Shown piece after piece: positions 1-49,803 of a DNA stretch of 49,803 nt; position 1 is the first letter of the stretch; the number at the start of each line of letters is the position of its first letter. This DNA is from an uncultured Muribaculaceae bacterium (GTDB lineage: Bacteria; Bacillota_I; Bacilli_A; RF39; UBA660), in NCBI GenBank assembly GCA_964372145.1, contig CAYJPM010000001.1:4104-53906 (forward strand), written 5' to 3'. The notes beneath the pieces were generated by a model. The model was not told the DNA's origin and made no database searches. It saw only the letters and a program-made list of their open reading frames with translations. Made by a program: the position numbers and the translations under genes.

Positions 1-79
1 TTTATTAGCATTCTCATTATTCATAAGTTCACTCCTACATCAACATTTTATCATATAATTACAAAACAAACTACCTTTT

Positions 80-1102
80 TTACATTCCAAATTCATCTTT
101 TATATCGCCTACTATTTCTTCAAGTATATCTTCGATAGTAACCATACCAATATAATCTTTATTATCACATATGATAGCTATTTGAGATTTATTACGTTTA
201 AGTTTGTTAAATACATCAATAATTACTTTGTTTTTATTAACAAATATTACATCCCTTACTATCTTATTGATTTTAATATTCTTATCGATATTTTTAAGAA
301 GATCTTTGATATGCAGTATACCAATTATTTCTTCTGAATCGTTAACTACAGGAATTTTACTAAAAACAACAAGATTTTTAGATAATAAATTTACAACTTC
401 TTTTACATTCATATTATAATTAATAGTAAACATATCTTTTTTATCTAACATAATATCAATTATTTTAATGTCATTAAATTCAAGTATATTGTGAATATAC
501 TTTTTTTCATATTGACGAAGTGTACCTCTATCATGACATTCATCAACTAGCATTTTTATTTCTTCTTCAGTAATTATTTCTTTTTCATGTTCATCAATAC
601 CAAATAAACTAGAAATAAAATCAGTAATTTTTGTAAGAATATATACAAAAGGGGTAAATATTATTGAAATAACAATTAATATATTTATAGTCATTTCAGA
701 AACTTCTTCAGAATGTTTCATAGCTATTCTTTTAGGAACTAGTTCACCAAAAACTAACATAAAGCATGACAATATAATAGTTATAATAACAATCATAATC
801 ATATTCCAATAATACTCATTTATAAAAGGAAATAAATCATAAAATATCGGAGATAACTTTTCAGCAAAAGTACTTGATGCAACAGCACTAGATAAAAAAC
901 CTGCAAAAGTAATACCAATTTGTATTGTTGCTAAAAATTTACTAGGCTGTTTTAGCATTTTATTAATCAAAATCGCTTTCTTATTACCTTCTTTAGCTTT
1001 ATTTTCTACTTTCAAATCATTTAACGTAACAAATGCCATCTCTATCCCAGCAAATAAAGCGTTACATAATATTAAAAATATTAATATTAATATTTCAGTC
1101 AT
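80..1102 (-). CDS. CNNM/DUF21 + CBS-pair + CorC_HlyC family membrane protein (TlyC/CorC-like, putative divalent-cation efflux)
   Basis: 340-aa ORF with a hydrophobic multi-TM N-terminus, then a CBS-like region and the C-terminal tail IEDILEEIVGDIKDEF typical of the CorC/HlyC family. AAGGAG SD lies 6 nt before the ATG. There is an 8-nt overlap with the upstream GGDEF gene. Confidence 0.8.
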   Translation of the reverse strand: MTEILILIFLILCNALFAGIEMAFVTLNDLKVENKAKEGNKKAILINKMLKQPSKFLATIQIGITFAGFLSSAVASSTFAEKLSPIFYDLFPFINEYYWNMIMIVIITIILSCFMLVFGELVPKRIAMKHSEEVSEMTINILIVISIIFTPFVYILTKITDFISSLFGIDEHEKEIITEEEIKMLVDECHDRGTLRQYEKKYIHNILEFNDIKIIDIMLDKKDMFTINYNMNVKEVVNLLSKNLVVFSKIPVVNDSEEIIGILHIKDLLKNIDKNIKINKIVRDVIFVNKNKVIIDVFNKLKRNKSQIAIICDNKDYIGMVTIEDILEEIVGDIKDEFGM

Positions 1103-1850
1103 TTTTTCTCCTTTTTCTTATATTATCACTATCATGTTTAATGTAATTAACACCTTCACCAAATAATATTTTATTTTTGCCATTCTTTTTTGCTTCTGAA
1201 AGAGCTTTATCAGCATCATTAAATATTTCATACAAACTATTCAATTCATTAATATCATTTAAATAATAAAGTTCTCCATATTTATTTAAAATATTTTCAA
1301 AACTAATTTCTGAATTATACTTTGATAAACCAATACTAACTGATAAATTACCATCATTTTCAGAATTACTATAAATTTCTTTACCGTAATTATAAACACT
1401 ATCTTGAATGACATATAATCTTTCAATTATAGTATCAACATTATCTATATCCATATCAAAAAATATATAAAATTCATCTCCACCATATCTAACAACAAAA
1501 TCAGATGAATTTTTTTCATCAATATTACTTCTTATATTAGATAAAAATATATTAGCAACATCTTTTAATACCTGATCACCTTTTTCATGACCAAAAGTAT
1601 CATTAATATTTTTAAAATTATCTAAATCACAATTTGCTACTAAATAACTTCTTGCTTCATTTTTAATAATTTTATTTTTTAATCCTACTCTATTAAAACA
1701 CCCAGTTAAAGGATCACAACAAAGTGTATCAATTAATAATTTTATTTTATCATTTTTTCTATAATTATCTAAGTTAAGATATAAATTTTCTACTTTTAAT
1801 TTAGCATTTTCATATCTAGCCATTCTGAATAATTTAGAATAATTTATCAT
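1095..1850 (-). CDS. Stand-alone GGDEF-domain diguanylate cyclase (no recognisable sensor domain)
   Basis: Motifs LTGCFNR, DLDNFKNINDTFGHEKGD and an intact RYGGDEFYIFF active site. GGAGG SD lies 8 nt before the ATG. Confidence 0.8.
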   Translation of the reverse strand: MINYSKLFRMARYENAKLKVENLYLNLDNYRKNDKIKLLIDTLCCDPLTGCFNRVGLKNKIIKNEARSYLVANCDLDNFKNINDTFGHEKGDQVLKDVANIFLSNIRSNIDEKNSSDFVVRYGGDEFYIFFDMDIDNVDTIIERLYVIQDSVYNYGKEIYSNSENDGNLSVSIGLSKYNSEISFENILNKYGELYYLNDINELNSLYEIFNDADKALSEAKKNGKNKILFGEGVNYIKHDSDNIRKRRKND

Positions 1851-1882
1851 AATTATATCCTCCTTATTAATATAATAAAATA

Positions 1883-2605
1883 TTATATATAGTATTTACT
1901 ACAAAAGTATTGATATAACAATTCACAATCATCAAAATTCATATCATCCATATTCTCATAGATATATTTTATATTAAGTTCTTTATATTTGCTTTTACCA
2001 TATGAATGATATGGTAAAAATTCCACTTTTTCAATATTAGGAATACCTCTTAAAAATTCAATTAATTTATCAACATATTCCTTGTTGTCATTATATCCAG
2101 GTATAATAACTTGTCTAATCCATATATTTTTATTATTCTTTATTAACGTATCAAAAAATTCCAAAGAAAATTTAATATCTACACCTGTTAAATTTAAGTA
2201 TTCATCATAATCAACATGTTTAACATCCATTATTACTAAATCAACTAAAGACAAAAGTTCTTCATAATTTCCATTACCAACACCTGCAGTATCTAGAGCA
2301 ATATGAATATTATCATCTTTTAATTTTTTACAAAGTTCAATAATAAATTCCTTCTGTAAAAGTGGCTCTCCCCCTGATAAAGTAACACCACCACCATTTT
2401 TAAAATAAGGTTTATTTCTAATAATTTTATTAAATAATTTTTCTACATCGTAATCTAATTTACCCATTTTCCAAGTTTCTGGATTATGACAATATTTACA
2501 TCTAAGCTTACATCCATTAAAAAATACTATAGTCCTAATACCAGGACCATCTAACATACCAGCAGTTTCGATTGAATCAATGCTTGCTAAGTTACATTTT
2601 TTCAT
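1883..2605 (-). CDS. pflA: Pyruvate formate-lyase activating enzyme (radical SAM)
   Basis: [14 protein letters not shown] (CxxxCxxC) cluster motif, [13 protein letters not shown], and position directly downstream of pflB. The ORF-track start at 2620 is a TTG; the first ATG (MKKCNLAS...) is at 2605. Confidence 0.9.
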
Positions 2606-4820
2606 GGAAAGTTCTTTCAATAACTTCTTTTTGTTGTTCTTTTGTAAGTCTATTAAATCTTACAGCGTATCCAGAAACTCTTATAGTTAAAAGCGGATAG
2701 TTTTCCGGATTATGCATTGCATCTATTAACATTTCTTTATTAAGTACATTAACATTTAAATGGTGTGCATCTTGCATAAAATAACCATCTAATAAATTAA
2801 CTAAATTACTAATTTGGTCTTCTTTAGTTTTTCCTAAAGAAGAAGGCATAATAGTAAATGTATTAGATACTCCATCTTTACAACAATCTTTATAATTAAT
2901 TTTTGCAACTGAATTTAAAGACGCTATAGCACCTGATTCATCACGGCAATGCATTGGATTTGCTCCAGGAGCAAAAGGTACACCTTTTTTTCTACCATCT
3001 GGTGTAGCACCAGTTTTCTTACCATATACAACATTACTTGTTATAGTTAATACTGAAAGTGTTGGTTCGGCACCCTTATAACATTTATGTTTTTTTAGTT
3101 CACTCGAAACTTTTTCTAATACTTCTAAAGCTATATCATCTACTCTATCATCATCATTTCCATATTTTGGAAAATCACCTTCTATTTCAAAATCAATAGC
3201 TAATCCTTCTTCATTTCTAATGGGTTTAACTTTAGCATATTTTATCGCAGATAATGAATCAGCAACAACTGAAAGACCCGCTACTCCATATGCCATATAA
3301 TGATGAACTTCACTATCATGTAAAGCCATTTGAACACCTTCATATGAATATTTATCATGCATATAATGAATTATATTCATAGCTTTAGCATATATAGTAC
3401 ATATTTTTTCTAATATCTTAAAATATTCTTTCTTTACTGTTTCATAATCTAATACTTCAGTTATATCTTTTACAAAACCTTCAATAACACAAGCCCCATT
3501 TACTTCATCAATACCACCATTTATTGCATAAAGTAATCCTTTAACTAAATTACATCTAGCCCCAAAAAATTGCATATCTTTACCAAGTCTCATCGCAGAA
3601 ACACAACAAGCAATTCCATAATCATTTCCATAAATAGGTCTCATCAAATCATCATTTTCATATTGAATTGAATCTGTAAGTATTGAAATTTCAGCACAAT
3701 ATTCTTTGAAGTTTTTTGGTAACAATTCACTCCACAAAATAGTTAAATTTGGTTCTGGAGCAGGTTTTAAATTAACAAGAGTATGTAAAATACGATAACT
3801 AGTTTTAGTAACCATACTTACATCTTTAGTTGTCATACCACCTATTACACAAGTAACCCAAGTAGGATCTCCAGAAAATAATTCATCATAATCTGGTGTT
3901 CTCAAATGTCTAACTAATCTAAGTTTAATAACTAATTGATCGATTAACTCTTGAGCATCCTTTTCAGTAATTAATCCATTTTCCAAATCTCTTTCAATAT
4001 AAATATCTAAAAATGCATCAATTCTACCCATACTCATTGCAGCACCATTATTTTCTTTAACTGACGCTAAATATCCAAAATATAACCATTGTACTGCTTC
4101 TTTAGCATTACTAGCAGGTCTAGATATATCATAACCATATCTTAAAGCCATTTTCTTAACTTCTTCTAAAGCTTTAACTTGAGTAAATATCTCTTCTCTA
4201 AGTCTAATTAAATCTTCAGACATATCATCAGAAGTTATTGTATTCCAGTCTTTAGTTTTTTCTTCTATTAATTTATCTATTCCATATAATGCGATTCTTC
4301 TGTAATCTCCAATTATTCTTCCTCTACCATATGCATCAGGAAGACCAGTTAAAAGTCCAGCTTTTCTTGCTTTTCTAATATCTTCATCATATACCGAAAA
4401 CACTCCATCATTATGAGTTTTAACATATTTATTTAAAAATACAGATAAATCTTTATTTAAACTATACCCATGAGCAGACAATGCTTGTTCAGCCATTCTA
4501 AATCCACCAAATGGTTGAACTATTCTTTTACCAGCTTTATCAGTTTGAAGTCCAAATATTACTTCATTTGCTTTATCTAAATAACCAGGTTCAAAAGAAT
4601 TAACCCCGCTTATTATTTCAGTTTCAATATCTATAACACCTTTTTTTGCTTCTTCTTTTAAAACTTCCTCATATTTTTCTAAAACTTTATTTGTCTTATC
4701 AGAAATACTTTCTAAAAAGTTTTTATCTCCTTCATATATTTTATAATTGTTAATAATAAAATCTTCTACATTGATCTCATTATTCCAATCATTTTCTATA
4801 AATTTACTCCATTCTTTCAT
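2592..4820 (-). CDS. pflB: Formate C-acetyltransferase (pyruvate formate-lyase, glycyl radical enzyme)
   Basis: 742 aa with the C-terminal glycyl-radical signature RVSGYAVRF and the active-site Cys-Cys ([10 protein letters not shown]). AAAGGTGA SD is present. Confidence 0.95.
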
Positions 4821-4870
4821 TTATTATCACCTTTCTAATAAATTATATCACTTATATTTTAAGTTGTATA

Positions 4871-7453
4871 TCAAACTTTATGATAATTATTTTCATTTTC
4901 ATTTAATTCACTTAAAACATTATTTATAATATCCATTGTATCACTATTTATAATGCCACTATAATTATCTTTGAACTTTAATAAAACATTACAATACTCT
5001 AATACTTCATTTGAATTTTTAGACATAAGATAACATTTCATACTATTATAAATTAATTTATACATTTGATTATCATTTAAATATAAATTCAAATTATTTT
5101 TTTTAAGTAATTTATTATACCCATAAAATAAATTACTATTAGCTACGCCATCAAAAGCATCAAATAATTTTAAATTTTCTTCTAAATTTTCTTTTACCAT
5201 ATTTGATAATGTAGGTATATCTACACATAATTCATAATTATTAATCGCATCTAGTAGCTCACCTGGCATAAACGTTCTAGGTACTTTATATATATATAAA
5301 TTAATATATTTATTAAGTAAATAAGGAGTATTACTATAAGCTTTAAGACAAAATAAAATAGTATCTTTATCTGATAAATTATAACCATACGCTATAGTTT
5401 TAGGTGAAAATATTTTACCATCATTCACTTTATTTATAAACTCACTTACATTCGGATACTTATCTTTTATTAAACTAAGTTCGTAAAGTAATAGTTTCTT
5501 TTCACTAGCCACAAATTCTTCACTAAAAGATGACTCAAGAAAATCATAAAAGTTTTGTGAAGCAATTATCTCATTATTATTATCTTTATTATCTACATAA
5601 TCATCAACTAATTTTACAACACATTTTTCTTTTAATACATTAATAAATTTATTATCTTTTCTTATACCACCTATAGTAAAACTTAACCCTAAATTATTTT
5701 TTCTAAATACTTCATTATTAACACTATTAACTATTAACTCCATAGTTTCTATATCAAAATCTTCACTTTGTTCGATCATTTTAAGTAAAGAATCATTTAA
5801 TAAATCTTCATTAAATATTTCTAAATCCACTTTATTTAATACTTCAAAAAATAATTTAACATCAATGTTCTTCTCAAATATTAACTGGGCAATTTTCTCT
5901 TTGAAAATTGGTCTACCTATATAATTTAAATCACTATATATTGATTCAAATTCATCAAACTCTTTTAACACATCATCAATATTCATATTACTTTTATTAA
6001 GCAAATCATTACTTAATAAATTTTGAGTAAAATATATAAATAAATAATTTGAACAACAGTTATTATCTTTAAAAGATTTTTGATATATTTTAATATAAAA
6101 ATCTATATAATCTTTCCTATCAATCTTTCCTTCAATTAACTCTTCAGAATAATATTTTAAATTAATATAATTATAAATATTTTGTTCTAAAGAATTAGAT
6201 ATGATTTTAAATATTTCTTCATTTTGTTTATTATTAAATAATTCTAAATTATACTTAATCATTTCAACATAAGAATTATACAAAAGTGAATTTTGATCAA
6301 TATCAAAATTTATTAAATTAGTGTTGATAAATTCTTCTAATTCATTATTATCACCGTTCATAAAATCTATCGTTATAAGAAAAGAATGAATTTGCATTTT
6401 TTCTAAATTACCAAGATCTAATAATTCAGCATAATTTTTATATATAATAAGCATATTTAGTATATGCTGAGTTTTATACTTAATATCAACATATTCTTTA
6501 ACAAATGGCATAACTTCGTTAGTAAAACTATCCGCTATAAATTTCATGTCTTCTAAAGATTTATTTTTATCAACAGTTAAATTATTTTTTAAAAAAGAAG
6601 ACTTTATCCCTATTTCAGAAAATCTAATTTTATACTTACTTAAAAAATCATTTGGTAAATTATTATATTTACTTTTTATAATATCAAAATTTTTTTCACC
6701 ATTCTTAATTAAAGATTCATAAATACATTCTTGTAATAATTCATTATTACTTATATTAATAATACCCAAATCTAAAATTGTATTTAAAACTAGCTCGTTA
6801 TTAATTTTTTTTAACATTTGTTTTTCATGTTTAGACATAAAATGTAACGATGTTGTGTTATGATCAACTTTTAAAAATAAATCACTATTTTCTTTACCAA
6901 TATATTTAACTAACTTTTTATAAAATTCTGATTCAAAATAATCATTCTTATTTGTTTTACCTTCAAATACATAACTATAAATTAATTCATCATTAGACAA
7001 AGCAGCAAGACTCTTCGCAAACATTCCCGATACTATATAAGATGTTTTTCTTACTGAATCTACTCCTTTAAAATCATTATATATTTTATCAGATATATAA
7101 TCTGCAACTCCTTCTTCAAATCTAAATAATCTGCCTCTTCCACTATATTTATATGATACAGCGTGAGTTATTTCATGAAGAACAATTCTTTTAAAATTCT
7201 CTTCATCAATAGACTTAACCCCATTATCAGAATTAAATATATGAGGAGATACATTAAAAAATTGAATCTCACCAGCACTTGTAAAAGAAGCATATTCTGT
7301 GTGATTATAATTTGTTTTAATAGGTATTTCATTTAAATAAATTCTTAGTTCCTCTATCTCATTAGAAGATATTATATTTTTAGATGAAATAAAATTTAAA
7401 TACATATCAATGCATTCTAAAAATATGCCATTAATTTTATTTTCTAAATTCAT
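4871..7453 (-). CDS. Large cytoplasmic hypothetical protein with N-terminal HExxH (gluzincin-like) motif
   Basis: Long uninterrupted ORF. The ATG at 7453 is preceded by GGAGGG (the ORF-track start at 7465 lies inside that SD). The only recognisable motif is IVLHEITHAV followed about 20 aa later by FEEGVADY. No signal peptide or TM segment. The remaining roughly 700 aa are N/K/E/L-rich. Confidence 0.6.
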   Translation of the reverse strand: MNLENKINGIFLECIDMYLNFISSKNIISSNEIEELRIYLNEIPIKTNYNHTEYASFTSAGEIQFFNVSPHIFNSDNGVKSIDEENFKRIVLHEITHAVSYKYSGRGRLFRFEEGVADYISDKIYNDFKGVDSVRKTSYIVSGMFAKSLAALSNDELIYSYVFEGKTNKNDYFESEFYKKLVKYIGKENSDLFLKVDHNTTSLHFMSKHEKQMLKKINNELVLNTILDLGIINISNNELLQECIYESLIKNGEKNFDIIKSKYNNLPNDFLSKYKIRFSEIGIKSSFLKNNLTVDKNKSLEDMKFIADSFTNEVMPFVKEYVDIKYKTQHILNMLIIYKNYAELLDLGNLEKMQIHSFLITIDFMNGDNNELEEFINTNLINFDIDQNSLLYNSYVEMIKYNLELFNNKQNEEIFKIISNSLEQNIYNYINLKYYSEELIEGKIDRKDYIDFYIKIYQKSFKDNNCCSNYLFIYFTQNLLSNDLLNKSNMNIDDVLKEFDEFESIYSDLNYIGRPIFKEKIAQLIFEKNIDVKLFFEVLNKVDLEIFNEDLLNDSLLKMIEQSEDFDIETMELIVNSVNNEVFRKNNLGLSFTIGGIRKDNKFINVLKEKCVVKLVDDYVDNKDNNNEIIASQNFYDFLESSFSEEFVASEKKLLLYELSLIKDKYPNVSEFINKVNDGKIFSPKTIAYGYNLSDKDTILFCLKAYSNTPYLLNKYINLYIYKVPRTFMPGELLDAINNYELCVDIPTLSNMVKENLEENLKLFDAFDGVANSNLFYGYNKLLKKNNLNLYLNDNQMYKLIYNSMKCYLMSKNSNEVLEYCNVLLKFKDNYSGIINSDTMDIINNVLSELNENENNYHKV

Positions 7454-7506
7454 ATTACCCTCCATATTGTTTGTATAATTATTATACCATTATTTAAACA
7501 AAAAAG

Positions 7507-8121
7507 TTAAGATTTTTTTCTATTTTTCTTAACTTTTTTTAATGTAATATTTTCTATTAAAATAAATAATAACACATACAACATAGATATCATAATACCA
7601 GAATATACATCACTAAAATAATGTACACCTAGATATATTCTACTATAACCAATTAAAATTATTAAAGTAGTTAACAATATTGTATAAATTAATTTTAAAC
7701 TACTTTTTAATTTAGATTTAATTATTAAATATATTATCATTCCATAAAATGCTGCACTAACCATAGAGTGTCCACTTGGAAATGAAAAACTTTCTTCTAA
7801 GACAACCATATCTGAAGGTCTTTCTCTTTCAAATATAAGTTTCAATCCAGTATTCGTTAAATATATAAATATTAATGTAAAAATTACATAATATTTATTT
7901 TTATTTCTAACAAAAATAAGTAAAAACAGCGATAGTAAAATTAAAAATGTAGCAGAACCGAAGAATGTAATTATTTTCATTATATCAACACCCAAATCAG
8001 TTCTTATATTAGATATATACTCTATTACAAACATATCTATTTTTAATAATTTATCACTAAATAGAATTAAAATTATTCCAACAAATATTATTCCTAATAT
8101 ATAAAATTTTAATCTCTTCAT
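7507..8121 (-). CDS. PAP2-family membrane phosphatase (undecaprenyl-diphosphate/phosphatidic-acid phosphatase-like)
   Basis: Polytopic 204-aa ORF with the three PAP2 motifs KLIFERERP, PSGHS and SRIYLGVHYFSDV. Confidence 0.8.
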   Translation of the reverse strand: MKRLKFYILGIIFVGIILILFSDKLLKIDMFVIEYISNIRTDLGVDIMKIITFFGSATFLILLSLFLLIFVRNKNKYYVIFTLIFIYLTNTGLKLIFERERPSDMVVLEESFSFPSGHSMVSAAFYGMIIYLIIKSKLKSSLKLIYTILLTTLIILIGYSRIYLGVHYFSDVYSGIMISMLYVLLFILIENITLKKVKKNRKKS

Positions 8122-8122
8122 A

Positions 8123-10207
8123 TTATTCTAGAACCACTTCTAATATAGTATCACTATTAACTATAGTATCTATTGGTATAGTTTGACTTATAACATAACC
8201 AGATCCTTTTATATTACATTTTATATCCATTAAATTACATATTGTATTAACATCATTTAAACTATAATTAGTTAAATCTACCATCTTAATATTTGAAGAA
8301 TTTGTTTTTAAAAATAACTTATCATCTTTAAATAATATCGTGTTTTTAAGAGGATATTGATTAGTAATATAATTACCATCACCTATAATAATAGGATTAA
8401 TATTAAGAGGTTCTAATTTATTTAAAGTTTCACTTAATTTAGTACTAATATAATTATCTAAAACTACTTTATCATTAATTTTATGATTAATTTCTTCATC
8501 AGTTATTTTGGCAAAAGAAGCAATTTCTTCAATCGCAGTAGTAGTTATATCAGATAACGTTGTAGTTGTTCCAGTATATTTAGAAACAGCCATATACATT
8601 ATATATTTAGGATCATCCTGAGGAAATATTGACATAAAACTTCTTATAACGTTTGAATCACCAGTTAAATATCCACCACTTGGATCTGCAATTTGAGCTG
8701 TTCCTGTTTTACCAATAATAGTTACATTTTCAGGTTGCCATAATGCACTAACTCCATTATATACAGCATCATACATTAAATTATTCATATAATCAGTTGT
8801 AGACTTACTAAATACTTTTTCTACTTCTTCTCTTCCACCTTGATAAGTAACTTCACCATTCTCATCAACAATTTTATCAACTATATAAGGTTTTAACATA
8901 GTTCCATCATTAGTCATAGTAGTATACGCTTGTAATAATTGTATTGGAGTTGTAGTCATACCTTGTCCAAAAGCTGCATTAGCTATTTCAGTATTATAGT
9001 AAAAATCTATATCCCCATAAACTTCACCAGATAATTCTATATCAGTTTTACTTCCAAAACCTAGAGAATCATAATAATGATTTAATCTTTCAACACCTAA
9101 TTCTAAAGCAATAATAGAAGTTGCTACATTAGAAGAATAAGCATACCCTTTATCAAAAGTAATATCACCCCATCCAATCTTATTAAAATCACTTATTGTA
9201 GCATCATCTATTTCTATATTACCAGATGTAAATATTTCTTGACCATCATATATACTTTCTTCTATTGCAGATGCAAATGAAAAAGTTTTCATAGTAGAAC
9301 CAGGTTCATACTGATAACTAACTAAAGGATTTAAATAACTGGTAATAGTATTTAAATTATTAGGATTAAATGTTGGACTAGTAGAACTAGCAACTATCGC
9401 ACCAGTTTCTGCATCCATTACAGTAAATATTGCCCATTCATGTTCATTTTCTTTAGATAATTTGTTAATAGCATTTTCAGTAATTAATTGTATATTACTA
9501 TCTATCGTTAAATAAATATCATCACCACTAACCGCAGGTGTAGTATATTCAGGAACATTTGCTATTTTATATCCATATGCATCTTTTTGATAAGTAGTTT
9601 CACCATTAATACCACTTAAAATATCATCATAATATCCTTCAATTCCAAGTTCTCCAATTATTTCTCCATCAGTACTAGGTTTAGCATAACCTACTATATA
9701 AGATGCAAATGTACCAGATTGATAATATCTACTTACTGATTCTATAAAACCTATACCCGGTAAATCAAGAGCATCTATTTTACTTTTAGTAAGTTCAGTA
9801 ATATTATGATCAAGTTCAACTTGATATTTATCTTTATTAAGACTTTCTAATATTACAGATTCTTCTATTCCGAGTATAATAGACAATGCATTAGCAGTTC
9901 CTGCTTTATCTATTACATGTCTTGGATCATCTTCATCCTCAGTTCTTTCTTCTTCTAAAAAAGCTATAACTGTATATGAATTAACTGTCTCAGCTAATAT
10001 TTCACCATTTTGATCATATATTACACCACGATCAGCATAAAGCGTTTTTTCGACAGTATTTCTAGAATTAGCAAAAGCCTCTATATTCATACCGTCTACT
10101 ACTGTTGCTATATTAACGTAACTTAGTTTAATAATTGCTACAACTAAAAAAAGAGCAACAGCTATAAATATAAATTTACTATTATGTATTGTTACTCTTC
10201 TATTCAC
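8123..10207 (-). CDS. pbpB: Class B penicillin-binding protein (FtsI/PBP2B type) with C-terminal PASTA-like repeats
   Basis: N-terminal TM anchor plus transpeptidase motifs STMK (GSTMKTF), SSN (YSSNV) and KTGTA. Position after ftsL in the dcw cluster. GTG start with AAGGAG SD. Confidence 0.9.
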   Translation of the reverse strand: MNRRVTIHNSKFIFIAVALFLVVAIIKLSYVNIATVVDGMNIEAFANSRNTVEKTLYADRGVIYDQNGEILAETVNSYTVIAFLEEERTEDEDDPRHVIDKAGTANALSIILGIEESVILESLNKDKYQVELDHNITELTKSKIDALDLPGIGFIESVSRYYQSGTFASYIVGYAKPSTDGEIIGELGIEGYYDDILSGINGETTYQKDAYGYKIANVPEYTTPAVSGDDIYLTIDSNIQLITENAINKLSKENEHEWAIFTVMDAETGAIVASSTSPTFNPNNLNTITSYLNPLVSYQYEPGSTMKTFSFASAIEESIYDGQEIFTSGNIEIDDATISDFNKIGWGDITFDKGYAYSSNVATSIIALELGVERLNHYYDSLGFGSKTDIELSGEVYGDIDFYYNTEIANAAFGQGMTTTPIQLLQAYTTMTNDGTMLKPYIVDKIVDENGEVTYQGGREEVEKVFSKSTTDYMNNLMYDAVYNGVSALWQPENVTIIGKTGTAQIADPSGGYLTGDSNVIRSFMSIFPQDDPKYIMYMAVSKYTGTTTTLSDITTTAIEEIASFAKITDEEINHKINDKVVLDNYISTKLSETLNKLEPLNINPIIIGDGNYITNQYPLKNTILFKDDKLFLKTNSSNIKMVDLTNYSLNDVNTICNLMDIKCNIKGSGYVISQTIPIDTIVNSDTILEVVLE

Positions 10208-10208
10208 A

Positions 10209-10508
10209 TTATTCTCCTTCGATTACTTTAATATTCCCATTTACATAAGACAACCCATATTCATCTGCTATCGATTGAATATTTTGTAAACTAGCAAGTT
10301 CATTAAGTTGCATTGATAAACTTTCATTTAAACTAAGTTGAACATCAATTTTACTTTCTAAATCTTCAACCTTAATATTAGTTTCAGATAATAGAGCATT
10401 TGTAAAAACATCAATTACAGGTATAGCAACCACTAACAAAGCTAAAAGAACATACATAAACTTTTCTCCTTTTAACATTTTATATCTTTTTGTTTTTACT
10501 TTTTTCAT
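10209..10508 (-). CDS. ftsL: Cell-division protein FtsL
   Basis: 99 aa with a basic N-terminus, a single TM segment and a coiled-coil tail. Conserved position between rsmH and pbpB. Confidence 0.7.
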   Translation of the reverse strand: MKKVKTKRYKMLKGEKFMYVLLALLVVAIPVIDVFTNALLSETNIKVEDLESKIDVQLSLNESLSMQLNELASLQNIQSIADEYGLSYVNGNIKVIEGE

Positions 10509-10510
10509 AA

Positions 10511-11422
10511 TTATATCCTTTCGATAACTCTAAGTTTAGCACTATTACTTCTACTATTTTCCTCTAATTCAATTTGGGAAGGTAAAAGAGGATTTTTATT
10601 AACTAACTTAATAAGCGGTTTATACTCATCAGGTATAACAGGTAACCCTCTAACCATACTATTTATTTCACTATATTTTCTAAATATAGTCTTAACAACT
10701 CTATCTTCAAGTGAATGAAATGATATTACACATATTCTTCCACCAGGTTTAAGAATACTAATTGCATCAGGAAGTACACTTTCTAATACTTTTAATTCTT
10801 CATTAACTTCTATTCTTATAGCTTGAAATATTTTTCTTTCAGGATGATTCTTATAAAAATAATTAGCACCAGTAGCACTTTTAATTACTTCTACTAACTC
10901 CATTGTTGTATTAATATTTTCTTTATTACTTAATATTTTTTTAGCAATAACTCTAGATAACTTTTCTTCACCATATCTAAAAAATACTTCAACTAATTTT
11001 TCTTCACTATAATTCACGATAATATCTTTAGCGCTCATACCTTCATTAGACATTCTCATATCAAGTGGTCCATCATTCATAAATGAAAAACCTCTTTCAG
11101 GATTATCTATCTGAGGTGATGAAAAACCTAAATCAAAGATTATTCCATCTACTAAATCTATATTTTCTTCATGAAGCTTTTCTTTCATTACTTCAAAATT
11201 ACTTTTGATAATTTTAAAATTATTACTTATTTTTGATAACTTATCAGTTGAATATTTAATAGCTTCTTCATCTTGATCAAAACAATATAAATAACCATCT
11301 TCTAACTTAGATAAAACTTCACTACTATGCCCAGCATACCCTACAGTAGCATCAACATATATTCCATCTTTCTTAATATTTAAATTATCAATAACTTCAT
11401 TTTTTAAAACACTATAATGCAT
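10511..11422 (-). CDS. rsmH: 16S rRNA (cytosine1402-N4)-methyltransferase RsmH (MraW)
   Basis: MHYSVLKNEVI...YVDATVGYAGHS...DLGFSSPQID...ISFHSLEDR motifs. The probable start is the MHYSVL ATG at 11422; the ORF-track start at 11476 would overlap mraZ by 65 nt. Confidence 0.9.
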   Translation of the reverse strand: MHYSVLKNEVIDNLNIKKDGIYVDATVGYAGHSSEVLSKLEDGYLYCFDQDEEAIKYSTDKLSKISNNFKIIKSNFEVMKEKLHEENIDLVDGIIFDLGFSSPQIDNPERGFSFMNDGPLDMRMSNEGMSAKDIIVNYSEEKLVEVFFRYGEEKLSRVIAKKILSNKENINTTMELVEVIKSATGANYFYKNHPERKIFQAIRIEVNEELKVLESVLPDAISILKPGGRICVISFHSLEDRVVKTIFRKYSEINSMVRGLPVIPDEYKPLIKLVNKNPLLPSQIELEENSRSNSAKLRVIERI

Positions 11423-11849
11423 CTTCCACCTCAAATAAATGTTCAGCGATATCTTCCATAGCGTCCGCATTATCATTCATAAAATTTTCATAACTATCTT
11501 TAGCCCATATTTCTAATCTTTCACCAACACCTATTATTACACATGCCTTTTCTAAAGAAGCATAAGTAGCTTGAGTATCAGTTAAAACTATACGGCCAGA
11601 TTTATCAAAACTACAGTCATTAGCACCCGCAAAAAAAGTTCTTGTAAATGTTCTTGCATCTTTTTTTGTAAAAGGAAGAGTATTTATTTTACTTGTTAAT
11701 TTATTCCATTCATCTAATGAATATACATATAAACATTTTTCTAAACCTTTAGTAACAATAAAATCATTACCTAGTTTATCACGATATTTAGCTGGAATAA
11801 TAAGTCTTTTCTTTTCATCGATATTATGATGAAACTCTCCAATGAACAT
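11412..11849 (-). CDS. mraZ: Transcriptional regulator MraZ
   Basis: 145 aa starting MFIGEFHHNIDEKKRLIIPAKYR, with a second SpoVT/AbrB-like repeat (DKSGRIVL). First gene of the dcw cluster, with its operator immediately upstream. Confidence 0.9.
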   Translation of the reverse strand: MFIGEFHHNIDEKKRLIIPAKYRDKLGNDFIVTKGLEKCLYVYSLDEWNKLTSKINTLPFTKKDARTFTRTFFAGANDCSFDKSGRIVLTDTQATYASLEKACVIIGVGERLEIWAKDSYENFMNDNADAMEDIAEHLFEVEDAL

Positions 11850-11855
11850 TTAACT

Positions 11856-11882
11856 CCCCACTTTCCCCCACGGAATACCACT
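11856..11882 (-). promoter_or_regulatory. MraZ operator: three direct GTGG(G/T) repeats at exact 10-bp spacing
   Basis: The minus strand reads CAGTGGTATTCCGTGGGGGAAAGTGGGGAGTTAAATG. CAC triplets sit on the plus strand at 11859-61, 11869-71 and 11879-81. The last repeat overlaps the mraZ SD. Confidence 0.7.
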
Positions 11883-11902
11883 GTATGATATTATTCTAAT
11901 AT

Positions 11903-11939
11903 AAAACAAAAAAAAAGTAAATATAATATATTTACTTTT
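11903..11939 (-). terminator. Rho-independent terminator downstream of rpmF
   Basis: Perfect 12-bp stem AAAAGTAAATAT / ATATTTACTTTT (11913-11924 / 11928-11939) with a 3-nt loop, followed on the minus strand by a T-run. Confidence 0.7.
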
Positions 11940-11980
11940 CTTAATTAATAATAATACTTTACACTACTTTACAATAAAAA

Positions 11981-12172
11981 TTAATTAGTAGTTTCTTCAG
12001 TTACTTTAATAACTTCTTTACCATTGTAATTACCACACTTAGTACATGCTCTGTGAGGTCTTAAATTAGCACCACATTTGCTGCATGTAGTTATAGCACC
12101 TGCTTCTTTTTTTAAATGTGTTCTTCTCATTGCTTTTTTAGTTTTACTTGTTCTTCTAAATGGAACTGCCAT
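11981..12172 (-). CDS. rpmF: 50S ribosomal protein L32
   Basis: MAVPFRRTSKTKK... with a CxxC...CxxC zinc ribbon (CSKCG...CTKCG). Confidence 0.95.
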   Translation of the reverse strand: MAVPFRRTSKTKKAMRRTHLKKEAGAITTCSKCGANLRPHRACTKCGNYNGKEVIKVTEETTN

Positions 12173-12174
12173 TT

Positions 12175-12630
12175 TTATTCACCACCTTTAAATAGTTCTT
12201 GAAGTTTCTCTAGCCTAGGATCAATACTCTTTTCATCTAAAGAATCCTCAGTTAATATTTTCCATCCATTACCTTCTTTTTCTTCTAATTTTTTATTAGA
12301 TACACGAATGGGTACTTCCAGTACAATATTTTCCCACAAAATCTCATTAATATCAAGTATATTTTCATAATTTTCTAAAATTTCTTCAATATTTACATTA
12401 ATTTCATATAATACATCACTTAAATCAACTGCATCTTCAAGAATTAACTCAGCAATTAATTTACCAGTAATCTTAATTTCATCAGTAATTTCATAATATA
12501 TTTTTCCATCAAAATGAATATTGTTAATTTTTTTAATACCCACTTTTGCATAATCAACTTCATCAAATACAAAATTATCATTAATATTTATTTCTCTTTT
12601 AACATTTAATTCAGTTATATTTATTTTCAT
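12175..12630 (-). CDS. YceD/YlbN (DUF177) family protein
   Basis: Acidic 151-aa ORF immediately upstream of rpmF, which is the conserved gene pair. GGAG SD. Confidence 0.75.
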   Translation of the reverse strand: MKINITELNVKREININDNFVFDEVDYAKVGIKKINNIHFDGKIYYEITDEIKITGKLIAELILEDAVDLSDVLYEINVNIEEILENYENILDINEILWENIVLEVPIRVSNKKLEEKEGNGWKILTEDSLDEKSIDPRLEKLQELFKGGE

Positions 12631-12686
12631 AATAAACTCCTAACTAATAAAAATATAACACATTTTGTTATATTTTTAAAGTATTT

Positions 12687-13943
12687 CTATAAAGGACCTG
12701 TTATTCTAGCATAACCATTTCCGATATGACCTGTACCTAATCCATATAATTCACCACTTGGATTTGGCATCTGCACTTGTTCACCTTTAACATTTGTTCT
12801 AACAAAACCATTTCCATCAATCATTGTAGTATTAAAAAATATATAATCACTATAATGATATGAACAAGAAACATCAGATGTAGTATAAAGACATCCAGTT
12901 TTAGGTGATGAATCAACATCGGATATAACAGAAACACCACCAAGATGTCCTGATATATAAGATGATCCACCTCCACCTCCACCACTACTAGTAGGTGTTA
13001 CATGAGTACCGCCTCCGCCGCCATAATAGCCGCCTCCGCCTCCACCACAAATAGCAATTGCCGCTGAGCCTCCTACACCAAATGTACCACTAGTAACAGT
13101 AGTTGAATGCGTTCCACCAACACCAAAAGATCCACCAGAAGTAACAGTTGCATTATATCCATATAAACTAGCCTTAGACAAACCATCATTCATTCCACCA
13201 GCAGAACCTCTGTTAGAAATACCTCCTCCTCCTCCGCCCCCGGCGACCATTATTCTTGAATTTAACGAATTAATTTCTAATCTAACATCAGTAGCTCCAC
13301 CTCCGCCTGATGATCTTTGATCACTAGATGAACCTTTACCTCCACCATTATAAGCACCAACTGGAACCCAACCTCCATTAGTATTATTTCCATCAATTCC
13401 TTTACCACCAACATATATATATATAACACTATCTGCAGTTAATTCCACTGTACCGATAGTATAAGCACCATATCCCCCATATCCTAAGTATGAAAGAGCT
13501 AAAGTATTACCACCTTGAGCACCCCATAATTCTATTTTATATTTACCGTCTGCAGGAACAATAAATTCCTGATAACTTCCGGTATAACTAAAAACAACTT
13601 CATCAGGTTCTTTTATATCAAAATATACATAACATTTATCAGAACCACTAGTATCTAAATTCATTAGTCTATTATCATTATCCCAAGTTAAAACAGATTC
13701 ATTTATACAATAACTTTTTTCTGAATTATAAATATAAGATTTATCAGGAAAAGTAGAAATATCACTTTCTAAATAATTATCACCTGATACTTGAAGCATA
13801 ATAGAAAATACAGATTCATCTATCTCTTCGTTTGTAGTTTTATTTATATTTTGCACATAACTAAAATATACTAAAAACATAGCGCCTATTAAAAAAACAA
13901 AACTAAATATATATATGCATCTTTTCATTCTTAAACCTTTCAC
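12687..13943 (-). CDS. Glycine-rich-domain surface protein, paralog G6 (short form: TM anchor + one 2-Cys module + Gly-rich domain)
   Basis: Motif series FSYTGSYQEFIVPADGKYKIELWGAQGG, VIYIYVGGKG, GGGGATDVRL, SRIMVAGGGGGGG, GGGGGGYYGGGGG, GGSSYISGH, GTGHIGNGYARITGPL. The ORF-track start is a GTG; an ATG at 13928 has an AAAGG SD. Confidence 0.8.
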   Translation of the reverse strand: MKGLRMKRCIYIFSFVFLIGAMFLVYFSYVQNINKTTNEEIDESVFSIMLQVSGDNYLESDISTFPDKSYIYNSEKSYCINESVLTWDNDNRLMNLDTSGSDKCYVYFDIKEPDEVVFSYTGSYQEFIVPADGKYKIELWGAQGGNTLALSYLGYGGYGAYTIGTVELTADSVIYIYVGGKGIDGNNTNGGWVPVGAYNGGGKGSSSDQRSSGGGGATDVRLEINSLNSRIMVAGGGGGGGISNRGSAGGMNDGLSKASLYGYNATVTSGGSFGVGGTHSTTVTSGTFGVGGSAAIAICGGGGGGYYGGGGGTHVTPTSSGGGGGGSSYISGHLGGVSVISDVDSSPKTGCLYTTSDVSCSYHYSDYIFFNTTMIDGNGFVRTNVKGEQVQMPNPSGELYGLGTGHIGNGYARITGPL

Positions 13944-13964
13944 TAGTTATAAATATAATAAATT

Positions 13965-15251
13965 TTATAGAGGACCGCTTATTCTAGCATAACCATTACC
14001 AGAATGACCAGTACCTAAATCATATAATTCACCACTTGGATTTGGCATCTGCACTTGTTCACCTTTAACATTAGTCCAATTATAACCTGCTCCATCTATC
14101 ATAACAGTATTTGTAAATATACTATTAGAATAGTGAATGGAACAATCATTATCAGTAGTTCCAGTTGTACATCCAGTTTTTGGAGTTCGATCCGAATCAG
14201 ATGTTATAGCTACTGCTCCAGTATGTCCAGAGATATATGAAGAACCCGATGTTCCACTTGCATAATTAATTGAAGTAGTTCCAACAGTTACAGCTTGTCC
14301 GCCATAATATCCACCACCTGATCCACCAGAGTTTACATCACCACTAATATTAATTGCTACTGAAGGAGAACCATATCCAAATGCAAACCCACTTATTTGA
14401 GTAGGTGTAACAGATCCAGTATAAGCATATGCATATCCTATTAAACCACCACCATGATTTCCACCGGTATCATAATAAGGATGATTAATAGCATGGCCAG
14501 AACCTCCACCACCTGCAGCAACTAAAATTCTAGAATTTAATCCTGTCGTATCATTCCATGGACCAGACACCAATCTAAAATCGGTTGCACCACCACCTGG
14601 AAAACCTGACTCACCATCTACAGCAGTATTATCTACATCATACTTACCTGCGCCTCCACCATTAAATGCTGAAAGATAAGAAGCAGAAGTTGTTAAATTA
14701 GCAGAAGTAATATTCGATTTATTTTCACCGACATATATATATACAACATCATTTGCAAGAAGATCAATTTCACCCGAAACATAACTTCCTGATCCTCCAT
14801 ATAAAATATCACTTGAAACATAAAAATTAGAAGTACCACTCGCTCCCCAAGCTTCAAACTTATATAATCCATCACTTGGAACAACAAATTCTTGATAATC
14901 ACCCGTATATGCAAACTCATATAAAACAGCTTCTAATTTATCAAAATATAAATAGCAATTATCAGCTCCATCTGATTGAACAGTTATTGTTTTATTAATA
15001 TCATCCCATGTAATAGGAGAACCAAAAACACAATAACTTTCAACATCATTCAGAACATAACCACTTTGTGGAAAATCAGTTACATCACTTTTAACATATT
15101 CACCAGATTCATCTTCCAACATTATTGATAACATAGACATATCAACATCTTCAATATTTTTATCATAATTATTGTAATATACAAAAGTTATAAAACTAAA
15201 TATAAAAATAGTTAATACAACAAATACTACAATATTTCTTTTATTTTTCAT
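13965..15251 (-). CDS. Glycine-rich-domain surface protein, paralog G5 (short form)
   Basis: TM anchor, then the module SYCVFGSPITWDD...DNCYLYFD, then FAYTGDYQEFVVPSDGLYKFEAWGASG, VVYIYVGEN, GGGATDFRL, SRILVAAGGGGSG, GGSGGGYYGG, GSSYISGH and a C-terminal GTGHSGNGYARISGPL. Confidence 0.8.
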   Translation of the reverse strand: MKNKRNIVVFVVLTIFIFSFITFVYYNNYDKNIEDVDMSMLSIMLEDESGEYVKSDVTDFPQSGYVLNDVESYCVFGSPITWDDINKTITVQSDGADNCYLYFDKLEAVLYEFAYTGDYQEFVVPSDGLYKFEAWGASGTSNFYVSSDILYGGSGSYVSGEIDLLANDVVYIYVGENKSNITSANLTTSASYLSAFNGGGAGKYDVDNTAVDGESGFPGGGATDFRLVSGPWNDTTGLNSRILVAAGGGGSGHAINHPYYDTGGNHGGGLIGYAYAYTGSVTPTQISGFAFGYGSPSVAINISGDVNSGGSGGGYYGGQAVTVGTTSINYASGTSGSSYISGHTGAVAITSDSDRTPKTGCTTGTTDNDCSIHYSNSIFTNTVMIDGAGYNWTNVKGEQVQMPNPSGELYDLGTGHSGNGYARISGPL

Positions 15252-15307
15252 TTACATTAACAACCTTTCATTAGTCATAAATTTAATTTATATTTATGAC
15301 AACAATT

Positions 15308-16918
15308 CTATAGGGGACCCGTAATTTTAGCATGTCCGTTTCCAGTATGCATCACACCTAATTCATAAAACCCGCCAAGCGGATTAGGTATTGGAACTTG
15401 TTCACCTTTTACATTTGTCCAATTGTATCCAGCTCCATCTATCATAACAGTGTTAGTAAAAACATACCCTGAATAATGATATGAGCAGTTGATATTAGTA
15501 GTTCCAGTTGTACAACCTGATTTTGGAGCTTGATTAGAACTTGATGTTATAGCCACTGCTCCCATATGCCCAGAAATATATGATGAACCACCTGCGCCTG
15601 AACCAACTACATGTGCATTATTTGATGCTCCACCACCACCGTAGTAGCCGCCGCCGCCGCCGCTACCCCAAATTCCATTTACATTTCCACCTATACCAAA
15701 AGTACCACTATATCCAGTTAAAGCTCCTACTCCGCCTGTACCACCGGAAGTTTGGGTTCCACCTGTAGCCACTGTATACGGCGAACTATAAGGATTACTT
15801 TGATAATATCCACCGTTATACCCAATCAGACCTCCTGCTTGAGTACCAGTTAACCCCCCGGTACCGCCACCACCACCAGAAACCATAATTCTCGATCTTA
15901 AAGATGCAGTATTATTCCAAGTACCTTTAACAGTTCTTATATCGGTTGCTCCACCGCCACCGGTCCAAACAAAAACACCAGTATCGTCTGTAGCATAACC
16001 AGAAAGACCACCACCATTATAACCACCAGAATTTGGATCATATAAATAAGTTGTATTGTACCCACGTTCTCCAACATATATATATAACGTTTCATCTTGG
16101 TTCAACTCTATATACCCCATAGTATAAGCCCCTTTATACGCTCCCCATAATTCTATTTTATATACACCACTGTCTACAACAGTAAACTCTTGATAATCAC
16201 CAGTATAAACGTAATCATATTGCACAGCATTTACTATATCAAAATATGCTCTACACTCTGTTTTTCCTACTGCACTTGTTGTAAGTTTATTATTTATTTC
16301 ATCATATGTTATAAACGAATCACCTGTACATGTCGATTTTTCAATAATAAATTTATATTCTAAATTAATTATTGAATTTATAGTATAATCAGGAACCTCT
16401 TCATATTCACAAGTGCCACTTTTACAAGTTTCACCTATTTCTTTTAATACTGTTATTTTAATATCAGAATCTACAGTTAAATCAGCAGCATCGTAATAAA
16501 ATTCACAACGAGTTTTACCAGGTGAACTAACATCAAATGTATCATCAGAATTTCGTATAAATGTTGCTCCATTAGTACAAAATGTCTTTTCTGGTATATA
16601 AATATATTCTTTTTCTGGAGCATTCCAATATGCAGTGTACGCACCTGTACCTATACCATTTTCATCTCTATCCTCTACCATATATTTAATATTCAAATGA
16701 GGTGAAGAAAAAGATTCAACAGAACCTGTGAATAAATTACGACTTATTATATCACTGAAATACGCATAAGAAATATAAATTCCTATAGATACAATTCCAC
16801 ATATAATAAACATTATTAAAACAAAATTTTTATTATTTTTTACGTATGACAAAAACTTAAGATTAAAAATCTTAAGTTTATCTCTAAGTTGATGAAATAA
16901 TTTTTTAAAATATTTCAT
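15308..16918 (-). CDS. Glycine-rich-domain surface protein, paralog G4 (long form: shared 227-aa N-module + Gly-rich domain)
   Basis: The N-module ends ...KTECRAYFD and contains the AYFSD signal-peptide motif. It is followed by YVYTGDYQEFTVVDSGVYKIELWGA, LYIYVGERG, GGGGATDIRT, SRIMVSGGGGGTG, GSGGGGGYYGGGG, GGSSYISGH and HTGNGHAKITGPL. GGTGG SD before the ATG. Confidence 0.85.
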   Translation of the reverse strand: MKYFKKLFHQLRDKLKIFNLKFLSYVKNNKNFVLIMFIICGIVSIGIYISYAYFSDIISRNLFTGSVESFSSPHLNIKYMVEDRDENGIGTGAYTAYWNAPEKEYIYIPEKTFCTNGATFIRNSDDTFDVSSPGKTRCEFYYDAADLTVDSDIKITVLKEIGETCKSGTCEYEEVPDYTINSIINLEYKFIIEKSTCTGDSFITYDEINNKLTTSAVGKTECRAYFDIVNAVQYDYVYTGDYQEFTVVDSGVYKIELWGAYKGAYTMGYIELNQDETLYIYVGERGYNTTYLYDPNSGGYNGGGLSGYATDDTGVFVWTGGGGATDIRTVKGTWNNTASLRSRIMVSGGGGGTGGLTGTQAGGLIGYNGGYYQSNPYSSPYTVATGGTQTSGGTGGVGALTGYSGTFGIGGNVNGIWGSGGGGGYYGGGGASNNAHVVGSGAGGSSYISGHMGAVAITSSSNQAPKSGCTTGTTNINCSYHYSGYVFTNTVMIDGAGYNWTNVKGEQVPIPNPLGGFYELGVMHTGNGHAKITGPL

Positions 16919-16996
16919 ACTATAATTCCACCTATTTTAATTTTATATATAAATTATATATTTGTCAATAATTTAATTAACAGTTACATATATATA
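16238..16996 (-). repeat. Copy 3 of ~760-nt direct repeat (681-nt 5' coding module of G4 + SD + promoter + relic of pmbA 3' end)
   Basis: Alignable by eye at roughly 85-90% nt identity with 17983-18739 and 21276-22033. In all three copies the coding part is exactly 681 nt and ends at the GAT of ...CRAYFD. Confidence 0.8.
16940..16968 (-). promoter_or_regulatory. Sigma-A-type promoter of G4 (TTGACA-17 nt-TAAAAT)
   Basis: -35 TTGACA = plus 16963-16968. -10 TAAAAT = plus 16940-16945. GGTGG SD at 16928-16932 and ATG at 16916-16918. Confidence 0.55.
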
Positions 16997-17058
16997 TTTA
17001 TTTTTTATCTTTTTAACTGAAAAAATATTATAGTAGCAAATTCAATTACATTATCGTT

Positions 17059-18663
17059 TTATAACTCTAATCTAAATGGATCAGATACAGTACCAGAGCC
17101 ATCTTGATAATTCACATAATAATCTAAATAAAAAACAGGTCTAACTGCAAAACCTCTGTAAGCAGAATCATAACTAGGGTATCCAACATAACCTTTATTA
17201 ACAGCACCATATAAACCAGGAGTAAAAATAGCTGCCGAATTACTAGTATCAGCATTAATGGTACAATCACCAGAATTACCATAATCTCCTACATTATTCA
17301 TATAAAGCCAACTAGATTTATACACAGTTGTATTTTGTGAAAAACTGTTACTTATAGTTCCAGAATCATTATAATATCCCCAATATATTTGATTAGAAGC
17401 ATAAAAATAATCACTTATATTCATCAATGCAACATTATATTTTTGTTTTGAAACTGTAGCTATTTCATAATTGTAAAAACTTTTAGCAACATTAGTACTT
17501 TTCTCTGTAATTAAACCTATATTATAATGCATTGGTTCAATCATACTTCTATAATTTTCATTAAATGAATTATAATAAGTTGTATTTAAATAAATATTAA
17601 CATCCGCATCATCTGTAGTTATTGACGTATTTGTACCCTCCCATTTATTACTATGACCTGAATCATATAAAAAATGATCAGTATGATTGTACTGTGTTTC
17701 ATATGGATTATAACTAACATTATATATACCATCTTTATTTTTATCTACAGGATGGGCTTTAATTAATTTTACATAACCATCATATATACCTACAACTCTA
17801 AACAAATTTTCTTTAGGACATGAACTTGCATCGCTACCAAAACATACCCAATTATTAGGGTTATTTCCACTAAAACGATAATTATTATCACCTGCACTAG
17901 TAGTAATATCAGATGTATGTTGAATTAAGCCAGCAGACTCATCATAATTTTCTAATATATATTCAGAAAAGGGATCTACATTATCAAAATATGCTCTACA
18001 TTCTGTTTTACCAATCGCACTAGTAACAAGTTGCTTATTTATTTCATCAAATGTTATAGATGAACCACCTGTGCATGTTGATTTTTCAATAATAAATTTA
18101 AATTCTGAATTTAAGAGAGCAGCTATAGTATAATCCGGAACAACTTCATATTCACAAGTTCCACTTTTACAAGATTCATCTTTTTCCTTTAATACTGTTA
18201 TTTTAATATCAGCATCTGTAGTTAAATCAGCAGCATCATAATAAAATTCACATCTAGTTTTACCAGGTGAACTTACGTCAAATGTATCATCAGAATTTCT
18301 CAGAAAAGTTGCTCCATTGGTACAAAAAGACATTTCAGGTATATAAATATAATCCTTTTCTGGAGCATTCCAATATGCAGTATACGTACCTATACCTACG
18401 CCACTCTCATCTCTATCTTCAACCATGTATTTTATATTTAAATGAGGTGAAGAAAATGATTCAACAGAACCTGTGAATAAATTGCGACTTATTATATCAC
18501 TAAAATATGCATATGAAATATAAATACCAATCGATAAAATTCCACATATAATAAGCACAATTAAAACAAAATTTTTATTATTTTTTATGTATGACAAAAA
18601 CTTAAGATTAAAAATCTTAAGTTTATCTCTAAGTTGATGAAATAATTTTTCAAAACATTTCAT
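17059..18663 (-). CDS. Surface protein paralog G3: shared 227-aa N-module fused to a different, non-glycine-rich C-terminal domain
   Basis: About 85% aa identity to G4 and G1 by eye up to ...KTECRAYFD, then an unrelated 307-aa tail (NNYRFSGNNPNNWVCFG...LFRVVGIYDGYVKLIK...AVRPVFYLD). The ORF-track GTG at 18675 lies inside the AGGTGG SD; the ATG is at 18663. Confidence 0.8.
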   Translation of the reverse strand: MKCFEKLFHQLRDKLKIFNLKFLSYIKNNKNFVLIVLIICGILSIGIYISYAYFSDIISRNLFTGSVESFSSPHLNIKYMVEDRDESGVGIGTYTAYWNAPEKDYIYIPEMSFCTNGATFLRNSDDTFDVSSPGKTRCEFYYDAADLTTDADIKITVLKEKDESCKSGTCEYEVVPDYTIAALLNSEFKFIIEKSTCTGGSSITFDEINKQLVTSAIGKTECRAYFDNVDPFSEYILENYDESAGLIQHTSDITTSAGDNNYRFSGNNPNNWVCFGSDASSCPKENLFRVVGIYDGYVKLIKAHPVDKNKDGIYNVSYNPYETQYNHTDHFLYDSGHSNKWEGTNTSITTDDADVNIYLNTTYYNSFNENYRSMIEPMHYNIGLITEKSTNVAKSFYNYEIATVSKQKYNVALMNISDYFYASNQIYWGYYNDSGTISNSFSQNTTVYKSSWLYMNNVGDYGNSGDCTINADTSNSAAIFTPGLYGAVNKGYVGYPSYDSAYRGFAVRPVFYLDYYVNYQDGSGTVSDPFRLEL

Positions 18664-18739
18664 ACTATATTCCACCTATTATAATTTTATATATATATTA
18701 TATATTTGTCAATAATTTGATTAATGATTATACATATAT
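17983..18739 (-). repeat. Copy 2 of ~760-nt direct repeat (5' module of G3 + promoter region)
   Basis: Same reasoning as copy 3. The upstream part CATACTATATTCCACCTATTATAATTTTATATATA...TTGTCAATAATTTGATTAA is shared. Confidence 0.8.
18684..18712 (-). promoter_or_regulatory. Sigma-A-type promoter of G3 (TTGACA-17 nt-TAAAAT)
   Basis: -35 at 18707-18712 and -10 at 18684-18689, with AGGTGG SD at 18672-18677. Geometry is identical to the G4 and G1 copies. Confidence 0.55.
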
Positions 18740-18785
18740 TTATATTAAACAATAATTAAAAAATACAGTAATAATTTGTCAATTA

Positions 18786-20357
18786 CTAATATAAATAAGG
18801 ACCTGTAATTACAGCAACACCATTACCTGAATGACCTACTCCCAACGCATAATATTCATTGTTATATGTCGGCATTTGCACTTGTTCACCTTTTTCTGTT
18901 GTCCAATTATATCCAACACCATCAATCATAAGAGTATCAGTAAAATACTTACCTGAATAATGTATACTGTTTTGTACATCAGAATTACCCGCTACAACAC
19001 CCACATTTAAATTTAACCCATTAGACATTTCATAATATGTTCCATCAGTTAAATAATTATGTAAATATGCACTTTTACTTTTATTATTATTATATACTTT
19101 AACATATGTTTCATAATAACTTCTATTATCACCATAATAACGCCAAACTGTTATATTTTTTAAATTATATTCTGCACCTAAATCAAGTGTTGTGATTTTT
19201 CCCAATTGTGCATAATTACTAATATTATTATCAACTACTGCAGGAAAAGAATTTGTGTATCCATTCGAAGTAACTGATTTATTTAATGCTACATTAGTTC
19301 CATTTGTATCAAATGCTTTAATTTCATTAATATGATTTGCAGCATTTACAGAATTGTTATTTGAACCTACTTCAATATATCTAATATCAAAATCTAAATC
19401 ATTAGGAGATAAATCATCAGCTGATGTAATAGCAATTGAACCTGCATGTCCTGATATAAAAGATGAGCCTCCACTTGAACCTGTAGCACAAGATCCGCCG
19501 CCGCCGCCATAATATCCACCGCCGCCTGCACAACCACCACTTGCAAAACCAAAACCAGAAACTGAATATCCACTTGAAAACCTTTGGCCTGGAAATGTTT
19601 GAGTACCACCAGTTGTTCCACCAGTAGCTGTAGCTATCAATCCACCACCAGCTCCTTTAGTCGTAGTATTATTACCTACACCAGAACCTGAACCTGCAGC
19701 TACCATTATTCTAGAAGCAAGTGAAGCAGCATTATTCCAAGTGCCAGAAACCAATCTAAAATCAGTTGCCCCGCCACCAGGATAACCACCACTATTACCA
19801 GTACCACCATTAAACGAAGTGCTTCCAGTAGTCACATTATTACCTTCACCTACATAAACATATATAACTTCGTCTTTTTCTAAATAAATTTTTCCACTAG
19901 TATATGCCCCTTTACTCTTAGAATTACCACCTTGAGCACCCCAAGCTTCTAACATATATACACCACTTGTTGGAACAACAAATTCTTGATAATTATCAGT
20001 AAAACTAAAAACATACTCATCTGGATCATGAATGTCAAAAAAAACATAACATTTATCAGAACCTGTTGTATCCAAATTAATTAATCTATCAATTTCATTC
20101 CATGTCATAGAAGATCCATTTATACAATAACTTTTTTCAATATTATAATCATAACCTAATCCAGGAAAAGTGGATATATCACTTTCGATATAATTATTAT
20201 CAGTTACTTCGATCATTATTGAAAAAATTGATGAATCATCAACATTTTTTTCTGCACCGTATTTCTTATTATATGAAAAAAATAATATTATTGTCGTAAT
20301 TAAAATAATTACAATTAATACTAATATAATTATCGTTTTTTTGTTTTTAATATTCAT
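18786..20357 (-). CDS. Glycine-rich-domain surface protein, paralog G2 (short form with ~140-aa discoidin/F5-8-type-C-like insertion)
   Basis: FSFTDNYQEFVVPTSGVYMLEAWGAQGG, VIYVYVGEG, GGGATDFRL, SRIMVAAGSGSG, GGGGYYGGGGG and GGSSFISGH. An insert then follows (IRYIEVGSNNNS...HINEIKAFD...LDLGAEYNLKNITVWRYY...), and the protein ends GVGHSGNGVAVITGPYLY. Confidence 0.8.
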   Translation of the reverse strand: MNIKNKKTIIILVLIVIILITTIILFFSYNKKYGAEKNVDDSSIFSIMIEVTDNNYIESDISTFPGLGYDYNIEKSYCINGSSMTWNEIDRLINLDTTGSDKCYVFFDIHDPDEYVFSFTDNYQEFVVPTSGVYMLEAWGAQGGNSKSKGAYTSGKIYLEKDEVIYVYVGEGNNVTTGSTSFNGGTGNSGGYPGGGATDFRLVSGTWNNAASLASRIMVAAGSGSGVGNNTTTKGAGGGLIATATGGTTGGTQTFPGQRFSSGYSVSGFGFASGGCAGGGGYYGGGGGSCATGSSGGSSFISGHAGSIAITSADDLSPNDLDFDIRYIEVGSNNNSVNAANHINEIKAFDTNGTNVALNKSVTSNGYTNSFPAVVDNNISNYAQLGKITTLDLGAEYNLKNITVWRYYGDNRSYYETYVKVYNNNKSKSAYLHNYLTDGTYYEMSNGLNLNVGVVAGNSDVQNSIHYSGKYFTDTLMIDGVGYNWTTEKGEQVQMPTYNNEYYALGVGHSGNGVAVITGPYLY

Positions 20358-20378
20358 ATTTCTAATTCCTATTCTTTT

Positions 20379-21956
20379 TTAAAATAATGCTGTTATCTTT
20401 AAATAACCATCACCAGTATGACCTACACCTAAATTATATAATGTACCATCCGGTTTAGGCATTTGGATTCTACTCCCTCTGACATTTGTCCAACTATATC
20501 CTGCTCCATCTATCATTACAGTATCTGTAAATGTGTACCCAGAGTAATGATATGAGCAATTAATATTAGAAGTGCCAGTTGTACAACCAGTTTTTGGTGT
20601 TCGATCACTTGAAGAAGTAATTGCCACACATCCAGTGTGACCAGAAATATATGAAGAACCACCTGCAGAAGGAAATGACCCTAAATTTAGTTTAGAACCT
20701 CCTGCACCACCATAATAACCCGCACCACCGCTTGAGGATCCAACAACATCTCCGCCTCCACCAGATCCACCTATTCCAAATCCACCTGGAGTACCACCAA
20801 TATAACTAGAAGGATAATTAGTTACCGTTCCACCACTAACTTGTGTACCCCCAGTTGAAGCATAAGCTGAATAATAAACGTTATAAGAAGTAACCGCAGT
20901 CAATCCACCAGCATACCCACCAACCTCATCATTAATATAATCATTTTGCCCACCTGCACTAGCAACAATAAATCTCGACTCTAAATTATTATCTAATCTA
21001 ATGTCAGTCGCACCTCCACCAGAACCAACATCCACAGTATATGAAACACCGCCATTATTAAATGTAGATGTTTTTCCTACACCTGATTCACCTACATAAA
21101 CATATAAAATATCTCCTCTAGAAAAATTAGTAACACCTGAAACATACCCACCATATGAATAACTTGTTCCACCGCTAGCTCCCCAAGCTTCTACTTTATA
21201 AGCACCAGTTACCTGTATAATAATTTTTTGATAATTACCTGTATATTGAAATTCATAATTGGTATTGCTTATATAATCAAAATATGCTCTACATTCAGTT
21301 TTACCAACAGCGTTTGTTACTAATTTATTTTCAACATAATTGAAACTTATATTTGAATCACCTTCACACGATGAGTTTTCTGCTATGAATTTATATCCAT
21401 TATTAATTAAACTTTCAATAGTATAATCAGATGCATCCTCATATTCACAAGTTCCACTTTTACAAGTTTCACCTTTTTCTTTTAACACTACTATTTTTAC
21501 ATCAGAATCCGTAGTTAAATCAATAGCATCATAATAAAATTCACATCTAGTTTTACCAGGTGAACTAACATCAAATGTATCATCAGAATTTCTCACAAAA
21601 GTGGCTCCATTAGTACAAAATGATTTCTCTGATATATAAACATAATCTTTTTCTGGTGCATTCCAAAATGCAGTATATGTACCTGTACCTACGCCATTCT
21701 CATCTCTATCTTCCACCATATATTTAATATTTAAATGAGGTGAAGAAAAAGATTCAACAGAACCAGCAAATAAATTACGATTTATAATATCACTGAAATA
21801 AGCATAAGAAATATAAATACCAATCGATAAAATCCCACATATAATAAACATAATTAAAACAAAATTTTTATTAGTTTTCATATATGACAAAAACTTAAGA
21901 TTAAAAACCTTAAGTTTATCTCTAAGTTGATGAAATAATTTTTTTAAATATTTCAT
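20379..21956 (-). CDS. Glycine-rich-domain surface protein, paralog G1 (long form, first gene of array)
   Basis: Shared N-module with AYFSD, then FQYTGNYQKIIIQVTGAYKVEAWGASGG, ILYVYVGESG, GGGATDIRL, SRFIVASAGG, GGAGYYGGAGG, GGSSYISGH and GVGHTGDGYLKITALF. The ATG at 21956 follows an AGGTGG SD; the ORF-track GTG at 21968 lies in the SD. Confidence 0.85.
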   Translation of the reverse strand: MKYLKKLFHQLRDKLKVFNLKFLSYMKTNKNFVLIMFIICGILSIGIYISYAYFSDIINRNLFAGSVESFSSPHLNIKYMVEDRDENGVGTGTYTAFWNAPEKDYVYISEKSFCTNGATFVRNSDDTFDVSSPGKTRCEFYYDAIDLTTDSDVKIVVLKEKGETCKSGTCEYEDASDYTIESLINNGYKFIAENSSCEGDSNISFNYVENKLVTNAVGKTECRAYFDYISNTNYEFQYTGNYQKIIIQVTGAYKVEAWGASGGTSYSYGGYVSGVTNFSRGDILYVYVGESGVGKTSTFNNGGVSYTVDVGSGGGATDIRLDNNLESRFIVASAGGQNDYINDEVGGYAGGLTAVTSYNVYYSAYASTGGTQVSGGTVTNYPSSYIGGTPGGFGIGGSGGGGDVVGSSSGGAGYYGGAGGSKLNLGSFPSAGGSSYISGHTGCVAITSSSDRTPKTGCTTGTSNINCSYHYSGYTFTDTVMIDGAGYSWTNVRGSRIQMPKPDGTLYNLGVGHTGDGYLKITALF

Positions 21957-22033
21957 ACTATATTCCACCTATTATAATTTTATATATAATTTAAATAATT
22001 GTCAATAATTTAAGCAACAGTTACATATATATT
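21276..22033 (-). repeat. Copy 1 of ~760-nt direct repeat (5' module of G1 + promoter; upstream end is the genuine 3' end of pmbA)
   Basis: Same reasoning as copy 3. Here the segment ...AATAATTTAAGCAACAGTTACATATATAT contains the real pmbA stop codon (22010-22012). Confidence 0.8.
21977..22005 (-). promoter_or_regulatory. Sigma-A-type promoter of G1 (TTGACA-17 nt-TAAAAT), 4 nt downstream of pmbA stop
   Basis: -35 at 22000-22005 and -10 at 21977-21982. Confidence 0.55.
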
Positions 22034-23254
22034 TTGTAATAACAACGAAGGATTTATCATTTTACTATTATAGCAGTGTAATTCATTTTCAATTGCAATT
22101 ACATTATTTAACATTTTAAATAAATTAGTAGATAATATAATTAATTCAACACTTCTTTTCTTACCATTTTGAATTATATAACCTCTTGCTTGAAGAGATA
22201 TATCACCAGATTTAACACTTATACCACTATGCATTCCTTCTACATTAGTAATAACAATACCATCATTTAACATATTTTCTAATTCATCAAAAGATTTATT
22301 TCCAGGTTCTATATATAAATTTCTTACACCAAAACTATTACCAGTAGATTTTACATTATCTAATTTAGCAGTTGCATTATCATATAATTTACTAATGAAT
22401 TTTCCTTTTTCTACTATAACTTTTCTAAAAGTTTTAGTTCCTTCACTATCAAATAATCTACTTCCATATAATTTATCATCTGAAGGATCTTCTATAAATG
22501 TAATTTTATCACTAAAAACAACTTCATTAAACTTACTACTTAAAGGAGATAATAAGTCTTTAATATTTCTAGCATCAAACATACCACTAAACTGATTTAG
22601 TATTTTACTTACTACTTCAGCAGTTAATAAAACATTATATTCACCAGATTTTATAGTTACACTATTATATCTTAAATAAATTGATTCAATACATTCAACT
22701 ACTTTTTCATAAACACTATCTAAATCTAAATATATATCTACAATATTTAAAAAATCATCATATACTTTATCATTATTTTTAACGACAATTTCAAAAGAAA
22801 AATTATAATTTGTTTTCTTATCAATAGATTTAACATTGTTATTTTCAATACTAATATCAGAATCAGTTCTATTATAATATCCATTAATAGTATATATATC
22901 TTTATATTTATTTTTTAAAGTATATAATGATTTTAAAAACTTGATAATTTCGTCATTATTATCTTCACTAAGTAATTTTCTATCAGAAGCAATCGATTCC
23001 ATAGCAAATGATCCATCATCATCATTATCAATAATTTCTGATTTAGAAATTAAAATATCTAACAATTTTTGTTCATCATCAATATTTTCAGTTACAAGTG
23101 TGACATACTTATCATTAAATTTACCTTTTAATTTATAATAAGTTATATTAGATATATCTAATTGTTTTAACTCATCATTAAATACATTAATAGAAGTTTC
23201 AATATTATGATTTTTATAAATTTCAACACCATTTTTGATTAATATATTATTCAT
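22010..23254 (-). CDS. pmbA: PmbA/TldE-family protein (non-catalytic partner of TldD)
   Basis: 414 aa with a TldD/PmbA-type C-terminal region (GNSFGVRNLYIEPG..., GMHSGISVKSGDISL) and no HExxxH. ATGA-type 8-nt overlap with tldD and GGGAGG SD. Confidence 0.8.
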   Translation of the reverse strand: MNNILIKNGVEIYKNHNIETSINVFNDELKQLDISNITYYKLKGKFNDKYVTLVTENIDDEQKLLDILISKSEIIDNDDDGSFAMESIASDRKLLSEDNNDEIIKFLKSLYTLKNKYKDIYTINGYYNRTDSDISIENNNVKSIDKKTNYNFSFEIVVKNNDKVYDDFLNIVDIYLDLDSVYEKVVECIESIYLRYNSVTIKSGEYNVLLTAEVVSKILNQFSGMFDARNIKDLLSPLSSKFNEVVFSDKITFIEDPSDDKLYGSRLFDSEGTKTFRKVIVEKGKFISKLYDNATAKLDNVKSTGNSFGVRNLYIEPGNKSFDELENMLNDGIVITNVEGMHSGISVKSGDISLQARGYIIQNGKKRSVELIILSTNLFKMLNNVIAIENELHCYNSKMINPSLLLQNIYVTVA

Positions 23255-24602
23255 TTGAACCTCCCACTAATATTTTAGAAACTTTAATTGTCGGTTGACC
23301 TAATGTAACTGGAACATTACCACTTTCAGCTCCACAATAACCAGTACTAAAATCTAAATCATCACTTACCATTTCTACATTTGAAAGTATATCTAAAGCA
23401 GATCCTATTAAAGATACATTTTTAATTGGTTTATCTATTTTTCCATCTTTAATTATATAACCAAAAGTTACATTAAAATTAAATTCACCTGTATTAGGAG
23501 AAACACTACCTCCACCTAATTTTTTAGCATATATACCATAATCAATAGACTTAATCATATCTTCTACTTTATCATTACCTATTTCTAAATATGTATTATT
23601 CATTCTAGATATAGCTTTATTTTTGTAACTTTCTCTTCTGGCTGAACCAGTAGAACTTGAATTTAAAGTTACAGCATCTATATTATCTGTTAAATATTCT
23701 TTTAAGATTCCATTTTTAATTAAAACATTATTCTTAGTTTTAGTACCTTGATCATCAAATATTGATGTTCCAAATAAATTACCTTTAGTACCATCATCTA
23801 TAATAGTAACTTTATCACTCGCTATTTTCTTATTCAACATATCAGTTAAAACAGAAGTTTTATTGGCTATAGAATATGATTCCATCGCATGTCCACATGC
23901 TTCATGAAATATAACTGCTCCATCATTACTAATAACAACGGGTACTTTCCCACCTTCGAAAGATACACAATCAAATTTTTCAATAGTTTCTTTGCACGTT
24001 TGTTCCAATTTTTTCATTAAAACTTTAGTATCTAAAAATGAATAATCATCTCCATATCCAATTATTAAACTAGAATTTACCACTTTATTATTCTCTTCTG
24101 CAAATACTGTTACAATTACTCTTGTTCGTAATCTTTTCTCTACATTAAATTTATTATTAGATAAAATTTTTACATTTTGCTCATTTTCATTAAATCTAAT
24201 AATAACTTGATTTATTCTTTTATCAAAATTTCTAGAATATTCATTTATCTCATTCATAATCATCTTTTTTTCTTCATCAGATAATCCATTTTGAGATTTA
24301 TTACTTTCTATTACATTATCAACAAGTACATCATCTTCATATTCTCTAACATTAAAATTTTCACATAATTTACCAATAATATTATCTACATCAGCAAAAT
24401 TATTTGTACTACCATAATAACTTTTTTCTTTATCATTTAAAGTTATACCAACACCATTTATTATTTCAATCATTATATCTTCTAATTTATTATTTAAGTA
24501 ATAATAATTTTTATTAGTAGTTTCTTCATAAAATAATTCACAGTATGATGCATCATACTTTTTTAATTTATTATAATATATTTTTAATTCACTATTTTTC
24601 AT
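23247..24602 (-). CDS. tldD: TldD-family metalloprotease
   Basis: HEACGHAMES (HExxxH) motif, GSARRESY and the TldD-like C-terminus GYCGAESGNVPV. The ATG at 24602 has an AAGGA SD; the ORF-track start is at 24617. Confidence 0.85.
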   Translation of the reverse strand: MKNSELKIYYNKLKKYDASYCELFYEETTNKNYYYLNNKLEDIMIEIINGVGITLNDKEKSYYGSTNNFADVDNIIGKLCENFNVREYEDDVLVDNVIESNKSQNGLSDEEKKMIMNEINEYSRNFDKRINQVIIRFNENEQNVKILSNNKFNVEKRLRTRVIVTVFAEENNKVVNSSLIIGYGDDYSFLDTKVLMKKLEQTCKETIEKFDCVSFEGGKVPVVISNDGAVIFHEACGHAMESYSIANKTSVLTDMLNKKIASDKVTIIDDGTKGNLFGTSIFDDQGTKTKNNVLIKNGILKEYLTDNIDAVTLNSSSTGSARRESYKNKAISRMNNTYLEIGNDKVEDMIKSIDYGIYAKKLGGGSVSPNTGEFNFNVTFGYIIKDGKIDKPIKNVSLIGSALDILSNVEMVSDDLDFSTGYCGAESGNVPVTLGQPTIKVSKILVGGSNE

Positions 24603-24655
24603 ATATATTCCTTTCATTATAAATAGTATATTATATTTAAAATAAAAAGAAAAGA

Positions 24656-25213
24656 TTAATAATTCTTTTCTTTATAATATTCGTATAACTCATGAAATCT
24701 ATTAAAATGTACAACTTCCCTTTGTCTTAAAAATAAAAGTGGATTAATTATACTTTCATCATCAGTAAGCTCAATTAAGTTTTCATATGTAACTCTAGCT
24801 TTTTGTTCTGCTGCCATATCTTCGACTAAATCAGCAATCGGATCACCAGTCACAGCAAAATAAGCCGCTGTAAAAGGTACTCCTGATGAATCTATAGGAA
24901 AGACACCTTTTCTATGTTCAGTATAATATCCATCTAATCCAGCATCTTTTAATTCTTCTTTTGTAGCATCCTTTAATAATTGATATATCATAGTACTAAT
25001 CATTTCAACATGACCAAGTTCTTCAGTAGCAATATCATTTAAAAGTGCTTTTCCTATATCATCTGGCATAGTATATTTTTGTGAAAAATATCTAATTGAT
25101 GCGCCAAGTTCACCATTAGCTCCACCTAACTGAGTAATTAAATATTTAGCCATCCTTAAATCCTTTTTCTTAATATCAACTGGAAAAGGCAATAATTTAG
25201 TATATTTATACAT
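24656..25213 (-). CDS. cotJC: Spore coat protein CotJC (manganese-catalase/ferritin-like)
   Basis: MYKYTKLLPFPVDIKKKDLRMAKYLITQLGGANGELGASIRYFSQKYTMP and EELGHVEM motifs. GGAGG SD 9 nt before the ATG at 25213. Confidence 0.85.
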   Translation of the reverse strand: MYKYTKLLPFPVDIKKKDLRMAKYLITQLGGANGELGASIRYFSQKYTMPDDIGKALLNDIATEELGHVEMISTMIYQLLKDATKEELKDAGLDGYYTEHRKGVFPIDSSGVPFTAAYFAVTGDPIADLVEDMAAEQKARVTYENLIELTDDESIINPLLFLRQREVVHFNRFHELYEYYKEKNY

Positions 25214-25634
25214 ATATTGAATCCTCCTTTTCCCAAGGCCAATTTTTAACCCATAAATTTTTATCAAAAATATTATCAGTTATCTTTATTGGACCATATT
25301 CTTTTACATAATCATTTTCTAAAATACATAATTTCTCAATAGCAATTTTTAAACATTCAAAAACTTTTTTATCATTAGGATGTATATCAAGCCATAAATT
25401 TAAATCATTAATTACAAATTCTAATTCCATTATTTTATAAAGTTTTGCAGTTTTTTCACACGTAGTTTTTGGCATACATGGTCTATAATTTTTATAAGGT
25501 TTATATTCATTTTCAAACATATTCCCTTTAATAAAACCTTCAGTTGGTTCATAAAGTTTTACCTTTATTTTTTTCTCTTCTTCATTATCAATATTAATTA
25601 CTGATAAAAAAGTTAAATCATTATCAAATAACAT
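25206..25634 (-). CDS. cotJB: CotJB-domain protein with CotJA-like N-terminal extension (apparent CotJA-CotJB fusion)
   Basis: The C-terminal half (LYKIMELEFVINDLNLWLDIHPNDKKVFE...YVKEYGPI) is CotJB-like. The N-terminal half (EGFIKGNMFENEYKPYKNY) resembles the CotJA GT-x-F-P-x-L-x-x-P-Y motif. GGGAGG SD, and the ORF overlaps cotJC. Confidence 0.6.
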   Translation of the reverse strand: MLFDNDLTFLSVINIDNEEEKKIKVKLYEPTEGFIKGNMFENEYKPYKNYRPCMPKTTCEKTAKLYKIMELEFVINDLNLWLDIHPNDKKVFECLKIAIEKLCILENDYVKEYGPIKITDNIFDKNLWVKNWPWEKEDSIYV

Positions 25635-25696
25635 TATATTTTCCTCCCTAAAATATAATATTGTTTATAAACTATTGTAGTAAGTACATTAACCCA

Positions 25697-25726
25697 ATAA
25701 AAAAATATAACTAAAAGTTATATTTT
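25697..25726 (-). terminator. Rho-independent terminator after the 213-aa secreted-protein gene
   Basis: 11-bp stem AAAATATAACT / AGTTATATTTT (25702-25712 / 25716-25726) with loop AAA and a T-run on the minus strand. Confidence 0.6.
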
Positions 25727-25729
25727 AAA

Positions 25730-26371
25730 TTAATTATTACTAAATAACAATTCACTTTCAAGTTTATTTCCTGAATTAATAGCTTGATTAACATCAAGGT
25801 TAATATAAGTAATCTTAACATTCCATTCATGACTATTTATATCCGGATATGTTGTACTGATAGATACACTATCATTAATATTAAATGTACCAGATTTAGT
25901 TGTTATATCAAAACCAGCTATAACTTCATTAGTTACTGAATCAGTTACAGTAACGTATTCTAAACCAGGAATACTAGTTATTGTATGACCATCATAATCA
26001 AATATTTCTAAAATAATTTCAGGAGTATTAACATCTTTAGAATAAACAAATTCGTTGTTCGATATTAAAAATGAAACTGAATAATTTTCAGTTAAATCTA
26101 CTTCAGTTTCATCAGTATTAATTATAACAGTTGAAGTTGTAGTAGTAAAAACATTATCCCCACCTTCTGCAAAATTATCTACTGTTACAAGTAAATTTAA
26201 AGGTTCACCAGGAATAAATGTTAAACCTTTGTCAAAATTACTAACTATTCCTGTATTAGTAACAGCGTCGCTAGTAACATATAATGCAAAATAACCAAAA
26301 GACACACCAAATAATGATATCAAACAAACAATTATAATAATTAAAAAAGTATTTCTCATTTTTAAATTCAT
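25730..26371 (-). CDS. Hypothetical secreted/membrane-anchored beta-rich protein (possibly TasA/camelysin-like)
   Basis: N-terminal signal or anchor ending ...LFGVSFGYFALYVTSD, followed by T/S/V/N-rich sequence. It is monocistronic, with its own SD and terminator. The functional call is weak. Confidence 0.45.
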   Translation of the reverse strand: MNLKMRNTFLIIIIVCLISLFGVSFGYFALYVTSDAVTNTGIVSNFDKGLTFIPGEPLNLLVTVDNFAEGGDNVFTTTTSTVIINTDETEVDLTENYSVSFLISNNEFVYSKDVNTPEIILEIFDYDGHTITSIPGLEYVTVTDSVTNEVIAGFDITTKSGTFNINDSVSISTTYPDINSHEWNVKITYINLDVNQAINSGNKLESELLFSNN

Positions 26372-26447
26372 TGTACATACCTCACTATGATATTAGTGTA
26401 ACATAATATATTTTAATCTTCAATATATTATTTTATTTATAAAATAG

Positions 26448-26476
26448 TTGGAAATATCTCTTTTTTAAGATATAAT
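26448..26476 (+). promoter_or_regulatory. Putative sigma-A promoter of ftsK (TTGGAA-17 nt-TATAAT)
   Basis: TTGGAA at 26448-26453, TATAAT at 26471-26476, GGTGA SD at 26483-26487 and ATG at 26494. Confidence 0.5.
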
Positions 26477-26493
26477 TATTATGGTGATAGAAT

Positions 26494-28722
26494 ATGGCAA
26501 AAAGAAAAAAATCAAAGCAAACCAATGAAAGTTTTGGATATAGTATAGAATTAACAGGATTAATTCTAATATTAATAGGAATAATCGGATTCGGATTCGG
26601 TTACGTAGGAACCATGATTAAAAAATTCTCAATGTTTTTAGGCGGTACATATTGGTTCATTATATTAATAGCCATATTAGCAGTTGGAATATACATGTTA
26701 TTTAAAAGAAAAATGCCTAACTTTTTTAGTATTAAATTGATAGGATTTTACATTTTAGTAATAGCATTACTTTCGTTTTCTCATTTAGAATTCCTAAATG
26801 AAGAAGCAAGTTTTGAAGGTATATTTACAGAAACATATGATAATTTTATTAAAAGAATAAATACCCTTTCTAATACGGATTCCCTTACTTCAAGTGGAAC
26901 AACTAATATTACTATCGGCGGCGGATTAACTGGAGCATTATTTACTTCAATATTTTATACAATCGCAGGTGTTACAGGAAGTAAAGTTATTTTAATAATA
27001 TTAGTTATTTTTGGATTTATACTAGCATTTAATATGAATATATCAGATATACTAAATAATATAGTTAGTTTCTTCAAAAAAATATTCAAAAGTAATAAAG
27101 TTAAAAAAGATCATGTTTTAGATGATAATGGTGATTTAGATATTGAAGATGAAGTCATAATTGAACAACCTAAAAAAGATGATAAAATTATTATTACTAG
27201 TATTGATCAAATAAAAAGTAAACCGGTTGAAGAAAAAGTTGATACAAATTTAGTTAGCTTAGATAAAGAAGTAGAAAATGCTGAAAACAATTATAAACTT
27301 CCTACTTTTAATATATTAAATCCTATTAAGATTGATAAGAATCCTATCAATGTAGAAGAACCTAAAAAGAACAAAGTTATTTTAGAAAGAGTTATTAAAG
27401 ATTTTGGTATTGATGCTAAAGTAATAGGTATTCAAGTTGGACCAGCTGTTACACAATATGAAATAACTGTACCACACGGGACTAAAGTTAATAAAATAAC
27501 ATCAATCAATAAAGAAATAGCACTTGCAATGGCTGCTAAAGATGTAAGAATTGAAGCACCTATTCCAGGTAAAAGTTCAATTGGTATAGAAATACCGAAC
27601 GGAAGTATAAGCATGGTTGCGTTTAGAGAAGTTCTTGAAGCAACTAGAAATGTAGAATCAGATAATAAAATATTAGTAACACTTGGAAAAGATTTAATGG
27701 GTAGAAGTATTTTAGAAGACATAGCTAAAATGCCACATTTACTAGTAGCGGGTTCTACTGGTTCAGGTAAATCAGTATGTATAAATTCAATTATTTCATC
27801 AATTTTAATGAGATATAAACCTAGTGATGTTAAACTTGTATTAGTAGATCCTAAAAAGGTGGAACTTACAAACTATAATGGTATACCTCACCTACTATGT
27901 CCTGTAGTTAGTGATCCAAAAAAAGCTAGTATTACACTACAAAAAATAGTAGCTGAAATGGAAAAAAGATATGACACATTTAGTGAAAAACATTTTAAAA
28001 ATATCGCAGGATATAATGAATGGATAGCTAAAGAAAATAAAAAACATCCAGAAACACCTATGGCAAAAATGCCATATATTGTTGTTATAATCGATGAACT
28101 TGCAGACCTTATGTTAGTAGCTTCTAAAGAAGTTGAAGATTCTATCATGAGAATTACACAAATGGCAAGAGCTGCTGGTATACATTTAATAGTAGCAACA
28201 CAAAGACCATCAACAGATGTAATTACAGGTTTAATTAAAAATAACATTCCATCAAGAATAGCTTTCTCAGTTTCAAGCCAAATAGATTCAAGAACTATAT
28301 TAGATATGGGTGGAGCTGAAAAATTATTAGGTAAAGGAGATATGCTTTACCTACCAATGGGAGAAAATACTCCTAAACGTATTCAAGGTTGTTTTATTGC
28401 AGATAATGAAATTGCTAAACTTATAGACCATTGTTGTAAAGAATTAACAGTAAAATATGATGAAGAACTTGTAAACAGCAAACCAAATACATCAAGTGGA
28501 TCTTCTAACAGCGACGGTGGAGATGATCCAATGTATAATGAAGTTGTAGAATTTGCAATTGAAACTGGTAAAATAAGCGCTTCCCTACTTCAAAGAAGAT
28601 TTAGATTCGGTTATAATAGAGCTGCAAGAATTGTTGATTTATTAGAATCAAGAGGAATAGTAGGACCACAAAATGGTTCAAAACCTAGAGAAGTATTGGT
28701 AAAATTAGAGTCAAATGATTGA
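26494..28722 (+). CDS. ftsK: DNA translocase FtsK/SpoIIIE
   Basis: N-terminal TM segments, a linker, then the motor domain with Walker A GSTGSGKS and Walker B IVVIIDELADL. C-terminal gamma (winged-helix) domain ISASLLQRRFRFGYNRAARIVD. Ends in TGA. Confidence 0.9.
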   Translation: MAKRKKSKQTNESFGYSIELTGLILILIGIIGFGFGYVGTMIKKFSMFLGGTYWFIILIAILAVGIYMLFKRKMPNFFSIKLIGFYILVIALLSFSHLEFLNEEASFEGIFTETYDNFIKRINTLSNTDSLTSSGTTNITIGGGLTGALFTSIFYTIAGVTGSKVILIILVIFGFILAFNMNISDILNNIVSFFKKIFKSNKVKKDHVLDDNGDLDIEDEVIIEQPKKDDKIIITSIDQIKSKPVEEKVDTNLVSLDKEVENAENNYKLPTFNILNPIKIDKNPINVEEPKKNKVILERVIKDFGIDAKVIGIQVGPAVTQYEITVPHGTKVNKITSINKEIALAMAAKDVRIEAPIPGKSSIGIEIPNGSISMVAFREVLEATRNVESDNKILVTLGKDLMGRSILEDIAKMPHLLVAGSTGSGKSVCINSIISSILMRYKPSDVKLVLVDPKKVELTNYNGIPHLLCPVVSDPKKASITLQKIVAEMEKRYDTFSEKHFKNIAGYNEWIAKENKKHPETPMAKMPYIVVIIDELADLMLVASKEVEDSIMRITQMARAAGIHLIVATQRPSTDVITGLIKNNIPSRIAFSVSSQIDSRTILDMGGAEKLLGKGDMLYLPMGENTPKRIQGCFIADNEIAKLIDHCCKELTVKYDEELVNSKPNTSSGSSNSDGGDDPMYNEVVEFAIETGKISASLLQRRFRFGYNRAARIVDLLESRGIVGPQNGSKPREVLVKLESND

Positions 28723-28775
28723 AAATGATTCTTAAATTTATTAATTTATGATAAAATGTAATGGAGGGATATTAT

Positions 28776-29309
28776 ATGACAGTAACTAAAAGTAGATACA
28801 TTCCAACTAAGAATTATTTTATTGCAGCAGCAGTATTAATCGGAGTAATACTATTATTTATTTATATTTTTGAATGGTACAACGTTAAAAATAAAGAAGA
28901 ATTATTAAATAGTTATTTATTAGAAACTAATACACTTAGTTTAGAAATAAATACAATTGAAGAACTTGAAGGAATATTACTAGAACAACCTGAAAATTAT
29001 TTTATATTTACAGGTTACACTGGTGATGAAATTGAAAAAGAATTAGAAAAAGATTTAAAAAATGTAATTGATGATTATCACTTACATTCAAATTTTTATT
29101 ATTTCAACGTAACAGAATTAAAAGATGATGAAAATTTTATTAAAGAATTAAGTGATACACTAAATTACGACATTAATACTTTACCTAGTATAATATATAT
29201 ACTAGAAGGAAACGTTGAAAGTGTTGTTGACAAAGATAACAATGAATACCTTGAAGTAGAAGATTTCAAAAATCTATTACAAGAAGAAAATTTCGAAAAA
29301 GGACTATAG
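28776..29309 (+). CDS. Hypothetical membrane-anchored protein
   Basis: ORF with GGAGGG SD before the ATG at 28776 (the ORF-track start at 28761 lies in the SD). It has one TM helix and an acidic extracytoplasmic domain. No motif recognised. Confidence 0.5.
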   Translation: MTVTKSRYIPTKNYFIAAAVLIGVILLFIYIFEWYNVKNKEELLNSYLLETNTLSLEINTIEELEGILLEQPENYFIFTGYTGDEIEKELEKDLKNVIDDYHLHSNFYYFNVTELKDDENFIKELSDTLNYDINTLPSIIYILEGNVESVVDKDNNEYLEVEDFKNLLQEENFEKGL

Positions 29310-29335
29310 GTCTTTTTTTAATATAAGGAGATAAA

Positions 29336-29845
29336 ATGATTAATATAGTATTATTTGAACCAGAAATACCACAAAACACAGGAAACATAATGAGAACGTG
29401 CATTGCAACTAACTCAAAGTTACATTTAATCAAACCATTAGGATTTAGTTTAGATGAAAAAAACTTAAGAAGAAGTGGCGTTGATTATATTGATAAAATC
29501 GATTTAAGTATATATGAAAATGTAGATGAATTCTTTTCTAAAAATAATGGTGAGTTTTATTTTCTAACTAGATATGGTCATAAACCACATACTGAATTTA
29601 ATTATAGCGATGAAAATAAAAACTACTATTTTATGTTTGGTAAAGAAAGCACAGGTATACCTAAAGATATTTTAAAAGGTCATTTAGATAACTGTATGAG
29701 AATGCCGATGAGTGATAATGTTAGATCACTTAACTTGTCTAATACTGTCGCTATCATGACGTATGAAGTATTAAGACAACAAAACTACCCGAACCTATGT
29801 TTTGATGAACCACATAAAAGTAAATTTGAAATTGAAAACAATTAA
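29336..29845 (+). CDS. trmL: tRNA (cytidine/uridine-34 2'-O)-methyltransferase TrmL (SpoU/TrmH family)
   Basis: MINIVLFEPEIPQNTGNIMRTC... and LNLSNTVAIMTYEVLRQ motifs, with the typical size of about 165 aa. AAGGAG SD. Confidence 0.85.
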   Translation: MINIVLFEPEIPQNTGNIMRTCIATNSKLHLIKPLGFSLDEKNLRRSGVDYIDKIDLSIYENVDEFFSKNNGEFYFLTRYGHKPHTEFNYSDENKNYYFMFGKESTGIPKDILKGHLDNCMRMPMSDNVRSLNLSNTVAIMTYEVLRQQNYPNLCFDEPHKSKFEIENN

Positions 29846-29846
29846 A

Positions 29847-29870
29847 AAAAAGTAACTAAAGTTACTTTTT
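29847..29870. terminator. Bidirectional hairpin terminator between convergent trmL and permease genes
   Basis: 10-bp stem AAAAAGTAAC / GTTACTTTTT with loop TAAA. It is flanked by A-runs and T-runs on both strands and overlaps the last codons of the permease gene. Confidence 0.55.
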
Positions 29871-31142
29871 ATTTGGAATAATTATATTAAGTACTATACC
29901 AACTAAAGCAGCAATACCCATATCAGATACATATAAAGGTATATCTAACAAATTAAATATATATGTACTACCACCTAATCCTACTAATAACATTATTATA
30001 ATAATAAAGATATTTTTAAACTTTGTTAGTTTAACATTATTTGTATTTAATATCCTATAACCATTAAAAGCTATATACCCATATAATAAGAGTCCTACAC
30101 CATTTAACACTGCTGATGGTATACTTTCCATCAAATACAGTAAAGGTCCTAAAAAGGCTATAAAAATCACTATTAACGACGCAATAAATAAAGTTATCGT
30201 AGATGCTACTTTAGATATACCTACTACTGAAGTATTTTCACCATATATACTTAAGACTGGTCCACCTATAAAACTAGAAAATATATTTGCCAAACCATTA
30301 CCTAAAAGAGTTTTATCAACACCAGGATCTTTAATTAAATCCTTATTTATAATACCACCTAAAGCACTATGTGTTCCAATATGTTCAGGAATAGTAACTA
30401 TTACTAAAGGAATCAAATAAATTAACGCTTCTAAATTAAATGTATAGTCAATATAAGGTAATTCAAAAGTTGGCAAAACAAATAAAGAAACACTATTTAT
30501 ATTATCTATATTAAACATACCATATAAATATGCAATAATACATCCAAATAATATACCAAATATAAAAGGTGATGATTTAAAAATTCCTTTTCCAAATAAT
30601 GAAAACAATGAACTAATAATTAAAGTAGATAACGCTACTAATAAAACATCATAATTAACTATACCATCTAAAGTTATACCTATATTAGTTATTGAATTTA
30701 ACATAAGTGATAACCCAATAATTATTACCATTGATCCTGTTACTAAAGGTGGAAATAATTTAAAAATCCATTTCTTACTAAATAACTTTATTATAAAAGA
30801 TACAATTACATATATTATACCTATCGCAAGTATACCAGCAAATATACCACCTATTCCAGCTTTAAGATATCCTAAAATAAGTGGAGTTACATAAGTAAAA
30901 GCACTTCCTAAATAACCTGGAGATTTGCCTTTAGTTATTAAAAGATAAATAATTGTACCAATACCAGATGCAATCAAAGTAGTAGATATTGAAAATACTT
31001 CATAACCCGCTCCTTCATTTATTAATGTAGGAACTAAAATAGTTGATGCAAACATAGCAAATACATGTTGCAATGCAACTAATATTATAGTCTTAAGATC
31101 AGGTTTATCTAAAACATCATATATCATTTTATTTTTTTTCAT
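29862..31142 (-). CDS. NCS2-family nucleobase permease (uracil/xanthine permease-like)
   Basis: 426 aa and polytopic. The N-terminus ...DKPDLKTIILVALQHVFAMFASTILVPTLI is UraA/PyrP-like. GGAG SD. Confidence 0.8.
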   Translation of the reverse strand: MKKNKMIYDVLDKPDLKTIILVALQHVFAMFASTILVPTLINEGAGYEVFSISTTLIASGIGTIIYLLITKGKSPGYLGSAFTYVTPLILGYLKAGIGGIFAGILAIGIIYVIVSFIIKLFSKKWIFKLFPPLVTGSMVIIIGLSLMLNSITNIGITLDGIVNYDVLLVALSTLIISSLFSLFGKGIFKSSPFIFGILFGCIIAYLYGMFNIDNINSVSLFVLPTFELPYIDYTFNLEALIYLIPLVIVTIPEHIGTHSALGGIINKDLIKDPGVDKTLLGNGLANIFSSFIGGPVLSIYGENTSVVGISKVASTITLFIASLIVIFIAFLGPLLYLMESIPSAVLNGVGLLLYGYIAFNGYRILNTNNVKLTKFKNIFIIIIMLLVGLGGSTYIFNLLDIPLYVSDMGIAALVGIVLNIIIPNKK

Positions 31143-31191
31143 ATTACTCCACTTCTACTTTAATAAATATATCATAATTTTAAAAAGCAAA

Positions 31192-31225
31192 CAACAAAAA
31201 AACATTAAGAATAAATCTTAATGTT
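31192..31225 (-). terminator. Rho-independent terminator of the five-tRNA operon
   Basis: Perfect 10-bp stem AACATTAAGA / TCTTAATGTT (31201-31210 / 31216-31225) with loop ATAAA, followed on the minus strand by TTTTTTGTTG. Confidence 0.7.
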
Positions 31226-31235
31226 AATTTTCAAA

Positions 31236-31311
31236 TGGTGTCTCGTATGCGACTCGAACGCATGACCCTTTGATTAAAAGTCAAATGCTCTACCAACTGA
31301 GCTAACGGAAC
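31236..31311 (-). tRNA. tRNA-Lys (anticodon UUU)
   Basis: Cloverleaf read by eye: GTTCCGT-TA-GCTC...GAGC, anticodon loop CTTTTAA, T-loop TTCGAGT, encoded CCA. There is one C4-A69 mismatch in the acceptor stem. Confidence 0.85.
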
Positions 31312-31337
31312 ATATTGTGTTGAGTGCCTCTAAAAGA

Positions 31338-31413
31338 TGGCTGCCTCGGATGGATTCGAACCATCGGAATGTCAGAGTCAAAGTCTGATGCCTTACCGCT
31401 TGGCTACGAGGCA
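31338..31413 (-). tRNA. tRNA-Gln (anticodon UUG)
   Basis: Acceptor TGCCTCG/CGAGGCA, anticodon stem-loop TCAGA-CTTTGAC-TCTGA, T-loop TTCGAAT, encoded CCA. Confidence 0.85.
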
Positions 31414-31420
31414 ATAAATC

Positions 31421-31504
31421 TGGTGGAGAGACATGGATTTGAACCATGGAACCCTAAGGAACAGATTTACAGTCTGCCGCGTTTGGCCACTTCGCTACCT
31501 CTCC
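31421..31504 (-). tRNA. tRNA-Tyr (anticodon GUA), long variable arm
   Basis: GGAGAGG...anticodon loop CTGTAAA...long variable arm...TTCAAAT T-loop...CCTCTCC-A-CCA. Length 84 nt. Confidence 0.85.
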
Positions 31505-31511
31505 AACAAAA

Positions 31512-31587
31512 TGGTGCCGACAGAGGGACTCGAACCCCCAACCTACTGATTACAAGTCAGTTGCGCTACCAATTACGCTATGTCGGC
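31512..31587 (-). tRNA. tRNA-Thr (anticodon UGU)
   Basis: GCCGACA-TA-GCG...anticodon stem-loop ACTGA-CTTGTAA-TCAGT, T-loop TTCGAGT, TGTCGGC-A-CCA. Confidence 0.85.
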
Positions 31588-31596
31588 AAATTAAAA

Positions 31597-31673
31597 TGGT
31601 GGGCGATACAGGACTCGAACCTGTGACCCCCTGCTTGTAAGGCAGGTGCTCTAACCAACTGAGCTAATCGCCC
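31597..31673 (-). tRNA. tRNA-Val (anticodon UAC)
   Basis: GGGCGAT-TA-GCTCAGTTGGTTAGAGC, anticodon stem-loop CTGCC-TTACAAG-CAGG, T-loop TTCGAGT, ATCGCCC-A-CCA. Confidence 0.85.
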
Positions 31674-31705
31674 ATCTTTGAGATACATTTCTCAGGACAC
31701 TTAAA

Positions 31706-31734
31706 ATTATACTATAATATATTAGTATTTGCAA
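31706..31734 (-). promoter_or_regulatory. Promoter of the tRNA operon (TTGCAA-17 nt-TATAAT)
   Basis: On the minus strand: TTGCAA (31729-31734), a 17-nt spacer, then TATAAT (31706-31711), about 30 nt upstream of tRNA-Val. Confidence 0.6.
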
Positions 31735-31817
31735 TAAAAATATACTAAAATTTGAAATTTTTGTAACATTTTAGCTTTTATCCCCTATTTTAAAGCAAAA
31801 ATGCTATTATATACCCC

Positions 31818-33152
31818 ATGAAATTGAATGAAATACAAGAGAAAATAATAAATTCTAACGATAACTTATTAGTAATCGCTGGTGCTGGATGTGGTAAAAC
31901 AAAATGCATTATCGAAAAAGTAAATATTTTATTAAAATATATAAAACCAGAAGAAATATTAATAATATCATTTACTAATGAAACAGTTAATAATTTAAAA
32001 ATAAAAATTAATAAAGATGTAAATATATTTACATTCCATAAATTATCTATAAATATATTAAAAAATAATAATTACGAGTATAAACTATGTAATGAAAATT
32101 TATTGAAATATATAATTGATGAATATTTTATATCTATTATAAATAATACAAATATAAAAAAATTAAAATTATACTATTTAAGATTTAATTACAAAAAATT
32201 ACTATCATCAGAAAATATAAATAACTTAAAAAATACAATATATACATTCATAAAAATTATGCAATGCAACAATTATGATATTAACTATTTATATGATTTG
32301 TACTATAATTCAAAAAACTATATAATATATGAAATTATAATAAATATATATAAGTTATATAATTATGAAAAAAGTAGCCAACAATTATTAGATTTAGATG
32401 ATTTAATAATTATTGCAAATAACATATCTAAAAATATAAAATTTAATTATAAATATATCTTTATTGATGAATTTCAAGACACATCAGAAATAAGATTTAA
32501 TTTAATATATAATATATTTAACAATAGTAATTCTAAAATAAATTTTTTTGGTGATGATTATCAATCTATATACGCATTTTCTGGTTGTAAATTAGATATA
32601 ATGCTAAATATACAAAATAAAATAACAGATATTAAAACTATAATTATGAATGAAAATTATAGATCAGATAACTATTTAATTCAAAAAGCTAATAAGTTTA
32701 TAATTAAAAACAAAAAACAAATACCAAAAAAAATATATAGTAATATACATATAAATAACTCAATTAATTATATATATTATTCAAACATTTCTAATTCATT
32801 TAATAAATTAATTGATAAAATAAAATATGAAACAAATGACATCATGATTCTTAGTAGATATAAACACGATTTTAAAGATATAACTACTAACTATAAATGT
32901 TTAACTATCCATGAATCTAAAGGCTTAGAAGCAGATTATATTATAATATTAAATTTAACTAATAGTAGATATGGTTTTCCTTCTAAAATCAAAGATAATA
33001 ATATTCTAAAACCATTAAATACATTAAATGAAAATATAAAATATCCTGAAGAAAGAAGATTATTTTATGTAGCAGTAACAAGATGTAAAAAAAAGGTATT
33101 TTTACTAATACCTTTTTCAAATAAATCAAAATTTATAAAAGAATTTAATTAA
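31818..33152 (+). CDS. Short UvrD/Rep superfamily-1 helicase (helicase-IV-like core)
   Basis: SF1 motifs in order: GAGCGKT (I), ISFTN (Ia), IFIDEFQDT (II), GDDYQSIYAF (III), NYRS (IV), TIHESKGLEADY (V), YVAVTRCKK (VI), plus RYGFPS. Extremely N/I/K-rich. No SD before the ATG. Confidence 0.7.
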   Translation: MKLNEIQEKIINSNDNLLVIAGAGCGKTKCIIEKVNILLKYIKPEEILIISFTNETVNNLKIKINKDVNIFTFHKLSINILKNNNYEYKLCNENLLKYIIDEYFISIINNTNIKKLKLYYLRFNYKKLLSSENINNLKNTIYTFIKIMQCNNYDINYLYDLYYNSKNYIIYEIIINIYKLYNYEKSSQQLLDLDDLIIIANNISKNIKFNYKYIFIDEFQDTSEIRFNLIYNIFNNSNSKINFFGDDYQSIYAFSGCKLDIMLNIQNKITDIKTIIMNENYRSDNYLIQKANKFIIKNKKQIPKKIYSNIHINNSINYIYYSNISNSFNKLIDKIKYETNDIMILSRYKHDFKDITTNYKCLTIHESKGLEADYIIILNLTNSRYGFPSKIKDNNILKPLNTLNENIKYPEERRLFYVAVTRCKKKVFLLIPFSNKSKFIKEFN

Positions 33153-34969
33153 TTATTCTTTTTATTTCTAGAATCAAATTTCTTTCTTTCATCTGTATTT
33201 AAAATTTTCTTTCTTAATCTTAAATTATTTGGAGTAATTTCTAATAATTCATCACTATTTAAGAATTCTAAAGAAGCTTCTAAAGATAATATTTTAGGTC
33301 TTTTTAATACTACCGTTTTATCAGCACTAGCTGCTCTAGTATTTGTTAATTGTTTACCTTTAACTATATTTACTGCTAAATCATTATCTTTATTACATTC
33401 ACCAATAATCATACCTTCATATACATCAGTTCCTGGTTCAATAAATAAAATACCTCTATCTTCTAAAGAGTTAGCAGCATAAGCAGTAGCTTTACCATTT
33501 TCCATAGATACAAGTACACCAAGTTTTCTTTCAGCAAGAATGCCAGTTACATGTTTTTTATATTCACTAAATGTATGATTTAAAATACCATAACCTTTAG
33601 TTACTGTCATAAATTCAGTATTAAATCCAATTAACCCTCTTGAAGGTATTGAATAAATTAATCTGTTAATTTCACCTATCTTAGATACACTTATTAAATC
33701 ACCACCACGAGTCCCTAAACTTTCAATAACAGAACCCATCGCATCATCAGCAACTTCTATTTGTACATCTTCAAATGGTTCACATTTAACACCATCTATT
33801 TCTTTTATAATAACTTCTGGTTTAGAAACTTGAAGTTCAAAACCTTCTCTTCTCATATTTTCAATTAATATTGATAAATGAAGTTCTCCTCTACCAGATA
33901 CTATCCAAGAATCATTACCAGTTTTTTCAACCTTTAATGAAACATCTTTTTGAGTTTCTCTAGTTAATCTTTCTTCTATTTTAGATGCAGTAACTGTTTT
34001 ACCATCTTTACCAACAAATGGACTATTATTAGTCATAAATGTCATTTTTAAAGTTGGTTCATCAATTCTAAGTATAGGAAGAGCGCTTTCTTTTCCAACA
34101 TTACATAATGTTTCACCAACAGATATATCCATTAAACCAGCAACTGCTACGATATCTCCAGCTTCTGCTTCATTAATTTCAATTCTTTTAAGACCAATAA
34201 AACCAAATAATTTTTGAATTCTAAAATCTTTTTTAGTTCCGTCTAATCTCATACAAGTAACCATTTCATTAACTTTAATCTTACCTGATTTAACTCTACC
34301 AATACCAATTCTACCAACAAAGTCATTATAATCAAGTAAAGCAGGTTGAAATTGTAATATTCCATCCATATTTACATCTGGAGCTGGTATTTGATCTATT
34401 ACCATATCAAATAAAGGATTATAATCTTCATTTTGAGTATTTACATCTGGATCTAAACTACAAGTACCATTAATCGCAGATACATATGCTACTTTAAAAT
34501 CAAGTTGATCATCAGTTGCATTTAAATCCATAAATAACTCTAATACTTCATCTACTACATGATTAACTCTAGCAGTTGGTTTATCTACTTTATTAATTAC
34601 TACTATTGGTTTAATATTAGCTTCTAAAGCTTTTTTAAGTACAAATCTAGTTTGAGGCATAGGTCCTTCATAAGCATCTACAACTAATAATACACCATCA
34701 ACCATGTTCATGATTCTTTCAACTTCTCCACCAAAATCAGCATGTCCTGGAGTATCTAAGATATTAATTCTATAGTCATTATAATTTAAAGCAGTTGTTT
34801 TTGCTAAAATTGTAATTCCTCTTTCTCTTTCTAAGTCATTTGAATCCATTGCTCTTTCACTTACAATTTCATTATCTCTAAAAGTATGACTTTTCTTAAG
34901 TAATTGATCCACTAGTGTTGTTTTTCCATGGTCTACATGGGCAATTATTGCTATGTTTCTTTTTTTCAT
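33149..34969 (-). CDS. typA: Translational GTPase TypA/BipA
   Basis: [32 protein letters not shown] and NKVD G-motifs. 606 aa with a BipA-specific C-terminus. GAGGTAGGA SD. Confidence 0.95.
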
Positions 34970-35005
34970 ATTCCTACCTCTTTTTCACACATGAGTGATT
35001 ATACC

Positions 35006-35037
35006 ATAAAAAAAGGAAATAACCAAGTTATTTCCTT
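35006..35037 (-). terminator. Rho-independent terminator after the ClpX-like gene
   Basis: 11-bp stem AAGGAAATAAC / GTTATTTCCTT (35013-35023 / 35027-35037) with loop CAA and a T-run on the minus strand. The stop codon lies in the stem. Confidence 0.7.
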
Positions 35038-36496
35038 AATTTTGAGCACTTCTTACTTTACTTATTCCTAAAACATTTTTAGTTTCTACACTATAAACTA
35101 ATTTTAACTTATTATCTTCTTCAGTTATATCATAAATACATATACTAGTTACATCATTATAACATTCCAATATATAGTATATTTCAGAGAATAAATTACT
35201 TACTATTCCATCTAAAGATCTAGCTCCTGTATTAAGTTCTAAAGCTTTTTCTGCTATTTTTTCACATATATTATAATCAATGTGTAAATCAACATTATTA
35301 TCACCTGCTATAGCATAATACTTCATTAAAGGACTAGTCTCAATATCAATTAATAAATTATATAAATCTTCTTTTACTAATTTTTTAAGCCCAATAACAC
35401 TAGTTAACCTACCAATATATTCAGGTGAAAAACCAGCATCTAATAAATCTTGAGTAGATAAATCCAATCTGACTGGATCATACTTTTCTATTGAAATAGT
35501 ATTAAATCCTAAAGATTGTTTGTTTTTTTCTTTAATTTTTTTGCTATATAAATTAGCTAAAGCTCCGATAGATACTGTAGTTAATAAATTAGTATTAAAA
35601 TTCACTTTATTCTTACCAACAATAATAGAATAACTACTACCCTCTAATATACAAAGAAGATCATTTATAACATCTTTATTAAATTCACTATCACTATGAT
35701 TAGTTAACTTTTTATCGATTTCATTAAATACAACAATTCCTTTTTGAGCTAACTCTACGTCACCACCTGCTGCATCAACTAATTTAACAAATATATTTTC
35801 TATATCAGCACCCTTATATCCCGCTACTGTATAACGCGTCATATCTTCTATTACAATAGGTATATTTAAATGTTTAGCAATGACTTTAAGTATATAAGTT
35901 TTACCTACACCTGATGGACCATGTATAAATATATTTGCTTTATAATCATTTTTAACTCCATTATCTATGTTACCATATTTATAATTCATATATATGGCAC
36001 TAATAATATCTTTAACAGCACCATCTTGAAATTTAACACTTCTAAGTACATCTTTTACTAACGCATCTATTTTAGGTAATTTATTTTCATCTTCTGTACT
36101 AATTAAATTTACATACTCACTATACATTTCATCAATATTACATTCAAGATCAATATCTTGTATCTCTTCAACAGTAACCTCACCTGTTTTAATATTCACA
36201 TTATTATAAAAATCTTTGTAATAATCAAACATTTTATGAACCACTAACATTTTTTCATATACTGGATATATTTTATTATCTCTAAAATCTATTACTTGAT
36301 AATAATTAAAATTAACCTCGGGATTTTCTAAATATTTGTCCAGTGAAATATAATTATCGTTACTACCAGATTCATAAAAAATATTATTATTGTCAATTTC
36401 ACCAATTAATACTTTTTTTAATTTAAATGTGTAAATATCACCTTTGCCTAATATAAATTCATATAAATATGCAAATTTACTATCGTGTTTTATCAT
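35036..36496 (-). CDS. ClpX-like AAA+ ATPase lacking the zinc-ribbon N-domain (orphan paralog)
   Basis: Collinear with ClpX as I recall it: HGPSGVGKT (Walker A), TVAGYKGADIENI (pore-1 loop region), GIVVFNEIDKK (Walker B region), SLGFNT (IGF-loop position), GFSPEYIGRL, TGARSLDGIV (sensor-2). The roughly 170-aa N-terminal domain has no Cys cluster. Confidence 0.75.
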   Translation of the reverse strand: MIKHDSKFAYLYEFILGKGDIYTFKLKKVLIGEIDNNNIFYESGSNDNYISLDKYLENPEVNFNYYQVIDFRDNKIYPVYEKMLVVHKMFDYYKDFYNNVNIKTGEVTVEEIQDIDLECNIDEMYSEYVNLISTEDENKLPKIDALVKDVLRSVKFQDGAVKDIISAIYMNYKYGNIDNGVKNDYKANIFIHGPSGVGKTYILKVIAKHLNIPIVIEDMTRYTVAGYKGADIENIFVKLVDAAGGDVELAQKGIVVFNEIDKKLTNHSDSEFNKDVINDLLCILEGSSYSIIVGKNKVNFNTNLLTTVSIGALANLYSKKIKEKNKQSLGFNTISIEKYDPVRLDLSTQDLLDAGFSPEYIGRLTSVIGLKKLVKEDLYNLLIDIETSPLMKYYAIAGDNNVDLHIDYNICEKIAEKALELNTGARSLDGIVSNLFSEIYYILECYNDVTSICIYDITEEDNKLKLVYSVETKNVLGISKVRSAQN

Positions 36497-36545
36497 AAAC
36501 CCTCCATAATTGAGTTTATTATAACTAAATATATATTTTATTACA

Positions 36546-36572
36546 AGAAAAAAACTTAAATATATTTAAGTT
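36546..36572 (-). terminator. Rho-independent terminator after the methyltransferase gene
   Basis: Palindrome AACTTAAATATATTTAAGTT (36553-36572) followed on the minus strand by TTTTTTTC. Confidence 0.6.
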
Positions 36573-36575
36573 CCT

Positions 36576-37436
36576 CTATTTTTCCCACTTAGTTGTTACA
36601 CCACAAGGAAGTATTAAATTATTATTAGTAATATTAAGACCTATTTCATCGGTACTAAATTTACCTTTATTCTTAATATTTAATTTTAATAAATTTTCAA
36701 CTATAGTACCAGAGTAACCAGCACTATAAGTGTTTACTAACATAAATAAAGCATCATCACTTAACAGTTTACTACAAAGTTCAATAAGTTCATTAATATT
36801 ATTCTCAAATGTCCAAATCTCACCATTAGCACCTTTTCCATAACTAGGAGGATCCATTACAATTCCATCGTACTTATTCCCTCTTCTTATTTCTCTTTTA
36901 ACAAATTTTAAAACATCATCTGTAAGATATCGAATATTTTTATCTTCTAATTTATTTAAATAAACATTTTCTTTACACCATTCATTCATACCTTTAGATG
37001 AATCAACATGTACTACATCTGCTCCTGCATATAAAGCTGCTACAGTAGCACCACCTGTATAACCAAATAAATTAAGAACCTTAACACTTCTACCAGCATT
37101 ACTTACTTTATCTATAATATAATCCCAATTAACAGCTTGTTCAGGAAATAAACCAGTATGCTTAAATCCCATTTGTTTTAAATTAAATTTTAAATTTTTA
37201 TAACTAACTATCCATCTATCAGGAACTCTTTTAAAATTTTCCCAAGATCCCCCACCTTTATTACTACGATTATATTTAGCATTTATAGTATCTTTGTATA
37301 TTTTAGACAAATCTCCTTTATTCCATATAATTTCAGGACTAGGTCTAAGTAAAATAATATTATTCCATCTTTCTAACTTTTCACCATTTGATGCATCTAT
37401 TATTTCATAATCTTTCCAATCACTTGCTACTTTCAT
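36576..37436 (-). CDS. Class I SAM-dependent (RlmI/YccW-like) methyltransferase
   Basis: VLNLFGYTGGATVAA (SAM motif I) and DGIVMDPPSYGKG (motif IV, DPP-type). The ATG at 37436 has an AGGAG SD 8 nt upstream; the ORF-track start is at 37466. Confidence 0.75.
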   Translation of the reverse strand: MKVASDWKDYEIIDASNGEKLERWNNIILLRPSPEIIWNKGDLSKIYKDTINAKYNRSNKGGGSWENFKRVPDRWIVSYKNLKFNLKQMGFKHTGLFPEQAVNWDYIIDKVSNAGRSVKVLNLFGYTGGATVAALYAGADVVHVDSSKGMNEWCKENVYLNKLEDKNIRYLTDDVLKFVKREIRRGNKYDGIVMDPPSYGKGANGEIWTFENNINELIELCSKLLSDDALFMLVNTYSAGYSGTIVENLLKLNIKNKGKFSTDEIGLNITNNNLILPCGVTTKWEK

Positions 37437-37464
37437 ACTATATCTCCTTTTTTTATTATTATAC

Positions 37465-37493
37465 ATAAAAAAACTAACCTTTACAAGTTAGTT
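37465..37493 (-). terminator. Hairpin terminator downstream of murC
   Basis: 7-bp stem AACTAAC / GTTAGTT (37472-37478 / 37487-37493) with an 8-nt loop and a T-run on the minus strand. Confidence 0.5.
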
Positions 37494-37585
37494 AATATCT
37501 TTTATATAATTAAGTAATGCTTTTTTTAAATCAATCTTTTCCATAAACATCACTCTCAAAAATTGTATCATATTTACCACATTAA

Positions 37586-38905
37586 TTATACTAGAACTTT
37601 ATCTAAAATATCCTTATAAGCATCAATTAGTTTGTCCACATAAGCACAGCTCATAAATACTACAACACTGTCTTTATAACTAGATAACTTATCAATAGTA
37701 CTTACATCTATTAACTCTGCCTCATCCACTTTATCCACTATTAAGCTTGAATTAACACCAGGATAATCTTCTTGTTTTTCTCTATTTGAATCTATTTCCG
37801 TTAAAAATGTTTTATCAGCAAGTTTAAACACTTCAATAAAATCATCTAAAAAATCAACAGTTCTAGAATATGTATTAGGTTTAAATACCGCTACTATTTT
37901 CTTATTAGGGTACTTTTGTTTAGCAGCCAACAAAGTAGCTTTAATCTCCGTTGGATGATGTGCATAATCATCTATAATAACAGCATCATCTACAAAAGTT
38001 TCAACAAATCTTCTAGCAGCATTCTTAAAAGTTAATAACTTATCAGAAATCACTTCATTAGATAAACCTAATCTTCTTAAAAGAATAATCGCACTAGTTG
38101 TATTAAGTACCATATGTTCTCCATATAAAGGAACATCATAATTACCTATAAATTCATTATCTTCATACAAATCAAAGTTAGAACCATTAGTATTAAGTTT
38201 CAAATTTTTAATAACAACATCATTATCATTATTAAAACCATATAAAATTTTATTTGTTTTGAAATTCATCTTTTTAACTTCTAAATTATCTCCATAAGCA
38301 ACTACTAATTCTTTAGTTTGATTAGCAAATGTTTCAAAAGTATTTCTAATATCATCTATATCTTTATAACATTCCATATGTTCTTCTTCAATATTAGTTA
38401 TAATAGAATATTTAGGTTTATATATACTAAAATGCTTATTAAATTCATCACTTTCCACAACAAAATATTTATTATCATTAGATGCTTTACCATCACCTGC
38501 TCCAATAAAATAATTACATCCAATAGTACTTTCTAAAACATGTTTAACTATAGATGAAGTTGTAGTCTTACCATGAGTACCACTTACACCAATAGTATCA
38601 AACATATCTATTACTTCAGATATAATTTCATTATATTTTTTTATTACTAAACCAGCTTCTTTAGCTCTAACAATCTCTGGGTGATTATCAGGTAAAGCTC
38701 TACTATGAGTAACAATTAAATCTTTATCCAGTTCTAAAGAATTATCATAATAAATAGAAATATTTCTATCAACTAAACCTTTCTCAGTAAATTTATAATC
38801 TTTTACATCATCATAACCACTTACATTATTACCTAAATCATTTAATATTTGAGCAAGAGTTGACATACCTGCTCCTTTTATACCTAAACAATAATATTTT
38901 TTCAT
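37586..38905 (-). CDS. murC: UDP-N-acetylmuramate--L-alanine ligase
   Basis: YYCLGIKGAGMSTLAQIL, GVSGTHGKTTTSS (Mur ligase P-loop) and DDYAHHPTEI motifs. 439 aa. Confidence 0.9.
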   Translation of the reverse strand: MKKYYCLGIKGAGMSTLAQILNDLGNNVSGYDDVKDYKFTEKGLVDRNISIYYDNSLELDKDLIVTHSRALPDNHPEIVRAKEAGLVIKKYNEIISEVIDMFDTIGVSGTHGKTTTSSIVKHVLESTIGCNYFIGAGDGKASNDNKYFVVESDEFNKHFSIYKPKYSIITNIEEEHMECYKDIDDIRNTFETFANQTKELVVAYGDNLEVKKMNFKTNKILYGFNNDNDVVIKNLKLNTNGSNFDLYEDNEFIGNYDVPLYGEHMVLNTTSAIILLRRLGLSNEVISDKLLTFKNAARRFVETFVDDAVIIDDYAHHPTEIKATLLAAKQKYPNKKIVAVFKPNTYSRTVDFLDDFIEVFKLADKTFLTEIDSNREKQEDYPGVNSSLIVDKVDEAELIDVSTIDKLSSYKDSVVVFMSCAYVDKLIDAYKDILDKVLV

Positions 38906-38939
38906 ATATACACCTTCTTCAATAAATATATTATAACAT

Positions 38940-38966
38940 ATAAAAACTAACTATTACCAGTTAGTT
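38940..38966 (-). terminator. Hairpin terminator after tRNA-Arg(CCU)
   Basis: 8-bp stem AACTAACT / AGTTAGTT (38945-38952 / 38959-38966) with loop ATTACC and a T-run on the minus strand. Confidence 0.55.
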
Positions 38967-38977
38967 ATATAATAATT

Positions 38978-39052
38978 TGGCGTTCCCAACTAGAATCGAA
39001 CTAGTAACTAATTCTTAGGAGGAACTTGTTATATCCATTTAACTATGGGAAC
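38978..39052 (-). tRNA. tRNA-Arg (anticodon CCU)
   Basis: GTTCCCA-TA-GTTA...TAAC, anticodon stem-loop AGTTC-CTCCTAA-GAATT, T-loop TTCGATT, TGGGAAC-G-CCA. It starts 4 nt after the stop of the HD-domain gene. Confidence 0.8.
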
Positions 39053-39055
39053 ACA

Positions 39056-39538
39056 CTACTTAACAAAAATAAAATTGAATAAAAAACAAGTGTATATTCC
39101 TGCTTTTAAAGGCATTTTATACCTTAAACATTCATATATAGCTACTATCTTATCAGATAATGTTACATTTAAACTAATCATATTAGTTGGTAACACTACA
39201 CTAAAAGGAAACATATGAGCCACGATTGCATTATATTGTTTATTATTTATTTTAAATATTTTTTTTGCATTCCTAGCGGCTACCTTAGGATGTTGAATTA
39301 AACTAACTTTATTAATCAATTCATCATTTATATAAAAATCATGTAATAAAGCTGCCCTTGTAGTTTCAACTAATTGTTTAGATTTAAATTTCTTAGCTAT
39401 CATATATGAAACTTTAGCTACATTTAAAGAATGTTCAAGTCTAGAAATACCATGATGATTTTCATCTTTCATCTTAATAAATTTATCATTTTTGATAATA
39501 TCAGATATTATATTATTAAATTCTATTTTTTTATTCAT
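39056..39538 (-). CDS. HD-domain phosphohydrolase-like protein
   Basis: HHGISRLEHSLNVAKVS ... ALLHDFY (H...HD motif). 160 aa. Confidence 0.7.
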   Translation of the reverse strand: MNKKIEFNNIISDIIKNDKFIKMKDENHHGISRLEHSLNVAKVSYMIAKKFKSKQLVETTRAALLHDFYINDELINKVSLIQHPKVAARNAKKIFKINNKQYNAIVAHMFPFSVVLPTNMISLNVTLSDKIVAIYECLRYKMPLKAGIYTCFLFNFIFVK

Positions 39539-39576
39539 TAATTTTTCTAACCTCTTTATTAAACATTATATCACTA

Positions 39577-40086
39577 TTATTTATTTTTACCACTATTTTC
39601 TTCTAATAACTTCAAAATTTTCTTTTGATTTTTCTGTAATTCTTCAACATGATCATATAAAGCTTCTAAAATTAGTTCACTTTTTAAATCAGTTTTATAA
39701 TCATTATGATTTCTTCTTCTTTCTCTTTCAGTTTCTCTATTTTGACTCATCATAATAATCGGAGCTTGTAAAGCTGCTATACAAGATAATAATAAATTAA
39801 GCAATATAAAAGGAAAACTATCTAACTCAATTACAAATACATTTATTAATATCCACGATATCAAAAATATAATAAAACAAATAATAAATGTCCAACTACC
39901 TGCTACTCTAGTCATTAAGTCGGCCATCTTTTGACCACATGTTTTATTTGCTTCATCTTCTTTATCAACATCTATTGCTATACCTTCATCTAATATCATA
40001 TCTAAAAGAGCGTCATCATCAATTGTTTCTAAATCTTTATTAATTAGTATTTTTGCTATTTCTTTTTTTGTTTTCTTCTTTGCCAT
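39577..40086 (-). CDS. DUF1003-family membrane protein
   Basis: Two TM helices (GSWTFIICFIIFLISWILIN, FPFILLNLLLSCIAALQAPIIMMSQNR) followed by a coiled-coil tail, which is the typical DUF1003 layout. GGAG SD. Confidence 0.65.
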   Translation of the reverse strand: MAKKKTKKEIAKILINKDLETIDDDALLDMILDEGIAIDVDKEDEANKTCGQKMADLMTRVAGSWTFIICFIIFLISWILINVFVIELDSFPFILLNLLLSCIAALQAPIIMMSQNRETERERRRNHNDYKTDLKSELILEALYDHVEELQKNQKKILKLLEENSGKNK

Positions 40087-40159
40087 AGTTATTCTCCAAT
40101 TCTATTAATAGTATATCAAATTTTAATTTTTTTGGAAGTTAATTAGTTTATATTTTACA

Positions 40160-40906
40160 TTAACTTAGTTTTTTTTCTATTAAATCATATTTATATTCAC
40201 TTAAATTAGTTTTAATAAAATCATTAGTACTACTATTTATATCACTAAAATATAAAGTTATAGTACCATTATTACTATTATTAATTTCAAAAATTTCTGA
40301 ACTAATTTCACCTAAATCAATTAAATTAATATCCCTGTTATAATATTTTTTAATAGCTTTTTTTAAAAAAGGATAATGAGTACAACCTAATATTATATTA
40401 TTTACATCAGTATAATCTTTTAAATATAAATTAATTATAGAATCAATCACTTTTTCATCTTTAACATTTTCTTCTACTAAAGGAACAAATAAAGGACATG
40501 CAACTGATTCAATTGAATCATTAAGCATCAAATTCCACTTTTTACTATTAACTGAACCTAAAGTTCCAATTAATAATATTTTATCTAATTTATTTTTATT
40601 TATATATTTAACAGTAGGTTCAATAACACCTATAATAGGTATATTAACTTTTTCTTTTAAATATTCTAAAGCAACACTAGTCGCAGTACCACAAGCTATA
40701 ACTATTAAATCTACATTTTCTTTTATTAAAAAATTACATATTTCTAATGAATATTCTCTTATTAAATACGGAGATTTATTTCCATAAGGCACTCTAGATG
40801 TATCTCCAAAATATATATAATCATTGTTACTATTTCTTTTAACAAACTCTTTTAAAACACTAAGTCCACCTACTCCAGAATCAAATAATCCAATTCTTTT
40901 TTTCAT
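40160..40906 (-). CDS. murI: Glutamate racemase
   Basis: IGLFDSGVGGLSVL, VIACGTAT (Cys 1) and ILGCTHYP (Cys 2) motifs. GGAGG SD. Confidence 0.9.
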   Translation of the reverse strand: MKKRIGLFDSGVGGLSVLKEFVKRNSNNDYIYFGDTSRVPYGNKSPYLIREYSLEICNFLIKENVDLIVIACGTATSVALEYLKEKVNIPIIGVIEPTVKYINKNKLDKILLIGTLGSVNSKKWNLMLNDSIESVACPLFVPLVEENVKDEKVIDSIINLYLKDYTDVNNIILGCTHYPFLKKAIKKYYNRDINLIDLGEISSEIFEINNSNNGTITLYFSDINSSTNDFIKTNLSEYKYDLIEKKLS

Positions 40907-40928
40907 ATTTCCTCCTATATTATTGTAT

Positions 40929-40953
40929 AGAAAAAAGTCTTATAAAAGACTTT
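40929..40953 (-). terminator. Hairpin terminator after the tRNA-Arg/tRNA-Pro pair
   Basis: 8-bp stem AAAGTCTT / AAGACTTT (40934-40941 / 40946-40953) with loop ATAA and TTTTTTC on the minus strand. Confidence 0.6.
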
Positions 40954-40962
40954 AATTTCAAA

Positions 40963-41039
40963 TGGTCGAGAAGACAGGATTCGAACCTGCGACCCCTTGG
41001 TCCCAAACCAAGTGCACTACCAAGCTGTGCTACTTCTCG
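40963..41039 (-). tRNA. tRNA-Pro (anticodon UGG)
   Basis: CGAGAAG-TA-GCAC..., anticodon stem-loop CTTGG-TTTGGGA-CCAAG, T-loop TTCGAAT, CTTCTCG-A-CCA. Confidence 0.85.
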
Positions 41040-41047
41040 AAAAAAAA

Positions 41048-41124
41048 TGGTGCACCCAAAGGGAGTCGAACCCCTAACCTTTAGATCCGTAGTCTAACGC
41101 TCTATCCAATTGAGCTATGGGAGC
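41048..41124 (-). tRNA. tRNA-Arg (anticodon ACG)
   Basis: GCTCCCA-TA-GCTCAATTGGATAGAGC, anticodon stem-loop TTAGA-CTACGGA-TCTAA, T-loop TTCGACT, TGGGTGC-A-CCA. There is a U3-U70 mismatch in the acceptor stem. Confidence 0.8.
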
Positions 41125-41144
41125 CTTTCTCCATGTACTAGTAC

Positions 41145-41173
41145 ATTATAGTACATTTCCTAGGAAAAATCAA
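41145..41173 (-). promoter_or_regulatory. Promoter of the tRNA-Arg/Pro pair (TTGATT-17 nt-TATAAT)
   Basis: On the minus strand: TTGATT (41168-41173), a 17-nt spacer, then TATAAT (41145-41150), about 20 nt upstream of tRNA-Arg. Confidence 0.55.
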
Positions 41174-41195
41174 CTCCCAAAGTGTTTTTTTGTTA

Positions 41196-43772
41196 CTAAA
41201 TAGTATTATTTTTACCAATTTTTTTTATAACTATTTTTCTTAATATATCCAAAGGAATAATACTAAACCCTAAAATTAAGACTAATAATATTTCATTTAG
41301 TAATAAACCATATGTTCTAAATAAAGTACCCCCATTATAAATTATATACATTTGAATTAATAATATCAAACCGAATATTATAATAAATACTTTATTTTTA
41401 TATAAAGTAGCAAATATATTTATTCTCTCTGTTCTAGCATTAAATGCATTAAAAATACTTATAAATATAAATAGAGAAAAATAAGCAGTAAATAAATATT
41501 TATCATTATCACCAACTCTAATAAAATTTTGTATAAATGGTAGTTTTAAAAACAATAAGCATACTATACTAGTAAAAAATCCTGATAACATTATTTCAGA
41601 TAACATATATTTATTCATAATAGCTTCATTTTTATTTTTAGGTCTTTCTTCCATATATTCTTTAAGAGGAACTTCAAAAGAAAATGCTAAAGCTGCTAAA
41701 GTATCCATAATCATATTAAGCCATAACATTTGTATTATTGTTATTGGCTCTGAAACCCCTATTAAAGAGCCTACAATAGATATTAGTAGTGCACCTACAT
41801 TAATAGAGAGCTGATATATTATAAACCTTCTAATGCTTTTAAAAATAGTTCTACCGTATAAAATAGCTTTACTAATAGATAAAATATTATTATCAAGTAT
41901 AACAATATCGCTAGCTTCTTTAGCAACTTCAGTACCAGACCCCATTGAAAATCCAACATCTGCTTTTTTAAGTGCTGGGCCATCATTAACTCCATCACCA
42001 GTCATACCTACAACATAATTTAATTTTTGTAAAATATTTACAAACCTACTCTTATCACTAGGTAATGCTCTAGATAATACTTTTATATTTGGTAATATTT
42101 TAATAATATCCATTTCAGTATATTTATTAAATTCATCGCTAGTTAAAATAATATCTTTATAATTTGTAATTATTCCAGATTCTTTAGCAATAACTTTAGC
42201 TGTATCTTTAGAATCACCTGTAATCATGACAATATTAATACCTGCTTTTTTTATTTTTTCAACAGCTTCTTTAGCTTCATTTCTAAGATCATCTTTTATA
42301 CTAACTAAACCAATAAAAATATTGTCATTATCTTTTTTCATAGATAAAACAATAACTCTATTACCACTATTAGTTAAACTTCTTAAATTTTTATTAATTA
42401 AAGATAAATTTATATCAAATAATTTACCATTTAAATTCATATATTTATTACATTTTTTTAATATAATTTCTGGAGCTCCATTAATTAAATTAATATCATC
42501 TTCTAGTAATACTTCACAATACTTTTTATCACTGCTAAAAGGAATTCTAGAAATTACCTTTTTATTAAATTTATAATCTTTTATAAATTCTAGTAATGCT
42601 TTATCAGTAGAATTACCGCCAATAATTTTACCTTCGGATATAAAACCTTCATTATTATAATACATTGAATAAAAAATATATTTACTTATTAAATTATATT
42701 TAGATAATTCTTTATAATTAGTTATTTCTTTACCATCACCAAATATCAATTTATTTACTTTTAATTTACCTTTAGTAAGTGTTCCAGTTTTATCAGTTAA
42801 TAAATAATTTATACACCCAGCTGTTTCTATACCAACCATTTTTCTTACTAAAACATTATCTTTTAACATTTTCTTCATATTAGATGATAATACTAGTGTA
42901 ATCATCATAGGTAAACCTTCTGGTACTGATACAACTATTATAGTTACACATAATGTTAGAGAATGAATAATTATATCTAACATTTCATTGAAATTAGTTA
43001 AGGTATTAATAATAAGGCTTAATTCATAATTATTTACAACAATTATATTTATAAAAAGTTGTGAAAAACCAACCAAAAACGCCCCTATGTACCCCATTAA
43101 ACTAATACCTTTTGCTAATTTTTTTAATCTTAATTTTAGAGGACTATCTTGTACCTTTTCTTGTAATTCAGTTGTTATACTTCCATAAATAGTATTTAAA
43201 CCAACTTTATCTACTAATAACTTAGCATTTCCACTGTAAACTACAGAACCTCTATATACTAAGTTATTCTTAAGAATTTCATTATTTGAAATAGTTACTT
43301 TTTTTGATTCCTTAGTTTCACCATTTAAAAGTGATTCATCTAATGATAAGTTACCCTCTATTAAATGACCATCAGCAGGAACTTTATCTCCACTAGATAA
43401 TATTATAATATCATTTACAACAACATCATCAATTATAATTTCTTTAATAGAATTATTTCTTAATACTTTAACCAATATTTTTTCACTATCACTTTGCAAA
43501 CGATTAAAAGCACTTTCCGAACCATATTCAGATATAGTAGATATTAAAGTAGCAAGAAGTACCGCTATAAAAATACCAAGTGTTTCAAACCAATCAAATG
43601 ATTTAAATAAAAAAACAATTTTAATTGATAATGCTAATAATAATATTTTTATTATTGGATCACCTAAAGATTCTATAAATAATCTAAAAAAAGAATTTTT
43701 ATTAATGATACCAATTCCATTACTTCCATTTTTACTTCTTGATAATAATACTTCTTCATCTGTTAATCCCAC
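41196..43772 (-). CDS. P-type (type IIA/IIB) calcium-transporting ATPase
   Basis: DKTGTLT phosphorylation site, VPEGLP (TM4), TGDSKDTA and GMTGDGVNDGPALKKADVG hinge, with about 10 TM segments. GTG start preceded by an AGGAGGA SD. Confidence 0.9.
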   Translation of the reverse strand: MGLTDEEVLLSRSKNGSNGIGIINKNSFFRLFIESLGDPIIKILLLALSIKIVFLFKSFDWFETLGIFIAVLLATLISTISEYGSESAFNRLQSDSEKILVKVLRNNSIKEIIIDDVVVNDIIILSSGDKVPADGHLIEGNLSLDESLLNGETKESKKVTISNNEILKNNLVYRGSVVYSGNAKLLVDKVGLNTIYGSITTELQEKVQDSPLKLRLKKLAKGISLMGYIGAFLVGFSQLFINIIVVNNYELSLIINTLTNFNEMLDIIIHSLTLCVTIIVVSVPEGLPMMITLVLSSNMKKMLKDNVLVRKMVGIETAGCINYLLTDKTGTLTKGKLKVNKLIFGDGKEITNYKELSKYNLISKYIFYSMYYNNEGFISEGKIIGGNSTDKALLEFIKDYKFNKKVISRIPFSSDKKYCEVLLEDDINLINGAPEIILKKCNKYMNLNGKLFDINLSLINKNLRSLTNSGNRVIVLSMKKDNDNIFIGLVSIKDDLRNEAKEAVEKIKKAGINIVMITGDSKDTAKVIAKESGIITNYKDIILTSDEFNKYTEMDIIKILPNIKVLSRALPSDKSRFVNILQKLNYVVGMTGDGVNDGPALKKADVGFSMGSGTEVAKEASDIVILDNNILSISKAILYGRTIFKSIRRFIIYQLSINVGALLISIVGSLIGVSEPITIIQMLWLNMIMDTLAALAFSFEVPLKEYMEERPKNKNEAIMNKYMLSEIMLSGFFTSIVCLLFLKLPFIQNFIRVGDNDKYLFTAYFSLFIFISIFNAFNARTERINIFATLYKNKVFIIIFGLILLIQMYIIYNGGTLFRTYGLLLNEILLVLILGFSIIPLDILRKIVIKKIGKNNTI

Positions 43773-43837
43773 AAGAAATATCCTCCTATGAAAATATATG
43801 ATAATACAAATTAAATATATTAAAAAAAGACAATACT

Positions 43838-44344
43838 TTAAATATTATCTTTCTTATTTAACAATCTAACAAATTTTTTGTTTAGATCTAATCTCATTTC
43901 TAAATAATTATAATTTTCATTAAATTTATTTAAAAGTTCTTCATCATTCGTAATTATATTTATATCAGAACATACTGCTAAAATTTCAATAGCGTATTCA
44001 TAATATTCTAATAAGTATCCCATAATTTTAGAATTCATAACATATTTGTTATTTATTTTATTTATTAAATTTAATTTTATTAAATAATTTTCCAATAACT
44101 TAATATCATGGTTATTTAATTCGTATACTTTCATAATTTTACTAGCTATAATTAAATTATTAATATCATCTTCTATAATCAACTTTTCATCATTACTTTC
44201 ACATGATATTAAATTATCAATTAATATTTTGCTATATAAGTTATATATTTCTTTTTTTTCTGGAATACAATATTTTTCAAATTCACTTAAATTTTTTAAA
44301 ATATTCTCACTTTTGCTGTTTTTATTATTTACTTGCTGCATCAT
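43838..44344 (-). CDS. Hypothetical cytoplasmic protein
   Basis: 168-aa ORF with an AAGGAG SD. No recognisable motif. Confidence 0.5.
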   Translation of the reverse strand: MMQQVNNKNSKSENILKNLSEFEKYCIPEKKEIYNLYSKILIDNLISCESNDEKLIIEDDINNLIIASKIMKVYELNNHDIKLLENYLIKLNLINKINNKYVMNSKIMGYLLEYYEYAIEILAVCSDINIITNDEELLNKFNENYNYLEMRLDLNKKFVRLLNKKDNI

Positions 44345-44418
44345 ATCTCCTTTTTAATATAATACTATTTATAGAAAAAAAATACAATAAAAAAATAAGA
44401 TAACTAATAATAGCCATC

Positions 44419-44838
44419 TTATTTATTTCTTATAAATATAGTTGTAATTACTAATAGAAATATAGTAAGAGCAAAACCAATATAAAATTCTGGCATTGCA
44501 TATTTTAAACTTTCTGCAATATTAATATATTTAAATTCTGATAAATGCCAAGTTAAGAAATACCATATTTCCATACCTATTAAACCAAATATTCCTAAAT
44601 ATATAAATAAACCATTTAAATATATTTTGAAATTATACCAAATACCCATAACAATCATTAATAAACATATAAATGAAATTGGATTTTGCAATATAATAAC
44701 ACCCTGAATTTCGTTATAATCTTTTAAGTACCCGAACCAATATGTTAACATCCATAATACTATCGATACTAACACTAAACTTGAAAATACTTTTTCCTTG
44801 TCTGTAAAAACACCTTTAGATTTTTTTTTCTTTGCCAT
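44419..44838 (-). CDS. Hypothetical small polytopic membrane protein
   Basis: 139 aa with about 4 hydrophobic helices and a GGAG SD. Confidence 0.5.
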   Translation of the reverse strand: MAKKKKSKGVFTDKEKVFSSLVLVSIVLWMLTYWFGYLKDYNEIQGVIILQNPISFICLLMIVMGIWYNFKIYLNGLFIYLGIFGLIGMEIWYFLTWHLSEFKYINIAESLKYAMPEFYIGFALTIFLLVITTIFIRNK

Positions 44839-44887
44839 ATTTTACACTCCTTATTTTCATTATATAGTATTCACGATATATTTTCAA

Positions 44888-45652
44888 TTATATCTTTTTC
44901 TTTTTAGGAATAAAATTTGTTGCAAATTTATATTGTTCTTTATCTTTAATATATAAATACCCAATTACTGAAAATACTAAAGCCCCTACAGCATTAACAA
45001 TCATATCGTCCATAGTGTCTTCTAAACCTATATCTAAATATCCATTATCAATAACTATAATTTCACCATCAGCATATTCTATAGTAGTTTTATCAATATC
45101 TGATATTATCTCTACTTCATTACGATTATTAAAATAAACAGTTTCTAAATCACTTATTAATACATCCTTTTGCATATCTAATCCAGTTTGATCCATTCCA
45201 TATTCAAAGAACTCCCATACAGTCCCTATTGTAATTGAAAAACATAACGCAACTACAGCCACATAAATTGGAGATAGCGAAACTTGAATTTTATCATTTT
45301 TATTTAAAAGTTCAACTAAACTAAAACCAACTCCTGCAAAAATAAAACCATTAATAGTATGAAGTATTGTATCCCAATGAGGAATAAGTCCATAAAAATT
45401 TTGCATTTCGCCCAATATATTAGCACTAAATATAAATATATATATAATTGATTCTAACATATCTGGTAAATCAATATTAAATTTTTTATCTATTATACTA
45501 GGTATTAAAAATAAAATTAAAACAAGTATACAACTAAAAACATTTTCATAGTTTCCTTGTAAAAATTGAAGTACAGCTAATGAAACAACTAGAAATCTAA
45601 GTACAATATATACCGTTGTATCCCTTATTAATATTTTTTTCTTTCTTTCCAT
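44888..45652 (-). CDS. Hypothetical polytopic membrane protein (possibly DUF2238/YjdF-like)
   Basis: 254 aa with about 6 TM helices and a soluble acidic insertion. GGTGA SD. The family assignment is tentative. Confidence 0.5.
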   Translation of the reverse strand: MERKKKILIRDTTVYIVLRFLVVSLAVLQFLQGNYENVFSCILVLILFLIPSIIDKKFNIDLPDMLESIIYIFIFSANILGEMQNFYGLIPHWDTILHTINGFIFAGVGFSLVELLNKNDKIQVSLSPIYVAVVALCFSITIGTVWEFFEYGMDQTGLDMQKDVLISDLETVYFNNRNEVEIISDIDKTTIEYADGEIIVIDNGYLDIGLEDTMDDMIVNAVGALVFSVIGYLYIKDKEQYKFATNFIPKKKKI

Positions 45653-45753
45653 ATTATCACCTAATTAAATTATACTATTAAAATAGGTGTAAATCAATCA
45701 CAGATATAAAGATATATCTTAAAATATATGATAAAATTAATATGGTGATAATA

Positions 45754-47112
45754 ATGGAACAAAAAATATTTAGAGAATATGACATAAGAGCAGAATATCC
45801 TACTTTAATAAATGAAGAAGTAGCGTACAAAATAGGTTTAGGATACGGTTCATATATACAAGAAAAGTATAATCAAAAAAGATGTATAGTATCTAGAGAT
45901 AATAGATTATCTGGTGAAAGTTTAAGAGCCAATTTAGTTAAAGGTATTTTAGAAACTGGATGTTCCGTTATTGACTATGGAATAACTACTACTCCAATGA
46001 ATTTTTATGCAAGATATTTAAATAATTTATATGGAATAATGATTACAGCAAGTCATAACCCTAAAGATGACAATGGATTTAAATTCTCATTCGGAGGGCC
46101 ATCTAATGCTGCTGGAAAACAAATTGAAGACTTTAGAGATTATATCTATGCCAATAATTTCTTAAAAGGAACCGGTGAATATACAGTTCAAGATATTTCA
46201 GATAAATATATAGAATATATGAAAGATGGTATAAAGTTAGGCCCTAAAAGAAAAAAAATAGTTGTTGACTGTGGTAATGGAGCTACAACAATTATAGCTA
46301 GAAAAATATTTGAAAAATTTAATGTGGATTTAATAATGATAAATGAAGAAAATGATGGAACATTTCCAAATCATCATCCAGACCCCGCAGTTAAAGAAAA
46401 TTTAATTCAATTAAAAGAAGCTGTAATTAAAGAAGAAGCTGATTTAGGTATAGCTTATGATGGAGATGGTGACAGAATTGGTTTCGTTAAAGAAAACGGC
46501 GAATTTATGTCTACAGAAGAATTCATGATATTAATGATTAGGGACATAGCACCTAATGCAAATAACAAAAAATTTCTTTATGATGTTAAATGTTCTAAAA
46601 GTTTAGAAGAAGAAATAAAAAAAGTTGGAGGTACTCCATTTTTATATAGAACTGGTGCAAGTTACACACAAATGAAAACCCACGAAGATAATCTACCATT
46701 TGGAGGAGAATTTTCAGGCCATGTATTTTTTAGAGATCGTGTTGCTGATATGGGAAGTGCAATTTATGCTTCTTTACGTTTAATTGAATTATTAACAAAA
46801 AATAGTAAAAGTATATCGGAATTAACTTCAGACATACCTAAATACTTTGCTACTGAAGAAATTAAAATAACAACTAATGATGACACAAAATTTAATATAG
46901 TTAATGACATAAAAACTTACTGTGAAAAACAAAATTTTGTAATAAATGACATTGATGGTGTCAAAGTGTTTTTTGATGGAGGATGGGCTTTAGTCAGAGC
47001 AAGTAATACTGGTCCAAATTTAATATTCAGAGCTGAAGGAACTACAGAAGAAAATAAAACAAATTTAGAAAACTATTTCACAAAATTAATAAATATATAC
47101 AATACCAAGTAA
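45754..47112 (+). CDS. Phosphomannomutase/phosphoglucomutase (alpha-D-phosphohexomutase family)
   Basis: IFREYDIRA start, active-site TASHNPKDDNGFK, metal loop AYDGDGDRIG, and GGEFSGH. The ATG at 45754 is preferred over the ORF-track start at 45742. Confidence 0.85.
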   Translation: MEQKIFREYDIRAEYPTLINEEVAYKIGLGYGSYIQEKYNQKRCIVSRDNRLSGESLRANLVKGILETGCSVIDYGITTTPMNFYARYLNNLYGIMITASHNPKDDNGFKFSFGGPSNAAGKQIEDFRDYIYANNFLKGTGEYTVQDISDKYIEYMKDGIKLGPKRKKIVVDCGNGATTIIARKIFEKFNVDLIMINEENDGTFPNHHPDPAVKENLIQLKEAVIKEEADLGIAYDGDGDRIGFVKENGEFMSTEEFMILMIRDIAPNANNKKFLYDVKCSKSLEEEIKKVGGTPFLYRTGASYTQMKTHEDNLPFGGEFSGHVFFRDRVADMGSAIYASLRLIELLTKNSKSISELTSDIPKYFATEEIKITTNDDTKFNIVNDIKTYCEKQNFVINDIDGVKVFFDGGWALVRASNTGPNLIFRAEGTTEENKTNLENYFTKLINIYNTK

Positions 47113-47127
47113 TTGGTATTTTTTTTG
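47102..47127 (+). terminator. Rho-independent terminator of the PMM/PGM gene
   Basis: 7-bp stem ATACCAA / TTGGTAT with loop GTAA, which contains part of the stop codon, followed by T8. Confidence 0.7.
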
Positions 47128-47156
47128 CAAAAAAAAAGACTATTAAATTAGTCTTT
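47125..47156 (-). terminator. Rho-independent terminator of the 110-aa gene/lepB unit
   Basis: 8-bp stem AAAGACTA / TAGTCTTT (47135-47142 / 47149-47156) with a 6-nt loop and a T-run on the minus strand. Confidence 0.6.
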
Positions 47157-47480
47157 ATTTATATCATCTAAAAACCATAGTTTTAAACTTACGCTTTTAT
47201 TTTCACTAGATTGTGCTTCTACTACTTTATATATATAATAATCGTATACAGTAACATCAGTTCCATCTTCATTATATTCTTTTTCGCTGAATGCAAAATA
47301 AGGTTCATCACCACTTTCAACTTTAGTATAATTTAAAAATGCTACTATTGCTAAAACTACAAATACAGAAAATACTCCCCAAAATATAATGTTTCCAATT
47401 AATTTAACAACATTAAATTTTTCTTTTTCATCAATTATTTTTTCGAATTTTTCTTCTTTTACATTTTCTTTATTAGCCAT
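47148..47480 (-). CDS. Hypothetical single-pass membrane protein
   Basis: 110 aa with a charged N-terminus, one TM helix and a small extracytoplasmic domain. GGAGG SD. Confidence 0.5.
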   Translation of the reverse strand: MANKENVKEEKFEKIIDEKEKFNVVKLIGNIIFWGVFSVFVVLAIVAFLNYTKVESGDEPYFAFSEKEYNEDGTDVTVYDYYIYKVVEAQSSENKSVSLKLWFLDDINKD

Positions 47481-47534
47481 AATTACCTCCTATTTCTAAA
47501 TATATATTATCACACATATTTAATTATTACAATA

Positions 47535-48194
47535 CTATACAGAACCAAATTTATTAAGTGGCCACATAGTAAAAATTATTTTTCCATCAATGTCATCTAT
47601 ATTAACTAAACCAAGTTCTCTCGAATCTTGTGAATTACCTCTATTGTCTCCCATCATAAAATAAAAATTTTCCTGTATAACATACAATTCTAAGGCATCA
47701 ACATCAATTCCTTGAACATCATCTTGATACACACTATCTCCTATAAAATATAAAACTTTGTCATTAGATATGATACCATAATCACTCTCAGTTTTTACAG
47801 TATTACTAGGATATAAATTATCAGGTATTACAAACAATTTAAAATTTTCAGTTACTATATCATCATATAATGTTTCTTGATATTTATTCCCATCTATATA
47901 TAAATAATTATCTTTATATTCGATCGTTTGTCCAGGTAGAGCTATAGTTCTTTTTATTAACAAACGAACTCCTTCACTTTCGTAAGCAACAACATCATTT
48001 TGCTTTACATCAGTAAAAGAATAATGCATTTTGCTTATAATCATAACTTCACCATCTTGATGAGTTGGTTCCATAGAAGGACCAACAACTTGTGATATTC
48101 CTACAATATAAAGAGATACAACAATAACAACAACTATTAATATTATATATTTAAATGTATCATTAAAAAATTCTTTTATTTCCCTAAAATCCAT
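47535..48194 (-). CDS. lepB: Signal peptidase I (bacterial P-type, S26A)
   Basis: N-terminal TM, catalytic Ser box VVGPSMEPT, Lys box LIKRTIALPG, and GDNRGNSQDSR box. Confidence 0.9.
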   Translation of the reverse strand: MDFREIKEFFNDTFKYIILIVVVIVVSLYIVGISQVVGPSMEPTHQDGEVMIISKMHYSFTDVKQNDVVAYESEGVRLLIKRTIALPGQTIEYKDNYLYIDGNKYQETLYDDIVTENFKLFVIPDNLYPSNTVKTESDYGIISNDKVLYFIGDSVYQDDVQGIDVDALELYVIQENFYFMMGDNRGNSQDSRELGLVNIDDIDGKIIFTMWPLNKFGSV

Positions 48195-48258
48195 TATCTC
48201 ACCATGCTTTTTTCATATTTATTATAACACTTAATTCTCAAATAAACAATAAACCTCC

Positions 48259-48288
48259 ACAAAAAAAAGTAGATATTTCTATCTACTT
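48259..48288 (-). terminator. Rho-independent terminator after the vWA surface-protein gene
   Basis: 9-bp stem AAGTAGATA / TATCTACTT (48267-48275 / 48280-48288) with loop TTTC and T8 on the minus strand. The stop codon lies inside the stem. Confidence 0.7.
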
Positions 48289-49803
48289 AACTGAACCATA
48301 ATATTCGAATCTAACATCTCCTATTGTAAATTTAGTCATATTTGCACTATAACCTGTAGTTACATTACCAGTAATGTATCCAGCATTAATAGCTGCTTGT
48401 AAAGAACTAAATCTTTTATATTCAACATTATCTACATATATAATTATTGGATGAGTTGCATCTACATAAATACTATTACTAATAGAAGCTACACCTTTAG
48501 ATGATTGTGTACTACCATTAGAACTAGCTATTGTAGAAGATATTGAATCAAATACATCAACTAATCCACTTACACCTGCAGAATAATAATTACTATTAGA
48601 AGTAGCCATATTTTTTAATATAGTTTCTTCAGCTGAATTATTTTGAATATCGTATCCTACAGTATAAATTTCAGTACCCTTAGTTTTTAAATTACTAATA
48701 GCAGCATTTCTTTTAGCAAGATCATCCACTGTTGGTTCTCCATCACTCATAAATAGCATTACATTTTCATTACCATTAGCTGATAAATTAGTTGAACCAT
48801 ATAATATATCATAAGCTTTTTCTAAACCAATGTAGTATGGTGTACCACCAGTTACATCATTATCAATTTTATTTATATTGTTAATTAATGTAGTTGCTGT
48901 AGCAGCACTTGTAGCACTACCAATCATATTTACAGTTGGGTCTTCTGGATTTAATATACACCAACCTTTATTACAATCAGTTTCAAAAGTTATAACAGTT
49001 ACTGTTGATTTATCATTTGCATCTTTAAACATATTATTTATAAATTCTACACTAGCATTTTTAGCTTGTTGGAATTTATTTCCACTCATACTACCAGAAG
49101 CATCTAAAACTATAACCACATTAGTTCCTGTTAATGTTTCATTATGTTCAACAAATGAAACTGTTTTTTCTACTGTTGTATCATAAGATTTAACAATTTC
49201 AGTACCTTTTTTGATAGTTGTTTCTAATGTAGTACCTGGCACTACACTTCCTACTACAGTAGTATATACTAATGTATCTGTAGTACTTTGAGGAGTCCAA
49301 GTAATAGTATTACCTACTACTAATGCACCAGCAGGTAAACCTTCAACAGTCATTCCTGCAGGAATTGTAATTGTATAAGTTGGTAAAGTTCCACTAGCAT
49401 TATCTGGATTACTTATACTAACTGTATATGTAATTTTTTCTCCAGGTTCAACGTTAGCTTTTTTATCATCTTCACCTAATGCTTTATCAGCAGTTACATT
49501 TAAATTAACATCTGATATTTTATAATTAACTGTATCAGTAATATTAGTATTTGATTTTAACGTTACAGTTAAAGTTCCATTTTCTAATATACTACTAGAA
49601 TCAAATCCAGTTACAGTATAATCACTACTATCTAAAGTAATAGTGTCTAAACCATCTCTAGATACACCTTCTACAGTTAATGCATTACCTAAACCACTTC
49701 CTACTATAAAAGTAGAAGGATCAAGTGTAGCATTAATTGAAACTATTTCTTTATCAGCGTCACTTCTTACAACAGTATAATCTACTGTATCAGTTACATT
49801 TTC
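48283..49803 (-). CDS. Large surface protein with von Willebrand factor A domain (5' end outside window)
   Basis: The reading frame stays open upstream of the ORF-track Met to the window edge (...ASGTLPTYTITIPAGMTVEG...). MIDAS motif VVIVLDASGSMSG, with T/V/S-rich Ig-like repeats before it. Confidence 0.8.
   Translation of the reverse strand, partial: ENVTDTVDYTVVRSDADKEIVSINATLDPSTFIVGSGLGNALTVEGVSRDGLDTITLDSSDYTVTGFDSSSILENGTLTVTLKSNTNITDTVNYKISDVNLNVTADKALGEDDKKANVEPGEKITYTVSISNPDNASGTLPTYTITIPAGMTVEGLPAGALVVGNTITWTPQSTTDTLVYTTVVGSVVPGTTLETTIKKGTEIVKSYDTTVEKTVSFVEHNETLTGTNVVIVLDASGSMSGNKFQQAKNASVEFINNMFKDANDKSTVTVITFETDCNKGWCILNPEDPTVNMIGSATSAATATTLINNINKIDNDVTGGTPYYIGLEKAYDILYGSTNLSANGNENVMLFMSDGEPTVDDLAKRNAAISNLKTKGTEIYTVGYDIQNNSAEETILKNMATSNSNYYSAGVSGLVDVFDSISSTIASSNGSTQSSKGVASISNSIYVDATHPIIIYVDNVEYKRFSSLQAAINAGYITGNVTTGYSANMTKFTIGDVRFEYYGSVK

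Follow-up and report, generated by a model that had tools for sequence, protein, structure and literature searches.

The window, a 49,803-nucleotide stretch of DNA from the small, AT-rich genome of a gut bacterium (~25% GC at the locus), carries an array of six genes that probably encode ligand-binding surface proteins of N-in/C-out topology whose diversity arose through head swapping, a reading that we hold with moderate confidence. The six paralogous cell-surface proteins would each consist of an anchor, a stalk and a head, the distal head having in five of them the TNF-like plus glycine-rich ALK/LTK fold and in G4 a domain distantly like DUF6273. The steps of this reading that were observed are the domain identities, the gene organisation, the mosaic homology and purifying selection; ligand binding and adhesion, as an adhesin or surface coat, would be the function they point to.

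Organisation and Diversification of the Array

The six intact genes occupy positions 12687-21968 of the minus strand between pmbA/tldD and yceD-rpmF, ORF calls confirming both the coordinates and the flanking genes given in an earlier note on this DNA. G1 (12687..13943; 418 aa), G2 (13965..15251; 428 aa) and G5 (18786..20357; 523 aa) are of a short type, while G3 (15308..16918; 536 aa), G4 (17059..18675; 538 aa), which has the non-glycine-rich head, and G6 (20379..21968; 529 aa) are of a long type. The likely true starts of G1, G4 and G6 are the ATG codons at 13928, 18663 and 21956, each with an RBS upstream; these revised starts fit the protein lengths in the database gene calls (413, 534 and 525 aa, respectively). 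On one side lie the genes for a PmbA-like protein (22010-23254) and TldD (23247-24617), both matching solved TldD/PmbA structures, and on the other those for YceD (12175-12630) and an L32-like ORF of 63 aa (11981-12172).

On sequence features the array appears to be organised as three transcription units, namely G6-G5 headed by G6, G4 alone and G3-G2-G1 headed by G3. Each unit opens with the same promoter-like site, RBS and conserved leader/stalk cassette of ~690 nt, the copies of which (16229..17002, upstream of and within G3; 17974..18746, G4; 21267..22039, G6; all minus strand) are 82-88% identical (blastn). Copy 1 comprises an upstream region of ~75 nt followed by ~690 nt coding for the tail, TM helix and two modules. 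A promoter scan located the promoter-like sites on the minus strand at 16968-16940 (TTGACA-17-TAAAAT, with the RBS AGGTGG), 18712-18684 and 22005-21977 for copies 1 to 3. Within the 5′ coding part of G3 (16848..16884, minus strand) lies a 12-bp palindrome or hairpin, AAACTTAAGATT-TTT-AATCTTAAGTTT, followed by TTGTC, with inverted-repeat and RNA-fold analysis identifying the same palindrome in G4 (18593-18629) and G6 (21886-21922).

Homology between the cassette genes ends at the stalk/head junction, and the sharing of a common cassette up to this point therefore suggests diversification by duplication and recombinational head swapping. The dN/dS values range from 0.10 to 0.37 overall, and those of the shared 5′ part, 0.20-0.27, show the genes to be under purifying selection. 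Conserved promoter/leader cassettes are also a feature of multigene loci for variable surface proteins, such as the vsp and vlp families of Mycoplasma. The array resembles these in having tandem paralogues whose promoter, RBS and 5′ coding region are near-identical while their distal parts diverge, and in its low-GC, reduced-genome host lineage, and differs from them in having no lipobox. Neither homopolymeric or short-repeat switches nor invertible elements or recombinase genes were found, and there was no evidence of on/off switching.

Membrane Anchor and Stalk

In keeping with the earlier description, all six proteins have a basic N-terminus (net charge +3 to +8) and one hydrophobic helix with no second segment, the stretch downstream of the helix being acidic or neutral. 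A basic tail with a single hydrophobic helix would direct N-in/C-out membrane insertion, and the predicted topology places the glycine-rich domain outside the cell rather than in the cytoplasm. The helix, at aa 9-30 in G1, aa 7-26 in G2 and aa 8-29 in G5, would be kept as a signal anchor in these three proteins. In G3 a 31-aa basic tail precedes a TM segment ending in ISYAYFS, and G4 has the same tail, TM segment and two-module stalk. The proteins show no sortase motif, lipobox or wall-binding domain, such that retention at the surface, where the proteins are probably exposed, would depend on an uncleaved TM helix.

The hydrophobic segment of G3, G4 and G6 closes with [ST][FY]A[YF][FY], a motif that is absent from G1, G2 and G5 but kept in many homologues of the glycine-rich domain whose stalks are otherwise unrelated, and signal peptidase may cut these three proteins after ...SYA. 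This raises a rather unlikely alternative in which the segment serves as a signal peptide and is removed by cleavage after ...I-S-Y-A, with the mature stalk-head proteins being secreted matrix or fibre proteins, released or polymerising outside the cell, and not anchored adhesins. The retention of the motif, the small residues at -3 and -1 of the site and an S26 signal peptidase gene in the window (47535-48194) are consistent with secretion, as are the apparent resemblance of the I-S-Y-A motif to the TasA/CalY ‘SipW-type’ signal and that of the sequence after the motif, FSDIISRNLFTGSVESF, to the TasA/camelysin N-terminus. However, neither NCBIfam nor Pfam yielded a match to the SipW signal or to TasA/camelysin even at E<=10, the peptidase is of the ordinary bacterial S26 type and half of the array lacks the motif. 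Moreover the long, highly basic cytoplasmic tail of 31 aa is under purifying selection (dN/dS 0.14-0.26), which would be odd for a discarded signal peptide.

In the anchored proteins that we favour, the stalk would consist of small all-beta modules, one or two per protein, in each of which a pair of Cys residues is conserved. The one to three copies of the two-Cys module previously reported are corrected to one in G1 (aa 46-110), G2 (aa 40-105) and G5 (aa 45-109) and two in G3 (aa 76-144 and 153-228), G4 and G6, with three modules occurring in one relative from another MAG. The Cys pairs are conserved in both stalk and head and probably form disulfides. In MAGs of related gut Bacilli the anchor plus two-Cys module is shared by more than 80 proteins, with at least 4-10 of them per MAG, and the stalk family amounts to 458 clusters at 90% identity. 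Most of these relatives bear the G4-type head and not the glycine-rich head; it is the anchor-plus-stalk, not the head, that defines the family, with G4 a typical member and not the odd one out. In MSCRAMM-type adhesins of Gram-positive bacteria a modular beta-sandwich stalk projects a ligand-binding head from the membrane. The stalk-and-head plan is shared by the proteins described here, which differ in having no LPXTG/sortase signal, an N-terminal anchor and a stalk module with no detectable relative among solved structures.

Pilins likewise combine a hydrophobic helix at the N-terminus with beta domains joined by disulfides, and a canonical prepilin leader (K-G-F-T-L-x-E, PF07963) was found in 21 of 120 close glycine-rich-domain homologues, with degenerate K-G-F-A forms in further ones. 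The six proteins might on these grounds be pilus-associated tip adhesins, type IV pilin-like or of pseudopilin kind, incorporated into a fibre through a degenerate pilin helix, but this is very unlikely given that not one of them contains G/FTLxE or matches PF07963, that the more than 80 stalk-family relatives also lack the motif and that no pilus assembly genes were detected among the window ORFs scanned.

The Glycine-Rich and DUF6273-Like Heads

Alignment recovered the glycine-rich motif series in five of the six proteins, as first reported, and Pfam PF12810 (ALK/LTK glycine-rich) matches the same five at E values of 1e-31 to 1e-43 (G1 1.2e-43, G2 3.5e-38, G3 4e-38, G5 4.5e-31, G6 2.6e-36), with no match in G4. 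The head, TNF-like plus glycine-rich in G1, spans aa 114-416 in G1 (nt 12696-13604), aa 110-425 in G2 (nt 13977-14924), aa 232-534 in G3 (nt 15317-16225) and aa 235-528 in G6 (nt 20385-21266), all on the minus strand. In G5 (aa 113-519, minus strand) it is broken by a 133-aa insert (aa 319-451; 19005..19403), which on alignment stands in place of the Cys-loop segment seen in the other four, has no Pfam, NCBIfam or PDB match and recurs in the L002 proteins and P0125. Profiles matched solved ALK/LTK/SCD-2 chains at E values of 6e-11 to 4e-7, and with the AF2 model of G1 (pLDDT 88.4) the top 21 PDB matches in Foldseek were all ALK/LTK/SCD-2 (E 1e-9, probability 1.0). The proposal of a TNF-like plus glycine-rich fold as in ALK/LTK is therefore supported by HMM, profile and fold.

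The heads share with the TG supradomain of ALK/LTK/SCD-2 (PDB 7LS0, 7N00, 7NWZ, 7NX0, 7LIR) the Pfam family, well above threshold, the order of conserved blocks, the predicted fold and, by prediction, an extracellular, membrane-tethered position. In contrast, the domain here lies at the distal, C-terminal end of a bacterial protein that is anchored by its N-terminus, the EGF-like, kinase, MAM and LDLa domains are absent, and the ALKAL cytokines that are the ALK/LTK ligands do not exist in bacteria. Bacterial and phage members also have extra invariant residues compared to human ALK (ATD-R versus ATYVF). The invariant non-glycine residues (T218, D219, R221, S229, R230, Q267, SSxISGH and HYS) could serve a conserved, non-variable role such as wall binding or catalysis, as opposed to variable recognition. 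We know of no bacterial glycine-rich-domain member with a tested function.

The head of G4 (aa 233-538; nt 17062-17979, minus strand) belongs to a family that appears distantly related to DUF6273 (PF19789), with 15 of 62 relatives matching that domain (29.5 bits for P0160) but G4 itself scoring 11.2 bits, below the 23.5-bit threshold. The AF2 model of G4 was poor (pLDDT 65.7) and gave no fold match. DUF6273 has been described as a domain of C-type-lectin-like fold in the receptor-binding proteins of phages (PMC10743442; bioRxiv 10.1101/2024.10.15.618418), and heads of this type are carried by phage tentaclins and by Mtd-like DGR targets. The likeness to tentaclins lies in an architecture in which a globular binding head accompanies Ig-like modules (PMC10743442), whereas in G4 the domain order is reversed, with the head C-terminal, and the protein is membrane-anchored, not capsid- or tail-borne. 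No reverse transcriptase or template repeat was present in the window.

Relationship to Phage Receptor-Binding Proteins

The link to phage adhesins drawn in the earlier note is borne out and is closer than claimed, with 113 viral structure matches in BFVD at E<=1e-3, the best from gut siphoviruses at 32-34% identity, six PHROG families matched and homologues at 88 IMG/VR loci. One of these phage proteins (L080) is 38% identical to G1 (E 2e-31) and matches PF12810 (E 4e-40). Its gene is preceded by a large virion structural gene and by another that has a tape-measure-like match, with holin and amidase genes directly downstream and two further virion structural genes after these. A receptor-binding role for the L080 protein, whose own PHROG families are annotated ‘unknown function’, is suggested by gene position and the PHROG labels of its neighbours. 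The L080 match indicates that the domain is homologous to that of phage tips (Pam3 gp24, PDB 7YFW; the T-even/S16 gp38 PGII adhesin; gut-phage PF12810 proteins), and Foldseek also retrieved the Pam3 fibre and the Bxb1 tail tip. Pam3 gp24 is a TNF-like plus glycine-rich receptor-binding tip resembling Caenorhabditis elegans ALK (7LIR), in which, as here, conserved Gly blocks alternate with variable loops (PMC9608196). Both head types appear to serve gut phages as receptor-binding modules, and for this reason the heads of the array are most likely ligand-binding. They would recognise a glycan or protein of host mucus, other microbes or the cell’s own wall, with specificity residing in the loops between the conserved glycine runs, which are variable and indel-rich.

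Such strong similarity to phage proteins could also mark the array as a phage or tailocin remnant, the genes being tail-fibre genes of a degraded prophage with no cellular role, but this is largely refuted and retains the slightest of probabilities. The phage proteins have neither membrane anchor nor two-Cys stalk and are encoded among virion structural genes beside lysis genes, on contigs of 38-44% GC as against ~25% here, whereas the proteins of the array are cellular, with housekeeping genes on both flanks and no chaperone gene. Furthermore all six proteins bear N-terminal membrane anchors and a stalk peculiar to a cellular multigene family, purifying selection acts on the ORFs, all of them intact, and no phage structural, lysis or integrase family was found among the window ORFs (Pfam; most ORFs >=70 aa).

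Alternatively the heads could function in phage defence, occupying the cell’s own phage receptor or acting as decoys to block adsorption, in which case phage-type receptor-binding heads in a multi-copy, recombining family would suit an arms race. That the array matched no PADLOC defence model and that the phage homologues infect hosts of different GC content make this very unlikely, and we know of no experimental precedent.

Distribution of the Glycine-Rich Domain

A six-fold array is less unusual than the earlier view had it, there being four-gene and at least three-gene glycine-rich-domain arrays in other MAGs. The domain is very common, with 19,338 representative clusters at E<=0.001, and already catalogued, and in homologues elsewhere its fusion partners are extracellular ones, namely prepilin leaders and the Flg_new and LamG domains.

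The array and its genomic setting

The six minus-strand open reading frames of the array were recovered at coordinates identical to those of the earlier note, G1 at 12687-13943 (418 aa), G2 at 13965-15251 (428 aa), G3 at 15308-16918 (536 aa), G4 at 17059-18675 (538 aa), G5 at 18786-20357 (523 aa) and G6 at 20379-21968 (529 aa), with RBS positions and database gene calls indicating that the true starts of G1, G4 and G6 are the ATG codons at 13928, 18663 and 21956, respectively. The flanking genes are also as had been described, with a PmbA-like gene (22010-23254) and TldD (23247-24617; E 6e-60 against E. coli TldD) on the upstream side and YceD (12175-12630) and a 63-aa L32-like ORF (11981-12172) downstream. 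The window ORFs matched by Pfam encode housekeeping functions (PBP, mraZ/rsmH/ftsL, Mur ligase, FtsK, TypA and PFL), tRNAs are also present and a few of the scanned ORFs lack a Pfam match, a set that is that of a cell-walled, low-GC bacterium (GC approximately 25% across the window). No phage genes were found among the window ORFs scanned, and an origin of the array as a prophage remnant was rejected on this ground together with the housekeeping flanks and the N-terminal membrane anchors of the proteins. G1-G6, TypA and a Mur ligase each form a singleton cluster at 90% identity, and the organism can be placed only broadly, close to gut MAGs labeled "uncultured Bacilli/Tenericutes/Mycoplasmatota."

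Predicted membrane anchor and topology

Each protein begins with a basic N-terminal tail (net charge +3 to +8) followed by one hydrophobic stretch of 20-24 residues and then an acidic or neutral stretch, with no second hydrophobic segment in any of the six, and under the positive-inside rule this charge pattern predicts an N-in/C-out topology. The conserved Cys pairs in the stalk module and in the distal head (C351/C360 in G1) fit an extracytoplasmic location. Anchoring as lipoproteins or by sortase was rejected, no lipobox and no LPXTG motif being seen by eye.

In G3, G4 and G6 the hydrophobic segment closes with I-S-Y-A-Y-F-S-D, an ending that is compatible with the signal peptidase -3/-1 rule, and many glycine-rich-domain homologues whose stalks are unrelated show the same [ST][FY]A[YF] motif. 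This ending, in G3 as part of an ISYAYFSD...FTGS stretch, is one that we take to resemble TasA-type signals, and the three proteins may be either anchored or released; a family of secreted TasA-like proteins is nevertheless the less likely reading, and neither SipW/TasA-type nor TasA/camelysin models matched the G3 N-terminus in NCBIfam or Pfam at E<=10. Extracellular partners of the glycine-rich domain elsewhere include Flg_new, LamG and prepilin leaders, the prepilin motif G-[FM]-[TS]-L-x-E being present in 21 of 120 homologues. A role at the tip of a pilus would suit these leaders but is less likely for the array proteins, since the motif is absent from all six by regular-expression search and G1-G6 have no PF07963 match.

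The two-Cys stalk family

Between anchor and head lies a two-Cys module of pattern C-x18-40-C-x2-[YF][YF]D, the presence of which had been correctly noted earlier, although the copy number is one (G1, G2 and G5) or two (G3, G4 and G6) rather than one to three. When one genome per species was scanned, G1 residues 1 to approximately 113, comprising anchor and module, matched many loci in gut MAGs labeled as uncultured Bacilli, Tenericutes or Erysipelotrichaceae, often at least 4-10 loci per MAG. A module HMM identified 81 ORFs in these loci beyond the six array genes, nearly all of which bear the C-terminal domain of G4 type and not a glycine-rich head by jackhmmer. Profile search found the architecture of anchor, stalk and G4-type head in 458 clusters at 90% identity, all unnamed and some with inserted fn3 or Y_Y_Y modules. 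It is the stalk that defines the family, of which G4 is the typical member. The stalk-module profile had no relative among solved structures, a resemblance to T4 Hoc (E 0.16) being set aside as not significant.

The glycine-rich head

The motif series on which the ALK/LTK comparison was originally based is found in five of the six proteins in the six-protein alignment, and the Pfam family PF12810 (ALK_LTK_GRD) matches the heads of all five, at 150.3 bits in G1, 132.4 in G2, 132.2 in G3, 109.1 in G5 and 126.3 in G6 against a gathering threshold of 24.5 bits; the Pfam HMM had no match in G4. Besides PF12810 the six proteins have no Pfam domain, and NCBIfam gave no match to them, to the G3 N-terminus taken separately or to the G4 head. 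A profile built from G1 and 37 homologues matched 7LRZ, 7MZY, 7NWZ, 7N00 and 7LS0 (E 6e-11 to 3e-10), 7NX0 (E 1e-7) and 7LIR (E 4e-7), which are solved ectodomains of ALK, LTK and C. elegans SCD-2, with the conserved blocks aligned in identical order.

An AlphaFold2 model of G1, built with the alignment of the 37 homologues (mean pLDDT 88.4, pTM 0.80), has a helix at aa 3-33, a stalk module of six strands (aa 46-110), and further strands at aa 114-177 and 370-416 on either side of a strand-poor, mostly high-confidence region at aa 180-360, a layout that fits a TNF-like beta-sandwich into which a long glycine-rich segment is inserted. The proposed fold was borne out by Foldseek searches of the PDB, in which the top 21 matches were ALK, LTK and SCD-2 (E 1e-9 to 7e-7, probability 1.0), followed by the tail tip of mycobacteriophage Bxb1 (E 5e-3) and the fiber of cyanophage Pam3 (E 0.11). 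The TM-scores to ALK, LTK and SCD-2 were only 0.27-0.47, modest values that are partly due to the query having contained the anchor and stalk. Taken with the homology, the fold match suggests that the Gly runs would pack as a lattice of polyglycine-II helices. While the ALK and LTK receptors carry an EGF-like domain, a C-terminal transmembrane helix and a cytoplasmic tyrosine kinase, none of these is present in the array proteins, whose C-termini lie no more than a few residues from where the glycine-rich domain closes (G1-G3: ...ITGPL).

Gly/beta blocks of low entropy are interspersed with high-entropy stretches rich in indels, which in G1 are aa 143-158, 181-212, 241-300 and 311-320. Many polar residues (T218, D219, R221, S229, R230, Q267, SSxISGH and HYS) do not vary across the glycine-rich domains of bacteria and phages and could reflect a conserved ligand or activity.

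The glycine-rich domain of G5 is interrupted by a 133-aa insert (aa 319-451; window 19005-19403, minus strand), kept in relatives from two other MAGs (proteins of the L002 contig, and P0125) in a jackhmmer run that drifted into the glycine-rich flanks. The insert may be an extra binding module. It had no match in Pfam, NCBIfam or the PDB, and assignment as a discoidin/F5-8C domain was dropped without Pfam or PDB support.

The head of G4

The G4 head matches DUF6273 (PF19789) at 11.2 bits (E 0.34), below the gathering threshold of 23.5 bits. Two of its relatives pass this threshold (P0160 at 29.5 and P0124 at 24.8 bits) and a third falls just short (P0123 at 22.7 bits), while 15 of 62 members of the G4-head family match DUF6273 at E<=0.01 (best E 5.5e-9). 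On these profile matches the G4 head is probably a distant DUF6273 relative. Its AlphaFold2 model is of low confidence (pLDDT 65.7) with no Foldseek match in the PDB at E<0.2, and a PDB profile search gave no match. In two papers DUF6273 is given as a C-type-lectin-like domain found in receptor-binding proteins of gut phages ("tentaclins," Mtd-like), often targeted by diversity-generating retroelements, or DGRs (PMC10743442; bioRxiv 10.1101/2024.10.15.618418). Within the 49.8-kb window there was neither a template repeat for the G4 head nor an RT-like ORF.

Relatives of the glycine-rich head in phages

In BFVD, 113 predicted viral proteins resemble the G1 model at E<=1e-3, led by gut siphovirus proteins at 32-34% identity, and the five glycine-rich proteins match six PHROG families of unknown function (including 7388, 5811 and 1589) with E-values down to 5e-35. 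At least 88 loci in IMG/VR encode relatives of the glycine-rich head; tblastn with the G1 head found none in GenBank phages at E<=1e-5, for which low-complexity masking is a possible reason. The IMG/VR phage contigs with homologues have 38-44% GC and so are taken to infect other hosts. The homologue on one of these, L080, has 312 aa and consists of nothing but the TNF-like/glycine-rich unit (PF12810 E 4e-40), sharing 38% identity with G1 across the whole domain (E 2e-31). Its gene is preceded by a large virion structural gene and another gene that has a tape-measure-like match; holin and amidase genes come immediately after it, and then two further virion structural genes. In siphoviruses infecting Gram-positive bacteria, the gene that ends the structural block beside the lysis genes typically encodes the receptor-binding protein. 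In many large gut-phage contigs (L086 7965-8905 and sister IMG/VR loci) the glycine-rich-domain gene is frameshifted in its variable middle, for which assembly error, pseudogene formation or programmed variation could account; the gene is intact in L080 (7965-8903).

The TNF-like plus glycine-rich unit has been shown experimentally to form the tail-fiber tip of Pam3, which resembles S16 gp38 and C. elegans ALK and combines conserved Gly motifs with variable distal loops (PMC9608196). The glycine-rich family of the array likewise alternates conserved Gly blocks with variable segments. The Pam3 gp24-like proteins, however, are virion-borne and encoded in a phage tail/structural module, whereas the array genes lie between housekeeping genes and their products have N-terminal membrane anchors. 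Masking of receptors by the array proteins is a less likely role than ligand binding, and no PADLOC defense model was matched.

Repeated cassettes and mosaicism in the array

Just ahead of each of G6, G4 and G3 lies an identical promoter-like site (TTGACA-17 nt-TAAAAT, the spacer being 17 nt at all three), these being the three top-ranked such sites in the region. The three genes share 82-88% identity over approximately 75 nt of upstream sequence, including the RBS AGGTGG, and over the first approximately 690 nt of their coding regions, which together form a promoter-leader-stalk cassette. Homology between G3 and G4 ends just past the second module (...CRAYFD), the heads thereafter being unrelated. 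The intergenic gaps between G6 and G5 (21 nt), G3 and G2 (56 nt) and G2 and G1 (21 nt) are short, and on this basis the array may be read as three transcription units, G6-G5, G4 and G3-G2-G1. Mosaicism extends to other segments: G1 and G5 have a common stalk and first part of the head (76% nt identity), while G2, G3 and G6 have in common their last approximately 95 codons (75-76% nt identity). The dN/dS values, 0.10-0.37 for the cassette and 0.2-0.8 for the C-terminal block, show that all copies have been maintained as proteins.

Scans for tandem and inverted repeats, looking for a homopolymer or short tandem repeat in promoter or 5' coding sequence or for an invertible segment with its recombinase, found no phase-variation switch, and nothing apart from a 12-bp palindrome within the coding sequence. 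The palindrome, AAACTTAAGATT-TTT-AATCTTAAGTTT followed by TTGTC on the minus strand, lies in the 5' coding region (codons approximately 14-25) of G3 (16848-16884), G4 (18593-18629) and G6 (21886-21922). As RNA it forms a hairpin of 12 bp (z -2.15) in which the lone G6 difference preserves a G-U pair, and it might serve in attenuation or as a site of protein binding.

The array is less unusual than the earlier view had it, since tandem glycine-rich arrays also occur in other genomes. In GCA_964368535.1 an array of at least three glycine-rich-domain genes lies in a different neighborhood and has clear counterparts of the short and long types. A contig binned as "Muribaculaceae" (L002, 8210-15455) carries four such genes in tandem (673, 544, 675 and 506 aa) with a different stalk, the same [ST][FY]A[YF] motif past the N-terminal hydrophobic segment and the G5-type insert in two of the four.

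Prevalence and interpretation

PF12810-type domains are widespread, with 19,338 representative clusters at E<=0.001, 12,015 at <=1e-10 and 4,024 at <=1e-30, and are already catalogued by NCBI under the name "glycine rich domain-containing protein." Many Firmicutes homologues of approximately 700 aa have two domains in tandem, a 3,474-aa Saprospiraceae protein has four, and giant proteins (library matches P0253-P0392; L043 3443-13867) reach 7,775 aa with up to 17 glycine-rich-domain stretches. The domain is thereby among the commoner uncharacterized extracellular domains in microbes. In agreement with the earlier note, a literature search found no paper characterizing a PF12810 protein of a cellular bacterium, and an experimental role for the ALK/LTK glycine-rich fold is confined to animal cytokine receptors and a few phage receptor-binding tips. 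Apparently undescribed are the stalk family with the two-Cys module, the combination of this stalk with two phage-type heads and the recurrence of a promoter-leader cassette. The finding is real, coherent and testable but neither rare nor mechanistically surprising, its function being one that we infer.

The best-supported reading is that of a surface-displayed, probably ligand-binding family of anchor-stalk-head design, because of the domain identities, the extracellular partners, the predicted topology and the head swap on a conserved cassette. The presence of a paralogue with an alternative phage-type head on the common stalk argues that the head would be an exchangeable binding unit, drawn from two domain types used by phages for cell-surface recognition. 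A more speculative proposal, rather unlikely to hold, is that a lineage of reduced-genome gut Bacilli assembled its main surface repertoire by placing both phage receptor-binding head types, the TNF-like/glycine-rich one and the C-lectin-like DUF6273 one, on a single stalk anchored in the membrane, with the promoter-leader-stalk cassette as a recombination platform that swaps heads among paralogues, possibly also with phages, and so varies the binding of other bacteria, host glycans or the cell's own phage receptors. If true, such a platform would be a bacterial counterpart of phage host-range switching. The array provides examples that are compact (413-536 aa), look monomeric and have a simple anchor, and the ligand of one head, if found, would for the first time assign a function within the bacterial branch of the family and give a handle on the attachment of little-known uncultured gut Bacilli, while leaving the understanding of ALK itself unchanged.

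Other features of the window

A CotJB/CotJC-like (Mn-catalase family) spore-coat gene pair at 24656-25634 (minus strand) in this approximately 25% GC genome hints that the lineage sporulates or did so recently. An 864-aa ORF at 4871-7465 (minus) has a metalloprotease-like HEITH (HExxH) motif close to its N-terminus, the remainder being helix-rich and repetitive-looking with no Pfam match. Three small ORFs of 168, 139 and 254 aa at 43838-45652 (minus) have no significant Pfam match, that of the 254-aa ORF being far below threshold. At 47148-49353 (minus) a 110-aa ORF without hits is grouped with an S26 signal peptidase (47535-48194) and a VWA-domain protein (48283-49353).
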